From: Haliotis rubra | Lineage: Eukaryota | Reading direction: 5' to 3' | Assembly: GCF_003918875.1 (NCBI RefSeq) | Contig: NW_025767213.1 | Coordinates: 124,001-188,000 of the forward strand | DNA: 64,000 nt | Shown: positions 1 to 64,000 of the stretch, piece by piece | How the letters are laid out: every line of letters starts with the position of its first letter | Numbering within the stretch: position 1 is the first letter of the stretch | Notes under the pieces: generated by a model | Databases searched by the model: none | What the model was told of the DNA's origin: nothing | The model's input: the letters and a program-made list of their open reading frames with translations, nothing else | Made by a program: the position numbers and the translations under genes

Positions 1-2503
1 GGGCTGGCAGAGTTATTACCTTTTTCATACTCTAATGTAAAAGAATAGTGTAATATCACAATACTGCATGTGATATGTTATATCACTCGCCATGTCCTTG
101 TAAAATATTTTCATGACCCACAATAAACAAGATTGATAAAAATGAACGTCATAACATGGTTCCTTGACCCACCCCAAATATGTCATCTCTTTCTAAGTGT
201 GCCCTCTCACGTCAGGAGGCGACAGATGAACTATCAGTCAACAATAAATATACAGACCAACATAATTGATTTTACGAGTGATGCATTCGTTCTGCATATT
301 CTTATTTGTTCCCAAACGCTTCACACAGCAACTTTCTAGTCATATAACGGTAGGATATGAACGACTACGGAATAATGAATTGAAAAGAATGTGTCTTCAC
401 ATAAACAATAGTTCAAAATCAACATTTATTATATTGATTTACGCTCCCCTGATTTAGTCTGACTACACCCCTTCCCTCGTCCTGTAATAAAATACATTAC
501 TGTTTTAAGCTCGTATCGACATATTGATGAGCATATGAATGTAATTTACGCCAGATGTGGATGCGAGCTAGGGTCTTATTCAGATTACAGTGACTTCTTA
601 TCAAATCAGCTGTTGTTATTTGCATTCTAACAACCTGTTCAGTCAACACAGCAAAACACAGTGTATATACTCTTCACAAAAGATAAAGCAACCAGGGTTA
701 TTTCAATGACAAAGGCAGGTTGCAAAACTCCAATAATGCGTGGTGGTGGAGTAGTCACAGTCATGTTCGTGTGTAGTGTGAGGAGCCTGTCTCCCGTGCT
801 CCACTTTGTAATTTTGCTGGAATCTTGATTAAACTCATTCAGTCACTTCAAATGTGTCCCAAGCAAACTCATGTGAGTGCACCCAAACACAGAGGCAGGG
901 GAAGGGGAGGGGGAGGAGGGTGGAAGTCATAGAAATAGGACTTAATAATAATTCAGTTACATATTCATACCGATTTATGAACTGAACGATTTAAATAATG
1001 CTTCAGTCATCAGTCATCAGTTCTCCAGTTATGTCATGGCGGTCTATAATATAAAAAGATTGACAATCTACCATTTTATTGCCAGTTCTTTCGCCATGCA
1101 CCTAGTGCCACAATTCTAACCAACACGTCTTATTTGGCGTGAGAGTGGGTGAATCAGTAACTGTTTAGTTTTACACCGCTTTTAACAATATTCCAGCAAT
1201 ATCACAAGAAATGGGTTTCATACATTGTACCCATGTGGGGAATTGAACCCGAGTCTTCGACGAACGCTATATTCATTAGGCTTCCCCACCGCATCTGACG
1301 TGAGAGGACACAATAACAAAGGACACGAGTGTCCAAATTCAGTGATCATGGGTTCGAATCAGCATCAGTTTAAACTTTTAATTGATTCTCATTTGACACT
1401 ATGTTAGAGAGCTTCGTTAAAGCAAACTACTCATAAACAGATCTCACCCACAGTAACATTGGTTGGTATACTGCGATCGCATCACAGATAAACCACCAGT
1501 CAACAACACATAACAGACCAAGATAAAGGATTTTACGAGTGATTCTTTCGTTCTGTATATTCTCATTTGTTCCCAAACACCACACGCTGCAACATTCTAG
1601 TCATATTTATATCGGGAGAAGTTATCAATGACTACAAAATAATAAATAGAAAAGAATGTGTCCTCGCATTAAAAATGGTTCTGAATCAACATAATCACAT
1701 GAATTTAAGCTTCTAAATAATCAAAGTGTATGGATCAGGAAAAGTAATTTATACATGTGTTATTTTTTTTAAAAGTGGTATAATCTTCAATGTAGACGAA
1801 ACATTATGGAGCACCTGCTCATCCGGTAAAATGAAACTTTACTTAAAACTGACCCTTCAGCAAAAGCTCAGAAGGTACAGCCTCGAGAGGGCGAACCCAC
1901 CTGGAGACAACCAATAAGACTAAAATTATCCCCAGTGTCAGTGAAATCTAACGGCGGTCAATCCAAGGTTGTTTTAGATATTAAACAGAGGTACCGAGGG
2001 TAGTAGATTGTGGGTCCCCAGCATCAGTCTGCCCAGTCTGCTGCAAGTATCGTTGCTTATTTGTGTGTTTACTTACTATTCCAGCTATATGACGGCGGTC
2101 TGTAAATAATCAAAACCAGACAATCCAGTGATTGACATCATGAGTCTGGATCCACGCAGCTGGTTTACTATGACATGTGTGGTGTCAGCGTGTCTGACCA
2201 CCAGATCCCGTTAGTCGCATCTGACGACACGCATTAGTTACTGAAGACCAGTTCTAACCCGGATCTTCTCGGGTTTTCACGTAGTGTTGGCTTAGTGTTC
2301 CAGGATGATTGTTGACTCAGCATTTTCAAACGCCACAATCACCATACAACAAGACATTTTAACAGAATTAACTGACGTAAAGGACATTTATGAACCTCAA
2401 AACCATTGTAAATATTCCCTCAGGGTAAAGGGGTTAATAACATAATGGTGGATCACAGCTACTCTTGTTTAATCTCGAAACCAGGCGCTATACAAATCAA
2501 TTA

Positions 2504-2547
2504 TCATTCATTCATTCATTCATTCATTCATTCATTCATTCATTCAT
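2504..2547. repeat. (TCAT)n microsatellite
   Basis: Direct tetranucleotide run. Confidence 0.95.
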
Positions 2548-3595
2548 ACTGCAATATGCTATTTATTCATGTGATTTAGTTATTTTCGGCTCGGCTCAGC
2601 AATACCTCATGTCGCCATCTCTGTCCAATTCTGTTTGGCGGTGTACTGAACTGTAACATGTTAGCAAGTTATAAACGTCCTACGAACAGGCAATTAGTAA
2701 GGAACTGTAATTCCCTATATAAGACACTATGAAATAAGTGTTATAACTGTAAGCCGACCCCAGTATCTATGTCCTCGGTGATAATGAACAACTGAGAGGA
2801 AACGGAGTCAAGGTCACTGAGTCCAACCGAACAGCCCAAAAACGACATCTTTTATAAACAAAGGAGCTAACAGACTACAAAAGTCCATGTTCCACCTTTG
2901 CCCAAATGGGCTGGCATTTCGTGGTAACACAATGGCCGATAGCAGCGCCATGAGCTGCTCCAGTCAAGTCCATCATATGTCCATCCCATTGGGCAATCAG
3001 ATTCCGTCCAACATTGTACTTGATTTGATTTGAACAAAATGGCGGCGCCTGGTCAAGACTATCTGTTATATGATTAAATTTTATTATAGTTAAACGGGTC
3101 TTACTCCGAGAAGTGCATCAAATTAATCACCTTGACTGAACACATGTGTATGGGTGATCGTTAAGGAGGCTGGGTAAAAGGTTTGTTCACTGACATACAA
3201 ATTTTCATAATTTGAATCGAGCTCTCCACAAGTGACAGTTGCACATATAAGTATTACGTGAAAGATCAGGTCCTTCAGGGTTTTTCTATTGCTGTGTCAA
3301 TTTTGGGAGATATAAATATGATATGAAAACTACAAATAGATATTCATACCCCTTTCATTCGAACGTTTCAAATAATGTTGTTTTTTTACGACGTAGTCAT
3401 CAGTTCTCCTGTTTTATCATGGCGGCCTATAAATATAGAGAGATTGACAATCGACCAATACAAACAATTTAAGATGCACATCCAGAATGTCCCCCCACTA
3501 CACTGATCATATGATATGAATGCTACATTCAGCGAGAAGACATTCTGCATGACCAGTGAGCAAATAAACACCTTTGAGGGACGGTTGAATATACC

Positions 3596-5046
3596 CAGTG
3601 TGTGTACCCCTGCTGTCAGTGTGTGTATCCCTGCTGTTAGTGTGTGTACCCCTGTTGTCAGTGTGTTTTCCCCTGTTGTCAGTGTGTGTACCCCTGCTGT
3701 CAGTGTGTGTACCCCTGCTGTCAGTGTGTGTACCCCTGCTGTCAGTGTGTGTACCCCTGTTGCCAGTGTGTGTACCCCTGTTATCAGTGTGTGTACCCCT
3801 GCTGTCAGTGTGTGTACCCCTGCTGTCAGTGTGTGTACCCCTGCTGTCAGTGTGTGTACCCCTGCTGTGAGTGTGTGTACCCTGCTGTCAGTGTGTGTGT
3901 ACCCCTGTTGCCAGTGTGTGTACCCCTGTTATCAGTGTGTGTACCCCTGCTGTCAGTGTGTGTACCCCTGCTTCCAGTGTGTGTACCCCTGCTGTTAGTG
4001 TGAGTACCCCTGTTGTCAGTGTGTGTACCCCTTCTGTCAGTATGTGTACTCCTGTTGTCAGTGTGTGTACCCCTGTTGTCAGTGTGTGTACCCCTGCTGT
4101 CAGTGTGTGTACCCCTGCTTCCAGTGTGTGTACCCCTGCTGTCAGTGTGTGTACCCCTGTTGTCAGTGTGTGTACCCCTTCTGTCAGTATGTGTACTCCT
4201 GTTGTCAGTGTGTGTACCCCTGTTGTCAGTGTGTGTACCCCTGCTGTCAGTGTGTGTACCCTGCTTCCAGTGTGTGTACCCCTGCTGTCAGTGTGTGTGT
4301 GTACCCCCTGCTTCCAGTGTGTGTACCCCTGCTGTCAGTGTGTGTACCCCTGTTGTCAGTGTGTACCCCTTCTGTCAGTATGTGTACCCCTGTTGTCAGT
4401 GTGTACCCCTGCTGTCAGTGTGTGTACCCCTGCTGTCAGTGTGTGTACCCCTGTTGTCAGTGTGTGTACCCCTGCTTCCAGTGTGTGTACCCCTTCTGTC
4501 AGTATGTGTACTCCTGTTGTCAGTGTGTGTACCCCTGCTGTCAGTGTGTGTGTACCCCTGCTGTCAGTGTGTGTACCTCTGTTGTCAGTGTGTGTACCCC
4601 TGCTGTGAGTGTGTGTACCCCTGCTGTCAGTGTGTGTACCCCTGCTGTCAGTGTGTGTACCCCTGCTGTGAGTGTGTGTACCCCTGCTGTCAGTGTGTGT
4701 ACCCCTGCTGTCAGTGTGTGTACCCCTGCTGTCAGTGTGTGTGTGTACCCCTTCTGTCAGTATGTGTACCCCTGTTGTCAGTGTGTGTACCCCTGCTGTC
4801 AGTGTGTGTGTACCCCTGCTGTCAGTGTGTACCCCTGCTGTCAGTGTGTGTACCCCCTGCTGCCAGTGTGTGTACCCCTGTTGTCAGTGTGTGTACCCCT
4901 GCTTCCAGTGTGTGTACCCCTGCTGTCAGTGTGTGTACCCCTGCTGTGAGTGTGTGTACCCCTGCTGTGAGTGTGTGTACCCCTGTTGTCAGTGTGTGTA
5001 CCCCTGTTGTCAGTGTGTGTACCCCTGCTGTGAGTGTGTGTACCCC
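3596..5046. repeat. 21-bp minisatellite (cagtgtgtgtacccctgctgt)n
   Basis: Direct tandem periodicity. Confidence 0.97.
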
Positions 5047-5069
5047 AACACTTTATTGTGCAAGGAAGG

Positions 5070-5410
5070 GTCACGGTTCTGTCGAGACAACATACCGACA
5101 CACTTTGTTGTCTCAAATGCCTGGGGACGACGTTTGTTCTCTAAGGACGACAACACCCATGCTCACGGAGCACGAATCGTCAAGGCGCACCTACAGCACA
5201 CCATCCCTAGAATCCCACGGCCAGCAATCAACCCGAGCTTTCCCCCAACTGTACACGTCTGGGATATGAAAGGGAGGTGCGCGACATGAACCTCCAACTA
5301 CGTTATGTAAACTTGATCAGGCGCTGCAACAGGAGTGCGAGAGATTTCACCAGACTGGGAGAATCGCATGGATGTTGGACAAATCACCGCGGTATTACAT
5401 ACCACTGTTC
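5070..5410 (+). mobile_element. Degenerate Tc1 transposase C-terminal remnant
   Basis: Translation LFSKDDNTHAHGARIVKAHLQHTIPRIPRPAINPSFPPTVHVWDMKGR matches the Tc1 pattern QDDNA.H.A.....W.A.SPDLNPIEH.WD. Confidence 0.7.
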
Positions 5411-5802
5411 CAAAAACGTCAACTTTGGAACCTTTTTCCGAACCTCCTACTATTGTGCTGCATGATCACTTGCGGTCATAACAAGCTGTCATACTCTCAT
5501 CATTCAACACCGGTTGTCCCACATGATCGTTGGCGGGCATGACATATTCTCATGCTGTCATAATTCAACACCGGTTGTTATTTTCCCCAGTTGCATTAGT
5601 ATTGTCGTACAACTAGGATTGAGAAATTACAGTTTTGAAAATCGATGTTATTTCCGAGCATTCAATGCCATTTTGGAGAGTAACTCTATGTTATTGAAGC
5701 ACTGGGGAACGCATTCCTAAATAACAACAGAAGCATTTATCTATTGAGACATTTTATCTAATCAAGGTCAGATATTGTCAGTTCATTGATCTGGGTACGT
5801 TC

Positions 5803-8487
5803 TCACTCCTTCGTCGCTGCATCTGTAAACAACAAACAACTTTAGTAAGCTGTGTGAATGGTAAGCTGGTTTTAATTCCTTTTTAAAGTTTATTTCAAAT
5901 GTAAATCGTTATGTTTTCTTGTTCTGGGATGAAACCTGAAAATCATTAGACATTTTCCATGATGGCAAAACCCGCAAGTATGGTACTGACGGACCAGGGT
6001 TAACTATTGGGTGAATCTAAGATTCGAACCCATGGTCAGTGGAACAGCAGCAATTTAGAACACTGTGTCTACAGTGCATCCTCAAAAAGAAAAAATACGC
6101 CATGCATATTTTTAATGTTTCTCATCTCTTGCTTTTTGTGGACGGGCTTAAAACATGAATAAAAATTTTTTTTTAAATGTTGGCACTAATTGTGCATCTT
6201 CTTTTGTAAAATTTGAAATTTAAATGACCCAATAATGACTTTGAAATAATGTTTAATGTAGATTTAATCCCTTTGCTTCGAAAACAATGTATATAGATTG
6301 ATGAAGAAAGATCAAGATGAGCTGGTTCTAGAGTGGATGAAATGTTAGCGTACGCAGGGCATAAATTTCAATTTCGGGGGCCAAAACTGGCTTAAAAATA
6401 TTTTTAGTGTTTGAATTGTTTAAAGCAGTCAGGAGGTGGGAAACACAAGAGTGAGTGAGTGAGTGAGTTTAGTTTAGTTGTAAATAATCGACTCTGGACC
6501 TGACAATCCAGTTATCAACAGCATAAGAGTCGATCTACGCAATTGGGAACCGATGACCACCCGATCCCGTTAGTCGCCTTTCACGACAAGCATGGGTTGC
6601 TGAAGATCAATTCTAACCCGGACCTTCACGGGTGGGAAACACAAGAAAATATAGACAGCCATACCACGAAGACGTCAGTCCAAGAAAGTTCGACACTGTC
6701 AGTCTTTAAAAGCACCTACAGGCTGAATGTAATCGTGTTGACTTCTTTATTATACATTGGTGATGAATGGGCATGACGCGCTATGCATTATATAGCAGTG
6801 GTTATCCATAACATTCCTAGTCGTGTACACCAGCATTATTCATCATTTCAGTAAAGCTAATAAATAATAAGTGACCGAGTCAAAATAACTTTTAAGCATC
6901 AAGTTTAAACATTAACGATCATATTCTCATGTCTTGTATATAATTACGATAATATACACTTCCTTACTGTTATCAGCCGATGTCATCAACACTTTTACAT
7001 CTCTCGCATTGAATAACACCTCGTCCCGCGATTGGTCAATATCCCTTCCCTGTTTGATGTCTTCGCTCTCAAGATCTGAAACGAATCATGTTCAATTAAC
7101 CTATGTTGGTGATCTAGAGCCGTTCATACAGATATGATGCAATCACGTTAAATAGTGTATATAGAAACTAAGTGTATAAGGCGTAGATAGGTTAGAGGGG
7201 TTGATTATGACATCAAACGTTGTCACATGTTCTATTCCGATTTTGTTCAACCATGAACACTACGTAACACGTGTTGCTTAGACTAACTGATTTCGAATTT
7301 GTTTGGTTGGTTGGTTTGTTGTTTAACGCCACACAGTCCTTGGATGGGTGACCGTGTTTGGCAGTTTGACTCCTGAGAGTTTCTAGGACTTCACTTCTGC
7401 CCCACAACGACTGACTGACTGACTGACTGAATATGGTTTTACGCCGCTTTTAGCAATATTCCAGCAACATCACGGCGGGGGACACCAGAAATGGGCTTCA
7501 CACATGTACCCATGTGGGGATTCGAACCCGTGTCTTCGGCGTGACGAGCCAAAGCTTTAACCACTAGGCTAACAACACACACACACCCACCCCCACCCCC
7601 ACCCCCAACGAAGCACATGTGATACATGTGGTCTTACCTTAGGCAAGTGAGTTTGTTCAAAATTGCCTCGGTTCACCCAGCAGGATGGGTCATGTGACTG
7701 TAACCTTCTAACGCGTAACAGGCAGCTTGGGTTATCCGGGGTAATAATAATCAGATTCTGATTACAAGGTCCAGTGAGCAACTAGTCAGATAGATACTAG
7801 GCGCTAAATATATGAATTATTATCATTACACTCAGCAATATTCCAGCTATATGGCGGCGCTCTGTGAATCGAGTCTGGTCTAGACAATCCAGTGATCAAT
7901 AGAATGGGCATCGATATATCGATTGACTGTATAACCATATGATTAAGCTTTGTCTATTGCAGTTGCATTTTTACAAGCGATGTTTTTTATATTGAATCAC
8001 ACGTCAACCAGTGGAGGATATGCTAAATTAAATTACTAAATTAAATTAAACCTTCCGAAATTCCAAACGATTTTAGCAATTGTAAGACCTTGACATTGAC
8101 AGCAAAGCTGTTCAAAGACTATCAGTGCGAGCTGTTATCCTTAAATTCCTCACGTTACACATTTTGTTGAGTGCTTGTTCAGCAATGGATATCATGTGCA
8201 TATTGCATTAATAACGTATTTATATTCATTAGCCAGTGGATCCGCGACGACACCTTTGATGCTCTCTGCAGCAATACTATTTTTTTCTTGGAATTTCTTG
8301 TGAAACGTGGAGAAAGTTTAAGGCACTCACCTCTTCCATGTAACTTCGTCGTACTTGTTATCCACCGGGACCTATTCATCCTCCTAGTAATTCTCCTCCA
8401 ACTTCTCCTCCCACGCCACTTCCCGTTAGATGCGTCCAGACACACAAGGACCAGCAGCAGCAGCAACAACAAGGGCAGCAGTTTCAT
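5803..8487 (-). CDS. Gene A: spliced secreted cationic (antimicrobial-like) peptide precursor, 94 aa; coding exons 8487-8331, 7075-6968, 5822-5803
   Basis: Acceptor ttgttccag at 8500-8499 and ATG at 8487. Donor AGAG|gtgagt at 8330 (phase 1). Acceptor gtttcag then a 108-nt open exon ending ACA|gtaagg (phase 1). Acceptor ttgtttacag then ATGCAGCGACGAAGGAGTGA. Joined protein: MKLLPLLLLLLLVLVCLDASNG-KWRGRRSWRRITRRMNRSRWITSTTKLH-GR-DLESEDIKQGRDIDQSRDEVLFNARDVKVLMTSADNNAATKE*. Confidence 0.8.
6451..6633 (-). mobile_element. Family B element in the last intron of gene A
   Basis: 16-bp TSD ggtgggaaacacaaga at 6435 and 6631. Confidence 0.88.
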
Positions 8488-9606
8488 CACGCTCAGCTCT
8501 GGAACAACGTGAAGAGTGAAGCATCACTTTCATGGTCAGTATCAGGACAAACGCCAACTGTGTAAACCAGCTGTGGAAGCTGACACGCAACCAACAGAAC
8601 ATACATTAATCAGAGTACTGCTTGAGCTTTCAAGACTGAATTATGTGATTTAAGTTCGGCTTGCAAATAAGAAAACTAGTGATGGCACCACATGTAGCAC
8701 CTGCCACTCACACCAATTTCCAACAAATATTTGAGATGATTTGACATATAGTGAACAAAAGGAAATAATAAACACTACAGCTTAGAAATATCACAAGACA
8801 TTGTGTATGCACCACTTGTCACTAAAATGGTACATGTCTTTTATTGTTTAAAGACTTACTTCAGTTTCCTGATGGCGTTCAAAGACATACTTCAGTTTCC
8901 TGATGGCGTTCTGTGAAAAATCGGGTCAAGGTCAGACAATTAAATTATTGAAACAATGAGTATCGATTTACACAACTGAAAAAAAAATGATGACAGGCAT
9001 CTCATGTAGGTGAGTCTGGCCACCAAATCCCACTAGTCGCCTTTCATGGCTTCTTACGACCAGTTCTAGTCGGGAAGTTAACAACAGGGAAGAGGATAAT
9101 ACAAGCAGTGGGTGAAATCCAGTCGGGCCAGTAAATCTCCAGTCACTAGCCCGACTGGCTAGTGAATTTTCATGGGATCATTTTGTAAATATCTCTCAGA
9201 CTTGATCAGTTATAATACACTTTTAAATCCTGCAAGATTATGGCCTGATAAAAAATGTTCATCATATTAGCAGCTTAATGATGAAACCCGTGTCATGCCG
9301 ACAGTATCCTATTCTCATTTATTTTTGAAAACTTTTGCTTAGTTTCTACATTCAAATGTCGCGCAAGTGAATTATTTTGTGGGCTAGTAACTTTCAGGCA
9401 TAGCTGGCCCGACTGGCTAACAAAATTTGTAATGCTTGTTGAATGCAAACACTTTTTGGGGGAAACAATCTAAGTCTAAAAATATATTTTTGTATCTTAG
9501 CAAAAAATGTCACCAAATCCCTCATTTCTATTATTTTAAAACGCGCACTTACTCACACAAACTGTGAACCCGTAATATACACATAAACAACAACATATAT
9601 ACTCAC

Positions 9607-9710
9607 AAACCGGCTGTTCTGTAAGGACAGGTCGTGGAAGCTGTGTTTGGCTATAGGTATACGGACCACTGATGGAAGAGATCAGTGAAGCCTGTAGTTA
9701 TAAAAAAAGC
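9607..9710 (-). promoter_or_regulatory. Probable TATA-like promoter and non-coding exon 1 of gene A
   Basis: On the minus strand, TTTTTATAA near 9700 is followed about 90 nt later by donor ttt|gtgagt (9606-9601). An upstream exon is required because the ATG lies 11 nt after an acceptor. Confidence 0.4.
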
Positions 9711-11189
9711 AGCGGTAACAGCGTTAACGTCACCGTGATTTTCAGGAGTAACCTACATTTCAAGGTGTGCAACTCAGATGCGATAAACATATGCTCTCAT
9801 TGAACAAACTGATTATCTCATGCCTACGGGGCTTTGGTGCAATCGACCAAACGGAGTCGAGCAGTAATACATGGGCTGTTGATTATTAATATTGTATAAC
9901 TGAATTATCTGTAAAATAAATGTGCTCATAGTATACCAAAATATCACTTCACTTTTTTTCTCATTTTGTCACATAAAAATATCTGAAGGTAGTGTTTCGA
10001 TATTATTGCCTGATGAGCTCTGAAATCTGATTTTCTTCACAGAAAGTGACCAGATACTAGTGAGTGATTGAGTGTGTGATTGAATGTGTGAGTAAGTGGT
10101 GTTTATATGTTAAAAATTACATACGACTCGTAGTTTTTAGCGCAATCGATACATCACTAAACGTAATCATGAAATCGCACCACTATATTGCCATTTACAG
10201 GGAGTAACCTTGAGTAATGATTTATTTCAACCTGCCTTGGAACAGATGTTCTCATAGACTCCAACTAGGACCCGACCCTTATCACCTTGTTGTATACTGT
10301 TGCAATATCGGTATATGATCAGGCGTGGACGTGATGGCAACAGGAGTACATTTCCTCATTAGCTGCTGTTGTTACCGATGATCAAACTACTACATGTAGT
10401 GAGATGACGGTGTTTCACCACTACTACTGAGCGTATTCGCTGCTACAGAAATGATGGCATATACATAGGGAATCTTCCATGCGTTGAGTATAATATCGGG
10501 TCTTTCCCAGGGCTTTCGAGAAGGTGACGATAGGCATATTATCGTTGAACATGAAACATGATGTTTTATCCGACATATGGAATGTCCTATTTTGTGCAAA
10601 TTTTGCGTAGTATGTTAAATTGAACTATTTAATTACAAATTTAAAACATTGAAACGGAAATTCTCTACCTAACACGTGTGTGTGTGTGTGTTTCACCACC
10701 CACTTACTATGTAGTTCTGTTTTTTAAACTTCAAACAAAAAATGGGAAAATATTTGAGATTAATAACAGTCTTTACGCTCTCTTAAGACAAACCGTAAAG
10801 CCTATCGACATATTTACGAGACCTTTGTAGGAAGCGAATGAACACATGAAGAAGCTAACCCACAGTTTTCTTCATAAATTACCACCTGCTATTTTCTGCC
10901 CTGCTTGTGTGAAACTAACGCCACTGAAAAGTCAAAATTATATATTTTCTTACAGAGCACACGCGTGATAGAGATATTTAGCGGGAAGGTAACACCTGCA
11001 TGAAGCAGTCTTGTCAAAGTGTTACGTTAACTGCAGCGAAAAATCGAGTGTTATGCTCACACTGTATACTGAAAGTATCATATTTCTAAAGAAAACATGA
11101 ATATAAGACATGAATTTAGGATACACTTACACATTCCACCAGTTAATAGTTTGGATCATTTTGTATGGTAACGTCATATAGGTTTAGTT

Positions 11190-11880
11190 CCGATTTTGAC
11201 AGTCCCAATCTTGACAGTGAAAATTCACACTTCTGTAATAGATCTAGCCATTTATCCCAATTTTGACAGTGAGCTCACCGGTCGTCCCATTTTTGACAGA
11301 GCTCGGCTCACACATGTTAATTAATCCCTGATTAGCCAGTGGTTGTGGGGGCTACTGTAACAGAGGACTAAAACAAGAAAGACTAAAGCTAAAACAGTTT
11401 ATTCTTGAAAGTCAATCACTTCAAAGTCACCAATCACTGAGCAACGCTTCCAGCCAGCACACTGCCACAGGCAGAAAGATATGACGCCACATCTCTGTCA
11501 CATGTCATGTATTCCAAACCAAGTTGGTACAAAGTTGCTGAAGCATTTTCAACACGGCGTCTCTTCATCTGTGTCTGTCCAAAAACAATGATCCTGCTAA
11601 CGCTGTTGTCATCTACCAGTAGAAAGTCTTCTCCTCGGTCTGTTGTAGCCCATTCTCCATCAAGCTGTAGTTATTGGGCGTCTTTTGGAGTACGTGGGAC
11701 CTTCTTGGTTCTTTGTCTGTTCAGACTTGACTCGATACTCTCGTACATCTGAAGACGCTGTAAAAAATGGGACACTACAGATTGTGGCACATCTCCGAGG
11801 AATGTTAACGATAGGACTAGTGAGGTTCTTTAGTTTGTATCTTACTTTATCATGACAGCCAGGACCCAACTGTGATCCAG
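11190..11880 (-). mobile_element. Mutator/MULE-like transposase remnant with subterminal repeats
   Basis: A minus frame reads SIESSLNRQRTKKVPRTPKDAQ*LQLDGEWATTDRGEDFLLVDDNSVSRIIVFG, typical of the segment preceding invertebrate MULE domains. Four cc.attttgacag-type repeats at 11190-11300. Confidence 0.5.
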
Positions 11881-11902
11881 TTGTCATTCTTGGTACAAAA
11901 TA

Positions 11903-13488
11903 TACTCAGAAGCAAAAAAACGTCAGTACGTATTAAAAATGAAATAAGCACTGTAATCAAATCATTACAGAAATGGACATAATAAGCCAATCAAAAACAT
12001 TTTTTGTGTACAATATCTTGACACATCAATGAATAACACTGCACAATTTCAAGACATTACGTGAACGTTTGCAGTCCATTCAGACTCTTGACTTCAGTAT
12101 CTAGTGTGACCACCACGAGCGGCACAGAGTGCACCAATCCATTGATTAAGGCCATTGGCCCCCGTAACCACACTCTGAGAAATGCAATAAATCGGCTGTG
12201 TTCGGCCTTGGTATGACATTACTCAGTCTCCTCTGAATTCCATCCCAAAGATGTTCAGTTGGGATTAAATCAGGACTAAGGGCTGGTCACTGCACAATGT
12301 TGACACCGTTCTGCTGTAGGAAGTCCCGTGTAACTCTGGCAGTATGGGCCTGGGCGTTATCATGCTTGAAACTGTTGTTCCGGTGACGTGCGAATTGTGG
12401 CATGACGTGGGGTCTGAGAGCTTGGTCGATGTAGCGCACCGCTGTGATGCCGCCTCCTCTCCATGGACCAAGGTTCTGGAACACCACAGGACCCACTCTC
12501 TGGTTCAGGCCTATTCCACCCCATGCCATGATGCTTTCACCTCCCCATGAGTCTCTTTCCATAACACATTGGTCTGAGTAACGCTTGCCACGTCGTCGCC
12601 ATGTTCTTGTTCTGCCATCTGCAGTTGATACGCAGTACCGACTCTCATCTGTGAACAGATCCATTGCCTGTAACGCCAGTTTTCGTAGACGTTCACGCCG
12701 ATGACGAGGGGTGAGGATAGGTCCAGGGTGAGGTCTACGGCAACGGAGGTTCCCGCTGTTAAGACGTCGGCGTACTGTATCTGTACTGATTGGTCTTCCG
12801 TGTGTTCCCACTGTCTGCGTGCTGTTTCGGATGCCTGCATGAAGGGATTCTGTACATGATGTTGCACAACATGGCGGTCTTGTGGTGACCCTTGAGAGTG
12901 GAGCGATCATTTGTGGTGTTGGTGGCCCGGAAACGTTGCTGCAGCCTGTAGATGGTCCGAACGTTGGCCTGGAAGTTATTAGCCAGCTTCAAGTCTTCCT
13001 AGCGCCTGGTTCCTCTGAGCTGTCGTGAGTCGCGGCATCCTGCTGACGTTGTAATGTGAACAGGGGCGTAGCTACCATTATAAAAAAAAGCCCGGGCTGA
13101 CACGTGATTTTTGCTAAAAAGGTTGGGCAAGCCCTCAATACTATCTAAATATAAAGCTTTGCAACCTATCGGGCTTACACGAGAAAAATGGCTTGCTACG
13201 CGCCTGGCGAATGTTTCTACCAGGTTGGGGTGCATTTTATAGGGCCGGTCCTTGTGAACAGCACGTGCAGCATGAGTTGCATGAAACACATGGAGAACAC
13301 CGTACCATCTCCGAAGTCAGGTTGCGTTTTTGAGACCATTTCCTGGGTTCAATTCTTAGTTTATGAAGGAATGTCAGGTAAAGTTGGAGATGTTGTCAAA
13401 AATAAACAATCAAACCATTAAATGAGTTTACTGTTATACGTTTATGCGAAGGAAAATTCCAAACTGACGTTTCTTTTGCTGCTTAGTA
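11903..13488 (-). mobile_element. Tc1/mariner DNA transposon with decayed transposase (13038-12094)
   Basis: TIRs of about 25 bp (TACTCAGAAGCAAAAAAACGTCAGT / ACTGACGTTTCTTTTGCTGCTTAGTA) flanked by TA. The transposase starts MPRLTTAQRNQALGRLEAG, contains FTDESRY, HDNAQAH and NPTEHLWD, and ends GGHTRY*. Stops and frameshifts are present. Confidence 0.92.
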
Positions 13489-14618
13489 TATATAGTCACT
13501 GAGACAGCTTCGTTTCAACTTAGATGCTGATATTTGTGATGCCTCACGTGCAAGACGTGTAATTAAACATTGCCATATGGCGCCTTATGTTGTGTAATTT
13601 TTAGTACATATATAAATCAACCTTATTAAATTATGTACTGAATGTACTGAATGTACTGAATGCACTGAATTATGTACAGGTAAACATCGATAAAACGCTT
13701 TACATAAACACGTTAATAAAATGAGCAAAATCTTAAAGTGAACTCTGCTGTACGAGATATTTTCATAGGTTATGGAGGGAGTTTTGTCGCATTTATTGTA
13801 CAAGTGCAATAGCTGGAAATTACAAATATACTCGTACAAGCAACAGGTGCGTACTGATGTGGAAATACTTAATGCAGAACATCCCGGCCAGAAATACGTA
13901 CTTACCCTCTACCAAACATTTAACGAGTACAATATATATCAAATCTCATTTGTTAAACCTCCATGACCCCTATTCATCACTGCGTTAAAGTACCCCACTT
14001 GCTATTACCTTGTGGGGTAATGGTTGGCTTTGCGCCCTTTCCTAACACATGGGCCACAAAGCAATATTTTGTGTTACAAAGCACGGGGCAATACGATGAC
14101 CGGCAGTGAATGAGTGTGTATGGAGCAGCGTTGTATATAGTTAGTATGGCGTTGCCCCAAACCACATGAAAATGCAACAAATCGTTCAAAATCAAAATAT
14201 CCCATTTATAATGAAACATAGATATGTAACTATTTGCTATTTGACTTGCTAGAATGTCACAGATGTACAATCTTGACGTAAAACACTGACACTGGGGTTG
14301 TTGTTTTTATAATGTTTTTGTGTTTTTCATTGAATTCTACAACCCACACTCTACAAAACAACTCATCTATGTATCTCGGTTGTAGTGTTACCTCATCAGC
14401 AACATATAAAACTGACACATCCTGTTCACACAACATGGAAAGTGATTTAGTGCGCATAAAAGCCAGCCTCCATGCTCCATTGCCCAATAATCATTTCTCG
14501 CACCTTTCCAACGCAGAGGACGGTATCACCTTTCATGAAGGACCATTTTGTAAATAGTTAATGTAGGTGTAAATAGTTTTTTAACACTGTCTCTCTCTAT
14601 ACATACTAAACATGGGTG

Positions 14619-14969
14619 GACCGCCTCCGTGGTGTAGTGGTTAGAGCGTCCGCCCGGAGAGCGGAAGGTCGCGAGTTCGATCCCCGACCGCGTCATACCA
14701 AAAGACGTTAAAATATGGTACTTGTTGGTCCCTGCCTGGCGTTTGGCATTACTGGGTACAACAAGGACTGGTCGGCTCGGAGTCAGTATAATGTGTCTGA
14801 GTGGGGTATTCATGCTTCACTGCGGCATGGTATCTCAGTGGGCTAGCACTATAAAACCAGCTTCAGTCTGGGCTAGTACAAGCAGCCGCACATACACATA
14901 CACGAGCATGCACGTCGTCATATGAGCGAAATATTCTCAAGCACGACGTTAAACCCAATTTCACCTCAC
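14619..14969 (+). mobile_element. tRNA-derived V-domain SINE (RUDI-like, family C)
   Basis: A-box TGGTGTAGTGG and B-box GTTCGATCC, V-domain-like GTCATACCAAAAGACGTTAAAATATGGTAC, (cacct)n tail, TSD ctaaacatg at 14606 and 14970. Confidence 0.85.
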
Positions 14970-16512
14970 CTAAACATGCGCGATATGAGTCACCCGAGGT
15001 ATTATGAAACACCATCCCATGACTGAGAGAGTTTCTTTTATCTGATTCAGTAGCTATGGAGGAGACTCCCGTCTCTTTTCATTTGGTAAACAGAACGTCC
15101 GGGTATTGTTCCATATTCTGACTTGTACCCTTCGTTTCAGTGTATTTTAAAGCAAATAATTGCCTTGCCCTTGTATGTGGGTATGACGGGTGTTAGAATT
15201 CAGGATTCGCTCACCTGTTCATCTGGTATTATAACTATTTCACCGACTTAAAACCATTTGAGTCAGTAAGTGGGTATTGCTGTAAGCCACTGTTAGCAAT
15301 ATTCCAGCAATATCACGGCGAGGGAACACGAGAAATGGGCTTCACATATTGTACCTATGTGGGGAATCGAACTCGGACATTCAGCGTGACGATTGAACAC
15401 TTTAACTGCTGGGCTACCCCACCGCCCCAGAGGCATCAGTAGGTTTGATTCGTCGTCTAGGCAACATTTCATCAGAGTTTATTTATGTTTTACACCATGC
15501 GTTCTGCGAAATAAATAAACATAACATGGATTAATATTCATTATATTCGTTAAACAAGAAAATAAGTAAATAAATAAATGTAATTCTTCTGAGAAATGTG
15601 CTGGAACTCTGTGTGTGCAGGAAATGTAACTCCAGTTGTCTGTAAGTAAATAACTGGTCGCAGGATTGTACCGATTACATCAGGTGTTGTCTCTGAAGAC
15701 AAACTGTCCAAACGTAGTTGCGCCTTTTCACATTTGTCTTCGTTTGCAATCGTTTACTGAGGTGCAGAATCGGTCGGGTAGCCTAGTGGTTAAAGCGTTC
15801 GCTCATCACGCTGAAGATCCGGTTTCGATTCCCCACATGGGTACAATGTGTGAAGTCCATTTCTGGTGTTCCCCAACGTGATATTGCTGGGATATTGCTA
15901 AAAGCGGCGTGAAACTGAACCCACTCACTCACTATTTGTTTGTGATTCATAGACGCCAGCTTATGATAAAGTCGTGCAAAGTTTCCTGCTTACACCTGAG
16001 ATCTGGAACCAATATGGACATGGTTTTCTTGCTTTTACTGCAATTATTTCATGGAAATGGCCGTCTGTGATATTTACTCTAATATTTTAATGTAAACTGT
16101 TATTTAACTGTAAATACTTGTGTTCAATCTTTAATGTTTTACTGTACTTTGGGAAATAATATATGAACGTTGGGCAAATGTTCAAACTTTGTCACAGCCA
16201 ACCGATTGTCAAAGCAAGTCCATCTATCAAATGCATAATCTGATGGTGATAACAGATGCCATTATTGTTTTACACCTCACATACGCGCGATCCACGCAAC
16301 TGACACTACACGTAACACAACTTCCATGAACACAGACACATGGCGCCAGAGATAAAACTTATCAGGAAGTACCTGGTGCACGCTTGGCACTGTTTTATCG
16401 ATTGCACTCCTCTTCAAAACACGTGCTATCAGCCAATCCATGGATCTGGATATGGTCCTTGATTACATGACAGAAGGGATGAGTGAGTGAGTTGGGTGTA
16501 ACGTCGTGTTAA

Positions 16513-16951
16513 GGTCACACAAACCAAATATTCTTCCATTGACTTCTATAGCAACGCTATATTTTTGTACAAAAATATCTTAGCCACCAACAGTTTTTAC
16601 ATGTACCTGTGTGTATAGTCTGGCCTTAAAGAAGCAATTAAAATATATAAAAATATATATAATGATCACCTCAGCCAGCTGCTTGTCCGTGTACAGGAAG
16701 CTAAACAGACCAACAACAGTTCCGCACAAAATGTCCACAGCTTGAAAATACCTGTTGTCACATTCAGCGTAAGTCATTGTGTTAAAAAAGACAGCATTAA
16801 ATATGAAAAATAGGGTCAGTTATAAAAAATCTGGATAAATGTACAGTTTAGAAACAAATTCACCCAATCGCAACTAGCAGATGATTCAGTTTGCACTATC
16901 CAGCCACAAGTGCTTGTTAAAGTAGCGATTCTGACTTGGTGTAGTGTAACC
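16513..16951. mobile_element. TTAA-flanked non-autonomous DNA transposon (Kolobok-like termini)
   Basis: TTAA|GGTCACACAAACCAA ... TTGGTGTAGTGTAACC|TTAA, interrupting a SINE tail. Confidence 0.6.
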
Positions 16952-17628
16952 TTAACAGTATTCCAGCCTCAAGTGATTCAGGTTGCTGGTAGAACAGCCA
17001 GGTGTGCGAGTTTCACGTGTGAAATAGAATTTTTTTTATACGGATGTCCAAAGTTATGAGACAAATCGTCAGTGTTGATTTGTCGATTTCATGCGACTGT
17101 GCAAAATTGGATTTTGTTAGATTATTAGATTTGTGTTAGTGAGCAATTCATCTGTCTCAAATTAAATTAAACGGACTGTAAATATCTACTGGTTATTACA
17201 TTGTACGATTCTGGGTATAGTATAGCCATGTGTTCATTATTCACTATCAAATACTGACAATGTATGGCGTCCGTAACACGGTGAGCGTATAGTGTCCAAA
17301 CGATGGCAAGGGTCACAAACACATGTAAAGCCAGATCAACGTTTCACCTGAAAAAGAGCATGGACATATGGTACCCAAAAATAGGGAATGTTTCTGCATC
17401 GTCTCAAAAGTGAAATGGTCGAGTTGAGTTGGCGTTTAACGTCACTGTACAAGAAATAAGCTATATTGGAAAACAGTTAATTGGAAGAAGAAAGATAGAA
17501 GCCACAAAATCCTTTCCACATCCATTAGAAATCTCAGCTAAAGATATCATGAGTAAACAAATTGAGTCTTGACCTAAGTCCAGTTAAGTGGTTATCGACA
17601 AATATATTGTGCTACCATCCCAAACATA

Positions 17629-17787
17629 TACTGAGAGAACCAAATAAAGGATCACAGAAAAGTTCAAGTGTTAAAATTTTCCAGTTTTGATCGCCAGTTT
17701 TGAATAGCGCTGTGGGAGAAAATGTGAGAAACAAATAAAGGAACACTGCCATGTAGTGGCGTTCCCTTATTTGTTTCTCTCAGTATA
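17629..17787. mobile_element. Small Tc1-type MITE
   Basis: TACTGAGAGAACCAAATAAAGGA / CCCTTATTTGTTTCTCTCAGTA inverted termini in TA context. Confidence 0.7.
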
Positions 17788-18731
17788 TTATATCGGGGAA
17801 CATTTTAATTAGAAATAATCAATACTGGCATGGGACAACCTACCTCAGTAAATGCATGGTAAATTAACGTTGGTTCCGGGAAGGTTGTAACGTAGCACCA
17901 TGCTTTTACCAAATACACGTATTATATACAAGCTCAAAATGTCCATTTTGATGTGTGCAACGGTGTGACTATTTCATAGGCGGATCATGAGTTTTAGTTC
18001 GCTTCCCTATTAAATTTCAGCGTTTACTCTAATTCAACCCTGAAAACGCCTTAGTAACTGTGTATACACGGTGACACCTCGAATTCATTTGGACGAATTT
18101 CAATTCGCGGACACCTCTTGTCATCATTCATTTTCAGCGATCTGTATACTTTCACTGCTTAGTTGCCCTTTACGCCCAATGGAATTTGTTTCGTTGGATT
18201 AGAGGGACTGCACATTCTTTGGCGTTAACATTTTATCATGAATATGGTGTATCTCATTGTCTAAATTGTAGTCGACACTGATTCTGGCACAGTGTGGGGT
18301 GTTGGGGTAGCCTAGTGGTTAAAGTGTTTGCTCGTCACGCTGAAGACCCGGGTTCGATTCACCTTATGGGTACAATGTGTGAAACTCATTTCTTGTGTCC
18401 CTCACCGTGATATTGCTGGAATATTGCTAAAAGCAGCGTAAAACTGAACTCACTCATTCACTGTGGTACTCGGGTATGTCGGATTTTTGTTCGGGTATGT
18501 CGGATTTTGTGTAAAAGCCCAAAGACTACGAGGATTTGAGACTGTTCAATGTTTCCTGATGGGGATGCAGAACAGCCATTATCATCAGTCGAAGTGGCGC
18601 ACCTGTTGTGGCCTCCAATGTGGCTTCGTACAGCTTGTGTTACGGAAGGAGGGTTCATGTTCTGTGCGATTGTGTCCTGATCACACCACAAGATCTTTTA
18701 TCTGTACTTGTCAAAAATGCCACTGTTTTAC

Positions 18732-18783
18732 TATAAATACAGCGACAAGTTCTGGTCGATCACAAAACCCTTTGACAAGAGAG
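18732..18783 (+). promoter_or_regulatory. TATA box and short non-coding exon 1 of gene B
   Basis: TATAAATA at 18732-18739 and donor gag|gtaaac at 18784. The matching acceptor tttag|G ATG lies at 19291-19296. Confidence 0.6.
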
Positions 18784-19293
18784 GTAAACTGTGTCTTTCA
18801 TTTACTCTTTCCACCATCTTCTGTGGGGCAAGCGTTTCATTCAAATATCCATGTTGTAATTGTATATTTCAGCTCGGCTTCAGTTCATGCCTCTTAGTAT
18901 ATCATGATAAATGATGTGTCTTTTTTGTAGTTTTATCAGTGTCTGAGGGTTTGCCTTGCGACAAGTTTAGCTATACCACAGCAACATGTAATTAATCTCT
19001 TACAGTAAACTGTATGCATCGGTATACAAAGATTCAATTCATATTTTCCTGGTATTTTGGATGAAGATAGCTCAATATATCATGATAAATTACGTATATT
19101 TCAGCTCGGCTTCAGTTCATGCCTCTTAGTATATCATGATAAATGATGTGTCCTTTTTGAATTTTCATCAGTGTCTGAGGTTTCGCCTTACGACACTTTT
19201 AGCTATACCACAGCAATACTGTAATTAAGCTCTTCCAGTAAGCTATGTGCATAGGCATGCAAAGATTCATTTTATATTCTCCTGGTATTTAGG

Positions 19294-21551
19294 ATGAAGA
19301 TAGCTCTGGTGTTTCTCCTGCTGGTGGTTGTCTTCGTAATCCAGGACACAGATTCCTGGAGAAGAAGGAGAAGAAGAAGGTGGTTCAGAGCTCCAAGAAT
19401 ACGCATCAGGAAGATATTCCGACCCGTCACTAAAGTCATAAAGAAGATAAGGCCGGTGTTGAAGAAAATTATCAAACCCATCGTCCAAGGAGTCAAGGCA
19501 GTTGTCAAACCCATTTTGAAACCATTACAGGCAAAGGTGTGTGCCCCGCTCCAGTGCCTAACTGGCCGAGACCTAACTTGGCAGACGGAGCCTGACAATT
19601 CTGTGGAAGAAAGAGGCACTGGAAAAGATCTGGAAGAACAGTCTGACAAGATGATGACAAAGAAGAGCGCAAGAGATGGAGGACTGGTTGGAGATGTACG
19701 ACAAGGAGGGTCGAGTCTTGGAGGGTCTGAATGAGCTGGTGAATACCAAGCGGGACGTGAGGGAACTTCACCAAGTCCTGCAGGATCCTGTCAGGTCCAA
19801 GAGGTTGTTGAAGTACGTGGGCAAGGCGCTGTGTGGAAAGACCGGCGGTAGCCAGGATGGAAGTGAAGATGGCCAGGGTCCGGAAGAGGACGTTGATCAA
19901 GTTGTCACTGTCCCTTACACTGTCATTGAGTACGTGACAGCAGCTCCTGCCGGTGAGTGATTATGTAAATCGCGGCCAAAAGGGTAAAGAACATTATAGA
20001 GCGTTATACATATGGTATCAATATTGATTTTGTCGATGACAAGTGTTCTCCATTCAAAGTTTAACCAACCAAACAAAGATAACGGCTGTGCAGTGTTTTC
20101 TACTTTCGATTTACATCTTAGACGTCATATGATATAAGGTCATCCGTAATGTGTTACTCATTTGAAACCTCAGCAAGGAAGAGAGCGGGTTGGCGTAACA
20201 AATCATATAATATAAAAAATGTTTTAAACTATTCTTCACTAATTGTGTAACTATTTTGTGAGATTTTAAAATGCGGGTTGGCGTCACAAATCAAATGATA
20301 TAAAAAATGTTTTAAACTATTCTTCACTAATTGTGTAACTATTTTGTGAGATTTTAAAATGTAGATCACGGCTACATGCAATGTTTTCGATTCACATCTA
20401 AAACATCATATTGATATTAGGTAATATATAATGTTGTATGTGATGCCCATGTAAGAAACAAAGACATGACAAGAGCGGACGTGCGTAAACAATAAATTAG
20501 TATATAGAATATTACAAAAACTATTCTTCACTAATTGTATAACTTCTTTCAGATTTTAAAATGTGGATCACGGCTACATGCAATTTTTCTACTTTCGATT
20601 CACATCTAAAACGTCATACTGATATAGGGCATCTGTGATGTTGTATGCAGTACTCATTTATTAACTTAGCCAGGAAGAGAGCGGGCGGTCGTAAAATGAA
20701 TCATTGTGAAAATATTTTAACAATTATTCTTCACCAATTGTGTTTTAACATATTCTATGAGATTTAAAACTTTAATCACTGGTTATAATTTTAAACTAAT
20801 TTTTCATGAAGATCGAGTCATGTTGGTTCAGAAACATTTTTAATTACAGTTAAAAAAAATATAAATCAAACTGACCTGGGATTTTTATGAGTGTGCGAGA
20901 GTAAGAGTTTTTCTATTACATCAGGGCACAGATTTCGTTAGACGGTTAAAATAGAGATAAGAAATTTATTTTACAATTTCACGTCGGGGTGAAAATACAG
21001 GGCCGCCATGCGGGAGATGGGAAACACATTCGAGAATATGTATATCCACGATAAACACATTTATATGCAAATTGTAGTGGCAGGTGCTACCGGTAGAGCA
21101 GGACAACCTTTCCGTGAACAACACATATTTTCAGTGACGCTTTAATATAGTTTCAACTACTTCGAACGTCATGTAGAATCGATTTCAGCAGATATTGAGA
21201 GTGATTTTCTATCTGACTGTGACGCAAGCCATAGTGCCTAATCCACATTTTTGTAATCTCTGCCAGGCTTCTGTAATACACAACCTTTAAACAAGCAAAT
21301 CTAGTTTTCTTAGGTTCAGTTTCTCAGTTTCCAAGGCCTATGAGATAGTTGGGGGTTTTTTTCAGTTTAAATGGAGTTATTTGGTACTATCAGAATTTTA
21401 TAGTTTAGATAACATAGCGTTAGTCTATGTAAGCGAGTAATCGTTAGTTAACTATACTTACATTATAAATGTATTTTATAACTGTGAGTTAAACCATCCT
21501 TCCGAAACTGAAGATATAAAATTTAATTTTGGATACTTTTTTTCAGGGTAG
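19294..21551 (+). CDS. Gene B: secreted multi-peptide cationic (antimicrobial-like) precursor, about 220 aa after correcting a +1 frameshift near 19663; exons 19294-19952 and 21547-21551
   Basis: Signal peptide MKIALVFLLLVVVFVIQDTDS, then a 69-aa peptide (13 R, 11 K, no D/E) followed by GR-DL. ORFs 19294..19734 and 19676..19960 join if one A at 19663/19664 is removed, giving MMTKR-AQEMEDWLE. Donor GCCG|gtgagt at 19953, acceptor ttttttcag|GG TAG at 21546, AATAAA at 21605-21610. Confidence 0.8.
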
Positions 21552-22067
21552 ACCTCGAGAAGACTCCGTATAACCCACTCATCTGTACTGAGTATGATTG
21601 TCTCAATAAAAACAAGCAATGCATAAAAACGTGTTTCTTATTTCGTACAGTACAAAATGCTACTGACATAGTTCAAATGCCGAATGTCATTATATCCTAC
21701 AAGATCGATGCTCATGCTGTTCATCACTGGATTGTCTGGTCCAGATTAGATTATTTTACAGGCAGCCGCCATATAGCTGGAATATTGCTGAGTGCGGCGT
21801 TAAAAACAAACAACAAACAACATATGCTTGTCGTATGAGGCGACTAACGGGATAAGCTGACCAGGCTCGCTCAGTTGGTTCATGCATGCCATCGTGTCCC
21901 CAGAGTACAGACCAATGCTCATGAGACCAATCACTGGATATTCTGGTTCAGACTGTTATTTGCAGACCGTCTTTATAGAGCTGGAGTATTGCTGAGTGCC
22001 GCTTAAAACAGCAAAGAAACAAACAATTGTAAATGATGTAATCAATTCACCAGACAACCAGGAAGTT

Positions 22068-22310
22068 GACTGTAATTACAGCCAGGGCTAGCACCACTAC
22101 TCTTATAGTGTAACTCCTACAGAGAGTTATGGTTATTTGTTTGATGTTTACCGACGCCCCACCACTATTCTGGAGATAGGCGGACTGTAATTACAGCCAG
22201 GACTAGCACGCCCCACTATTCTTATAGTGTAACTCCTACAGAGAGTTATGGTTATTTGTTTGATGTTTACCGACGCCCCACCACTATTCTGGAGATAGGC
22301 GGACTGTAAA
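22068..22310. repeat. Tandem duplication of about 118 bp
   Basis: gactgtaattacagccagg...ggagataggcg present twice. Confidence 0.9.
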
Positions 22311-22972
22311 ATCCAGTGGTTGATATTATGACCAAAGTTTCTACAGTGAGAGCGACGTTTCGGTGATGTTCACTTGCTCAATGAAGGTGTTAGAACCTAC
22401 ACAGAAACATCGCTCTGCTGGAATATTGCTAAAAGCGGCGTAATAAAGAAGTTGGTCTTCCATATATTGTTATCCTTCCTAACTCACCCAGCTTCTAAAT
22501 GCCTTTCAAAGAGGTTAAAGTTTCCCTTGTCTGAAAAAGAGACAAAATCCACGGTTTGAACGAGTGAGTGCGTGAGTAAGGTTTTACGCCGCTTTTAACA
22601 ATTTCCCAGCAATATCACGGAGAAACCAGAACTGTTGTCTCCACAGATTTTCAAGCCCGATTTAGGTGAGTGTATGTCATCGTGCCCCCATGGCTTTTCT
22701 TAACGTGTCAGATACTGGACTGTCGGTGCACACTTGAGTTTATTGACCTCTTATATTGTTGAGTGTGACGTTAATCAACACACAGACGGTCGGGAATCAT
22801 CGTATGACGATTATTAACAAACAACTAACCACATCAAGAAAACGGAGGTACGTAACCTATCCAAACATCTAAACGCATTCCTTCCTTATGGAAGAAACAC
22901 TGAACTAGCTTATGCCAACACAAACGTACATCCTGACAACTTGTACATCTCAGAGAGACAGGTGCGATATTA

Positions 22973-23384
22973 TGCTTCCTTTCAAAAGTTTAGACTCACT
23001 TAAAACACTCACTATAAACTGAATAATTATATATATATATATATGGTTACATTTCTGATTTCTCCACTAACTTGAGGAAACAACTACAAACCCTATGCAG
23101 ATCAAAATTGCTGAAAAGCATTAATTTTGCAAATATCGTGTGAATAGGTGCGTTTTTGTGTAAAGTTTTGTTAAGAATTCGACAATTTTCACTGATCTTT
23201 ATCATTTATTGAACTCATGACAATAATCTTTTCAACATTACGAATTTGTTTACAATACATCAGTTCATGTGTAAACAGTACCTTTAAACAGTATGGAAAA
23301 TTAGCAAAATTTAGTATTCAACAGTTGCCTGAAGTAAGTGGTTATATTTACACTAGTGAGCCTAAACTTTTAAAAGGAAGACTA
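22973..23384. mobile_element. Second copy of the 54098-54522 MITE
   Basis: TIR core AAAAGTTTAGACTCACT and a collinear internal sequence. Confidence 0.85.
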
Positions 23385-23832
23385 CATCAGTAACACTAGA
23401 CTGTCTCAAAATCCCTGAACCACAATATTTTCCCAAATGCCTATGCCTTCCTGCAATGCTAAAGCCCATAAATGAAGCAAGTCTAGATTTCCTCAGGTTC
23501 AGAATTTTCACTGGGGTTCCTTTTCAGTTAAATGGGTTCATTTGTTACTATCAAAATTGTATTTATTCAGAGACTAAGCGTTAGTCTGAATTCCCCATCT
23601 CACTTGGGTTCCTTTTCAATTAAATGGGTTTATTTGTTACTGTGAACATTATATTTATTCAGAGACTAAGGTACCCACGTGTACCTGCCCATGAAGTACA
23701 TGTACCGTGTCAGCACCAGCGACAGGTTTATCACCCCACACTATGCAAGAAACTTTTAGCTTCAAATGTTCATTGGAAAAGATCACTTTAGATATTCGCT
23801 TACCTAAATACAGGCTAACACATTGAGATAAT

Positions 23833-24061
23833 TATGGAATCCTGGAAGGGACATTGTCGCGTTGTCGCCCTCTCAAATACAAGCAAAATGAGGCAAAATT
23901 AACCAAAACGCGACACGCGACACGCGACATCGCGACAATGCGACAAATGGGCGAAATGTCGCGTTGTCGCGATTTCGCGTTTTTATATTTGCCCTCACTT
24001 TACTTGTTTTTGAGAGGGCGACAATGCGACAACGCGACAATGTCCCTTCTCAGATTCCATA
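23833..24061. mobile_element. Fold-back MITE with 6-bp TSD
   Basis: Almost fully palindromic, with internal cgcgaca repeats; TSD gataat at 23827 and 24062. Confidence 0.85.
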
Positions 24062-24371
24062 GATAATAGTATACAATTTATCAGTAATTATTGAGGAATG
24101 TAAAGTTTAAACTGTAACCATGGCGAAGAGGGAACAGAAACCGAGATAAACTGTTTTATCTGTCTTCCATACAGAACACTAGGAAACAACACGTGTCAAC
24201 ATCGTTGGGTGTTCCTATAGTTTCCAAGAACCTATCGGCAGCGGACGTAAAATGTCACCCCCTGGCGTCATGCATGCGAAAAAGAGTTACTTTGTTTTTC
24301 ATTAACGCCAAGTATTGATTTGTGTGGACGGTGTCACAGAACAGCTGTCTAAACTAGGAAGTATATGCTAC

Positions 24372-24674
24372 AGTGGTAGTAGTAGTAGTAGTAGTAGTGG
24401 TAGTGGTAGTGGTAGTGGTAGTGGTAGTGGAAGTAGTGTGTGTGTGTGAGTTTAGTTTTACGCCGCACTCAGCTATATGGCGGTGGTCTGTAAACAATCG
24501 AGTCGAGACCAGACAATCCAATGATCAACAGCATGAGCATCGATCTGCGCAATTGGGAACCGATGACATGTGTCAACCAAGTCAGCGAGCCTGACCACCC
24601 GATACAGTTATGAGCCTCTTACGACAAGCATGGGTTACTGAAGATCAATATTCTAACCCGGACCTTCACGGGTC

Positions 24675-24747
<73 letters not shown>
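24372..24747. repeat. (GTA)n/(GTAGTG)n microsatellite split by a family B element
   Basis: Trinucleotide runs at 24372-24437 and 24676-24747. Confidence 0.9.
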
Positions 24748-25217
24748 ATGAATTGAGGAATGAGTTAGTGGACAGGCGACCGTCTTTGTATTTCTTACAC
24801 TCAGTGACGTCGGCTTATATTAAGTCAAGGATTATATCGAACCATTATTTAGCAAGAAGAGGTGATACACAATTGTATGAAGAGTAGTTGCTTCTGATAA
24901 GACTTGCAAAATCAAATCAGGGAATTTACCTCAGAAGTGCATCATAGACATAAGGTGTATTTATTATTACACTTTTAAGGATGACCTCAGGTCATTCACG
25001 AGAATCACCTGCTCACGTGACCTGTCAGAGTTTAATGATAGTTATGTTATGATAGATATGATATTAATATTGACTGTTTCTTATAAGTTCTTAAGTTTTT
25101 TAAAGTTTCTATTAGGAAACAGGTAGACATTCAGATGTGTTAATATGACCAAATTGATTTGAAGACAATTGAGAAGAAAAACATAAGGGCTGTAAACACT
25201 GCCATACACTGTATATT

Positions 25218-28200
25218 GTTGAACACTGTTGACACTTTATTGTAATATGATGTTCGTGTAAGGCCCTCCATATGGTCGGACACTGTTGACACTTTATTGT
25301 AATATGATGTTCGTGTAAGGCCTTCCATATGGTTCGGACACTGTTGACACTTTATTGTAATATGATGTTCGTGTAAGGCCTTCCATATGGTCGGACACTG
25401 TTGACACTTTATTGTAATATGATGTTCGTGTAAGGCCTTCCATATGGTTGAACACTGTCGACACTTTATTGTATGATGTTCGTGTAAGGCCCTCCATATG
25501 GTCGGACACTGTTGACACTTTATTGTAATATGATGTTCGTGTAAGGCCCTCCATATGGTCGGACACTGTTGACACTTTATTGTAATATGATGTTCGTGTA
25601 AGGCCCTCCATATGGTCGGACACTGCCGACACTTTATTGTAATATGATGTTCGTGTAAGGCTATCCATATGGTTGAACACTGTTGACACTTTATTGTAAT
25701 ATGATGTTCGTGTAAGGCTATCCATATGGTTGGACACTGCCGACACTTTATTGTATGATGTACGTGTAAGGCCTTCAACGTGTCGGACACTGTTGACACT
25801 GTATTGTATGATGTACGTGTAAGGCCTTCAACGTGTCGAACACTGTTGACACTGTATTCTATGATGTTCATGTAAGGCCTTCCATATGGTCGGACACTGA
25901 TGACACTTTATTGTAATATGATGTTCGTGTAAGGCCTTCCATATGGTCGGACACTGTTGACACTTTATTGTAATATGATGTTCGTGTAAGGCCTTCCACA
26001 TGGTCGGACACTGTTGACACTTTATTGTAATATGATGTTCGTGTAAGGCCTTCCACATGGTCGGACACTGTTGACACTTTATTGTAATATGATGTTCGTG
26101 TAAGGCCTTCCATATGGTTCAACACTGTTGACACTTTATTGTAATATGATGTTCATGTAAGGCCTTCCATATGGTCGGACACTGTTGACACTTTATTGTA
26201 ATATGATGTTCGTGTAAGGCCTTCCATATGGTTGAACACTGTTGACACTTTATTGTAATATGATGTTCGTGTAAGGCCTTCCATATGGTTGAACACTGTT
26301 GACACTTTATTGTAATATGATGTTCGTGTAAGGCCTTCCACATGGTTAAACACTGTTGACACTTTATTGTAATATGATGTTCGTGTAAGGCCTTCCATAT
26401 GGTTGAACACTGTTGACACTTTATTGTAATATGATGTTCGTGTAAGGCCTTCCATATGGTTGAACACTGTTGACACTTTATTGTAATATGATGTTCGTGT
26501 AAGGCCTTCCATATGGTTGAACACTGTTGACACTGTATTGTATGATGTACGTGTGAGGCCTTCCACATGGTCGAACACTGTTGACACTTTATTGTAATAT
26601 GATGTTCGTGTAAGGCCTTCCACATGGCAGAACACTGTTGACACTTTATTGTAATATGATGTTCGTGTAAGGCCTTCCACATGGTTGAACACTGTTGACA
26701 CTTTATTGTAATATGATGTTCGTGTAAGGCCTTCCACATGGTTGAATACTGTTGACACTTTATTGTAATATGATGTTCGTGTAAGGCCTTCCACGTGGTC
26801 GGACACTGTTGACACTTTATTGTAATATGATGTTCGTGTAAGGCCTTCCACATGGTTGAACACTGTTGACACTTTATTGTAATATGATGTTCGTGTAAGG
26901 CCTTCCACATGGTTGAACACTGTTGACACTTTATTGTAATATGATGTTCGTGTAAGGCCTTCAACATGGTTGAACACTGTTAACACTTTATTGTAATATG
27001 ATGTTCGTGTAAGGCCTTCCACATGGCAGAACACTGTTGACACTGTATTGTATGATGTACGTGTGAGGCCTTCCACATGGCAGAACACTGTTGACACTGT
27101 ATTGTAATATGATGTTCGTGTAAGGCTATCCATATGGTTGGACACTGCCGACACTTTATTGTATGATGTACGTGTAAGGCCTTCAACGTGTCGGACACTG
27201 TTGACACTGTATTCTATGATGTTCATGTAAGGCCTTCCATATGGTCGAACACTGATGACACTTTATTGTAATATGATGTTCGTGTAAGGCCTTCCATATG
27301 GTCGGTCACTGTTGACACTTTATTTTAATATGATGTTCGTGTAAGGCCTTCCACATGGTCGGACACTGTTGACACTTTATTGTAATATGATGTTCGTGTA
27401 AGGCCTTCCACATGGTCGGACACTGTTGACACTTTATTGTAATATGATGTTCGTAAGTAAGGCCTATGATGTTTATGGTTCCAACACTGTTGACACTTTA
27501 TTGTAATATGATGTTCATGTAAGGCCTTCCATATGGTCGGACACTGTTGACACTTTATTGTAATATGATGTTCATGTAAGGCCTTCCATATGGTTGAACA
27601 CTGTTGACACTTTATTGTAATATGATGTTCGTGTAAGGCCTTCCATATGGTTGAACACTGTTGACACTTTATTGTAATATGATGTTCGTGTAAGGCCTTC
27701 CATATGGTTAAACACTGTTGACACTTTATTGTAATATGATGTTCATGTAAGGCCTTCCATATGGTCGGACACTGTTGACACTTTATTGTAATAAGATGTT
27801 CGTGTAAGGCCTTCCACATGGTTGAACACTGTTGACACTTTATTGTAATATGATGTTCGTGTAAGGCCTTCCACATGGTTGAACACTGTTGACACTTTAT
27901 TGTAATATGATGTTCGTGTAAGGCCTTCCACATGGTTGAACACTGTTGACACTTTATTGTAATATGATGTTCGTGTAAGGCCTTCCACATGGGAACACTG
28001 TTGACACTTCCACATGGTATTGTAATATGAAGGCCTTCCACATGGTTGAACACTGTTGACACTTTATTGTAATATGATGTTCGTGTAAGGCCTTCCACAT
28101 GGTTGAACACTGTTGACACTTTATTGTAATATGATGTTCGTGTAAGGCCTTCCACATGGTTGAACACTGTTGACACTTTATTGTAATATGATGTTCGTGT

Positions 28201-29241
28201 AAGGCCTTACAGGCACTTGACACTTTATTGTAATATGACAGGCCTTCCACATGGTTGAACACTGTTGACACTTTATTGTAATATGATGTTCGTGTAAGGC
28301 CTTCCACATGGTTGAACACTGTTGACACTTTATTGTAATATGATGTTCGTGTAAGGCCTTCCACATGGTTGAACACTGTTGACACTTTATTGTAATATGA
28401 TGTTCGTGTAAGGCCTTCCACATGGTCGGACACTGTTGACACTTTATTGTAATATGATGTTCCCGTAAGGCCTTCCACATGGCAGAACACTGTTGACACT
28501 GTATTGTATGATGTACGTGTGAGGCCTTCCACATGGTCGGACACTGTTGACACTTTATTGTAATATGATGTACGTGTAAGGCCTTCAACGTGTCGGACAC
28601 TGTTGACACTGTATTGTATGTCGTACGTGTGAGACCTTCCACATGGTCGGACACTGTTGACACTGTATTGTATGATGTACGTGTAAGGCCTTCAACGTGT
28701 CCAACACTGCTGACACTGTATTGTATGATGTACGTGTTAGGCCTTCCACATGGTCGGTCACTGGTGACACTGTATTGTATGATGTACGTGTAAGGCCTTC
28801 AACTTGTCGAACACTGTTGACACTGTATTGTATGATGTACGTGTAAGGCCTTCCACATGGTTGAACACTGTTGACACTGTATTGTATGATGTACGTGTGA
28901 GGCCTTCAACATGGTCGGACACTGTTGACACTGTATTGTGTGATGTACGTGTAAGGCCTTCCACATGGTCGGATACTGTTGACACTGTATTGTATGATGT
29001 ACGTGTGAGGCCTTCTACATGGTCCAACACTGTTGACACTGTATTGAGTGATTCACGAGTGAGGCTCTCAAATGGACCAACACTGTTGACATTGTATTGT
29101 GCAATGCACATATAAGGCCTTTGACTTGGACCAACACTGCAGACATTGTATTGAGAGACATACAGCCTTTAACACTTACCAACACCATTGACAATTTATT
29201 GAGAGATATACGGCCTTTGACACCTACCAACACTGTTGACA
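25218..29241. repeat. 57/54-bp minisatellite array, about 4 kb
   Basis: Unit aacactgttgacactttattgtaatatgatgttcgtgtaaggccttccacatggttg. Confidence 0.97.
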
Positions 29242-29559
29242 ACAAAAACCAACAGCCACTGTGTATATGTGTTTGCGTTAATTAAGTCGGCATTCTCCTC
29301 TGACAAAATCTAACCTGCACCTCAGCCACGTTGAGCAATTTGAAACCTTATCTTGGGAAATTGGAGGGAAATGTTATCGCTCTTACTGTGACAAATGTTG
29401 ATTGCTACTGGCTGAATAAACACGTCTCTTTACACCGCGGGGAAGTCTCCAGTGAAATCGAACCCCGTCAATGATTGATTTTTATTTCAGTGCCCTTTGT
29501 TGGGTAGACTGGTAAAACGGTCGTTTGTCGACTTACCTGTAAGCCTGATTGTGTGACTG

Positions 29560-30060
29560 TGCATTGTGAAACCTGCACATACGTTACAACTGGACAGGTA
29601 GAAGGCACTTGGTCGGATACAGGTAATTCCGCCTGGTCAAGTGCAGGACGTTACTCCTCAGCCTGGGGAAATATATAGCATCGGACCTCGTTAGGTGGTC
29701 GACATCATACCTGAACATTTGGTGATGTCTTGTACATCATACCTGGTCATGTAATTGACAACACACCTGAACATCACGACCCTCGAGTACAGGGCACTAC
29801 ACCTGGTCACACTCAGGATATCGGATGAAATACCGGACATCAACCCAATAGTGTATCAACATAAAACCTGGTCAGGTGCAGGGCACCACACCTGGAAATG
29901 AGAATGGACATCTAACCTGAACATGTGATCGTCATCTGGTCAGCTGCAGAACATCACACCTGGTTCAGCTGTAGAACATCACACCTGGTCAACTGTAGAA
30001 CATGACACCTGGTCAGCTATAGAACGTCACACCTTGTCACCTGTATGAAACACATATGGA
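29560..30060. repeat. Degenerate tandem repeat of about 21-23 bp (acatcacacctggtca core)
   Basis: Recurring acctgg/acctga cores. Confidence 0.7.
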
Positions 30061-30559
30061 CATTACGGTATGTGTAAGATCGCTAATGGCTCCTCCATGT
30101 CGACAAGAAATGTCTAATTAATCCGACTAGTCTACTCTTAAATTCTGACACTAAATGCTGTAAATTTACATCTCGTCTAAAAATAGTTTGAAGATCTGCA
30201 TAAACAATTCTTTCGGACTATTTGGAATTATTATTGTCTATAGCAGCTGTACGAGGATCCCAGTCATCATGTTTTACATCGGGTAGTTCGGGTTGGCTTT
30301 AGTTCTGGAATCTAAAGAGTGTGATATCATATATAACGTCTACCTACGAGGACTGTTGTCCTGTCATTGTACAGCTGTTTGCTTGTCTAACGAGAGTCTT
30401 CAGATATCACAATCACTCGACAAAGAGTGGACATGCCAACGACGTTGTCGTAAATCACCCAGAACATTGAAGCGTTATGAATGGACTCCGTCGTTTAGTC
30501 GGGTACGGCAGTAGGGTCTTTCGCCATTCTCTCTGTGCCCAGCATCACCGTGTGAGGCA

Positions 30560-30950
30560 AGTAGATAGGTGGGAAGATCGGTAGGTAGATACATAGGCAG
30601 GTAGGAGAGTAGGCAGGTAGATATATAGGCAGGTAGAGAGATGTGCAGGTAGATAGATAGACAGGTAGGAGGATAAACAGGTAGGAGAGTAGGCAGGTAG
30701 ATAGACAGGTAGGTAGGTAGAGATATAGACAGGTAGACTAGTAGGCAGGAGGGCACATGTGAGCGAGGAGGCAGTCAAACAGGTAAGATGCAGACAGACA
30801 GACAAACAGGTATACACGTAGGCGATAAGACAGACATATAGACATGTTGAAAGGGAGAAATGTAGGCAGGTAGACGGGAAGGCAGACAGACAGGCAAACA
30901 GGTAGACACGAAGGCAAACAGGTAGATACGTCGATAGGTAGATATCTATG
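30560..30950. repeat. Degenerate tetranucleotide tract (AGGT/AGAT/AGAC)n
   Basis: Purine-rich low-complexity sequence. Confidence 0.9.
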
Positions 30951-31614
30951 GCTAGTTCTATGAGTAAGATCATGGTTAGTGTTTGGATTCCACGGACTTC
31001 ACGTGTGATACACAGTCGTGAATGCATTTGTAACCACGTGATGTATGGTATATGATGTGCATATGGTTTGAGTAGATTGATGGCCACCTAATCACATCTG
31101 GCATGTGCATGCCTATGAGATGTATGTAAGTTAATCAGTATATTACGTGCATATTAATGAGCTTGTGAAGTGTATATGTGTGTAAATGCTCGATGTGTGC
31201 GTTGTGAGTATATGTATGTTGACATATACTCTGTAGCACCATGTAGTGGATAGATCATCTGTGCAGATGTGCTTAATTGTCATATCAAAATTAGGTTTTG
31301 TACACACAAATACTCATAACCAAAAGTTTGGGGCTTCAGCAAACTCAAGTCGTATATGGCGACATTGGGGTCGGGTTCGCTTACACGGTTGATGCACGTC
31401 ATGGTATTCTCCTGGCTTAGTCGATACTTGTGTTGCCGATCACTGGATATTCAGGTACACACTCGATTACAGACCATTCCTCATATAGCTGAGATATTGC
31501 TGACGCCCCAAACAAACAAAGCTTGTAAATACTGTTTGTTGTGCTTCACAGTAACAATTTGTAACCTGCTGATAAACGTAAATCTGGCAATAAACCAAGA
31601 AGACATACATTTCT

Positions 31615-31781
31615 GACTGACTGACTGAGTATGGTTTTACGCCGCTTTTAGCAATATTCCAGCAACATCACGGCGGGGGACACCAGAAATGGGCTTCACA
31701 CATTGTACCCATGTGGGGATTCGAACCCGGGTCTTCGGCGCGACGAGCCAACGCTTTAACCACTAGGCTACCCCACCGCCC
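31615..31781 (-). mobile_element. Short tRNA-derived SINE (family A), representative full copy
   Basis: GGGGTAGCCTAGTGGTTAAAGCG...GGTTCGAATCCCCACATGGG...GCTGGAATATTGCTAAAAGCGGCGTAAAAC with a (tcag/tcac)n tail. Other copies near 1165-1292(-), 7410-7570(-), 15277-15427(-), 15770-15931(+), 18296-18460(+), 44926-45093(+), 51597-51737(+), 57500-57645(-), 62579-62676(+). Confidence 0.9.
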
Positions 31782-33362
31782 CTACATGTAGTTGTGAAGA
31801 CAGATTGAAGGAAAAATAGTAAAAATTAAATGAATGCATAGTGATGCAACAAACATCCATGTGGGAGTGTCTAATAAACTAAAGAAATTCCGAGAATATT
31901 GGGGAGGAGGAGTTCATTAATGTGTTCCATCACATGCTTAAATAGAGTTTTGCTTTCGGTTTTGCAAAACTGTTATGCTTGAATTCTTCAATATGCGTGG
32001 TAAAATTGTAAATATTCGTTGAAACAGCATTCAATTCTTCATCCCTAAAATATTTTCGTTAGTTTGATAATGTAAAGGGTGAATTAAAAACATATTATTT
32101 CGAAAGCCTTATAAATATTTGGCGCTTTATATCTATCGTATCATCGTATGCCATTAATCATAAACTCGGGTTTTTAACCTATTCTTAATTTCCCTGTCAT
32201 CCACCACCGAGGTAGCTTATTTTAACATGAACATGGAACACTTTTCACATATGCTAGTTCTCAGCAGCGTGTTCTTTAGATGCCTTTTTCTGATACGCCG
32301 CCACATCGTCCCACGGTAACAAGTCATGACGTCATGTCAGCTGACAGAGTTCATTAGTCACGCTGCACTATGGTATGAATCCTGAAAATTTTATCACGAC
32401 TTAATAGGCGGAAAGTAGGTTAACTATGACGTGTATCTGATCAGATCCCATAATCACTGCATCGTGTAAGCGGTATTTAGGCGTGGTAGCCACGATGTTT
32501 AGGTTAAAGGAATTACTACCACTATGTATGAATAATGGGTCGATCGGACACGTAAGTGTGAGAAGTCACAGTTAACCAGAGTAGCAGAGTCATGTTTGCT
32601 TGTAGAACCCAACACCTCTTGGGTTTTTTTTATTTCTCAATGTATGAAAAAATTCAAAACTTCGTAGAGAGTTTTCCAAATGGGAATCCTTCAATTATAT
32701 ATTATATATCTTTAATCAGGAAGTATTTAAATGTAATTACTGTCCTTCTTCTTCTTCTTTTTTTTCTTCTTCCTTGTGTTTTGTATTAGGGGAATTCATT
32801 GATTTCATTGAAGGTTGACTACGAACCGCCCGAAATATTCCTTTCTACTGTCTACTTTCCTACACTCTGTCACTGAATTCATTGGAGAATTTGAAGCTTG
32901 ATTCTGTCAAGAAACTGTCAACAATACAAAATAATGAAAATGCAGTCTCTGAAATCAGTTTCCTACTATTTAGACTTTTAGTAGTATTACATCAGAAATG
33001 AGACGAGAGAATATCTTCATTTTCTGAAACTGAAAAGAAACCTAGACTTGCCAAAGTTTGGAGACTTGCTACGAGTTTCCATTGCTTGTTTCAGGGTCTT
33101 CTTGAGAGACTATCAAATATAGTCGCAATCGCCTATAGTCATACCAGATATAATACCATTTTAATCATATATAATAATGTAATTATAGAAAAAGAGATGA
33201 TCCAAATATGACTCACGTTCATTGCATTAATTTATTTGGATTAAACATTCTTTCATTTCAGAATTCCATGGTGTTGAGGGGGATATAACTAAAGAGCTAC
33301 TGGTTTCACTTTTCACTGTCCTTCAGCTTTTCAATCCGTCAGTGGTGTCTTTGTGCTAGACA

Positions 33363-34395
33363 ATGGAGCAGGTGGCGCCAAAGAGGAAGCCGAACCCGAA
33401 ACGTCTTGAGAAGACTCTGTTCGTGAACCACAAGGCGGAACAGGCGCTGGAGAAGAGACTTGAGTCTATCTCACTCACCTCCAGACTCCGGATGATGGAG
33501 TTGGACAGAGAGAGGATCACCTTGAAGAACGAATACCGCCTCAGCAGGCGCCGTAACGTCTCCTGCTCAAAACCAAGGTCACGGTCACCGTCACCCTTTG
33601 TTGCCTCGAGACCGTCACGGCATCAGCCACTTGATCCTGTCAATGCGTATCTGCTGACGGAGTACCGCCGGGTGTCCGAAGTCATTCCCTCTATACTGAT
33701 GTCCCTGTCCGCTAAAGAAGAGCAGAAACAAGAGTTCGTTGCCATGACGACAACGGAACCGAACAGGACACAAGCGGGTGGTGTTGATGAGCCTGACATG
33801 TCAAAAATTCAAAAGTTGATACGGAACGTGAAGAAGATGCGTCAGGACATGAACGTGAGTAAAAGACTGGACAGCAACCGTTGTAAGGTTAATTTTAAAG
33901 ATTTGATGAAAAACATTGAAGAGAGGGAACAAAGAGGCAGCCCGTCGGACACCTACACTGACGGCGCGTGCTCATTGCTGAGACGGAAGATGAACAAGAT
34001 GAGACGCGAGGGGCAGGATATGGATAGAAGACAAGGTCAAAGGCCTCAAGGTCAACAAAGACAATCGACGGCATTTATAAATCCCACGGATGATAATGCT
34101 CAAAGAAAGAGACACTCCTGTAATTCTTCCTACGGTCAGCGACACACCCATGCAGTCCCAGGGGTTGGCCATGACCAGAAGTGTGACGACGCTGGGCATG
34201 CCGGGAAGACAGAAGACATCACTTCCGGCCTACTCGAAGAGTCAGTTGGCTGAGGAGGACGAGTTCATCACGAGGACCAAGGTATCAAGGGAGCTGGAGA
34301 ACTATGACAAGATCAGGGGGAGGATTGGCACGTTCATGGATACAATGAGTCAATCACGGCTACCTCCCCTTGAGCAAGATGAACTTACAGATTAA
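33363..34395 (+). CDS. Uncharacterised coiled-coil protein with CCDC190-like N-terminus; single coding exon, about 343 aa after correcting a +1 frameshift near 34080
   Basis: ORF 33363..34253 overlaps ORF 34090..34395. Deleting one A in the AAA run at 34079-34081 fuses them (STAFIIPRMIMLK). The N-terminal NHKAEQALEKRLESISLTSRLRMMELDRERITLKNE resembles the CCDC190 helix from recall only, not a search. Upstream acceptor tttcatttcag near 33261, ATTAAA at 34392. Confidence 0.65.
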
Positions 34396-34888
34396 ATAAG
34401 ATATTGTGTTATAAACAACACAATTCAAACCGGTTCGAAAATATCTCACAACCTTAAAACGACAAATGTCATCTCCACCAAACGATGGGAAAACTTTAAA
34501 GGGTTCTACACGTTGTGTGTGTAATAGTTAAACAATATGCAAAGGGACCAAGCAATGGTTTCAGGGGGCCAAGTTTTGTACTGAACGAGTTATATAACAT
34601 CAGCCAGTACATTGAGGTGACCTGGAGACAAACTGTTTCTTAAGAATAGCACATCTCTCCTTCGCCAGAAGATGATTCCTGTCATTAGATAGATCCTACA
34701 GTAAGGCAAGCTATTTCCAGGAGATATTTCAGGGGTAAACAGAACCTGTATTTTATCGCAGAGAAAGCTGGTAAAAATATACTGTCCTCAGTTTTACAAC
34801 GACGACAATATACGTGATGGACCTATATTTAGTGATCGCCCCTCATAACAAATGTTTGTTGGGGCTAGCTCCCAGTAGGGGTGCTTCT

Positions 34889-35236
34889 CACAGGGCCTCG
34901 TCTCTTTGCGAGGATTAAAGATTAACATATATTAAAAAAACTTCTTGAGATGACCCCCGACTCGAAATGCTTCACAGTACCATGTGGTTTATTGTACTGT
35001 GAAGCATTTAGAGTCGGGGGTCATCTCATTTTTTTATGTATAATTTTTAAAATCTTTAATCAAGAATGAGGACTATTTTTATGGATATACAACTTCTTTA
35101 TTCTATATAGGCGACGTTTCGACATAGATTCTAATGTCGTTGTCAAGCAAGATTCTAATGTCGTTGTCAAGCAAGTGTCCTTCTACAATGCCAATCAAAG
35201 AAATCTTTAATCCTCGCAGAGATACGAGGGCCTGTG
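34889..35236. mobile_element. Palindromic MITE containing a Penelope-like insert
   Basis: TIR CACAGGGCCTCGTCTCTTTGCGAGGATTAAAGATT, an inner 35-bp hairpin (34946-35028), and an 8-bp TSD gtgcttct/gtggttct. Confidence 0.8.
35062..35200 (-). mobile_element. Penelope-like retroelement terminal fragment
   Basis: Minus strand reads ttgacaac-gacat-loop-atgtc-gaaacgtcg...aataaa, a PLE terminal signature; 12-bp duplication aaatctttaatc at 35050 and 35201. Confidence 0.6.
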
Positions 35237-38200
35237 GTGGTTCTATGCATGCCTGGACATAGGTCTCAATGATTGTGTGGATATTTGTTGAACAATCACT
35301 GGAGATTAATGGAAGACTCCCTTTTCTAATATCACCGTAGTGCTAAGATCACGGTGACCGAACTGTTTTGTATTGTATATATCTACGTTATGTGCGTGTA
35401 ATTACACATTAATCAGTATTAAGCCTGAAGTTCTATCACGGGTAATCTGGAGTAGCTCTACACAAGGACACGTTATCTGGTGTCCTACTTACTGGCGACA
35501 GTAGAATCTAGGTATGAACAGCTGCAGAATCTTCTGTGTGTTCGTGGGTGAAAATATAACTAAAATAAACGCCAGATATCCTGTTTCACTGCACAGTAAG
35601 TGTTTCAGAGGATACAAACGTATATGATGTTAATATCTCTGTATCGGAACCAGTGACGTGTGTTTTTGTTCTGGAGGCTATTGAACTTATAACATGGAGC
35701 GTCGAAACAGAATCTCTGTAATTTTGTCAATGTTTTGTTCAAGCTGGTGAGCACACTTATGGGTCTTGTTGATATAAGATGACTCTGGAATTCACATCTG
35801 GATCTTGGAGGGATGCAATTCTGCACAATGCCTCTTTTGGTCTCACTATATCCTAATATAGATTTGTGCTCATGCTGCCAAACAAAGGAATGTCTGCTCC
35901 AAGCTCGAACTTCCATGTGCAGCCATTGTTTGAACCCTTAGTTTCACATTTACTCATGTACCAGGGAACACAGGTTAGATCGTCTGAGTGATATAACGCG
36001 CTGTGCATAGTTGCGTCCCTTTGGCTTCCTAGGATCCAGAAAAGTCATTTGATCATTTGTTTATCAGCCCCACATTGGATCATGGAAGTTGTAAATGTCA
36101 ACGTCCTATGTACAACTCTTCAGGTCTTCCTTCATCTGCCTAGCCGGCATACACCTGGAAAACTGTAAAAAGCCTCTAAATAATTCAATATGCTGCAATA
36201 TTAGAGACGGTCGTACAAATACACCAAAACATGTCTATATATTGCTTCATAAACATGACATGCATTTTGGTTTTGCTTTTTGTACGAATAGGAAGTGGCT
36301 ATACAGAAAGCACGTTATACAGGGAAAGAGTAGAGCATCAGGAGGGTGTTATCGTAAGCCCCATATCCCCACACTCTTCTGCTACCTAGCAGTGCCCTAG
36401 CAGCCTCTCTCAGTCAATGGGGACACCTCACCAAACCACCCTCGTGCCAGGCAATACTAGAGGAGCAATGCTTCATAAGCATTAAGATATCATAGTTTCA
36501 GGACGTTTACCTTCCTACAATCCAATTATAATTACCTTCTGTGCTTAACTAAGAAAGTGTAATCCCAATTATAACATATGTTAAATCCAATTATAGCTGT
36601 ATTGCTATGTTATCGACGTTTAGTTTGCGTCTGAGAGATATATAAGTCCCAAAGGGTAAAATGGTTTGTTACCTGTAACTGTAGATATGTTTTAGCTCTA
36701 TTTGCGCTCAGTGATACTATTGGCAAACAAGGAGTTGAATATTGAATCTGGTTGTAGTTAACTATTAAGTTGTCCACACAATCAACTATACGTGCCCCTT
36801 TGTTCCATACAGTACAGATACCTTATCGTAGGTTGGATTTAACAGTTTAAGAGTATGTAGCAAGTGCTTGCGATTAAAGACAAACACTAAACACGTTCAC
36901 AGTCTATTGATGATCACATGATGACTGAACACCCTCGTCTGTTTGATGTGTTTCTGTGTACTGTTTAACGCCACTCTCGGGAATATTTCTGGAACAGTGG
37001 AACCCCGCTTATCTGGACCCAAGATATCCGAAAACCTTACTAAACTGAAACAACGCGATATCAGAATATATTATTCCTGAAAATAATGGCTTCAGATATT
37101 TATTACATCACAGTTTCATGAAGCTGGTTATTATTAATATTTTATGAGTATTTAGAAGAGATAGTTTGAGAGAAAACGTGTGTTTTGAGAAGTTTACGAG
37201 GAAATACAAACGGTAATTATAACCTCAACTCATGAAGCAATACCTAGCAGAGCTGAAGGAAATACAGTTGTAGTAAATATTCATGCCCAGTGGTGTATAT
37301 CGCAAATATTATATTTAAATTGACCACGTTTGTTATCACCAACCCTTTCAAGTGAATTCGCCAAAGTGATACGTTGTATTTGGTAACGAAGAATCCCATG
37401 TCAGAATGCTTAAATAATCTTATGCATTCGATAACAAGAATTTGGGAAGGGAAGGTCACTGACAAGTGATTTAGATGTATGAAATCACTTTATTTGCACA
37501 ATATTGGAGAAAACGTTACTTGATAATGTTCTACTGTAAATGATGATGTCGTGTACATTCGAGTCTGGACTGGCTAAACCGGTGATTTATGTCATGCGCC
37601 ACGCCCTACGCAGTATGATATGATGTAATCAGCCCAATCACCGACCCTCTGGGAAAAAAACGTGGGAAAAACAATATACAGAGACTTCAAGTATTATAAG
37701 TGCAGTGCTGGAGATTTTACGTCACTTCCTTTAGTCTACACACTTGAAAAGATACAGTTTTAATTCCGACCCTCTCGGGGAACATTTGTATGCAGTAATT
37801 CGTATAATTGAAAAACCATATTGCGTCAATATAACCAAATGATACAAAAGAAACACACTGAAATTAGTTATATTGTACAGGTCCTGAATAATGTACAACT
37901 TCCGTGAGTGGTCCTCCACAACCAAGCCGTGGTCCTCCACAATCCAAGCCGTGTGTCTGACTGAGTTTGGTTTTAGCCAGTTCCAACAACATCTCCAGAA
38001 ATGGGCTTTATATCATGCTTTGACGAAACGCTTTAACCATTAGGGCACCGCCCGTGTGCGTAATCAGGTCGAGTCACCCGGTGTATATAATGTCTTACCA
38101 TAACTGATATATTATACGTTAATATTTACTAAATGCAATTGTAATTACAAGGCCAGCAACACATTTCTTCCTATTTTCATGTTTTTCATAATTTTGTTAT

Positions 38201-38849
38201 TGTTTTTCGTTTCGTTTCGTTTTGTTTGTTTGTTTTTAATTGATAATTAAATAAGCAGTTCTGAAGTTTTTGTTGTGGTCCAACTGGCTTGCATGTATTT
38301 ACACAAATGTACGCTAGTTTACATTATCTGCACTCCGGTTTTGCTTCTATGCCTCCATAAACCAAAAATATGATGAAGTCAGATCGAAGTACAGGCCATG
38401 GTATTAATATGAGACGTGACACGTTACCCAAATACAGCCAAACTCCCTTGTCTCGAACTCCTGGGAGCCAGTGAAATCGTTCGACTGCTCCCGGGTACGA
38501 TTCGATGTCAGTACGATGATCCAGATCTCAATGATTCCAGTACATTTGCATGCATTTCTGTTGTTCCGATCTCAGTTCACGCCAACTGGTTTATACTGAC
38601 ATGCTTCTACAGCTAAATACTGTAGTGGTATTAAATACCGTAGTTACAACAACAAATATTGATTCCAGTATGTATGTTGCATAAATCCACCGGCAGAAAG
38701 CGGTGACTGCATCATGCCATGGGGGAACAAATTCCTCATCCGCCATGAGCTTCTTCACGTATTCTAATGTCTGGCCCAATAATGGACACAAGAAACACTC
38801 CACTGAGGCAGTTTCAGGTACATAATAACTACTAAATTGTATGATTGAT

Positions 38850-39274
38850 TGTATGCATGTCTACAGAATCTGCCTCTTGAGTGTATGCATGTCTACAGAA
38901 TCTGCCTCTTGAGTGTATGCATGTCTACAGAATCTGCCTCTTGAGTGTATGCATGTCTACAGAATCTGCCTCTTGAGTGTATGCATGTCTACAGAATCTG
39001 CTTCTCATGTCTACAGATCTGTGAGTGTATGCATGTCTACAGAATCTGCCTCTTACAGAGTGTATGCATGCATGTGCCTCTTGAAGTGTATGCATGTCTA
39101 CAGAAACTGCTGCCTCTGCATGTCTACAGAATGCATGTCTACAGAAACTGCTTCTTGAGAATACAGAGAATCTGCCTCTTGAGTGTATGCATGTCTACAG
39201 AATCTGCCTCTTGAGTGTATGCATGTCTACAGAATCTGCCTCTTGAGTGTATGCATGTCTACAGAATCTGCCTC
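38850..39274. repeat. 32-bp minisatellite
   Basis: Unit tgtatgcatgtctacagaatctgcctcttgag. Confidence 0.95.
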
Positions 39275-40139
39275 TATCCCGTAATGGATGGTTTATTGAA
39301 AAGATCTTGAATATTATAATTCCTCGCGTAAGTAATGGAATCATTTCAATTCCTTTACTGATTCTATTATTGGACGGTCAGGGTTCGATTCCCACCTTGG
39401 TGTAACAAGAGAAAAAAGAACCTTGACTGACTAATACAAAGTGGCACTGCAACCGACACAACGTAGAGGACTAAACTCACAACGCTCGGAACGGTTTCAA
39501 TTTAGCTAGGCGCATCCTATTCCATACTTGAAAATAAACAGTTCTTTGATATTTATTTGGTATTTATCAGACTCCGTCCCTGCGGAACATCACACGAGAG
39601 TCTGTATTTGTGTGTTGGCGTGATGGCGGCCAGTGCAGCCAGAATACCGACATGCTCCCTTCCCAGATTAACATGCGTCAAAATATGAACATCTGTCCGC
39701 TGTCCAAACATCAAAGCACTGCTCCTCTCTTGCACTAGGGTGTCCCCTCCTTAAGATTCCCGACAGGGAACACTAAGTGCCGTACCTAATTACACGATGA
39801 CATTTAAGGATACGTTGAGTCTCGCCACGTGTTTCTGATCCTTGCTCTCTCCGGAAGTGAGCCTCGTTTGAAAACAGGGTGACCGCAATAATGAGTTTTT
39901 GGTCCTATGTTGTGGCTTCAATACATTCTGACCATAGTTTGAGTCTATCATTCTGACATATAGGTGTGACGTCATAACTCAGGGTTCTCATGTTCATGTT
40001 CTCACGTTTTTTGTGGACACGCTAGCCATGAGTGAGTTGGGTGTGACTTGGATCTTCCGGTATATAACAGCCAGTAGGTATGGTTAAAGAGGAAATCCGG
40101 AAGTTCATTCACCTAGAATGATTTGTTTGTTTTGTTTGT

Positions 40140-40568
40140 TTGTTGTTTAACGCCGCACTCAGCAATATTCCAGCTGTATGACGGCGGTCTGTAAATAATG
40201 TGTCAACCAAGTCAGCCATTTGACCACCTTATCCTGTCAGCGACAAACGTGTGTTGCTGAAGACCCAGACAGATCCACGAGGAATGAAGCTCATACAGTT
40301 TGTTTCTTTCAAGATGCCACCCGTGAAGGTCCGGGTTAGAATGTGCCTTCAGCGAAACATGCTGGTCGTAAGAGGCGACTAACGGGACCGGGTGGTCAGG
40401 CTCGCTGACTTGGTTGACACATGTCATCGGTTCCCAGTTGCGCAGATCGATGTTCATGCTGTTGATCACTGGATTGTCTGGTTAAGACTCGATTAATTAC
40501 AGACCACCGCCATATAGCTGGAATATTGCTGAGTGCGGCGTAAAGCTAAACTCACTCACTCACTCACT
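40140..40568. mobile_element. Head-to-head pair of family B elements (degenerate minus copy, full plus copy at 40319-40568)
   Basis: Tails point outward on both sides; the plus copy is complete. Confidence 0.85.
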
Positions 40569-41093
40569 TTCACGATGCACGCCAGCAGCGTACGACTACT
40601 ACAACCAACCAGCTCGGTGGCCTCTTACGACAAGCGTTTTTTGCGGTGTACCTGTAAGCCCCTTGGGGTCGAGCTGAACAGTATGTAAATCAACGGCTCA
40701 TGGTTCAAGTGACTTATAAATAATTGTAAGTTTTAAAACATATATGTGTTGAAGGTTTAAGAGAGATTTCAAAACATCTCAGGCATCGAAAATACGTTGA
40801 CCAGATAAGTGGTGATGCTAAAACGGAGACTTTAATTGTAGCCCGATCCTGCAGGTCTACCAATATTGTACAGACCAACATACAACTAAACCAGACTCAC
40901 GGACTGTTGTTGTACAAGTAACTAAACAGGTAAATACATTTAGACATACACTTTGTTACACTTACTATTTACATCCAGTTAACGTATATACCACCTCACT
41001 TATACCGACCAAAGCTAATTCTAGCCTCATAAAGCACAGGCGTTTTTCATAGCACACACAACTACCTCATGACGTACATCACCACCGACACCT

Positions 41094-41270
41094 ATGAGTC
41101 AAACCGAACTGAACGTTGTACTGGCTGAGGTCGACTCTCGTGGCGCGCAGGAAGGAAAGGTCGCAGATTCTTGCCCTTGTCAGACGCCTCTCCCCAGCGT
41201 CTCCAGTGCCTCTCCCCCTCCTTCTACAACCCCCATCTCCCTATCAGCCCCACCCCGGTTGACGCCGGAG
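41094..41270 (+). CDS. Possible isolated first coding exon (Ser/Pro-rich, 59 aa)
   Basis: GC-rich ORF starting MSQTELNVVLAEVD with an in-frame phase-0 donor GAG|gtaatc at 41271. No downstream exon identified. Confidence 0.25.
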
Positions 41271-42379
41271 GTAATCCTCACGCAAAGGAGCAGCCGTCAA
41301 TAGACAGGTAACGTAGACCAGTCCGTGCCACCATACACAGGCTTGTAGGTGTTAGTAAACATGTAGTCATGGATTGTTTCAGATTGGCTGATGTATCAAT
41401 TTAGTCCATGCTTGTTTACATCTGGGAATAGATAGATGGTGCATTATGACAGAAAGGTTGGAGATCAGAACCTATAGATTCAGCGTAAGAGATCTTGCAC
41501 CAGGCAGCTTAACCCTAATATCGCCTTATGACCAGATGCGTTATAGCGGATACCATGCGGCCATATTTCACGTACTAAATATAAAATTATGTAAAAATAT
41601 TTTACGCTTTCATCGAAAGTAAGGGTGTGTTCTTGAAAAACTGTAATAGAGTTAGTCGACTGCCAGATTGCATTCGACAGTGATATATGTTTCCGTACGC
41701 AGTTTTGCCTCATTTATACGAATAACCCCGTTTATCGAATTTGATGAGTGATGTGAGTGATGAGGCCTCGTAACGGCATATGCATTATAGTGACATTTAA
41801 TCAAGGGTTTTTCCGGCCTGAGTTTGGCCAGAGACTCTGGTATCTAAACAGAGAACTTACATTATACATGTGTTCTGTCAGAGTCGCAGACTAATAGATT
41901 GTGGAAACTTGTATTCTTCATATATTTCAGCCGATTTCAGTTACAAAACATTCAAACACTTTCCCCATTCCCCTGGCTGGTCATGACAACACGTGGTCAG
42001 TTGGAGTGAGCTGGTGTCCATCTGGTATCTTGATCAACACTCAAAGTCACATGTCACACCAGTCACCTCGCTACACTGTTCCACATGCACACGTCAGCAG
42101 AGTGAGTGAGTGAGTGAGTGAGTCGTTGAGTCAGACAGTTAGTCGGTGAGTTTGGCTAGTGTGCGGGAAGATAGTTAGTCAGTCGCTCTGGCAGCTGTTG
42201 AATCGGCGAGTCAAACGGTCAGTCGGGTTGGTGAGTCGCTGACTTTGTGGTTCAGTTAATCAGTCAGTCAGACAGTCAGGACGTCAGTCATTCGGAGAGT
42301 TAGTGGGTAGTTGAGTCGATTAGTCAGACAGTGAGTTTTGGAAGTAAGCTGGTGTGCAAGTCGGACTCGGTTGAGCATG

Positions 42380-43667
42380 TCAGTAGGTAACTCGCTGACT
42401 CGGTGAACTGTTAAGTCAGTCAATCAGTGGGTCAATGGGTCTGTGAGTCAGTAACTCGCTGACTCGGTGAATTGTTAAGTCAGTCAATCAGTGGGTCAAT
42501 GGGTCTGTCAGTCAGTAACTCGCTGACTCGGTGAATTGTTAAGTCAGTCAATCAGTGGGTCAATGGGTCTGTCAGTCAGTAACTCGCTGACTTGGTGAAT
42601 CAGTCAATTGGGTCAATGGGTCAATCAGTGGGTCAATGGGTCTGTCAGTAACTCGCTGACTCGGTGAATTGTTAAGTCAGTCAATCAGTGGGCCAATGGG
42701 TCTGTCAGTCAGTAACTCGCTGACTTGGTGAATTGTTAAGTCAGTCAATCAGTGGGTCAATGGGTCTGTCAGTCAGTAACTCGCTGACTCGGTGAATTGT
42801 TAAGTCAGTCAATCAGTGGGCCAATGGGTCTGTCAGTCAGTAACTCGCTGACTCGGTGAATTGTTAAGTCAGTCAATCAGTGGGTCAATGGGTCTGTCAG
42901 TAAATCGCTGACTTGGTGAATTGTTAAGTCAGTCAATCAGTGGGTCAATGTGTCTGTCAGTCAGTAACTCGCTGACTCAGTGAATTGTTAAGTCAGTCAA
43001 TCAGTGGGTCAATGGGTCTGTCAGTAACTCGCTGACTCGGTGAACTGTTAAGTCAGTCAATCAGTGGGCCAATGGGTCTGTCAGTCAGTAACTCGCTGAC
43101 TTGGTGAATTGTTAAGTCAGTCAATCAGTGGGTCAATGGGTCTGTCAGTAACTCGCTGACTCAGTGAATTGTTAAGTCAGTCAATCAGTGGGTCAATGGG
43201 TCTGTCAGTAACTCGCTGACTCGGTGAATTGTTAAGTCAGTCAATCAGTGGGTCAATGGGTCTGTCAGTAACTCGCTGACTCAGTGAATTGTTAAGTCAG
43301 TCAATCAGTGGGTCAATGGGTCTGTCAGTAACTCGCTGACTCAGTAACTCGCTGACTTGGTGAATTGTTAAGTCAGTCAATCAGTGGGTCAATCTGTCTG
43401 TCAGTAACTCGCTGACTCGGTGAATTGTTAAGTCAGTCAATCAATGGGCCAATGGGTCTGTCAGTCAGTAACTCGCTGACTCAGTGAATTGTTAAGGCAG
43501 TCAATCAGTGGGCCAATGGGTCTGTCAGTCAGTAACTCGCTGACTCGGTGAATTGTTAAGTCAGTCAATCAGTGGGTCAATGTGTCTGTCAGTCAGTAAC
43601 TCGCTGACTCAGTGAATTGTTACGTCAGTCAATCAGTGGGTCAATCGGTCTGTCAGTCAGTAACTCG
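42380..43667. repeat. 60/64-bp minisatellite within a degenerate (agtc/agtg)n tract (42100-43880)
   Basis: Unit gtaactcgctgactcggtgaattgttaagtcagtcaatcagtgggtcaatgggtctgtca(gtca). Confidence 0.95.
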
Positions 43668-43959
43668 TGGAGTGAGTGCGTGGGTGAGTCGATGAGTCAG
43701 ACAGTGAGTTCGGAAAGTGAGCGGGTGGGTTAGTCGGTGAGTCGCTCTGTCAATCGGTGAGTTGTTAAGTCAGTCAGTGGGTCAATGGGTCTGTCGGTCA
43801 ACGGGTCTGCCAGAATGAGTGCGTGGGCGAGGCGGTGAGTCCGTCAGTGAGCACTTAAATCAATCTGTCAGTCATTGGGCGAGTGTTTTACGCCAAAGTT
43901 GGGGCAGCTATATCAAGAAATGGGCATTACATCCTGATTCCATGAGACACTTGTTCTGT

Positions 43960-44520
43960 TCAGAACACAGTAATGACTATCATCAGTTGGCGCACATTTC
44001 CCATCTATCCCCCAATTCTACAAATCTGCCACCTCAGCAGTTCCTCGCTTGCCACAACTCCTGGCGAGGTATGTTGTTGTATTCATTTCAGGAAATAGAT
44101 ATTCTTGTTGCTTAAGCTATCGAACATCCATCATACGTTTTTCCACCACTTGGATGACATTTACTGAAATAACAAACCGATCCTTGTAAGTGTGGATTCC
44201 CAGGAAGCCAAACCGAGTTCTCACAAGGGCAGCGTTCAAGTCATTGTATATCTCCAGAACGTCCGTTTAAAACCAGGATACCTACATGGAATGCATTTGG
44301 CGTACTGCAGGGAACTCGATGCCAAGACGACTTGCAGGAATACACGTGTTGAAATTATTCGAGACCTGTTTGCTTTCAAAAATTGTTTTTCCATTTGGAG
44401 GAGGTAGAATTGTGTTCGATCGATCGCAAAGGATAGTCCGCAGACACGCACCTGTCGGTTCCTGGGAGGGGTTGGCAGAAATGGAGAATGGTAATTCTTG
44501 TTAATGCACATGTGTTACAC
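43960..44520 (-). mobile_element. Very old LINE RNase H remnant
   Basis: Broken minus frames give DVLEIYNDL, VWLPGNP and ICRIG in the same order as ILELYNDL, CWLPGH and RCRIG in the LINE at 48.6-51.6 kb. Confidence 0.45.
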
Positions 44521-45927
44521 CTGTTTGGCCTGGTTATTGTCGTCAGCGGTAGTGTATATGTTAACCGAAACAGAAACGCTCTTGTAATATTTCGTTATTA
44601 TTCACCAGGTCCAACATAAGTCTTACTGGAAGATACCATTGCTCATAAATAAAGTAACCGTTGATTTAGTGACTGGCTTATTCAATTTTCCGTTACATGT
44701 CTGAAGTCTGCGATATTTCAGATACCTCACGACATCACGTTATTTCAGATTTTGTGATAACCAGCTATATTTATGCACTTACGTCACCCGTATATATAAA
44801 CATAATTTTATTCTAAGGTTGCAGGTTAATATTTTCCGTTGTAGCGACATGCTGTATATGGTTGATAGTATGACGTTACAGTGAAGCTGTTTTGTCTGTT
44901 CTGGGTGTGTTTCAAATGGTTTTAGCGGCGGGCTGGTAGCCTAGTGGTTAAGGCGTCCGCTCGTCACGTCGACCATCCGGGTTCGATTTCCCACTTGGGT
45001 ACAATGTGTGAAGCCCATTTCTGGTGTTCCCCGTCGTAATATTGCTGGAATATTGCTACAAGTGGCTTAAAGCCATACTCACTTACTGACTCAGTCGGCT
45101 CGGTAGTGGCTCTGGAACATTGGAGAAACCTGAAACCATAATGGAAATCTACTACTTAATGTCAGTGGTTCCACATGTACTTCAGTGTAGATGGTAAGAC
45201 ACTGCTTACCGATGTCCCTTATTCTACATTGGTAGCAATGACATCGCCCATAATCGTGCAGAACCATATACTAGCAGATCATACACTGATGTGTTTCGAA
45301 AATACGTACTGTAGCAAGACGCTGATTTGGAATATAGCGAACGACTTTAACATCTCCAGATAGCCTTAAGTTTTCTTAAGGAGATATGTTGCTTATTTCG
45401 CCCTCTCTACTCGGATATAAAGATTGATCCGAGTTTTGGCACTTATTCAAAGAGCATCTCTGTTAATTCCACTCCGGGCACGCAGTTGCTTAACAGCCAT
45501 TAGGGTGGAATTGGATGCCTGTTAATTTCCTAAACTACTTAAGCGTCCAAGAATAGACCGTATATCTGAAGAAAAAAACGTCTCAGACGATTGAAGAGAC
45601 ACACGTATATTAAAAAATTCCTTTCAGCTTTGGGAATATTGCCTTGTCTGAAATAACCTTAAGCGTAGGCTTTGTTATCAGGCACGGGGCGATGCTGGCA
45701 AACAAAATACAATATTATCGTCTTTTATGTCGGAGTGAGAGGCAATATAAACACCTAACATGCAGTGTGTGTTGTATGCGGCTGGCGTCGGAGACCACCC
45801 GTGCTAGAGGAAAGTCGCGCCATTTGTACCTGAATCTTCTGTAGGGTTTGTCTAACCATTGGATTGACATGTGATAATAAATCTCGTTCACATCTGTTTT
45901 CTTCGTTGTGGTGGAATAGATGGGCTG

Positions 45928-46222
45928 CCATGGTGACTGTTCTTGACAAGTGAGATGGTGGAATATGATGTGTTGTCATGGTGACTGTTCTTGACAAGTG
46001 AGGTGGTGGAGTATGATGTGTTGTCATGGTGACTGTTCTTGACAAGTGAGGTGGTGATATGGGAGATGTTGCCATGGTTACTGTTCTTGACAAGTGAGGT
46101 GGTGGAGTGGGATGTGTTGCCATGGAGACTGTTCCGGACTGGTGAGGTGGTAGAAAGGGAGGTGTTGTCATGGTGAATGTTCTTGACAAGTGCGGTGGTG
46201 GAATCGGATGTGTTGTCATGGA
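45928..46222. repeat. 48-bp minisatellite, about 6 diverged units
   Basis: Unit catggtgactgttcttgacaagtgaggtggtggagtatgatgtgttgt. Confidence 0.9.
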
Positions 46223-47953
46223 GTCCATGTGAAGGAAGATGGTTCAATGCTGATTGATCACATTAATCAGGTACAGTGGAAGTGTTCGTTGGCTTGGCAG
46301 ACATTTCGATTTCTTGTCCTCAGTACGAATTCGAAAGCTCTATAATGTCACATTCGCTGATTATCTACACTGCGTGCAGCTGGCACCATACCCCCCAGTG
46401 GTGAAGTCTACGAGGACCTGTATAGGGAAATTCAGCCTAAATAACAGAGGGATTGTTTTGTCTCTATTACATCTTTGCCTTATCCTACACTTTTCAGGAG
46501 TAACTGCGTGGGTAATACATTCTGAACTAAACAAAACGAGACAGGGCTTCTCTGTCGATTTATCTAATGAGTTATGTAGGATCTTTTTCTAAAATGTTTT
46601 CAGCGCCATTGTAATTATGATAACAAAACACGAAGATAGCTGACACACAAAACGCTTTGTTCTATTCAACTGTCACGTTACAATTATACCACATGACCGT
46701 AAACAAGCAACTGGGAACCACAAAAAGTCCGTAACAACACTCATCGTCTACGAAACTGGGATACGAAGACATGCATGAACCAAATCAGTAGGTTGGACCA
46801 CCAGATCCCGTTATACCCCTCTAACAGACATGGATTTCTGAAGACCATTTCCATCCCAGACTGTCGCTGTATAGCCTGTCATACAGACCCTGAAACAAAC
46901 ATATACAAGAAAGCCCATGCAAGTCTAGATTATATGGCAAGTCTAGATTCCACAGTTTCTAAAGTGAAGAAAGTCTCAGGGTTCCTTTTCATTATATTTT
47001 TTTTATATTGTGAACTGGTATTTTTCTGTAAAATATGTTCATTTCAGAGACTAGTTGTTAGTCTAGTCGCTGCAAAGCACAGAGTTGTCTCTTCACACGA
47101 TGACTAGCCTTTCAAATACAAAATTATACATTTAACCAGGGTTTTGTTCTACTAGCTCTTTAGTTGTCAGTAGTCTATTGGCTCTTCAAACAAAAGACTC
47201 GGCTGGTTGGTTGGTTGTTTTTAACGCCGCATCGATCTACGCATGCGTCAGCCACGTCAGCGAGCCTGACCACCCGATCCTGGTAGTCAGCATGGCTGCT
47301 GAAGGTCATTTCCAACCCGGAACTTCACGGGTACGAAAGACTCGGGGTTGAACTGGGCACATGTTACGCATTCTTATGGTGCAGTGGCTGCAGTGTTGTC
47401 AAATGTAAAGACAGCCAGATGGGTGAGTGGGTGAGTAAGGTTTTACACCGCTTTTAGCAATATTCCAGCAATATCCCGGCGGGGAGTGACAGTCAGAGGC
47501 TGCTGTCGGGAGTGATATTTCCCTGGCTCTGACGACACTACACTTTTAGAAACACTATACCGCCCAAGCTGTGAGGTCAAGAACCGACTTAGGTTAGGCT
47601 CCCCAAACCCTTTTCGAGACTTACTCATCACAGACATGAATGGAAAGTAGCCATTTTCTTGGTTTCAGCCAATCCCCTTTACACGCCTGAACGATGTCCC
47701 ATTACGACGAAACAATGGCTGCCCAATCCTATCACGTGTCCGATGTGTTCTGATCCTACAACTGAACATAATGTGACCGATATCCTGTAGTTGTTGACAA
47801 CAGTTATACGGGTGAGTAGCAGCAACTTCCTGATGTAACACTACACCAATCGTTCCACGGCCCACGCCCCGTGTGGGGAATAGAACCTGCGCCTGAACAC
47901 GTCAGCCCCTGGGACATCGAGGGCCTATCACGCCACCCATGAACGTAACATAG

Positions 47954-48299
47954 CAGGGCTCCAGATAAAGGCCGTATCGGCGTATGTACGGATACTACAA
48001 AATATGCACGATACGCTAGGAAATAATTTAGGAAACGTAGCAGATACGCTCCACAGCAATGGTGTACGGTTTTAGCATTTTATTATTTATCTGATTATAG
48101 TATCGTTTTATTGTTTATTGACCTGTTTACACAAGAGTAGCAATGTTATTGTGCATATATGAAACGAAACACAAGATTACTGATACGCCATAAAATTCCA
48201 TTCAGTACTCTAAATGTGCACTTAAGTTTTTCCAGTACTCCTATATTGAAAAAATAAGGAGTACGTACTCCTGATGTTGAAAAATTATCTGGAGCCCTG
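47954..48299. mobile_element. MITE with CAGGG termini
   Basis: TIR CAGGGCTCCAGATAA / TTATCTGGAGCCCTG; 5-bp direct repeat catag on both flanks. Confidence 0.75.
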
Positions 48300-48330
48300 C
48301 ATAGGACACAATAACACGGAGAACATACAG

Positions 48331-48628
48331 GGCCCCGTTTCACAAAGCTCTCGTAAGCCTAGGATCTCGTAACTTTTCTCGTATCATTCCTACCTCCTAT
48401 ACTGTAACATTGACTGACTGACTGAGTTTGGTTTTACGCCGGTTTTAGCAATATTCCAGCAACATCACGGCGGGGGACACCAGAAATGGGCTTCACACAT
48501 TGTACCCATGCGGGGATTCGAACCCGGGTGACGAGACAACGCTTTAACCATTAGGCTACCCCACCGCCCCTACTGTAACATTGACTTACGATAGTCGTAG
48601 CGCTACGAAAGATTTGTGAAACGGGGCC
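48331..48628. mobile_element. PIF/Harbinger-like MITE hosting a SINE
   Basis: TIR GGCCCCGTTTCACAAA; 3-bp TSD CAG. Confidence 0.75.
48412..48570 (-). mobile_element. Family A SINE inserted in a MITE
   Basis: 16-bp TSD tactgtaacattgact at 48400 and 48571. Confidence 0.9.
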
Positions 48629-48647
48629 CAGGACGCTAGGTTGTTGT

Positions 48648-51600
48648 CGTTGAGTTGGGTTGAGTTGGGCTTTACGTCACATCGGCATTATTCCAGCCAT
48701 ATAGTGACGAGAACAATTCTGCATTAATAAACAGTGTAAGCACAGAGTCAAAATCGGTTTTATTTCAAAAAACATATATTCATTACATTGTCATTTAAAA
48801 ACAGAAAGAGTCATAGCGCTAAATTTTAAAAGCAAGCAATTTGTTAGTCACTTTACACAGTTACAATTTATGATACAGATCAACTTTCCATCCCCATCCG
48901 TTTTCAGCAGATAGTCATGTGTAAACCGACTGTGGCCAATACGACATCGTCGTAAAATTACCTCATCACGTCTTGACTGACAACCCAAGTAGGTATATCC
49001 AATTGTTGGCTTCAATTCATAAAGTTTATTTCTTCCTACTTGAGTGTCCCACCTTTTTTTGCATGAGGTCCCGAGTATAGCTTTTGATAGTGGGTTTGAA
49101 ATCACTGTACGGGATCAGCAGTAGAGATAAGGGCTTGTCAAGAGCTGCTTTAGCTTCAGCATCGGCCTTTGTGTTACCTGCTATGCCGAGGTGACCCGGC
49201 AACCAGCAGAGGACGATGTCATATTGGCCTGTTGAAAGGTCGTTGTAAAGTTCTAAAATGTCCAGAATGATTGGGTGACTTGAAGTAACATTTTGAAGTG
49301 CTTGAAGGGAAGATAATGAATCTGTAAAAACGATGAAGTTTTTGGAATGATTCTGCTGTTTAATGTAGGTCAAAGCTGAGAAGATAGCTTTGGCCTCGGC
49401 AGTGAAAATGGAACTGTTGTCAGGAATCCTAGAGGAGACAGTCTTGGATCCAATGACTGTAGCACTGGCAACTTGGCCCTCATCCTTGGATCCGTCTGTG
49501 AAAATGGATCTATGGGTGTCATACTTGGAACGTAAATGGTTGTATTCCTGCTGGAACACCAAAGGATTTGTTTCTGACTTTTTGAGTTTAGTGAGGGTAA
49601 GATCGACCTGTGGTTTCACCATCTGCCAGGGTGGCGAAGACAGGAGTCGGTAAGGTGCTATGATATTGAGATAAATTTTATCTGCAGATATCTGTGGTTG
49701 AATTCTGATTCCAAGGGGTGGAACCAGGCTTGGCAGTTTAGGAAACAGGTTTTCATAGAGAGGGTTGAAAATTTAGTGATATACTGCAGTGAAAGTTTAA
49801 TGCGGCGTTGTTCAAGGGAAGGTTCGTTAGCCTCTGCATATAGACTGTCTACCGGAGAGGTCCTAAAAGCTCCCAGGCAGAGCCTCAGGCCTTGGTGGGG
49901 GATAGAATCTAATTTTTCTAAATTGCTTTTGCAGGCTCCACCATAAACAATGGAGCCGTAGTCTAGTTTAGAGCGAACCAAAGATCTGTACAAGTGAAGG
50001 AGGGTAGTCTGATCCCCTCCCCACTCTGTATTTGAAACGACTTTTAGTAAGTCCAGAGCCTTCAAGCACTTGGTTTTCAAATATTTTATGTGTGGTAAGA
50101 ATGTCAAGTGACGGTCGAATATGAGTCCCAGGAATTTGGCCTCTTCTACTACCTTCTTGGGAGTACCATCTAAAGATAGGTCTGGATCCGTGTGTGGTTT
50201 GTATTTACGACAAAAGTGACAATTTGTTTCGGATTTTGAAACCTTAAAGCCATTTTCATTGGCCCATTTTTGGATTTTGTTAAGGCAGAGTTGTAGCTGC
50301 CTTTCTATTGCGTGCATGTTCTTACCCATAAACACAACTGTTCAAGACGTTAGTGAGGCTGTTAATTTTGATGCTAAAACGGGTGACAGACAGGATGCTG
50401 CCTTGAGGGACGCCCTGGTCTTGTTGGAAATAATCAGACAATGTGGAACCTACCCGTACTTGAAATTGTCTGTTGTTTAAAAACTGAGATATGAACTGAG
50501 GTAATCTGCCCCTCAATCCAAATTCATGTAAATCTTTTAAGATACCATGTTTCCACGTTGTATCGTATGCTTTTTCTAAATCGAAAAAGATAGTTACGGT
50601 ATGCTGTTTGTTGACAATCGAATTTTTTATAAAAGATTCCAGACGCACCAGATGGTCAATGGTACTTCGGTTCTTTCGGAAACCACATTGGAGCTCACTA
50701 AGGAGGTTATTGGTCTCCAAGTACCAGATTAATCGATTGTTGACCATGCGCTCCATGGTTTTACAAACACAGCTAGTTAGTGATATAGGACGGTAGTTTG
50801 AGGTTCAGTATGATCCCAGCCAGGTTTTGGTATAGGGATGATAATGGCATTGTGCCACGAAGGAGGAAAGTTGCCGGTTGTCCAAATGTCATCAAATATA
50901 TTGAGTAGTGTTTCCAAACTTGAATCAGGGAGGTGTTTGAGAAGCTGATAATGAATATCATCAGCTCCTGCCGCAGTGTCATGAGCCTGCCCCAGAGCAG
51001 TACGTAATTCATGGAGAGAAAACGTTTCATTGTAATCCTCACCATTATCCGAGTTAAAATTGACTGGTTTCTTTTCTTGTTGCGTTTGGTATTTCTGGAA
51101 CTTGGGGTTATAATTTGTCGAGGAGGAGTGGTTTGCCAAAATGTCGCCAAGTTTATTTGCAATTTCAAATTTATTTGTTAAAAGAGAGTCACCATCTTTG
51201 AAATGGCGAACACCAGATTTGGATCTTTTGCCCTTAATCTTTTGAATCATGTTCCACACCTTGGACATGGGTGTGCGGGAGTTGAATTGGACACATATTT
51301 CCTCCATGACCGGCGTTTAGTTTGTTTAAATGTACGTTTTGCCTTGGCATTTGTCATTATAACAGTATGCACAGGTTATGCACAGTAGGATGTTGTCGGA
51401 AGTATTTTTCCGCCTTCTTCCTATTTTTCCTAGCTTGTTTACAATTTGTATCAAGCCATGGTTTGCGTATGTGCGGGTTAGGAATGGTTTTGTCGCCAAT
51501 TGCATTTAGGACGTCTGAAAATAGTTCCATGGGATCAGGAACATTCCTGAAATTGTCAGGTTTAAGTTTTTCAGAGCAGAGAGTTTGGAATAATGGCCAA
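48648..51600 (-). mobile_element. 5'-truncated, decayed I-group (Nimb-like) LINE with RT and RNase H domains and 3' UTR
   Basis: RT motifs YRPISLTSC, QCGFRKNRST, FFDLEKAYD, GVPQGSILS. RNase H motifs FTDGSK, FTDSLS, WLPGHLGIAGNTKAD, followed by RCRIGH. Several frameshifts. The YxDD-equivalent segment is deleted near 50330. The 3' tail ends in caactcaacc-like repeats. Confidence 0.93.
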
Positions 51601-51874
51601 ATTGGCCTTAGTAAAGTTCCACGCCGAGGACCCGTGTTCCATTCCCAACATGGGTACAATATGTGAAGCCCATTTCTGGTGTCTCCCGCCTTGATATTGC
51701 GGGAATATTGCTGAAAGCGGCTTAAAGCAATACTCATTTTCTGACCCAGATGGCTTTTAGTGTTATTACAAATGGTACCTTTATAGCAGAGAGGTTTCGG
51801 TCATGATACCAGAACTTAAGCAAGTACATCGAGCGAATCTACTCCAGACTACAGCTGAGCGCCCAAACTCAGTC

Positions 51875-52520
51875 TTCACAAGCCATGTGTACTGGACTAC
51901 CCTAAACACTGTCATCCACTCCACAAACCACGTGTCCAGAATGGTCCTGAGGTGAGCGTGTCTATTCACAAGCCATGTGTACTGGACAAACACTGTCATC
52001 CACTCTACAAACCACTGTCTAGAATGGTGAGGTGAGCGTGTCTAGCTATTCACAAGCCATGTGTACTGGACTACCCTAAACACTGCCATCCACTCCACAA
52101 ACCACGTGTCCAGAATGGTGAGGTGAGCGTGTCTATTCACAAGCCATGTGTACTGGACTACCCTAAACACTGCCATCCACTCCACAAACCACGTGTCCAG
52201 AATGGTCCTGAGGTGAGGGTATCTATTCACAAGCCATGTGTACTGGACTACCCTAAACACTGCCATCCACTCCACAAACCACGTGTCCAGAATGGTCCTG
52301 AGGTGAGGGTGTCTATTCACAAGCCATGTGTACTGGACTACCCTAAACACTGCCATCCACTCCACAAACCACGTGTCCAGAATGGTCCTGAGGTGAGGGT
52401 GTCTGTTCACGAGCCATGTGTACTGGACTACCCTAAACACTGCCATCCACGCCACAAACCACGTGTCCAGAATGGTCCTGAGGTGAGGGTGTCTATTCAC
52501 AAGCCACGTGTTTGGGACTA
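51875..52520. repeat. 90-bp tandem repeat, about 7 units
   Basis: Unit begins aagccatgtgtactggactaccctaaacac. Confidence 0.95.
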
Positions 52521-52583
52521 TCAAAACCATTGGATAATGCTCCTGTAAATGTAACCTCTCCTTGCGTCTTCACCAGCCAGGTG

Positions 52584-52742
52584 GGGCGGTGGGGTAGCCT
52601 AATGGTTAAAGCGTTGGCTCGTCACGCCGGTTCGAATCCCCACATGGGTACAATGTGTGAAGCCCATTTCTGGAGTCCCCGCCGTGATGTTGCTGGAATA
52701 TTGCTAAAAGCGGCGTAAAACCAAACTCAGTCAGTCAGTCAG
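52584..52742 (+). mobile_element. Family A SINE
   Basis: 14-bp TSD tcaccagccaggtg at 52570 and 52743. Confidence 0.9.
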
Positions 52743-54097
52743 TCACCAGCCAGGTGAGAATTGGTCTTCAGCAACCCATGCCTGTCATAAGAGGCGACTA
52801 ACGGGATCCGGTGGTCAGGCTCACTGACTTGGTTGGCACATGTCATCGTATCCAAATTGCCTAAATCGATGCTCGTGCTGTTGATCACTGGATTGCCTGG
52901 TCCAGACTCGATTATTTACAGACAACTACCATATAGCTGGAATACTGCTGAGTCTGACGTCAAACAACAAACAAACTAAACAAGTCACGCGTTGAGATCT
53001 ATCTTAAACTAAAGGTTCTACTCCAGGGTAGCCCTGAGCTCTACTTCACTCTATAAACCACGAATACTGGACTGTTTATTCCATAGTAATCTACTCCAGA
53101 CTAGCCAAGTGTCATGAGAAACCGCATGTAGACAGCATGGGAGTAAATCGGATTACTGTCCTGGATTTCTTTTGAACTGGAACATCAACAAACCGCACAA
53201 CGATAATCACATTCCCCATAATGCCATTATCTAACCTCAAACAGCGAGCGCCAGGGACGTCACCACCGCGCCATGCCTACACGTGTACACGTTTAGTCTC
53301 AACCTTTGTGTACCAAGTATAACTGACATGAAAAAATATCCTGTTCTCAGCATAATGAGCTTCAGGGAAATAAAGTTGTATTGATATGAGCTATTGTAGA
53401 CCTCAAAGGTGAATGTCTTGCGCTCGACGACAAGCTTTGTGACTAACATCAATACTAACAGACCCAAGCATTGGCAAATAGCCTCACATTGAAATGTACT
53501 TGTGTTGAAGGAAGTAAGTGCATTGAAGGTACAACGTGACGAACTATCAAACACTACATACAGTACTGGACAAAAGAAAGTATAGCCCCAAGTTCTTTTA
53601 GAGGCATTCAGGAGTTGGAGCAGTAAGGAAGGATAACAGTGAGTGAATGAGTGAGTGAGTCTCGCTGACTTGGTTGACACATATCATCGTATCCGAAATG
53701 CGTAGATCGATGCCCATGCTGTTGATCACTGGATTGTCTGGTTCAGACTTGATTATTTACAGACCGCTAAGCACCAACCAACCAACAACAGTCAACTGCA
53801 AGCAAAAACACACGGGGGCTTTTTATGGGTATGCATATCATTTTAGTTATTGTGCGAAGTTAATGCCAGTGGAAGCTTCTGTGTAACATTTGTGTTTTGT
53901 TTGGTTGTTTTTTCACAAAGGCTTGTATTCAGTGAAAGTTGTTATTTCGGACACCCTTAGGACGATCAATATATGATCAGAGAGTCACTAGAGCTAAGTA
54001 TTCCTAAATCTGGAAAATTAAAATAAATGTGTTATTCCAGGGTACGGTCCAGATTAATGGGGTTTCACGATACATGGCTAAATAAAACACATATATA

Positions 54098-54522
54098 TAC
54101 TACCCATCAAAAGTTTAGACTCACTTAAAGCATTCACTATATGTTATGTATATATATGTGGTTATATCGAAGATGAATTTCTCCCCTATCTTGGGGGAAC
54201 CAACTGCAAACGTTATGCAGATGAATTGCACGAGGATCATGCATCAAATTGCTGAAAACATGTGCAAATATCGTGCATGTGAACGGCTGCGATTTGGTGT
54301 AAAGTTTTGTTATGAATTCGCCAATTTTCACTGAGTTTCATCATTTATTGAACTCATGACAATAACCTTTTCAACGTTACGAATCTGTTTTACGATACAT
54401 CAGTTCATGTGTAACAGTACCTTTAAACAGTATGGAATATTTTGCAAAATCTAGTTTAGAACAGTTGACTGAAGTAAGTGGCTACATTTGCACTAGTGAG
54501 TCTAAACTTTTGATGGGTAGTA
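54098..54522. mobile_element. Non-autonomous Tc1-type MITE
   Basis: 28-bp perfect TIR TACTACCCATCAAAAGTTTAGACTCACT with TA flanks. Confidence 0.9.
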
Positions 54523-56342
54523 TATTTGGTGCACATTTTTAAAGTAAGGAGCTATTAATTTATTATTAAATGATAAGAGAGAAACACTTCAGCATGTCAT
54601 TTTATAGATACCACTGTATGATTCATATGAAGAGAATTTGGAGGAAAAAACCCTACAGACTGACGAGCTGAAACCCGAGATACGTCTCCTCTATCAGCCT
54701 TACTATCACTCTATCTAGTGTTTTATATAATATTTATATTGATATTTGTATATATTGTGCCATGCCATAAGCGTGGGTCTAAACATAATATTCTTTTCTA
54801 AAACAACTTATAAATAATTACACACGTAAAGAACGAGTAGATGTTAAACAGATTGAACGTTTACGGGAACACCCGATACTACGATAAGACAGAGCTCGAC
54901 AGTGTGTTTGTTTTAATCGTGACTTTAATTAAGAACTTCGTTTGAAGTGTGACACGATCAACCTGGATGTCAATTTCCTTAATGAAATTCGTCGTCGGTC
55001 GAAACCGACGTGAATATCTCCAACAAATCTTTGTAAAAAAAAAAGTCAGAGAGAATGCCCGTGTTAAATTGCAAGCATTTCTTGCATGACATGCACGAGC
55101 CTTATGTAATCTCCCAGCAACACGCTGCCTTCTCCGTACGCATGATGCACGTGCATATCTTATGATAAGGGCCAGATGCACGTGTTTATGCGGCAGCTGG
55201 CTATCAGACAGCCGGCGTATATTGTGTGTCAGACAATTCCACCTTCCCAATGGCTGTCATATTAGCTGGGTCGGAGAAGGTCGTATCTGCGTGCACCGTA
55301 CGCCGGGAATAATAAGATAAGCTTTGATGAAAAAGACTTGTTGTATACCTAGTTTAATGAAGGAAGACACATAGATGTGTATCTACTCCAACAGACTACA
55401 CAACAGATCACTTAAGAAATCTCTTACTTTTTGTTTAAAAAGTGGGTGAATGCAGTTTGAATTTTGATATCAATGTTATTTCTGTTTACGATGCTTCAAA
55501 ATCTTGTAGCACTCTCATATTTTCAAAATCACAAAGGAAATTGTGGTCAGTATGTAAGGGTTACATAAACAACTTCAGGAAGGTAATAGTTAAAAGGAAA
55601 TTCGTAACGACGAATTCAACATGCAAAATTCATGCCGACTTTTGGAGTCTGTCAAGTCAAAACATTGATTACACAACAGTCTCGTTTCCTGCTGACTGGG
55701 TTCAGTCCTATTGCGCAACTTAGTACAAAAATCAGTCCAGAACTTTGAGACCACCTCATTCAACTGGATATATATAATCAGTATTATTTGATACATCTCA
55801 TCATTTGTATGTTGCAACACTACGCTCCTTCTAATCCTAACAACACGTCGTGCGGCGTGCTCAAACGGAAATCTGGAAATCTCAAATCGAGGCTCGGCCG
55901 CTAGAAAAGTGTGGCGGTCTTATACGGACTTGATATTATATCAATCACATTGTACGTTAGGAAAATACACTAAATAAGTGCAAAGAACATGTAACAGGTG
56001 TAACCAGTGAGCCAAATGCATTATGAATCATTTTACGACCTCATCAAACAGGGGCAGTCGGTGACGTCTTAGTCAACGACATGCTGCCTAAACCTCGCCA
56101 TAAAATATAGTAATACGATCTTTTTAAAGTTTAAAATTAAAATGCATTTGTAAATACCATTTTCTTATGAAACAAGGAATTGGAATTTCGTGTTACCATA
56201 GTTGTTTGTAGTGTCTCTTTTAACTTTCACACGAGACAATTCGGATCGGCTGAAAAGTAGGTCATTGTCTGAATTGGCTCATGAGACTCATGAGACAGAC
56301 GCATTGAATTCCCAAGATACCATGTAGGCCAGACTTACATAG

Positions 56343-57142
56343 AGAATACGTGGCATGACATGGATGCATTCATTGTTGCGGCAGTAGAATACGTGGCATG
56401 ACATGGATGCATTCATTGTTGCGGCAGTAGAATACGTGGCATGACATGGCATGATTGCGCGGCATAGAATACGGCTGCATTCATTGTTGCGGCAGTAGAA
56501 TACGTGGCATGACATGGATGCATTCATTGTTGCGGCAGTAGAATACGTGGCATGACATGGATGCATTCATTGTTGCGGCAGTAGAATACGTGGCATGACA
56601 TGGATGCATTCATTGTTGCGGCAGTAGAATAGGTGGCATGACATGGATGCATTCATTGTTGCGGCAGTAGAATACGTGGCATGACATGGATGCATTCATT
56701 GTTGCGGCAGTAGAATACGTGGCATGACATGGATGCATTCATTGTTGCGGCAGTAGAATAGGTGGCATGACATGGATGCATTCATTGTTGCGGCAGTAGA
56801 ATACGTGGCATGACATGGATGCATTCATTGTTGCGGCAGTAGAATACGTGGCATGACATGGATGCATTCATTGTTGCGGCAGTAGAATACGTGGCATGAC
56901 ATGGATGCATTCATTGTTGCGGCAGTAGAATACGTGGCATGACATGGATGCATTCATTGTTGCGGCAGTAGAATACGTGGCATGACATGGATGCATTCAT
57001 TGTTGCGGCAGTAGAATACGTGGCATGACATGGATGCATTCATTGTTGCGGCAGTAGAATACGTGGCATGACATGGATGCATTCATTGTTGCGGCAGTAG
57101 AATACGTGGCATGACATGGATGCATTCATTGTTGCGGCAGTA
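56343..57142. repeat. 43-bp highly homogeneous minisatellite
   Basis: Unit agaatacgtggcatgacatggatgcattcattgttgcggcagt. Confidence 0.97.
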
Positions 57143-58503
57143 GCTGATGTGGAGCTATCATGCGCTTACTCAAAAGCCGGTCATGACGAGTTACCTCCTA
57201 CCCGTAAAGATCCGGGTTAGAATTGGTCTTCAGCAACCCATTCCTGTCATAAGAGGCCACTAACGGGATCGGGTGGCCAGGCTAGCCGACTTGTTTGACA
57301 CATGTCCCAGCTGCCCAGTTATTTACAGACCGTCGCCATATAACTGGAATATTGCTGAGTGCGGCGTTAAACAATAAACATACAAACGAGTTACCTCCCT
57401 TGGTTGTGCTAGGATCTGCCGATGTTGGATGCGTCATGAATTACATTCGTTATCAGCACTGTGCCCTCATGAACAACTAGGTCCTACGTCACTTTGCATT
57501 GAGTGAGTGAGCTTTACGCAATATTCCAGCAATATCACGGCGGGGACACCAAATGGGCTTCACATATTGTACCCATGTGGGGAATCGAACACGGGTCTTC
57601 GGCGTGATGAGCGATCGTTCTAACCACTACGCTACCCCACCGCTCCACGTCACTTTGGATTTGGCTTCCATCTCAACGCAGTACACACTATAACAAAATA
57701 AAAAAAATAACTGGCATATTGCTTTAAGAGGCATCAACAGGAAAACTCTTCAAACATCAAAGGCCACAAAAGTCCGGGTTTCGAGTGCAAATGTTTCAAA
57801 TCTCGATTTTTGGAAATTTTGAAACATCCCAATACGATATTTCAACAAGGACACGGAAAGACACCCACTGTAGGTATCCAGCTTCTTGCCCAGGACACAT
57901 GTTGTTTGTTTGTCCTTACCCGTGAAGATCAGGGTTAGAATTGGTCTTCAGCAACCCATACTTGTCGTAAGAGGCGACTAACAGGTTCGGGTTTCAGGCT
58001 TGCTGACATGGTTCACACATGTCATCGTATCCCAATATGCATAGATCGATGATCGTGCTGTTGATCACTGGATTGTCTGGTCCAGACTAGATTATTTACA
58101 GATAGTCTTCATATAGCTGGAATATTAGTGAGTGCTGCGTAAGATTAAACTCGCTCACTGTTGTTTGTTCGTTGTTTATTGCCGCGTTCCGCAATATTCC
58201 AAATTAATGAGGGCGATTGTAAAAAAAACACCTCCGGTTCTGTAAACAAAGGACTGATATTATTGGGGTACAGTGGCATGCAAATCAAGATCATGACCAT
58301 ACGATCCGTTCAGTCTGCTCGTCCGAAAACACAGATTACAGTGCACGAGTCATAAATCAGGTGAAATTAAGCAAAGTGGTTTGGGGAGAGTATATGGATC
58401 GGTGAACGTGGTCGGGAACTTGACTCTTGAGAATGTCTGGGACTGAGGGCCTGCCTACCTCTACACTGAAGCATATGTGGCTAGTTTGTCTCACAGTCCC
58501 TGG

Positions 58504-58659
58504 GGGCGGTGGGGTAGCCTAGTGGTTAAGGAGTTCGCGCGTCACGCCGAAGACCGGGTTCGATTCCCCACATGGGCACAATGTGTGAAGCACATATCTG
58601 GAGTTCCTCGTCGTGAAATTGCTGAAATATTGCTTAAAAGCGGCATAAAACTAAACTCA
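58504..58659 (+). mobile_element. Family A SINE
   Basis: Full head and tail; TSD ctcacagtccctgg. Confidence 0.9.
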
Positions 58660-58673
58660 CTCACAGTCCCTGG

Positions 58674-59010
58674 AGACCGCCTCCGTGGTGTAGTGGTTAG
58701 AGCGTCCGCCCGGAGAGCGGAAGGTCGCGGGTTCGATCCCCGACCGCGTCATTCCCAAAGACGTTAAAATATGGTACTTGTTGGTCCCTGCCTGGCGCTC
58801 GGCATTAATGGGTACAACAAGGACTGGTCGGCTTGGAGTCAGTATAATGTGTCTGAGTGGGGTATTCATGCTTCACTGCGGCATGGTATCTCAGTGGGCT
58901 AGCACTATAAAACCAGCTTCAGTCTGGGCTAGTACAAGCAGCCGCACATACACATACACACGCGAAATATTCTCAAGCACGACGTTAAACCCAATTTCAC
59001 CTCACCTCAC
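58674..59010 (+). mobile_element. V-domain SINE (family C), second full copy
   Basis: Near-identical to 14619-14969 and flanked by ctcacagtccctgg. Confidence 0.85.
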
Positions 59011-59673
59011 CTCACAGTCCCTGGACCGCATTATTTAGCCTTTCTGCCAAGCCCTTTCTGCATAGCTAAAGTCTAAATGAAGCAAGTCCAGAATTCCCCA
59101 GGTTCACGTTCCTCCTCACTGGGGTTCTTTTTCAGTAAAAAGGAAATGTTTCTTTCAAAATTATAATATATACTCAGACACTAAGTGTTATTCTCTATAT
59201 GTGGCATATTTTCCGCGGACAGGTAACATTTTTCGAAATCTGTTTCCATGGCAGTCAGTGGGTACCCGGAAGGGCAATATGGTCAATGTCATTAGACTGT
59301 CACCTACTAGCCCTTCATGCATAGCTTTGGTTGTCAGGATGAATCGAGTACACACTGTTAATTGTCCGTGTAATTATATAGAGTTGTGGGCATGTATTCG
59401 GGTATGGATTTAGCCCAGTATGACACAGTACTACTTTGGACATGTTCTACAACCACGAGGAGCGTTCCCTGTAACTGCTTCATAACATGTATACACGTAG
59501 GAAGTCAACAAGGGTGAGTGAGTGAGTGTGGTTTTGCGAGATCATCACAGAAATATCCTGACGCCAGACACCAGAGGTAAGCTTCACACCCTGCAATCTC
59601 TGTTGGGAATAGAACCATTCAGCGTGAAGAGCTAAACCTTTAACCGCAAAGCGGTCTATAAAACTGTTCAGAT

Positions 59674-59938
59674 AGTCATACCAAAAGACGTTAAAATGTG
59701 GTACTTGTTGGTCCTTGCCTGGCGCTCGGCATTAATGGGTACAACAAAGACTGGTCGGCCCGGAGTCAGTATAATGTGTCTGAGTGGGGTATTCATCCTA
59801 ACTGCAGCATGGTGGGCTAGCACTATAAAAACAGCTTAAGTCTGGGCTAGTACAAGCAACCACACATACACATTGCACGTCGTCATATGAGCGAAATATT
59901 CTCAAGTAAGACGTTAAATCCCATTTCACCTCACCTCA
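59674..59938 (+). mobile_element. V-domain SINE (family C), 5'-truncated
   Basis: Body and tail match family C; tRNA head absent. Confidence 0.8.
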
Positions 59939-60692
59939 TTGACTAATGCTTAGTCTCTGAATATATATAATTTTGATAGTAACAAACAAGCCCATATATA
60001 TTGAAAGGAGCCCTAGAAAGACCAGAGTTTCAGAACCTGAGGGAATCTAGACTTGCTTTATTTAGGGCTTTAGTACTGCAGAGAGGGCTAGGCAATAGGG
60101 AAAATGATGTGATTCAGGGACTGTGAGACAGACTACTCACCTCACCTCACCTCACCTCACCTCACCTCTCACCTCAGACAGACAAAGAGATGCACAGAAA
60201 TGGTTTCATCATGAATTGGATGATACTTAGAAAAGGTACTGTTATTATACGTCCAGTGTATGATACCGTTGTTACATGTCCAGTGAGTGGTACGGCAATT
60301 TGACGTCCATGTACCTCTCTGCTCCGGTGGACACTGGTCACTGATGGACAACAGCAGCGCTTGATCTGATAGCCTCTTGTCTGTTCATCAGTCTGTAAAC
60401 AAGCCGTACCAGGGCTTCTTGAGGCTAATTAAAGAGGGCTGGAGGCTGATCGGTAATACTAAACGGCGTCTTGGAGCGAACTTACCAAGTTGTTAAGATT
60501 ACTGAAAGTAGAGAAGGGTATTGGTATAAGACGATTCATGGTAAGTTGCCCCCGAGGATAAAAGGCGCCATGGAAATATTGCTATTAGGCTGCCACACAG
60601 ACCCTGAAATAGACTAAAGCTTAGTCTCGGAATACATATAATTGTGATAGAAACAAGCAATTCATTGAAAAGAAGGCCTAATGAGAAGGGAC

Positions 60693-60874
60693 TAGTCTGT
60701 CTCACAGTCCCTGAACCACATTATTTTCCCCAATGCTTAGCCCTCCCTGCAATGCTGAAGCCCTAAATGAAGCAAGTCTAGATTTCCTCAGGTTCCTGAA
60801 TCTCTGGTCGGGGCTCCTTTTCAATTTAAATGGGTTTATTTGCTACTATCAAAATTATATATATTCAGGGACTA
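60693..60874 (+). mobile_element. About 185-bp dispersed non-autonomous repeat (TAGTC...GACTA termini)
   Basis: Copies near 23397-23576, 58482-59183 (interrupted), 59951-60135(-), 60885-60991(-); variants near 21240-21420, 46871-47053, 61225-61404. Core aagcaagtctagatt. Confidence 0.75.
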
Positions 60875-62945
60875 AAGAGAAGGGACCTGAACCTGAGGAA
60901 ATCTAGACTTGTTTCATCTAGAGATTTAGCATTGCAGAAAGGGCTGGGCAGAAGAGACAATAATGCGGTTCAGGGACTGTGAGACAGACTAACCCTGAAA
61001 CAAATATATCCAAGAAAGTTTTTACGCAAGTCTAGATTGTTACAGTTTCAGAAAAACGAAGAAAATCTCGTGGTTCTTCTATCTTACTAATATATGTTTT
61101 AGTAAAATATGTTCATTCGGAGACAAGGTATCAGTAGGTATAGTCGCCGGGAATATAACACACCATCTAAAATACGTATCTGACGCTGTTTATTCAGTGC
61201 TCCACTCTACCGCGTGATGTTTATTAGTCTGTCATATATACAAATATATCCAAGAAAGCCCATGCAAGTCTAGAATATGTGGCAAGTCTAGATTACCACT
61301 GTTTCTGAAACATTAATGAAGAAAGTCTCTGGCCTCCTTTTCATTATATTTTACGTTTTTATTATGAACTGTTTTATCTGTAAAATATGTTCATTGCAGA
61401 GACTAGTTGTTAGTTTAGATGTTTATAAACCAGACAACCGTCGAGTGGCCTCAACAATTCTAAAAACAATCTCTTTAGATCAGATCAAGAAATCATATTG
61501 AAGAAATAGTTTGTGCTGAAACATGATAACCTCCTTTTAAGGACACGAGCTCCTCAAATAGTGTGTGATCTTCAAGATGTGCGGGTGCACTTTCGGGGCG
61601 ACTTGACAAAATACCATGGATCGGGCCGTACGTGATTCACCTCGGGGCCAAATACCTGTGTAGCCTGACCAGAAATCAAGGTGACGAAAGTTGTTTCCCT
61701 ACTAGTTTAACGACTTAGTTGCTTGTTTGATATGAAACTGTCCAATGGGTGACCGGTAACCGGGCCTACCGACCAGTATTTGAATCAACCATTACAAACT
61801 TGAAACGTCTTCAAATAACTACTGACATTTATGGTACGAGAACAACTTGGGGTAATATTTTATGTTCGATACTCCAGTGAATACCTGGCATGATCATCCT
61901 TTGTCTAAGTTGTATAGATCACGTCATTGACGTCGAGTGCGTGGTTGGATCCCACGAGCTCTGGGGATGTGGTACTGGTGAGGATCTTCATCGGGACTAA
62001 CTCGATCCCCACACCTATGAGACCCTGAAGATCCGGGTTAGAATTGGTCTTCAGTAACCAATGCTTATCGTAAGAGGCGACTAACGGGTCGGTCGGTCAG
62101 GCTCGCTGACTTGGACGACACGCTATCGTATCCCAATTGTGCAGATCGATGCTCATGATGTTGATCTCAGGATTGTCTCCTTTACAGACGGCCGCCATGT
62201 AGCTGGAATATTGCTGAGTGCGGCGTTAAACACCAAGCATCGATGCTCATGCTGTTGATCACTGGATTGTCTGGTCCAGACTCGATTATTTACAGACCGC
62301 TGCCATATAGCTGGGATATTCCTGAATGCGGCGTAAAACTAAACTCACTCACTCACTCACTCACTCCCTTTGACAACATCCTTTACGCCTACTTCTCGCC
62401 CCTTCGTCACCCTGCCCCTCATGTAACTATCGCGGTGTTATTGCATTAAATCAATACAATTACTCAGTGTTCACATATGGGAAAGGCAAGAATCGTCGTT
62501 ACAGACAATAAATAAGTTACTGTCACAGATTGGTTGTTGTTTAACGCTCAGCAGTATTCCAGCACTTTCCACAGAAGCACCCCACATGGGTTCAATGTGT
62601 GAAGCCCATTTCTGGTATCCCCCGCCGTGATATTGCTGAAATCGGCGTAAAACCGAACTCACTCACCACTCACTCACCCACAGAAGCATCATATATTTGT
62701 GTTCTTCAAACGTCTGACTGTCTATCAAGGAATATTCAACTTGGCACAGTACAAGTGACTGCCACAGAAGCGCCTACAGTAGTCTGGACATCTGCCACAA
62801 CCGATACTGTTAACATAGTCCAGGGCAGTGTCTCATATGTAGACTAAGACGTAGAGCCAGAAATATCTACAAAAAAAACAATCTACACTTGCACAATCAT
62901 TCTAGACTTGGGTAAGGTTCGTTTGTGAATTTATTCCAGAAGGTC

Positions 62946-63184
62946 TGAGTGAGTGAGTGAGTTTAGTTTTACGCAATATTCCAGCTATATGGCGGCGGTC
63001 TGTAAATAATTGAGTCTGGACCAGACAATCCAGTGATCAACAGCATGAGCATCGATCTGCGCAATTGGGAACCTTTCACATGTGTCAACCAAGTCAGCAA
63101 GCCTGAAACCCGATCCCGTTAGTCGCCTCTTACTACAAGCATGGGTTACTGAAGGCCAATATTCTAACCCGGACCTTCACGGGT
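62946..63184 (-). mobile_element. Family B SINE-like retroelement without a tRNA head, representative copy
   Basis: Starts ACCCGTGAAGGTCCGGGTTAGAA and ends GCTGGAATATTGC...(actc)n; TSD gaaggtctgag. Other copies near 2060-2274(-), 7830-7922(-), 21700-22025(+), 24445-24674(-), 47200-47333(-), 52757-52980(+), 53660-53790(+), 57200-57387(+), 57918-58160(+), 62022-62365(+). Confidence 0.88.
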
Positions 63185-63484
63185 CCGAAGGTCTGAGAGA
63201 CAGGCTAGCTGGTATGTTTTTAAGTGTACTGCCAGTACCACAACAAACACTGGCTGAGTCTGTCAGTGGTAGTTAAGGATGGGGTTGTAGTAGATCAGCC
63301 TGTATCTGACTCAATTTCACAGTGTTTGGCTCCTCCTCAGGCCTGACTCCCCAACCTCCGACGTCCTTAATGAAGTTGTCAGTCCTGCTTTCTGCATGAA
63401 GTAAACATCTAACAGCAGCTGAATTACGGGTTTTCCTCATGTATTAATTTGACCCGCAGTGGCAAGTGAAGATACTTTTCATTT

Positions 63485-63995
63485 AATGCCCAGCGTGTCA
63501 TTCAGTAATTTAATGTCCAGCGTGTGATACAGTAACTGTTGTTTAATGTCCAGTGTGTGATACCGGTAATCATACTCCACTGTGTGATGCAGGTAATTAT
63601 AGTCCAGTGTGTGATACAGGTAATAATAGTCCAGTGTGTGATGCAGGTAATTATAGTCCAGTGTGTGATACCGGTAATCATACTCCACTGTGTGATGCAG
63701 GTAATTATAGTCCAGTGTGTGATACCGGTAATCATACTCCACTGTGTGATGCAGGTAATTATAGTCCAGTGTGTGATACCGGTAATCATACTCCACTGTG
63801 TGATGCAGGTAATTATAGTCCAGTGTGTGATACCGGTAATCATACTCCACTGTGTGATGCAGGTAATTATAGTCCAGTGTGTGATACCGGTAATCATACT
63901 CCACTGTGTGATGCAGGTAATTATAGTCCAGTGTGTGATACCGGTAATCATGATCCACTGTGTGATGCAGGTTAATTATAGTCCAGTGTGTGATG
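63485..63995. repeat. 27-bp minisatellite with a 54-bp dimeric unit
   Basis: Alternating ccagtgtgtgataccggtaatcatact and ccactgtgtgatgcaggtaattatagt. Confidence 0.95.
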
Positions 63996-64000
63996 AAACC

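What the first reader, a model, noticed from the sequence alone, without database searches (positions are those of the whole stretch)
5803..21610. Divergent pair of spliced Trp/Arg-rich cationic peptide precursor genes: candidate new antimicrobial-peptide family
Seen in sequence: two head-to-head genes about 9 kb apart with the same design. Each has a predicted non-coding exon 1, an ATG just after the intron-1 acceptor, a 21-22 aa hydrophobic signal peptide, a mature region opening (K)WR with no acidic residue, an identical GR-DL junction, an acidic pro-region, and a tiny last coding exon after a phase-1 gtgagt/gtaag intron. Established: signal + cationic peptide + Gly-basic site + anionic C-terminal propiece is the layout of mussel myticalins and fish piscidins, and Gly-Arg signals amidation. 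Inference: a lineage-specific, fast-evolving gastropod AMP family that annotation would miss because gene A is split into small exons and gene B is frameshifted. I cannot confirm novelty without a search.
Basis: partly seen in the sequence, partly recalled or inferred. Interest (0 to 1): 0.92.

Follow-up and report, generated by a model that had tools for sequence, protein, structure and literature searches.

The report
Abalone cationic secreted-peptide gene pair
Two neighbouring abalone genes do encode secreted, very positively charged peptides built like known antimicrobial-peptide precursors, but their relatives are already annotated as uncharacterised proteins and no expression or killing activity has been shown.

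Summary
The window is Haliotis rubra DNA: bases 1-6372 are 100% identical to QXJH01000052.1. Gene A (- strand) and gene B (+ strand) both encode a signal peptide, an acid-free polycationic stretch (+11 over 28 aa; +24 over 69 aa), an invariant G-R|D-[LIV] junction and an anionic tail.

Both are real genes of a family found only in Haliotis.
- B has RefSeq orthologues in H. asinina (four isoforms) and H. rufescens. The TATA box and exon-1 donor are conserved in three species.
- A has a tandem paralogue just outside the window (LOC124292502) and an H. asinina orthologue.
- The divergent A/B arrangement recurs in H. asinina.

- Relatives are annotated, as "uncharacterized protein".
- B is not fast-evolving (dN/dS about 0.2 throughout). 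Only A's cationic core is.
- Homology between A and B rests on about 30 N-terminal residues.
- B's frame break is one extra A in a lightly polished Nanopore-based assembly.

No Pfam match, non-Haliotis homologue or paper was found. The layout and A's exon plan mirror mussel myticalins, without shown homology. Antimicrobial function is the best guess (about 0.5) and is untested.

The parts
8331..8498 (-). Gene A exon 2: 11 nt of 5'UTR, ATG at 8487, signal peptide (8487-8422), 28-aa cationic peptide (8421-8338), Gly-Arg (8337-8332), and the first base of the Asp codon. Donor GTGAGT follows, in phase 1.
   Evidence: The paralogue A1 and the H. asinina orthologue are spliced at the same GR|D point in RefSeq models.
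6968..7075 (-). Gene A exon 3: acidic pro-region containing the conserved EVLFNARD motif. Donor GTAAGG follows, in phase 1.
   Evidence: It is 92.6% identical, together with its flanking intron, to paralogue A1. Relative to A1 it carries 13 extra bases at its 3' end. Relative to H. asinina it is one base shorter.
5803..5822 (-). Gene A last coding exon: 5 2/3 codons plus the stop in the frame given by canonical GT-AG splicing.
   Evidence: A1 and H. asinina read the homologous exon in the other two frames, so the tail is unconstrained or this copy carries a 1-nt error.
18732..18783 (+). Gene B core promoter (TATAAAT at 18732-18738) and short non-coding exon 1, ending at 18783 before GTAAA.
   Evidence: The TATA box and the CAAAACCC.TTGACAAGAGAG|GTAAA block are conserved in H. 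rufescens and H. asinina.
19293..19952 (+). Gene B main exon: ATG at 19294, signal (19294-19356), 69-aa cationic peptide with C-x4-C (19357-19563), Gly-Arg (19564-19569), then the long acidic pro-region. Donor GTGAGT follows, in phase 1.
   Evidence: The protein is 84-91% identical to H. asinina and 67-79% to H. rufescens. dN/dS is 0.15-0.27 in every segment.
19657..19660 (+). Frame break in gene B: four bases where the intact orthologues have one codon, giving an A-run one base longer.
   Evidence: Four-sequence DNA alignment and two-frame tblastn matches.
21547..21610 (+). Gene B last exon: it completes a Gly codon, then TAG (21549-21551), the 3'UTR and AATAAA at 21605-21610.
   Evidence: The H. 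rufescens RefSeq coding sequence ends at the homologous TAG (L003:12231-12233). H. asinina isoforms X3 and X4 end ...AAPAG as well.

Best explanation
These are two real, divergently transcribed genes of an abalone-restricted family, and they encode secreted pre-pro-peptides. In the proposed mechanism, the signal peptide directs the precursor into the secretory pathway. The acidic C-terminal propiece offsets the polycationic segment during transit and storage. Cleavage at the invariant G-R|D-[LIV] junction, trimming of the Arg, and conversion of the Gly to an amide then release a peptide. From A this is a 28-aa Arg/Trp-rich peptide. From B it is a 69-aa Arg/Lys-rich, proline-kinked amphipathic peptide with a short C-terminal disulfide loop. 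The most likely role is host defence, that is, membrane-active or cell-penetrating antimicrobial peptides.

Shown here: the gene structures, their conservation, the charge layout, the restricted taxonomic range and the different evolutionary rates of A and B. Inferred: the processing site, amidation, the disulfide and the antimicrobial function.
For: - Gene reality. Orthologues and paralogues exist in three Haliotis species. The splice sites, TATA box and poly(A) signal are conserved. B has dN/dS of 0.15-0.27.
- Conserved arrangement. In H. asinina the A-type gene lies on the minus strand and the B-type gene on the plus strand of one chromosome, 36 kb apart.
- Layout. Signal peptides are 21-23 aa. 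The cationic stretches carry +11 to +26 with no acidic residue and pI 12. The propieces carry -2 to -13. The peak helical hydrophobic moment in B is 0.84-0.91.
- Junction. G-R-D-[LIV] is invariant in all nine A- and B-type sequences seen: six proteins plus three H. asinina isoforms.
- A-type evolution resembles that of antimicrobial-peptide families. The signal (between the H. rubra paralogues) and the RWxxSTTKLHGR motif are conserved, with dN of 0.04-0.08. The cationic core has dN of 0.4-0.6, about equal to dS, plus indels and tandem duplication.
- The same layout, the same Gly-Arg amidation logic and the same exon plan are documented for mussel myticalins, which have measured MICs (PMC5577615). 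That plan is a UTR-only exon 1, an intron just before the ATG, an exon 2 carrying signal, mature peptide and cleavage site, then a phase-1 intron.
- The nearest named clusters by protein-language-model features are pleurocidin, bombinin, cecropin and dermaseptin precursors. Scores are 0.64-0.73, which the tool rates as leads only.
Against: - No transcript, tissue, induction, peptide or activity evidence was obtainable. Exact-product look-ups found only genome records.
- B's cationic domain is long (67-72 aa) and conserved, unlike arms-race antimicrobial peptides.
- B's pro-region of about 130 aa is itself conserved and predicted helical. This suggests it has a function of its own.
- G-R|D is not a dibasic or furin site. 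From my own knowledge of monobasic processing rules, B also lacks a basic residue at -4, -6 or -8.
- A1 and the H. asinina A-type peptide contain poly-Met runs that look like (ATG)n expansions, which is odd for an antimicrobial peptide.
- The language-model scores are below the tool's reliability threshold.
- Both window copies differ by one base in frame-critical places from their orthologues.
Confidence: 0.52

Rival explanations
1. The products are secreted polycation/polyanion proteins with a non-immune role. Candidates include gamete (acrosomal or egg-coat interacting), mucus, adhesive or matrix components. They may act unprocessed, as self-neutralising zwitterions whose charge blocks govern dense packing and release in seawater.
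For: Abalone already use charge-complementary packing of highly cationic secreted proteins (lysin +12, sp18 +22) with the anionic FITZAP, and those proteins evolve fast (PMC6952181). The A-type genes show little or no purifying selection outside a few motifs. In exon 3, H. rubra against H. asinina gives 13 non-synonymous and 1 synonymous change. B's large conserved pro-region argues that more than a disposable spacer is encoded.
Against: There is no sequence similarity to lysin, sp18 or FITZAP. FITZAP is anionic, with poly-Asp directly after the signal. None of five family motifs occurs in the 28 supplementary files of the H. laevigata shell-matrix proteome. The invariant Gly-Arg junction, placed exactly at the charge switch, looks like a processing and amidation site.
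Confidence: 0.2
2. They are precursors of regulatory peptides (neuropeptide or hormone-like). The amidated products, and possibly further peptides cut at the KR and RR sites of B's pro-region, would act on receptors rather than on microbes.
For: A signal peptide, a Gly-basic amidation motif, and dibasic sites (RR, KR, SKR) in B's conserved pro-region. B is under purifying selection, as expected for a ligand. Progonadoliberin clusters appear among distant language-model neighbours of A1.
Against: Net charges of +11 to +26 and lengths up to 72 aa are far outside the usual neuropeptide range. That comparison rests on my own knowledge. A-type cores change length by up to 19 codons between paralogues, which is hard to reconcile with a receptor ligand. 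No neuropeptide Pfam family matched.
Confidence: 0.1
3. The family is real, but the two copies in this window are decaying pseudogenes. Gene B would be disabled by a true frameshift and gene A by a shifted C-terminal frame.
For: B has one extra A at 19657-19660 relative to three intact orthologous sequences, which leads to a stop at about 19732. A's exon 3 is one base shorter than in H. asinina, which changes the last-exon frame. Myticalin clusters also contain pseudogenes. Neither window gene appeared as an annotated protein in the length ranges searched.
Against: The assembly is Nanopore-based, with two rounds of Racon and a single round of Pilon (PMC6774278), so single-base homopolymer errors are expected. 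B has no other defect, and its downstream part still shows dN/dS of 0.21 against H. rufescens. A keeps an intact ORF and splice sites, and its change touches only the last few propiece residues.
Confidence: 0.3
4. The two 'genes' are chance ORFs with signal-like and basic stretches in repeat-rich DNA.
For: The region is full of SINE and transposon relics.
Against: There are cross-species orthologues with conserved splice sites, promoter and purifying selection.
Confidence: 0.01

Closest known systems
Myticalins (and modiocalins) of mytilid mussels (PMC5577615)
   Same: The precursor order is signal, Arg-rich cationic peptide with pI above 11, cleavage site often leaving Gly-Arg for amidation, then an anionic C-terminal extension. 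Gene A follows the same exon plan: the intron just before the ATG is predicted only, since exon 1 was not located; exon 2 carries the signal, the mature peptide and the cleavage site; a phase-1 intron follows. The family is multigenic, with a hypervariable mature region, a conserved signal and propiece, and broken copies. A-type peptides resemble the Pro-poor, Arg-rich subgroup C in composition.
   Different: No sequence homology was shown. The signal differs from the myticalin consensus. The conserved Lys-Arg site is replaced by G-R|D. Gene A has one extra intron. Gene B lacks the junction intron, has a peptide about twice as long, and has a conserved pro-region of about 130 aa. The host is a gastropod, not a bivalve. 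Activity is untested.
Fish piscidin/pleurocidin precursors (Pfam PF08107)
   Same: The layout is signal, short cationic amphipathic peptide, then an anionic C-terminal propiece. These are the nearest named language-model neighbours of the A-type protein.
   Different: There is no Pfam match. The sequence is unrelated. The Haliotis peptides are much more highly charged.
hdMolluscidin, the dibasic-repeat AMP purified from abalone gill
   Same: An abalone, linear, very basic peptide.
   Different: [quoted passage not shown] Both are present here.
FITZAP (sp6) with lysin and sp18 of abalone sperm (PMC6952181)
   Same: These are small, secreted, Haliotis-specific, rapidly evolving proteins whose biology depends on pairing polycations with polyanions.
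   Different: FITZAP is anionic (-6 to -16), with poly-Asp right after the signal and two exons. Lysin and sp18 are folded proteins of 16-18 kDa. There is no similarity to A or B.
Ranid frog 'Rana box' peptides (brevinin/esculentin). Recalled from memory, a lead only.
   Same: A long amphipathic cationic helix ending in a short C-terminal disulfide loop, as B's C-x4-C or C-x7-C suggests.
   Different: The frog propiece is N-terminal and acidic. There is no sequence relationship. The disulfide in B is inferred.

Membership tests
Myticalin family | Precursor order: signal peptide, cationic Arg-rich peptide (pI above 11, more than 10% Arg), anionic C-terminal extension | tested here: met
   pI 12, 18-32% Arg, no acidic residue in the cationic part, propieces of net charge -2 to -13.
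Myticalin family | Gene plan: UTR-only exon 1, intron immediately before the ATG, exon 2 carrying signal, mature peptide and cleavage site, then a phase-1 intron | tested here: inconclusive
   Gene A: the phase-1 intron directly after G-R is present, and an AG acceptor lies 11 nt before the ATG, but exon 1 was not located. Gene B: exon 1 and the intron before the ATG are conserved in three species, but there is no intron at the junction.
Myticalin family | Conserved Lys-Arg dibasic cleavage site between the peptide and the extension | tested here: not met
   All A- and B-type sequences have G-R|D-[LIV] with no dibasic pair at the junction.
Myticalin family | Sequence homology in the signal peptide or the anionic extension (the paper's criterion: BLAST e below 1e-5; signal consensus MKGxxLLLLTIxxALCMIxECEG) | tested here: inconclusive
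By eye, A's signal shares only MK, the Leu run and one Cys with the consensus. The B profile found no non-Haliotis relative among 1.84 billion representatives.
Myticalin family | Measured antibacterial activity of the mature peptide | not testable with these tools
   Needs synthetic peptides and MIC assays.
Piscidin/pleurocidin (PF08107) and other Pfam AMP families | Match to the family HMM | tested here: not met
   hmmscan against Pfam-A at E up to 1 gave no AMP family for P0001, P0003, P0004, P0005 or the window's B C-terminal piece.
Molluscidin | Precursor without a signal peptide and without an anionic pro-region | tested here: not met
   Both a signal peptide and an anionic propiece are present. 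The family definition comes from PMC5577615.
FITZAP / sp6 | Net anionic small protein with an N-terminal poly-Asp tract after the signal; two exons | tested here: not met
   The region after the signal is polycationic with no Asp. The family definition comes from PMC6952181.
Gene-encoded cationic host-defence peptide precursors (generic kind) | Secretory signal, a releasable cationic amphipathic or Arg/Trp-rich segment, and a charge-masking propiece | tested here: met
   The helical hydrophobic moment reaches 0.72 in A and 0.86 in B.
Gene-encoded cationic host-defence peptide precursors (generic kind) | Expression in immune or barrier tissue, induction by microbes, microbicidal activity | not testable with these tools
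   No transcript contigs were found by exact-product look-ups. No paper mentions the loci or the motifs.

The most novel reading that the evidence does not exclude
A and B are the founding members of a Haliotis-specific family of gene-encoded linear cationic antimicrobial peptides. They would be the first myticalin-style AMPs in a gastropod. The family would have two arms. One is a rapidly diversifying, tandemly duplicating Arg/Trp arm (A). The other is a conserved 67-72-aa amidated, proline-kinked amphipathic arm with a C-terminal disulfide loop (B). The two arms share an unusual G-R|D activation site. A bolder extension is that the shared exon plan reflects common descent with mussel myticalins, which would imply an ancient molluscan AMP superfamily invisible to sequence search. 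I give that extension about 0.1.
Probability: 0.45. Interest if true: 0.62.

Novelty: new member of a known kind. Interest (0 to 1): 0.45.

Why it matters
Few gene-encoded antimicrobial peptides are known from gastropods. For abalone the list is essentially defensin and macin types, histone- and hemocyanin-derived fragments, and molluscidin. Abalone aquaculture suffers badly from Vibrio and other infections. A family of linear, easily synthesised, extremely cationic peptides would therefore give directly testable antimicrobial candidates and markers for immune studies. It would also offer a second, independent example of the myticalin design. That would allow a test of whether this precursor and gene architecture is convergent or ancient in molluscs. 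If the products are not antimicrobial, a conserved 69-aa +24 peptide fused to its own polyanion is still an interesting case of charge-masked secretion in an animal already known for polyion packing of sperm proteins.

Tried and rejected
1. Transcript evidence. The Logan contig L002 (DRR299178) is colinear with genomic DNA, including intron 1 and a SINE, so it is not cDNA. Exact-product look-ups for P0003, P0004, P0005, P0008 and P0010 returned only genome records or nothing.

2. Remote homology. Pfam gave only sub-threshold noise (L27, DUF7938). The HMMER profile of B hit only two repetitive low-complexity proteins, through an 'LLGRDIDID' repeat; I judged these spurious. phmmer of the B peptide against PDB hit only designed coiled coils.

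3. Structure. The AlphaFold2 model of P0001 has mean pLDDT 45. It suggests helices but is too poor for a fold search, so none was run.

4. A-B homology through the pro-regions. Smith-Waterman scores were not better than shuffles in 8 of 9 pairs. The only DNA matches were interspersed-repeat copies and short chance-level words.

5. A formal comparison with myticalins. The paper's supplement holds no precursor sequences.

6. The shell-matrix rival. The motifs are absent from the H. laevigata shell proteome supplements.

7. The FITZAP/sp6 identity was considered and rejected.

8. Exon 1 of gene A. A candidate donor at about 8900 is not conserved in the paralogue.

9. A 244-aa gene model spans the whole H. 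rubra locus L001 on gene A's strand. I could not retrieve it, so I cannot say whether RefSeq fuses gene A into it.
Full report
**What is there**

The region was read on both strands and spliced in silico.

Gene A lies on the minus strand. An AG acceptor sits 11 nt before the ATG at 8487. Exon 2 runs to 8331 and is followed by GTGAGT. Exon 3 is 7075-6968, followed by GTAAGG. The last exon starts at 5822, and the stop ends at 5803.

The 94-aa product has four parts:
- a 22-aa hydrophobic signal;
- a 28-aa peptide with 9 Arg, 2 Lys, 3 Trp and no acidic residue (net +11, pI 12);
- Gly-Arg;
- a 42-aa acidic tail (net -5).

Gene B lies on the plus strand. It has a TATA box at 18732-18738, a short exon 1 ending at 18783, and a 509-nt intron ending just before the ATG at 19294. 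One long coding exon runs to 19952|GTGAGT. A final exon at 21547 completes a Gly codon and gives TAG. AATAAA follows at 21605-21610.

The B product has a 21-aa signal and a 69-aa peptide with 13 Arg, 11 Lys, 7 Pro, 2 Cys and no acidic residue (net +24). Gly-Arg follows, then D-L and an acidic region. The frame breaks after about 121 codons.

**Identity of the DNA**

Window 1-6372 is 100% identical to the H. rubra contig QXJH01000052.1. So the window is blacklip abalone.

The best hit of gene A is XP_046585578.1 (LOC124292502, 118 aa). It is therefore not an orthologue. It is a tandem paralogue, here called A1, on the same strand. Its ATG lies about 9.4 kb beyond A's last exon, just outside the window.

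**Are they real genes?**

Yes. For gene B the evidence is as follows.
- It is 84-91% identical to four RefSeq isoforms of one H. asinina gene (XP_067676144-147).
- It is 67-79% identical to H. rufescens LOC124145172.
- It also matches a genomic contig from read set DRR299178.
- The H. rufescens coding sequence ends at the TAG homologous to 21549-21551, after the same phase-1 intron.
- The TATA box, the exon-1 donor block and the acceptor before the ATG are conserved in all three species.
- Nei-Gojobori dN/dS between H. rubra and the two northern sequences is 0.17-0.23 for the signal, 0.15-0.22 for the cationic region and 0.20-0.29 for the pro-region. This holds for the part downstream of the frame break as well.

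Gene A has the paralogue A1 and an H. asinina orthologue (XP_067675187.1, 112 aa). Both are spliced at the same GR|D point.

In H. asinina the A-type gene is on the minus strand and the B-type gene on the plus strand of chromosome CM074531.1, 36 kb apart. The flanking DNA is colinear with the window. The head-to-head pairing is therefore conserved between these two species. No A-type gene lies within 10 kb upstream of B in H. rufescens.

**The frame problems**

B's break is four bases (19657-19660) where three intact sequences have one codon. An A-run is one base longer.

The H. rubra assembly was built from Nanopore reads, with two Racon rounds and one Pilon round (PMC6774278). B shows no other defect. 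An assembly error is therefore at least as likely as a recent pseudogene.

Gene A's exon 3 is 13 nt longer than A1's and 1 nt shorter than the H. asinina exon. As a result, the three genes read the homologous last exon in three different frames, each ending after 6-14 residues. The extreme C-terminus is evidently unconstrained, or the window copy again carries a one-base error.

**Evolutionary pattern**

The two genes behave differently.

B is conserved throughout, including its cationic domain.

In the A-type genes, conservation is confined to a few elements: the signal (between the H. rubra paralogues only), the motif RW-x-x-STTKLHGR just before the junction, and EVLFNARD in the propiece. 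For the signal and the junction motif, dN is 0.04-0.08.

The core of the A-type cationic peptide has dN of 0.4-0.6, about equal to dS. It also differs by indels of up to 19 codons. These include poly-Met runs in A1 and H. asinina that look like (ATG)n expansions.

Between H. rubra A and H. asinina, exon 3 shows 13 non-synonymous and 1 synonymous change. The counts are too small to test.

'Fast-evolving' therefore applies to A only.

**Are A and B one family?**

The evidence is modest. In favour:
- hhalign of the two small alignments matches only residues 1-31 of A to 1-30 of B, that is, the signal and the first Arg-Trp residues. Probability is 91% and the pairwise E-value is 9e-7.
- The G-R-D-[LIV] junction is invariant in every member of both types.
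- Each gene has a canonical acceptor just upstream of the ATG. For A the matching exon 1 was not found.
- The genes are neighbours in two species.

Against:
- The pro-regions are not significantly similar.
- The only DNA similarity between the two genes is interspersed-repeat copies and short chance-level words.

I rate ancient paralogy at about 0.6-0.65.

**Relatives and annotation**

No Pfam family matches. A HMMER profile of B, searched against 1.84 billion cluster representatives, found only the Haliotis cluster and two spurious repeat proteins. Word-seeded searches for A found only H. rubra and H. asinina.

All database names are 'uncharacterized protein'. No paper in the searchable library contains the LOC identifiers or four diagnostic peptide words. 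A 2025 review lists only the following for abalone: molluscidin, macins, and LGBP- and hemocyanin-derived peptides.

**Function**

Nothing experimental could be brought to bear.

The case for host-defence peptides is architectural and comparative. Myticalins have the same precursor order, the same Gly-Arg amidation logic and the same exon plan as gene A. They also show a hypervariable mature region, pseudogenes in the cluster and measured MICs (PMC5577615).

The protein-language-model atlas places A1 next to pleurocidin clusters. It places B next to bombinin, cecropin and dermaseptin precursors. The scores are 0.64-0.73, and the tool itself rates such scores as leads only.

B's peptide has a very high helical hydrophobic moment (0.86). 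The low-confidence AlphaFold model makes residues 41-80 helical.

Several points argue against a simple antimicrobial reading:
- B's length and conservation;
- B's large, conserved, helical pro-region;
- the non-canonical monobasic junction;
- the odd poly-Met runs in the A-type peptides.

**Rivals checked**

- FITZAP/sp6 and the lysin/sp18 system were examined because abalone sperm use polycation-polyanion packing. FITZAP is anionic, with poly-Asp after the signal, so membership is excluded. The concept still supports a non-immune 'self-neutralised secretion' rival.
- Molluscidin is excluded because it has no signal peptide and no propiece.
- The family motifs are absent from the H. laevigata shell-matrix proteome supplements.

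**Verdict**

The genes are real and restricted to Haliotis as far as could be searched. The interpretation as a new AMP-like family is plausible but unproven, at about 0.5.

This is a new family within a known kind of system, the secreted cationic peptide precursors with an anionic C-terminal propiece. It is a useful and easily testable lead rather than a surprise.

Noticed in passing
L001:10001-13877 (H. rubra QXJH01000052.1, about 3.6-7.5 kb beyond the window's left end): A tandem paralogue A1 of gene A (LOC124292502, 118 aa). It has a 47-aa, +20 peptide containing a poly-Met run that appears to derive from an (ATG)n repeat. The duplicated segment extends about 2 kb upstream of the ATG.
   Followed up: yes
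L001:1-23877 (covers window 1-6372, on gene A's strand): The collection records a gene model with a 244-aa product that spans the whole 23.9-kb locus and runs over both ends, enclosing A1 and the last exon of gene A. I could not retrieve the protein. It may be a read-through or fused model, or a host gene with A and A1 inside an intron.
   Followed up: partly
window 18987-19073 vs 19217-19300: A tandem duplication inside intron 1 of gene B copies the end of the intron and the first bases of exon 2. The copy carries a decoy ATGAAGATAGCTC but no AG acceptor.
   Followed up: partly
window 12287-12910 (-): A 207-aa ORF that looks like a Tc1/mariner-type transposase relic, in the A-B intergenic region. 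This is judged from the translation only and was not searched.
   Followed up: no
window 7409-7571, 15259-15428, 15771-15933, 18296-18462, 31614-31782, 44927-45096, 48411-48570, 52583-52746, 58500-58664: Many copies of a roughly 165-nt repeat, apparently a tRNA-derived SINE (judged by eye, no tRNA search was run). Copies are 80-94% alike and occur in H. rufescens too. One copy sits in intron 2 of gene A and one about 270 bp upstream of gene B's TATA box.
   Followed up: no
window 33363-34253 (+), conserved block 32957-34404: A single-exon ORF (296 aa, basic, low complexity), 83% identical at DNA level to an annotated 343-aa single-exon gene downstream of B in H. asinina (L004:18038-19069). It has no Pfam hit on record. 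This is the conserved syntenic neighbour of gene B.
   Followed up: no
window 27954-28663 and 30545-31212: Tandem-repeat arrays that give long repetitive ORFs on the minus strand. They are also repeated in the syntenic H. rufescens and H. asinina DNA.
   Followed up: no
L004:9990-10020 (H. asinina): Isoforms X1 and X3 of the B orthologue begin six codons upstream (MLLVFR), inside what is the 3' end of intron 1 in the other isoforms. This implies intron retention or an alternative start.
   Followed up: partly

What the first reader, a model, noticed from the sequence alone, without database searches (positions are those of the whole stretch)
5803..8487. Gene A encodes a hidden 94-aa precursor of a 28-aa amidated peptide, KWRGRRSWRRITRRMNRSRWITSTTKLH
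The ORF track reads through a donor site. Three exons join with consistent phase-1 boundaries, and the middle exon is exactly 108 nt and open. The predicted mature peptide has 9 R, 2 K, 3 W and no D/E/C, resembling linear Trp/Arg membrane-active peptides. Activity is inferred.
Basis: partly seen in the sequence, partly recalled or inferred. Interest (0 to 1): 0.85.

Follow-up and report, generated by a model that had tools for sequence, protein, structure and literature searches.

The report
Abalone secreted cationic peptide precursor gene
A real but apparently unannotated gene of the blacklip abalone encodes a small secreted precursor with a strongly basic Trp/Arg-rich peptide and an acidic tail that is a decayed calcium-binding (EF-hand) motif. 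It belongs to an uncharacterised abalone-only family that looks like host-defence peptide precursors, but no activity has been shown.

Summary
On the minus strand, 8487-8331, 7075-6968 and 5822-5803 join through GT/AG introns, both phase 1, into a 94-aa ORF: a 22-aa signal peptide, a 28-aa +11 peptide, Gly-Arg, then an acidic tail. The window is Haliotis rubra. A tandem paralogue about 9 kb downstream (XP_046585578.1) and a H. asinina protein (XP_067675187.1), both "uncharacterized", use the same junctions. RNA-like contigs of a sister abalone stop at the exon 2 borders and cover the 5' part of exon 1. No protein matching gene A was found in the collections searched.

- Gene A belongs to a wider family, found only in abalones. 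The layout is signal peptide, W-(Arg)n-W head, invariant G-R-D (G-K-R-D in two uncalled copies), then a tail with calmodulin-like EF-hand loops.
- Gene A's exon 2 is a degenerate remnant of the first EF-hand.
- The head evolves freely (dN/dS about 1, with indels). The 12 residues before the junction, RW[IL]xSTTKLHGR, are under strong constraint (dN/dS about 0.03).

Cleavage and amidation at G-R|D are plausible but unproven. The 28-mer also holds five internal convertase-type sites. Antimicrobial function remains an inference. The closest analogue in architecture is the mussel myticalin family, with no detectable sequence similarity.

The parts
8422..8487 (-). Start codon (8487-8485) and 22-aa signal peptide, ending ...CLDASNG
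   Evidence: translation. It has a poly-Leu h-region, with Ser at -3 and Gly at -1. It aligns with the signal peptides of P0001-P0008. RNA-like contigs of run X23 lie on 8408-8498.
8338..8421 (-). 28-aa polycationic Trp/Arg-rich segment (net +11), the proposed mature peptide
   Evidence: The N-terminal part is hypervariable among paralogues and orthologues, with dN/dS about 1 and indels of up to 24 aa.
8332..8367 (-). Constrained motif RW[IL]xSTTKLH followed by Gly-Arg, the putative amidation and cleavage signal
   Evidence: Invariant in gene A, P0001 and P0002. A versus A2: dN 0.037, dS 1.27. G-R-D is invariant in all 8 aligned family members.
7076..8330 (-). Intron 1 (phase 1, GTGAGT...TTTCAG), carrying SINE-like repeats at about 7215-7940
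   Evidence: Repeat bins show enormous depth in all runs. Unique intron bins have zero depth in the RNA-like run X23.
6968..7075 (-). Exon 2 (108 nt): acidic tail. Bases 7061-7026 encode DIKQGRDIDQSR, a degenerate EF-hand loop, followed by the exit helix
   Evidence: An X23 contig lies exactly on 6969-7077. It is 92.6% identical to the paralogue, against 68-76% in the introns. hhalign to the EF-hand tails gives E 3.8e-5 over 31 gapless columns. BLASTP of P0003 against P0002 gives 8e-7.
5823..6967 (-). Intron 2 (phase 1, GTAAGG...TTTACAG), with SINE-like repeat at about 6368-6730
5803..5822 (-). Exon 3 coding part (...NAATKE, then the stop). This is the least certain part of the model.
   Evidence: The homologous exon 3 is used by the RefSeq model of the paralogue, but in another frame. 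No RNA contig lies here.
5516..5802 (-). Probable 3' UTR
   Evidence: 88.9% identical to the paralogue's 3' region, against 68-76% in the introns. No canonical AATAAA signal was found.
8488..8640 (-). Conserved upstream block: 11 nt of 5' UTR (8498-8488), acceptor-like TTCCAG| (AG at 8500-8499), candidate short 5'-UTR intron with donor GTATGT at 8604, and a putative 5'-UTR exon or promoter
   Evidence: The block is conserved among gene A, the paralogue and H. asinina. The X23 contigs end exactly at 8498. Donor scan. The exon assignment is an inference.
19294..19533 (+). Head of neighbouring divergent gene B (signal peptide plus W-R7-W...), a member of the same superfamily
   Evidence: tblastn of P0006 gives 56% identity over 32 aa, E 3.5e-7 within the window. 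The rest of gene B was not modelled here.

Best explanation
Gene A is a genuine spliced gene of Haliotis rubra. It has at least three coding exons and probably a 5'-UTR exon. It is a derived member of a multigene family found so far only in abalones, which encodes small secreted prepropeptides.

Shown: the exon structure; the family; the invariant G-(K)-R-D junction; the EF-hand homology of the tail; the pattern of constraint.

Inferred mechanism:
1. The signal peptide is removed after ...SNG.
2. A convertase cuts after the Arg of G-R|D.
3. A carboxypeptidase removes the Arg, and peptidylglycine alpha-amidating monooxygenase converts the Gly to a C-terminal amide.
4. This releases a polycationic Trp/Arg peptide of up to 28 aa (monoisotopic mass 3680.07 as the amide).

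The acidic tail is a calmodulin-like EF-hand pair in relatives and a dead single EF-hand remnant in gene A. It would neutralise or escort the cationic head in the secretory pathway and then be discarded. The released peptide most likely acts by binding polyanionic surfaces such as microbial membranes, that is, as a host-defence effector. Its head diversifies freely, while a conserved C-terminal ...STTKLH-amide end is kept.

My odds: real gene 0.9 or more; processing at G-R|D about 0.5; host-defence role about 0.4.
For: - Model arithmetic and splice sites.
- The window is H. rubra QXJH01000052.1.
- Paralogue P0001 and H. asinina P0002 are annotated with the same GR|D junction and a 95/109-nt exon 2.
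- In the 33-Mb run X23, the only single-copy parts covered are exon 2 (exact borders) and the 5' part of exon 1, at depth 22-47. Unique intron bins have depth 0.
- An exhaustive HMM search of 1.84 billion proteins finds only Haliotis proteins.
- Wider family: P0003-P0008.
- G-R-D, the head Trp and the DQ/AR of the tail are invariant.
- Two uncalled copies in L005 have G|KR-D across a phase-1 intron, followed by a canonical EF-hand loop.
- EF-hand evidence: Pfam 24.6 bits against a cut-off of 25.4 for P0003; precomputed EF-hand hits for P0006; family profile against PDB hits calmodulin-like proteins, E 4e-5; hhalign of the gene A tail against the EF-hand tails, E 3.8e-5.
- Selection pattern: head dN/dS about 1, motif about 0.03, signal 0.19.
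- The helical hydrophobic moment is above shuffles for gene A (p 0.028), P0003 (p<0.0005) and gene B (p 0.016).
- AlphaFold predicts a helix through the head of P0002, pLDDT 64-82.
- The architecture parallels the tested antimicrobial myticalins: tripartite precursor, Gly plus basic site, anionic extension, and a phase-1 intron just after the site (PMC12294457, PMC5577615).
Against: - There is no expression evidence from H. rubra itself. Run X23 is another species, and its RNA label is a guess.
- The 355-nt X23 contig that carries exon 2 does not lie on gene A's exon 1, so it may come from a paralogue.
- No RNA covers exon 3.
- The cleavage site in gene A is monobasic and lacks an upstream basic residue at P4, P6 or P8.
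- The 28-mer holds five dibasic or R-x-x-R sites and could be cut into fragments.
- The peptide is very hydrophilic (mean Eisenberg H -0.73) and only weakly amphipathic. The heads of P0001 and P0002 are not amphipathic at all.
- Strong purifying selection on a short C-terminal motif is more typical of a receptor ligand than of a membrane-active peptide.
- In relatives the tail looks like a functional Ca-binding domain, which argues that it is more than a throw-away propiece.
- No tissue, infection-response or activity data exist, and no paper mentions these proteins.
Confidence: 0.45

Rival explanations
1. The protein is not cleaved. It acts as an intact secreted zwitterionic protein, with a polybasic head and an acidic Ca-binding tail. 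It could work in the extracellular matrix, mucus or shell-forming compartment, binding mineral, polyanions or Ca2+. G-R-D would then be a structural hinge before the EF-hand.
For: Relatives keep canonical EF-hand loops. Small secreted EF-hand proteins and basic or Met-rich low-complexity proteins are known in mollusc shell matrices (from my own knowledge and the titles listed). P0001 and P0002 carry Met/Lys/Arg low-complexity runs.
Against: Gene A's own EF-hand loop has lost ligand positions 3, 5 and 12 and the Gly at position 6, yet the gene keeps an open frame and intact splice sites. Two copies carry G-K-R-D, a textbook processing signal. No family peptide occurs in the 28 supplementary files of the H. 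laevigata nacre and prismatic shell proteome. The C-terminal tail is read in three frames in three genes, which is unlike a structural domain.
Confidence: 0.15
2. It is a peptide-hormone or neuropeptide-like precursor. The bioactive product would be the conserved C-terminal piece, for example W[IL]xSTTKLH-amide (1084.60 Da for gene A), released at the preceding Arg. The Arg-rich stretch would be a variable spacer.
For: The only strongly constrained residues are RW[IL]xSTTKLHGR: dN/dS 0.03-0.14 with saturated dS, invariant in three genes of two species. Basic residues flank this piece on both sides, and a Gly precedes the downstream Arg.
Against: The motif is absent from the rest of the family, which keeps only G-R-D. 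There are no relatives outside Haliotis. Spacers of neuropeptide precursors are usually acidic, not hyper-basic. Tandem duplication, indels and a neutral-to-diversifying head are unusual for neuropeptides. The W-(R)n-W head motif is itself conserved across the family.
Confidence: 0.15
3. It is a gamete or reproductive secretory protein that evolves fast under sexual selection. It would be a polycation comparable to the cationic acrosomal proteins lysin and sp18.
For: It is abalone-restricted, tandemly duplicated, rapidly diverging, secreted and highly cationic. Abalone sperm store very cationic proteins (+12 to +24) together with an anionic partner (PMC6952181).
Against: It has no similarity to lysin, sp18 or FITZAP. 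FITZAP is anionic with an N-terminal poly-Asp. There are no tissue data.
Confidence: 0.07
4. Gene A specifically is a decaying duplicate. The family is real, but this copy lost the Met-rich segment and has a frame-shifted tail, and it contributes nothing.
For: Gene A lacks about 20-24 residues that are present in P0001 and P0002. Its exon 3 frame differs from both. No protein for it is in the databases. The sister species' copy carries a 13-nt and a 3-nt indel.
Against: The ORF, all four splice sites, the signal peptide and the constrained motif are intact. The 13 nt at the end of exon 2 look ancestral (H. asinina has TSAGD where gene A has TSADN). Contigs 95% identical to gene A's type of exon 1, and only about 80% like the paralogue's, are abundant in X23. 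The upstream block is conserved.
Confidence: 0.1

Closest known systems
Myticalins and modiocalins (linear cationic antimicrobial peptides of Mytilus and Modiolus; PMC5577615, PMC12294457)
   Same: They share a tripartite prepropeptide: signal peptide, strongly cationic Cys-free peptide, then an anionic C-terminal extension. A Gly precedes a basic cleavage site and is read as an amidation signal. [quoted passage not shown] A 5'-UTR intron just before the ATG is documented for myticalins and suggested here. Both are lineage-restricted, tandemly arranged, hypervariable multigene families.
   Different: No sequence similarity was detectable: the exhaustive profile search returned only Haliotis proteins. 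The heads are Trp/Arg(/Met)-rich rather than Pro/Arg/Tyr-rich. The site is monobasic G-R in gene A, against dibasic in myticalins. The anionic extension here derives from an EF-hand. The host is a gastropod, not a mytilid. Activity is tested for myticalins but not here.
Calmodulin-like EF-hand pair domains (Pfam PF00036 / PF13499)
   Same: The tails of relatives carry two canonical 12-residue loops (such as DLNKDGVIDQSE) with exit helices. The family profile hits calmodulin-related chains in the PDB. Gene A's exon 2 aligns without gaps to loop 1 and its exit helix.
   Different: These proteins are secreted, fused behind a polycationic peptide, and have at most two EF-hands. Gene A has lost ligand positions 3, 5 and 12 and the Gly at position 6, and lacks the second hand altogether.
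Short Trp/Arg-rich antimicrobial peptides (indolicidin, tritrpticin, lactoferricin-type); comparison from my own knowledge, not tested here
   Same: They share the composition (Trp plus Arg, no acidic residues, no Cys) and the possibility of C-terminal amidation. The W-(R)n-W head motif is conserved across the family.
   Different: Those peptides derive from cathelicidin or lactoferrin precursors. Gene A's peptide is longer, far more hydrophilic, and has a polar conserved C-terminus.
Amidated neuropeptide precursors of molluscs
   Same: They share a signal peptide and a conserved short peptide that ends in Gly plus a basic residue, followed by an acidic region.
   Different: Gene A has no orthologues outside the genus, a hyper-basic variable region, tandem paralogues, and a single peptide copy.

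Membership tests
Abalone SP / W-Arg head / G-R-D / EF-hand-tail family (P0001-P0008, unnamed) | Significant sequence similarity over the signal peptide, head and tail | tested here: met
   Against gene A's exon 1, P0001 scores E 4e-5. Within the family, P0002 scores 1.9e-19 against P0001. The profile of A, P0001 and P0002 hits P0003 at 1.6e-8. The tail profile comparison gives E 3.8e-5.
Abalone SP / W-Arg head / G-R-D / EF-hand-tail family (P0001-P0008, unnamed) | Invariant Gly-(Lys)-Arg-Asp junction between the cationic head and the acidic tail | tested here: met
   Gene A has HGR|D. The junction is invariant in the 8 aligned sequences. The two L005 copies have G-K-R-D.
Abalone SP / W-Arg head / G-R-D / EF-hand-tail family (P0001-P0008, unnamed) | Same intron position at the junction | tested here: inconclusive
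   A phase-1 intron lies at GR|D in gene A, P0001 and P0002. In the L005 copies a phase-1 intron lies three codons earlier, at G|KRD. In P0003, P0006 and P0007 the intron lies 4-7 codons upstream.
Functional EF-hand (PF00036) | A 12-residue loop with oxygen ligands at positions 1, 3, 5 and 12 and Gly at position 6 | tested here: not met
   Gene A's loop DIKQGRDIDQSR has K at 3, G at 5, R at 6 and R at 12. Pfam finds nothing in P0001 or P0002. Relatives P0003-P0006 do meet this feature.
Myticalin/modiocalin family | Detectable sequence homology to myticalin precursors | tested here: not met
   The exhaustive hmmsearch with the gene A-type profile returned only two Haliotis representatives at E<=0.001. 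No direct pairwise test was done, because no myticalin sequence was at hand.
Myticalin/modiocalin family | Tripartite precursor with a Gly plus basic site, and a phase-1 intron just after the site | tested here: met
   One search compared with PMC5577615 section 2.2. The basic site is monobasic in gene A, however.
Myticalin/modiocalin family | A 5'-UTR-only first exon, with an intron immediately before the ATG | tested here: inconclusive
   A conserved acceptor-like TTCCAG| lies 11 nt before the ATG, and the X23 contigs end exactly there. The upstream exon has not been located.
Antimicrobial peptide (functional class) | Microbicidal activity of the mature peptide, with expression in barrier or immune tissue or induction by infection | not testable with these tools
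   Only composition and amphipathicity could be computed.
C-terminally amidated secretory peptide | Cleavage at the basic site and conversion of the Gly to an amide | not testable with these tools
   Only conservation of G-R-D / G-K-R-D supports it. Mass spectrometry is needed.

The most novel reading that the evidence does not exclude
Abalones have evolved a new class of host-defence peptide precursor. In it, a calmodulin-like EF-hand pair serves as the anionic, Ca2+-responsive pro-domain, acting as an intramolecular chaperone or inhibitor of a basic amphipathic Trp/Arg peptide released at a G-(K)-R|D amidation site. Basic amphipathic helices are classic calmodulin ligands. Gene A would be a derived member in which the EF-hand has decayed to a bare acidic spacer, while a new conserved ...STTKLH-amide end was fixed.
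Probability: 0.2. Interest if true: 0.8.

Novelty: new variant of a known kind. Interest (0 to 1): 0.55.

Why it matters
Very few linear, cysteine-free cationic defence peptides are known in molluscs. [quoted passage not shown] If these peptides are active, the family offers several things:
- A set of naturally diversified, easily synthesised Trp/Arg peptides from a farmed animal that suffers from vibriosis and herpesvirus.
- An unusual evolutionary case in which a Ca-binding EF-hand was recruited as, and then decayed into, an acidic pro-region.
- A warning for annotation: at least three H. rubra copies appear to be uncalled (gene A and two copies in L005).

Tried and rejected
- FITZAP/sp6 acrosomal protein: rejected. 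It is anionic with an N-terminal poly-Asp.
- Shell-matrix protein: no family peptide strings occur in the 28 supplementary files of the H. laevigata shell proteome. This is weak negative evidence.
- Literature look-ups by LOC numbers, XP numbers and sequence motifs found nothing.
- Molluscidin was considered from the literature only. I recall it as Lys/Ala-rich, not Trp/Arg-rich; it was not tested.
- Chance ORF: rejected because of the homologues.
- tRNA-derived element in intron 1: ARAGORN finds no tRNA.
- Single-sequence AlphaFold of P0003 gave pLDDT 57, too poor for a fold search.
- The 8-sequence model of P0002 gave only a confident helix through the signal peptide and head.
- The 244-aa gene model that spans locus L001 on the same strand could not be identified. 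Since the length-unrestricted profile search did not return it, it probably does not contain gene A's exons.
- I did not submit the spliced 94-aa sequence as typed letters to any database tool, so the exact-match look-up of gene A's product was not done.
- No canonical poly(A) signal was found downstream.
Full report
**Observation**

Reading 5600-8700 on the minus strand and joining the proposed exons in a script reproduces the claim exactly.
- Exon 1 is 8487-8331 (157 nt, donor G|GTGAGT).
- Exon 2 is 7075-6968 (108 nt, TTTCAG| ... A|GTAAGG).
- Exon 3 is 5822-5803 (TTTACAG|, TGA ending at 5803).

The total is 285 nt and 94 aa, and both introns are in phase 1. The product has a 22-aa signal peptide (poly-Leu core, Ser at -3, Gly at -1), then the 28-aa peptide (9 R, 2 K, 3 W, no D/E/C, net +11), then Gly-Arg, then a 42-aa tail of net charge -5. 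The window has no N.

**Where the window comes from**

The only database hit to exon 1 was P0001, an uncharacterized H. rubra protein. Its locus L001 is 100% identical over 6372 bases to window 6372-1. The window is therefore Haliotis rubra assembly GCA_003918875.1, contig QXJH01000052.1. P0001 is not gene A. It is a tandem paralogue ("A2") about 9 kb downstream on the same strand, just outside the window.

**Independent support for the gene model**

1. A2 (XP_046585578.1, 118 aa) and a H. asinina protein (P0002, XP_067675187.1, 112 aa) are annotated with the same layout. Exon 1 ends ...KLHGR + G|GTGAGT, and exon 2 starts TTTCAG|AT.
2. The two H. rubra loci are collinear. Exon 2 with its flanks is 92.6% identical and exon 3 with 3' UTR is 88.9% identical. 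The introns are 68-76% identical and the exon 1 region about 70%.
3. About 150 nt upstream of the ATG is conserved among gene A, A2 and H. asinina. This block includes an acceptor-like TTCCAG| 11 nt before the ATG and a GTATGT at 8604.
4. Reads. Run X23 is a 33-Mb run of a closely related abalone, labelled "RNA?" by guess.
   - Apart from repeats, X23 has depth only on predicted exons.
   - A 355-nt contig matches 6969-7077 over its letters 246-354. That is exon 2 plus the two bases (AG) that the end of exon 1 would also match.
   - Two 97-nt contigs of depth 22 and 47 lie on 8408-8498.
   - All unique intron bins have depth 0. At 33 Mb, single-copy genomic DNA could not assemble at all, so this pattern is what spliced RNA gives.

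Caveats on the reads:
- The species is not H. rubra.
- The upstream 245 letters of the exon 2 contig do not lie on gene A's exon 1. The depth of 9.79 in bin 8304-8424 is fully explained by the two short contigs. That transcript may therefore come from a paralogue.
- Nothing in X23 lies on exon 3 or the 3' UTR.
- The DNA-like run X4 of the same species carries a 3-nt deletion in exon 1 and a 13-nt deletion at the end of exon 2.

**The C-terminus is labile**

A2's exon 2 is 95 nt, lacking the last 13 nt, so its exon 3 is read in phase 0 (...IMRRRSENVPKSVN). H. asinina's exon 2 is 109 nt, so its exon 3 is read in phase 2. Gene A reads exon 3 in phase 1. Three genes therefore use all three frames of the homologous exon 3. 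The extreme tail is not constrained as protein. H. asinina's ...TSAGD against gene A's ...TSADN suggests that the longer exon 2 is ancestral.

**The family**

An exhaustive profile search of 1.84 billion representatives returned only Haliotis proteins, among them P0003 of H. rufescens. Searching with P0003 gave P0004 and P0005 (H. asinina), P0006 and P0007 (H. rubra, other contigs) and P0008 (H. cracherodii), all "uncharacterized".

All members share:
- a similar signal peptide;
- a head starting W-(Arg-rich, 4-8 residues)-W;
- an invariant G-R-D;
- an acidic tail (alignment A2).

In P0003-P0007 the tail carries two canonical EF-hand loops. The evidence:
- Pfam EF-hand_1 scores 24.6 bits against a cut-off of 25.4 for P0003.
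- P0006 has precomputed EF-hand hits.
- The family profile hits calmodulin-related chains in the PDB, best E 4e-5.

Gene A's exon 2 aligns without gaps to loop 1 plus its exit helix (hhalign probability 71%, E 3.8e-5; BLASTP of P0003 against P0002 gives 8e-7). Its loop, DIKQGRDIDQSR, has lost ligand positions 3, 5 and 12 and the Gly at position 6, and the second hand is missing.

Gene B at 19294+ shares the signal peptide and W-R7-W head with P0006 (56% over 32 aa).

Locus L005 holds two further copies that are not in the listed gene calls. Across a phase-1 intron their junction reads ...GLGLL-G|K-R-D, followed by the loop DANMDGTIDQSE. That is a canonical amidation and dibasic cleavage signal. 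It is the strongest sequence-level argument that the invariant G-R-D is a processing site. It cannot be a splice-site constraint either, because the intron lies elsewhere in P0003, P0006 and P0007.

**Constraint**

Nei-Gojobori counts are small, and so noisy. For A against A2:

| Segment | dN/dS | Note |
|---|---|---|
| Signal peptide | 0.19 | |
| Variable head | 1.0 | dN 0.44, dS 0.44; indels up to 24 aa |
| RW[IL]xSTTKLHGR | 0.03 | 5 synonymous and 1 non-synonymous change; dS 1.27 |
| Exon 2 tail | 0.34 | |

The same motif is held against H. asinina (0.04-0.14). The head therefore keeps its composition and charge but not its sequence, while the last dozen residues before the junction are tightly conserved within this subfamily.

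**Physical properties**

Gene A's 28-mer is very hydrophilic (mean Eisenberg H -0.73). Its best 18-residue helical moment is 0.72, against 0.44 for shuffles (p 0.028). P0003's head is strongly amphipathic (p<0.0005) and gene B's head gives p 0.016. The heads of P0001 and P0002 are not amphipathic. AlphaFold with the 8-sequence alignment predicts one long helix through the signal peptide and head of P0002 (pLDDT 64-82) and a low-confidence tail. P0003 folded alone was poor.

**Interpretation**

The gene is real, at odds of 0.9 or more. The most likely mechanism is a prepropeptide that is processed at G-R|D and amidated. This would release a polycationic Trp/Arg peptide that acts on polyanionic surfaces, with the acidic ex-EF-hand tail as a neutralising pro-region.

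The closest architectural analogue is the myticalin/modiocalin family of mussels. Those peptides are tested antimicrobials expressed in gills. They share the signal peptide, cationic Cys-free peptide, Gly plus basic site, anionic extension, phase-1 intron right after the site, and a 5'-UTR intron just before the ATG. Gene A is not a member, because no similarity is detectable.

- The site is monobasic.
- There are five internal convertase-type sites.
- Amphipathicity is weak.
- The C-terminal motif is strongly conserved in the manner of a ligand.
- There are no tissue or activity data.

I give the rivals these odds: an uncleaved Ca/matrix protein 0.15; a hormone-like W...KLH-amide 0.15; a reproductive protein 0.07; a decaying duplicate 0.10. 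FITZAP was rejected. Shell proteome supplements contain no family peptides. No paper mentions these proteins. The known abalone antimicrobial peptides listed in a 2025 review are molluscidin, macins, and peptides derived from haemocyanin and LGBP, which are of other kinds.

**Earlier scan notes**

Notes on this window describe the A/B pair as a candidate new family (s1-329439), which my results support. Two unchecked notes elsewhere in this genome mention precursors with an "EF-hand pro-domain" (s1-344874, s1-349464). These fit the family I reached independently through P0003 and P0006. I did not examine those loci.

**Limits**

The spliced 94-aa product was never submitted as typed letters, so its absence from the databases rests on the word-based search of exon 1 (length window 56-178 aa) and the length-free profile search.

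Noticed in passing
L001:10001-13877 (H. rubra, about 9 kb downstream of gene A, outside the window): Tandem paralogue A2 (XP_046585578.1). It carries a Met/Arg/Lys low-complexity insert in the head and a 95-nt exon 2. Gene A, A2 and the H. asinina gene read the homologous exon 3 in three different frames.
   Followed up: yes
L005:22409-23016 and L005:28245-28851 (H. rubra contig QXJH01000645.1): Two further tandem family copies are absent from the listed gene calls. Each has a head of the W-R-R...GLGLL type, a phase-1 intron, then G-K-R-D and a canonical EF-hand loop. They look like classic amidated amphipathic peptides.
   Followed up: partly
window 19294-19735 (+): Gene B is divergently oriented. 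Its signal peptide and W-R7-W head are related to P0006. A G-R-D follows further on, but tblastn found no EF-hand exon in the window.
   Followed up: partly
window 3596-5046: A 21-bp minisatellite (about 69 copies, 88% matches) gives long spurious Cys/Val/Pro-rich ORFs on both strands just downstream of gene A.
   Followed up: no
window 6368-6730 and 7215-7940: SINE-like repeats in both introns have enormous contig depth in all four runs and thousands of repeat-to-repeat joints. ARAGORN calls no tRNA there, although 7505-7570 looks tRNA-derived by eye.
   Followed up: partly
window 12287-12910 (-): A 207-aa ORF with the look of a Tc1/mariner-type transposase remnant lies between genes A and B. 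It was not checked against Pfam.
   Followed up: no
L001:1-23877 (+), i.e. the window's minus strand from at least 6372 downwards: A called gene with a 244-aa product spans the whole locus on the same strand as gene A and A2. Both small genes may therefore be nested in an intron of a larger gene. Its identity is not resolved.
   Followed up: no
window 6969-6981 and about 8410 (run X4, related species): The sister species' genomic copy has the same 13-nt deletion at the end of exon 2 as H. rubra A2, and a 3-nt in-frame deletion in exon 1. The RNA-like run of that species shows the undeleted exon 2. This could be polymorphism, gene conversion between paralogues, or a transcript from a paralogue.
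   Followed up: no
window 8522-8533 (-): Two out-of-frame upstream ATGs open a 58-aa ORF that overlaps the start codon. They would be spliced out if the proposed 5'-UTR intron (8604-8499) is real.
   Followed up: no

What the first reader, a model, noticed from the sequence alone, without database searches (positions are those of the whole stretch)
19357..19569. Gene B main peptide: 69 aa with 24 basic residues, poly-Arg head, proline-punctuated amphipathic repeats and a C-x4-C tail
WRRRRRRRWFRAPRIRIR is followed by repeated hydrophobic-(R/K)-P-hydrophobic units (FRPV, IRPV, IKPI, VKPI, LKPL) and ends VCAPLQCLT-GR. It combines a cell-penetrating-like Arg7 tract, a kinked amphipathic helix and a small C-terminal Cys loop. 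I do not recognise this combination from a named family; the function is inferred.
Basis: partly seen in the sequence, partly recalled or inferred. Interest (0 to 1): 0.8.

Follow-up and report, generated by a model that had tools for sequence, protein, structure and literature searches.

The report
Abalone-only secreted polycationic helical peptide gene
The peptide belongs to a real, spliced and expressed abalone (Haliotis rubra) gene for a 220-residue secreted protein found only in abalones; its strongly conserved, very basic helical front half looks like an antimicrobial peptide, but that role is untested.

Summary
Window 19357-19569 (+) encodes exactly the stated peptide: 69 aa plus GR, 24 basic residues, an Arg7 head between two Trp, seven prolines and a C-x4-C loop.

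It lies in a real gene. RNA contigs show three exons: a 5'UTR exon (18655-18783), exon 2 (19293-19952) and exon 3 (21547 onward, which adds the rest of the last Gly codon, then the stop codon and AATAAA).

The window carries one extra A at 19659-19661. All four read sets and all orthologues lack it. The true precursor is therefore 220 aa, not the 146-aa ORF: signal peptide, basic peptide (+25), acidic linker, a conserved helical domain with TKR and RSKR sites and a third Cys, then an acidic tail.

Orthologues exist only in Haliotis (H. asinina, H. rufescens and one Logan contig), all named "uncharacterized". A profile search of 1.84 billion proteins, Pfam and PDB gave nothing else.

The basic region is the most constrained part (dN/dS 0.15). 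It has helical periodicity (1 of 2000 shuffles matches) and AlphaFold2 models it as one long helix.

Best reading: precursor of a membrane-active host-defence peptide, similar in layout to mussel myticalins but not a member of that family. Function, processing sites and tissue are unverified. The scan has noted other orphan secreted basic-peptide genes elsewhere in this genome.

The parts
18655..18783 (+). Exon 1, 5'UTR only. Contains two upstream ATGs (18657 and 18717).
   Evidence: an 802-nt contig from run X1 joins 18655-18781 to 19291-19953; donor GTAAAC follows 18783.
18784..19292 (+). Intron 1 (GT..AG), ending 1 nt before the ATG. It holds a 232-nt tandem duplication (18862-19073 and 19094-19306) that copies the intron end and the first 13 nt of the CDS.
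   Evidence: repeat families D8 and D10.
19293..19952 (+). Exon 2, carrying almost the whole CDS. The ATG is at 19294.
   Evidence: The orthologues are colinear with it.
19294..19356 (+). Signal peptide, 21 aa, with predicted cleavage DTDS|W.
   Evidence: The sequence shows a hydrophobic core at residues 3-16, with S at -1 and T at -3. It is conserved in the orthologues. The cleavage site is inferred.
19357..19383 (+). W-R7-W head, made of purine-rich AGA/AGG codon repeats. Its length and its W/F content vary between species.
   Evidence: It is disordered in the AlphaFold2 model.
19384..19539 (+). Cationic amphipathic core with a [RK]-P-[VIL] motif every 8-11 residues.
   Evidence: moment 0.58 at 100 degrees, matched by 1 of 2000 shuffles; one helix over residues 14-68 of the peptide, pLDDT 80-86 in the middle; nearly invariant across species.
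19540..19557 (+). Cys83-x4-Cys88, a putative disulfide loop.
   Evidence: One search gives the coordinates; both Cys are invariant, with spacing of 4 or 7.
19564..19569 (+). Gly-Arg, followed by Asp. Putative cleavage and amidation junction.
   Evidence: Invariant GRD in all four sequences. Gene A and its paralogue have the same GR|DL junction. That it is cleaved here is inferred.
19570..19658 (+). Acidic, poorly conserved linker.
   Evidence: (dN/dS 0.33).
19659..19661 (+). AAA run holding one extra base compared with every read set. It shifts the frame in the window.
   Evidence: table 4: '19659 left out 1' in X1, X15, X6 and X9 at full depth. The orthologues read straight through this point into the second frame without a break.
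19661..19858 (+). Conserved helical C-terminal domain, in the second frame of the window. TKR is at 19745-19753, the furin-type RSKR at 19793-19804 and the third conserved Cys at 19832-19834.
   Evidence: helices, pLDDT 56-70; dN/dS 0.22; generic three-helix bundle only.
19859..19952 (+). Acidic Gly/Glu/Asp tail, then a conserved VTVPYTVIEYVTAAPA end.
19953..21546 (+). Intron 2, phase 1, GTGAGT..CAG.
   Evidence: table 5: joint 19951>21546 (cut +1) in contigs from X6 and X9. Also.
21547..21630 (+). Exon 3. It supplies the last two bases of the final Gly codon, the TAG stop at 21549-21551, the 3'UTR and AATAAA at 21605-21610. The 3' end is approximate.
   Evidence: H. asinina isoform P0004 ends in the same way..AAPAG.

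Best explanation
Gene B is a Haliotis-restricted three-exon gene. It encodes a 220-aa secreted precursor.

Proposed mechanism:
1. The signal peptide is removed at DS|W (inferred).
2. The pro-form carries a +25 N-terminal module: a Trp/Arg head, then a helix of about 55 residues that is amphipathic and proline-kinked, then a small Cys loop.
3. This module is joined through a conserved GR|D junction to an acidic linker, a small conserved helical domain and an acidic tail (net -12).
4. The C-terminal part most likely keeps the cationic module soluble and harmless during export.
5. Proteolysis at or near GR|D, and at the conserved RSKR site, releases the cationic peptide, possibly amidated at Thr90.
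6. The Arg/Trp head docks on anionic microbial surfaces and the amphipathic helix inserts into and disrupts membranes.

Shown: the gene model, transcription and splicing, conservation, purifying selection, and helical amphipathicity as a prediction. Inferred: every processing step, the disulfide, and the antimicrobial or membrane-active function.
For: - Spliced transcripts, and very unequal abundance between samples: depth about 23 in X1 against 4,000-16,000 in X9.
- Orthologues confirm the 220-aa model.
- No relatives outside Haliotis in 1.84e9 representatives, and no Pfam or PDB match.
- Charge is +25 for the basic module and -12 for the rest.
- The core has a hydrophobic moment of 0.58 at 100 degrees, matched by 1 of 2000 shuffles, and about 45% hydrophobic residues.
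- AlphaFold2 gives a single helix over residues 14-68 of the peptide, with pLDDT up to 86. The two helix faces separate cleanly.
- The basic region is the most constrained part, at dN/dS 0.15.
- The precursor layout and gene layout (5'UTR-only exon 1, intron just before the ATG, phase-1 second intron) match those described for myticalins in PMC5577615.
- A poly-Arg tract joined to an amphipathic helix is a documented potent antimicrobial design (abstract of PMC12371492).
- Two further secreted Arg-rich precursor genes with the same GR|DL junction lie within 25 kb.
Against: - There is no functional, peptidomic or tissue evidence.
- GR|D lacks the upstream basic residue usual for monobasic cleavage.
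- The peptide is full of RR, KK and R7 sites that convertases could cut.
- 69 aa and +24 is far outside the usual range for linear antimicrobial peptides.
- The family looks single-copy and is under strong purifying selection, with conservation beyond what amphipathicity alone would need.
- The C-terminal half is a conserved, probably folded domain with its own basic segment, not a simple anionic spacer.
- Three conserved Cys leave one unpaired.
- There is no kappaB-type site near the promoter. This is weak evidence.
Confidence: 0.5

Rival explanations
1. The protein is not processed into a free peptide. It acts as an intact two-part secreted protein whose polycationic helix binds polyanions such as mucus glycans, extracellular DNA, shell or periostracum matrix, or cell surfaces. 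Its helical and acidic C-terminal half gives solubility, self-association or a second binding surface.
For: - Both halves are under purifying selection.
- The C-terminal part is a conserved helical bundle with a third conserved Cys that could bridge to the Cys loop or form dimers.
- The GR|D site is non-canonical.
- Abundance is extreme in one sample, as is usual for structural or secretory products.
Against: - GR|D, TKR and RSKR are invariant in all species, which suggests proteolysis.
- Conserved motifs of the protein are absent from 6.2 million characters of supplements to the H. laevigata shell-matrix proteome and from the supplements to the H. asinina mantle secretome paper.
Confidence: 0.2
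2. It is a prohormone or signalling-peptide precursor. The active products are the short conserved peptides bounded by TKR and RSKR, or the peptide that follows RSKR. The basic region would be a sorting or carrier module.
For: Conserved dibasic sites flank conserved stretches in the C-terminal half. The precursor has a signal peptide and a Gly-basic junction of the amidation type.
Against: - The basic region is the most constrained part of the protein (dN/dS 0.15), so it is not a spacer.
- Conservation covers long helices rather than short peptides.
- The Gly-Lys after the third Cys is not conserved; it is GQ in the H. rufescens group.
- The motifs are absent from the supplements to the H. discus hannai ganglia transcriptome and peptidome paper.
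- There are no relatives outside abalones, whereas neuropeptide families are usually wider.
Confidence: 0.1
3. In this particular genome the gene is a broken allele. The extra A at 19659-19661 is real, and the animal makes a truncated 146-aa product that still carries the whole basic peptide but lacks the conserved C-terminal domain.
For: The extra base is in the assembly. No gene with this product is on record, and no H. rubra orthologue appeared in the protein search.
Against: - All four read sets lack the base at full depth, including two from the same species.
- It sits in a homopolymer.
- The contig belongs to GCA_003918875.1. From my own knowledge, not checked here, this is a long-read-based assembly in which homopolymer errors are common.
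- The downstream frame stays open for 97 codons up to a perfect splice donor.
Confidence: 0.1

Closest known systems
Myticalins and modiocalins (linear cationic antimicrobial peptides of Mytilus and Modiolus; PMC5577615, PMC12294457)
   Same: The precursor order is signal peptide, strongly cationic Arg- and Pro-containing peptide, a Gly-Arg at the junction, then a negatively charged C-terminal extension. The gene has three exons: exon 1 is 5'UTR only, intron 1 ends just before the ATG, and intron 2 is phase 1. Both families are restricted to one taxon. In neighbouring gene A the phase-1 intron lies right after the GR junction, as it does in myticalins.
   Different: No sequence similarity was detected. 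The junction is a single Arg, not Lys-Arg. The peptide is 69 aa (myticalins are 23-42), has two Cys (myticalins have none) and is a predicted amphipathic helix. The C-terminal part is 128 aa with a conserved helical domain and internal convertase sites. Intron 2 sits at the last codon. The gene is single-copy and conserved rather than multigenic and hypervariable.
Frog brevinin/esculentin-type peptides with a C-terminal 'Rana box' (from my own knowledge, not tested here)
   Same: A long cationic amphipathic helix, often with a proline kink, ending in a small disulfide-closed loop.
   Different: The loop here is C-x4-C or C-x7-C, has no Lys and is followed by two more residues. In frogs the acidic propiece comes before the peptide, not after it. 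There is no homology.
Natural antimicrobial peptides that join a poly-Arg tract to a helix, such as tilapia piscidin 4 (PMC12371492)
   Same: A run of consecutive Arg residues is attached to an amphipathic helix. That paper shows the poly-Arg part starts membrane destabilisation and the helix then inserts.
   Different: The abstract reports runs of 3-5 Arg as typical and studies a C-terminal poly-R tail. Here the run is 7 Arg, N-terminal and flanked by Trp. The helix is more than twice as long.
hdMolluscidin, the known very basic linear antimicrobial peptide of abalone gill
   Same: Same genus, with an extreme content of basic residues.
   Different: [quoted passage not shown] PMC11767717 describes molluscidins as non-amphipathic with dibasic repeats. 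The sequence searches here returned only Haliotis orthologues of this gene and no molluscidin.

Membership tests
Myticalin/modiocalin | Detectable sequence similarity, especially in the signal peptide and the anionic extension | tested here: not met
   The profile search of 1.84e9 proteins returned only the Haliotis cluster. The word search returned only Haliotis proteins.
Myticalin/modiocalin | Precursor order: signal, cationic peptide, cleavage site, anionic C-terminal extension | tested here: met
   signal residues 1-21, +25 region 22-92, and the rest at -12. The extension is much longer and partly basic.
Myticalin/modiocalin | Lys-Arg dibasic site between the peptide and the extension | tested here: not met
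   The junction is T-G-R|D in all four sequences.
Myticalin/modiocalin | Mature region of 23-42 aa without Cys and with no predictable secondary structure | tested here: not met
   69 aa, two conserved Cys and a predicted long helix.
Myticalin/modiocalin | Three exons: exon 1 is 5'UTR only, intron 1 lies just before the ATG, and a phase-1 intron follows soon after the cleavage site | tested here: inconclusive
   The exon count, the 5'UTR-only exon, the intron 1 position and the phase of intron 2 all agree. However, intron 2 lies 128 codons after the junction. In gene A it lies directly after GR.
Myticalin/modiocalin | Gill-specific expression and antibacterial activity | not testable with these tools
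   Run names and tissues are coded.
Linear alpha-helical cationic antimicrobial peptides (a functional class) | Secreted, net positive, about 40-60% hydrophobic, amphipathic helix | tested here: met
   This rests on prediction only.
Linear alpha-helical cationic antimicrobial peptides (a functional class) | Release of the peptide from its precursor, and killing of microbes | not testable with these tools
   No peptidomic or assay data were found. No paper holds the sequence.
Proline-rich antimicrobial peptides | High proline content with repeated Pro-Arg-Pro type motifs and an extended, non-helical structure | tested here: not met
   7 Pro in 71 aa (10%) and no PRP motif. The core has helical periodicity, and the region is modelled as a helix.
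Molluscidins | Dibasic-repeat peptide whose precursor has no signal peptide and no anionic pro-region | tested here: not met
   A signal peptide and a C-terminal pro-part are present. The family description comes from PMC5577615.
Rana-box peptides | C-terminal Cys-x4-Lys-Cys ring at the very end of the peptide, and an N-terminal acidic propiece | tested here: not met
   The loop is C-APLQ-C followed by LT, and its spacing varies between 4 and 7. The propiece is C-terminal. The family definition is from memory.

The most novel reading that the evidence does not exclude
Abalones have a lineage-specific class of host-defence peptide. It would be a roughly 70-residue, +24, proline-kinked amphipathic helix with a Trp/Arg docking head and a C-terminal disulfide loop. 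It would be exported fused to a small folded helical pro-domain that masks it until convertase cleavage. It would be encoded in a local cluster with two other Arg-rich secreted-peptide genes that share the GR|DL junction, and the layout would have arisen independently of, or be very anciently shared with, bivalve myticalins.
Probability: 0.35. Interest if true: 0.6.

Novelty: new variant of a known kind. Interest (0 to 1): 0.45.

Why it matters
Few linear gene-encoded antimicrobial peptides are known from gastropods. PMC12294457 calls myticalins one of the very few known molluscan antimicrobial peptides without cysteines. The review PMC11767717 names only molluscidin, macins and fragments of larger proteins for abalone.

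Abalone farming suffers from Vibrio and viral disease, so a strongly expressed, abalone-specific membrane-active peptide would be a useful immune marker and a template for peptide design. Its unusual length, its charge and its strict conservation also raise a question: what sequence-specific constraint acts on it beyond amphipathicity?

On the practical side, the gene is missing from the annotation of this genome, probably because of a single-base homopolymer error.

Tried and rejected
- **Family and structure searches.** Pfam on the ORF, the second-frame piece and the peptide gave only sub-threshold noise. The word-based protein search found only three Haliotis clusters. The HMMER profile search of 1.84e9 representatives found only the query's own cluster. 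The PDB sequence search found nothing.
- **Atlas.** The first call gave no usable hit.
- **Full-length AlphaFold2 model.** Mean pLDDT was 42. A structure search with it gave only generic three-helix-bundle matches at Z of 7 or less, below the level stated to be meaningful for helical models.
- **Homology of gene B with gene A and its paralogue.** BLASTP was not significant and hhalign gave 25% probability over 23 columns at the boundary between signal peptide and Arg head. Shared ancestry is therefore unproven.
- **Literature.** Sequence motifs, protein accessions and LOC numbers returned 0 papers. The run accession prefix returned nothing. Supplements to the H. asinina mantle secretome, the H. 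laevigata shell proteome and the H. discus hannai ganglia peptidome held no motif. The H. laevigata genome paper has no supplements held as text.
- **Promoter.** There is no NF-kappaB-type motif near it; the window has 3 sites, all elsewhere, against 5.7 expected by chance.
- **Positive selection in the gene A pair.** dN/dS is 0.37 over aligned codons, so it is not shown.
- **Tissue of expression.** Run, organism and sample names are coded, and the Logan contig that carries P0002 is genomic DNA.
- **Two calls failed on reversed coordinates** and were resent correctly.
Full report
**Observation.** Its composition is 14 Arg, 11 Lys, no acidic residue, 7 Pro and 2 Cys in 71 residues. That gives 24 basic residues in the 69 residues that precede Gly-Arg. 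The window has no N.

**Gene model.** The peptide sits in an ORF that starts at ATG 19294 with a typical signal peptide. Laying contigs of four public runs on 18300-23300 showed the following:
- A spliced contig joins 18655-18783 to 19293-19953. Exon 1 is therefore 5'UTR only, and intron 1 (GT..AG) ends one base before the ATG.
- Contigs of two other organisms join 19952 to 21547, a phase-1 GTGAGT..CAG intron.
- Exon 3 supplies the last two bases of a Gly codon, a TAG stop and AATAAA at 21605-21610.

All four runs lack one base at 19659, in an AAA run, at full depth. Two of those runs carry the same species label as the window. Without that base, the reading frame passes from the 19294 frame into the long open frame 19661-19951, which ends exactly at the splice donor.

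The true product is therefore 220 aa, not the 146-aa ORF of the window. The last 24 residues of that ORF are spurious. The basic peptide lies upstream of the shift and is unaffected.

**Identity of the genome.** A locus fetched for a neighbouring gene comes from H. rubra assembly GCA_003918875.1, contig QXJH01000052.1. It is 100% identical to window 1-6372 over 6372 bases, so the window is Haliotis rubra. No called gene on record has the 146-aa product, and no H. rubra orthologue appeared in the protein search. Gene B is therefore unannotated here, plausibly because of the frameshift.

**Relatives.**
- The word-based search found H. asinina XP_067676144-47 (84% identity; the 219-aa isoform ends ..AAPAG, exactly as in my model), H. 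rufescens LOC124145172 (67%) and one Logan genomic contig. All are named "uncharacterized protein".
- A profile of the family, searched with HMMER against 1.84 billion representatives, returned only its own cluster.
- Pfam and PDB sequences gave nothing.
- No paper in the library holds the sequence motifs, accessions or LOC numbers.

The family is a Haliotis-restricted orphan.

**Anatomy and constraint.** The precursor has these parts:
- a signal peptide, residues 1-21;
- a basic module, residues 22-92, net charge +25;
- the remainder, residues 93-220, net charge -12, made up of an acidic linker, a conserved helical segment that is itself slightly basic and carries invariant TKR and RSKR sites and a third invariant Cys, an acidic Gly/Glu/Asp tail, and a conserved hydrophobic end.

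In the basic module, all seven Pro, both Cys, the GRD junction and nearly all basic residues are invariant in the four sequences. Substitutions are mostly Ile/Val/Leu exchanges. What varies is the head (R7, R5, or R/W/F mixtures of 9-15 residues, always starting with Trp) and the loop (C-x4-C or C-x7-C).

Nei-Gojobori estimates, window against the Logan contig, over aligned codons:

| Region | dN/dS |
|---|---|
| Basic module | 0.15 (dS 0.53) |
| Conserved C-terminal segment | 0.22 |
| Signal peptide | 0.23 |
| Linker | 0.33 |
| Tail | 0.30 |

The basic peptide is thus the most constrained part of the protein and cannot be a spacer.

**Structure.**
- The 51-residue core has its largest hydrophobic moment (0.58) at exactly 100 degrees per residue, kept in phase across the prolines. 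Only 1 of 2000 shuffles reaches this value.
- On the helical wheel one face is almost purely Ile/Val/Leu/Phe. The other carries the Lys/Arg and most of the Pro.
- AlphaFold2 on the four-sequence alignment of the peptide alone gives one helix over residues 14-68 of 71, with pLDDT 80-86 in the middle and a disordered head.
- The full-length model is poor, with mean pLDDT 42. It places three to four helices in residues 122-189 at pLDDT 56-70.
- A Foldseek-independent search with that model gave only generic three-helix-bundle matches at Z of 7 or less, which the tool states is not meaningful for helical models.

**Expression.** Contig depth differs by more than two orders of magnitude between samples. 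It is about 23 in X1, 4-6 in X6 and 4,000-16,000 in X9. The X9 contigs carry the two substitutions that distinguish the H. asinina protein (Thr19Ala and Ile38Val), so organism D is probably H. asinina or a close relative. This is an inference, because names are coded. Tissue and condition could not be learned.

**Neighbourhood.**
- Gene A lies 10.8 kb away on the opposite strand (ATG at 8487). It encodes a signal peptide, a Trp/Arg-rich peptide ending ..LHGR, a phase-1 intron, and then an acidic stretch that starts DLESED.
- A tandem paralogue of gene A, LOC124292502, lies 3.6-7.5 kb beyond the left edge of the window. It starts its peptide with RRRRR. Its signal, its ..TTKLHGR end and its acidic exon are conserved (91% amino-acid identity in that exon; 92.6% nucleotide identity over the region). 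Its cationic middle has 19 residues of indels.
- Three secreted Arg-rich precursor genes with the same GR|DL junction therefore lie within about 25 kb.
- Sequence homology between the A type and gene B is not demonstrable: BLASTP E is 0.28 and 5.1, and hhalign probability is 25%.
- The rest of the window is repeats and transposon remains.

**Interpretation.** The layout is signal peptide, cationic peptide, Gly-Arg, then a negatively charged C-terminal part. Together with the gene layout, this matches what PMC5577615 describes for mussel myticalins. A poly-Arg tract joined to an amphipathic helix is an experimentally supported potent antimicrobial design (PMC12371492). I therefore take a membrane-active host-defence peptide precursor as the best explanation, at about 0.5.

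Against this reading:
- no assay or peptidomic evidence exists;
- GR|D lacks a basic residue at P4, P6 or P8;
- the peptide is full of internal polybasic sites;
- its size and charge are far outside the usual range;
- the family looks single-copy and strongly conserved;
- the C-terminal half is a conserved domain rather than a spacer.

Rival readings:
- An unprocessed two-part polyanion-binding secreted protein (0.2). It is weakened by the invariant cleavage-type sites and by the absence of the motifs from the H. laevigata shell-proteome supplements.
- A prohormone (0.1). It is weakened by the constraint on the basic region and by the absence of the motifs from the ganglia peptidome supplements.
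- A genuinely broken allele in this animal (0.1).

**Membership.** It is not a myticalin. There is no sequence similarity, no Lys-Arg site, the size is wrong, Cys are present, and it is helical. It is not a proline-rich antimicrobial peptide (10% Pro, no PRP motif), not a molluscidin (it has a signal peptide and a pro-part), and not a Rana-box peptide. It resembles these only in how it may work.

**Novelty and score.** The gene is already present in RefSeq for two other abalones as an uncharacterised protein, and it has never been discussed in the searchable literature. I rate it a new variant of a known kind, namely C-terminally extended cationic peptide precursors. Interest is moderate at 0.45: a solid, testable candidate without functional evidence.

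The scan's notes list other orphan secreted basic-peptide genes elsewhere in this genome. I did not test those, except that I confirmed the species.

Noticed in passing
window 19659-19661: The assembly has AAA where all four read sets (two with the same species label as the window, two with other labels) have AA. This single base breaks the frame of gene B and probably explains why the gene is not annotated in this genome.
   Followed up: yes
window 18657-18783 and 19293-19297: The 5'UTR exon carries two upstream ATGs. The one at 18717 opens a 23-codon upstream ORF across the splice, and its TGA stop overlaps the main ATG (ATGA). This could couple or limit translation. Conservation was not checked.
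   Followed up: partly
window 18862-19073 and 19094-19306: A 232-nt tandem duplication inside intron 1 copies the end of the intron and the first 13 nt of the CDS. The upstream copy has TG in place of the AG acceptor, so it is probably not used.
   Followed up: partly
window 5803-8487 (-) and L002:10001-13877: Gene A has a tandem paralogue, H. rubra LOC124292502, 3.6-7.5 kb beyond the left edge of the window. The signal peptide, the ..TTKLHGR|DLESED junction and the acidic exon are conserved. The cationic middle differs by 19 residues of indels and starts with RRRRR. dN/dS over the aligned cationic codons is 0.37. The annotated paralogue reads the last exon in a different frame from the one I first read for gene A, so the 3' end of gene A needs RNA evidence.
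   Followed up: partly
P0005, P0006 and P0001 (H. asinina isoforms): RefSeq lists four isoforms. Two have an N-terminal MLLVFR extension ahead of the signal peptide, and two have an alternative 3' end (..AAPAELPERRERVVVKRNSCKNITTYH). This points to alternative 5' and 3' exon use in that species.
   Followed up: no
window 18305-18462, 15776-15933, 21702-21804, 7440-7620 and others: Many copies of a SINE-like repeat share the core ..GATATTGCTGGAATATTGCTAAAAGCGGCGTAAAA.. and show enormous depth in all runs (10^4 to 10^6). One copy ends about 190 nt upstream of gene B exon 1 and another lies about 100 nt after its poly(A) signal.
   Followed up: no
window 25140-28660 (-): A long array of tandem repeats with a period of about 57 nt keeps several overlapping ORFs of 150-357 aa open in more than one frame. 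Pfam hits are all sub-threshold noise.
   Followed up: no
window 12287-12910 (-) and 49026-51307 (-): Transposon remains: an ORF with a Tc3-type transposase HTH domain (E 1.3e-7), and an ORF with an RNase H / reverse-transcriptase-like domain (E 1.6e-10).
   Followed up: no
L002:1-23877 (+), which corresponds to the window - strand from 6372 leftwards: The collection records a gene call with a 244-aa product that spans the whole 23.9-kb locus and runs over its end. LOC124292502, and possibly gene A, would then lie inside an intron of a larger gene model. Not examined.
   Followed up: no
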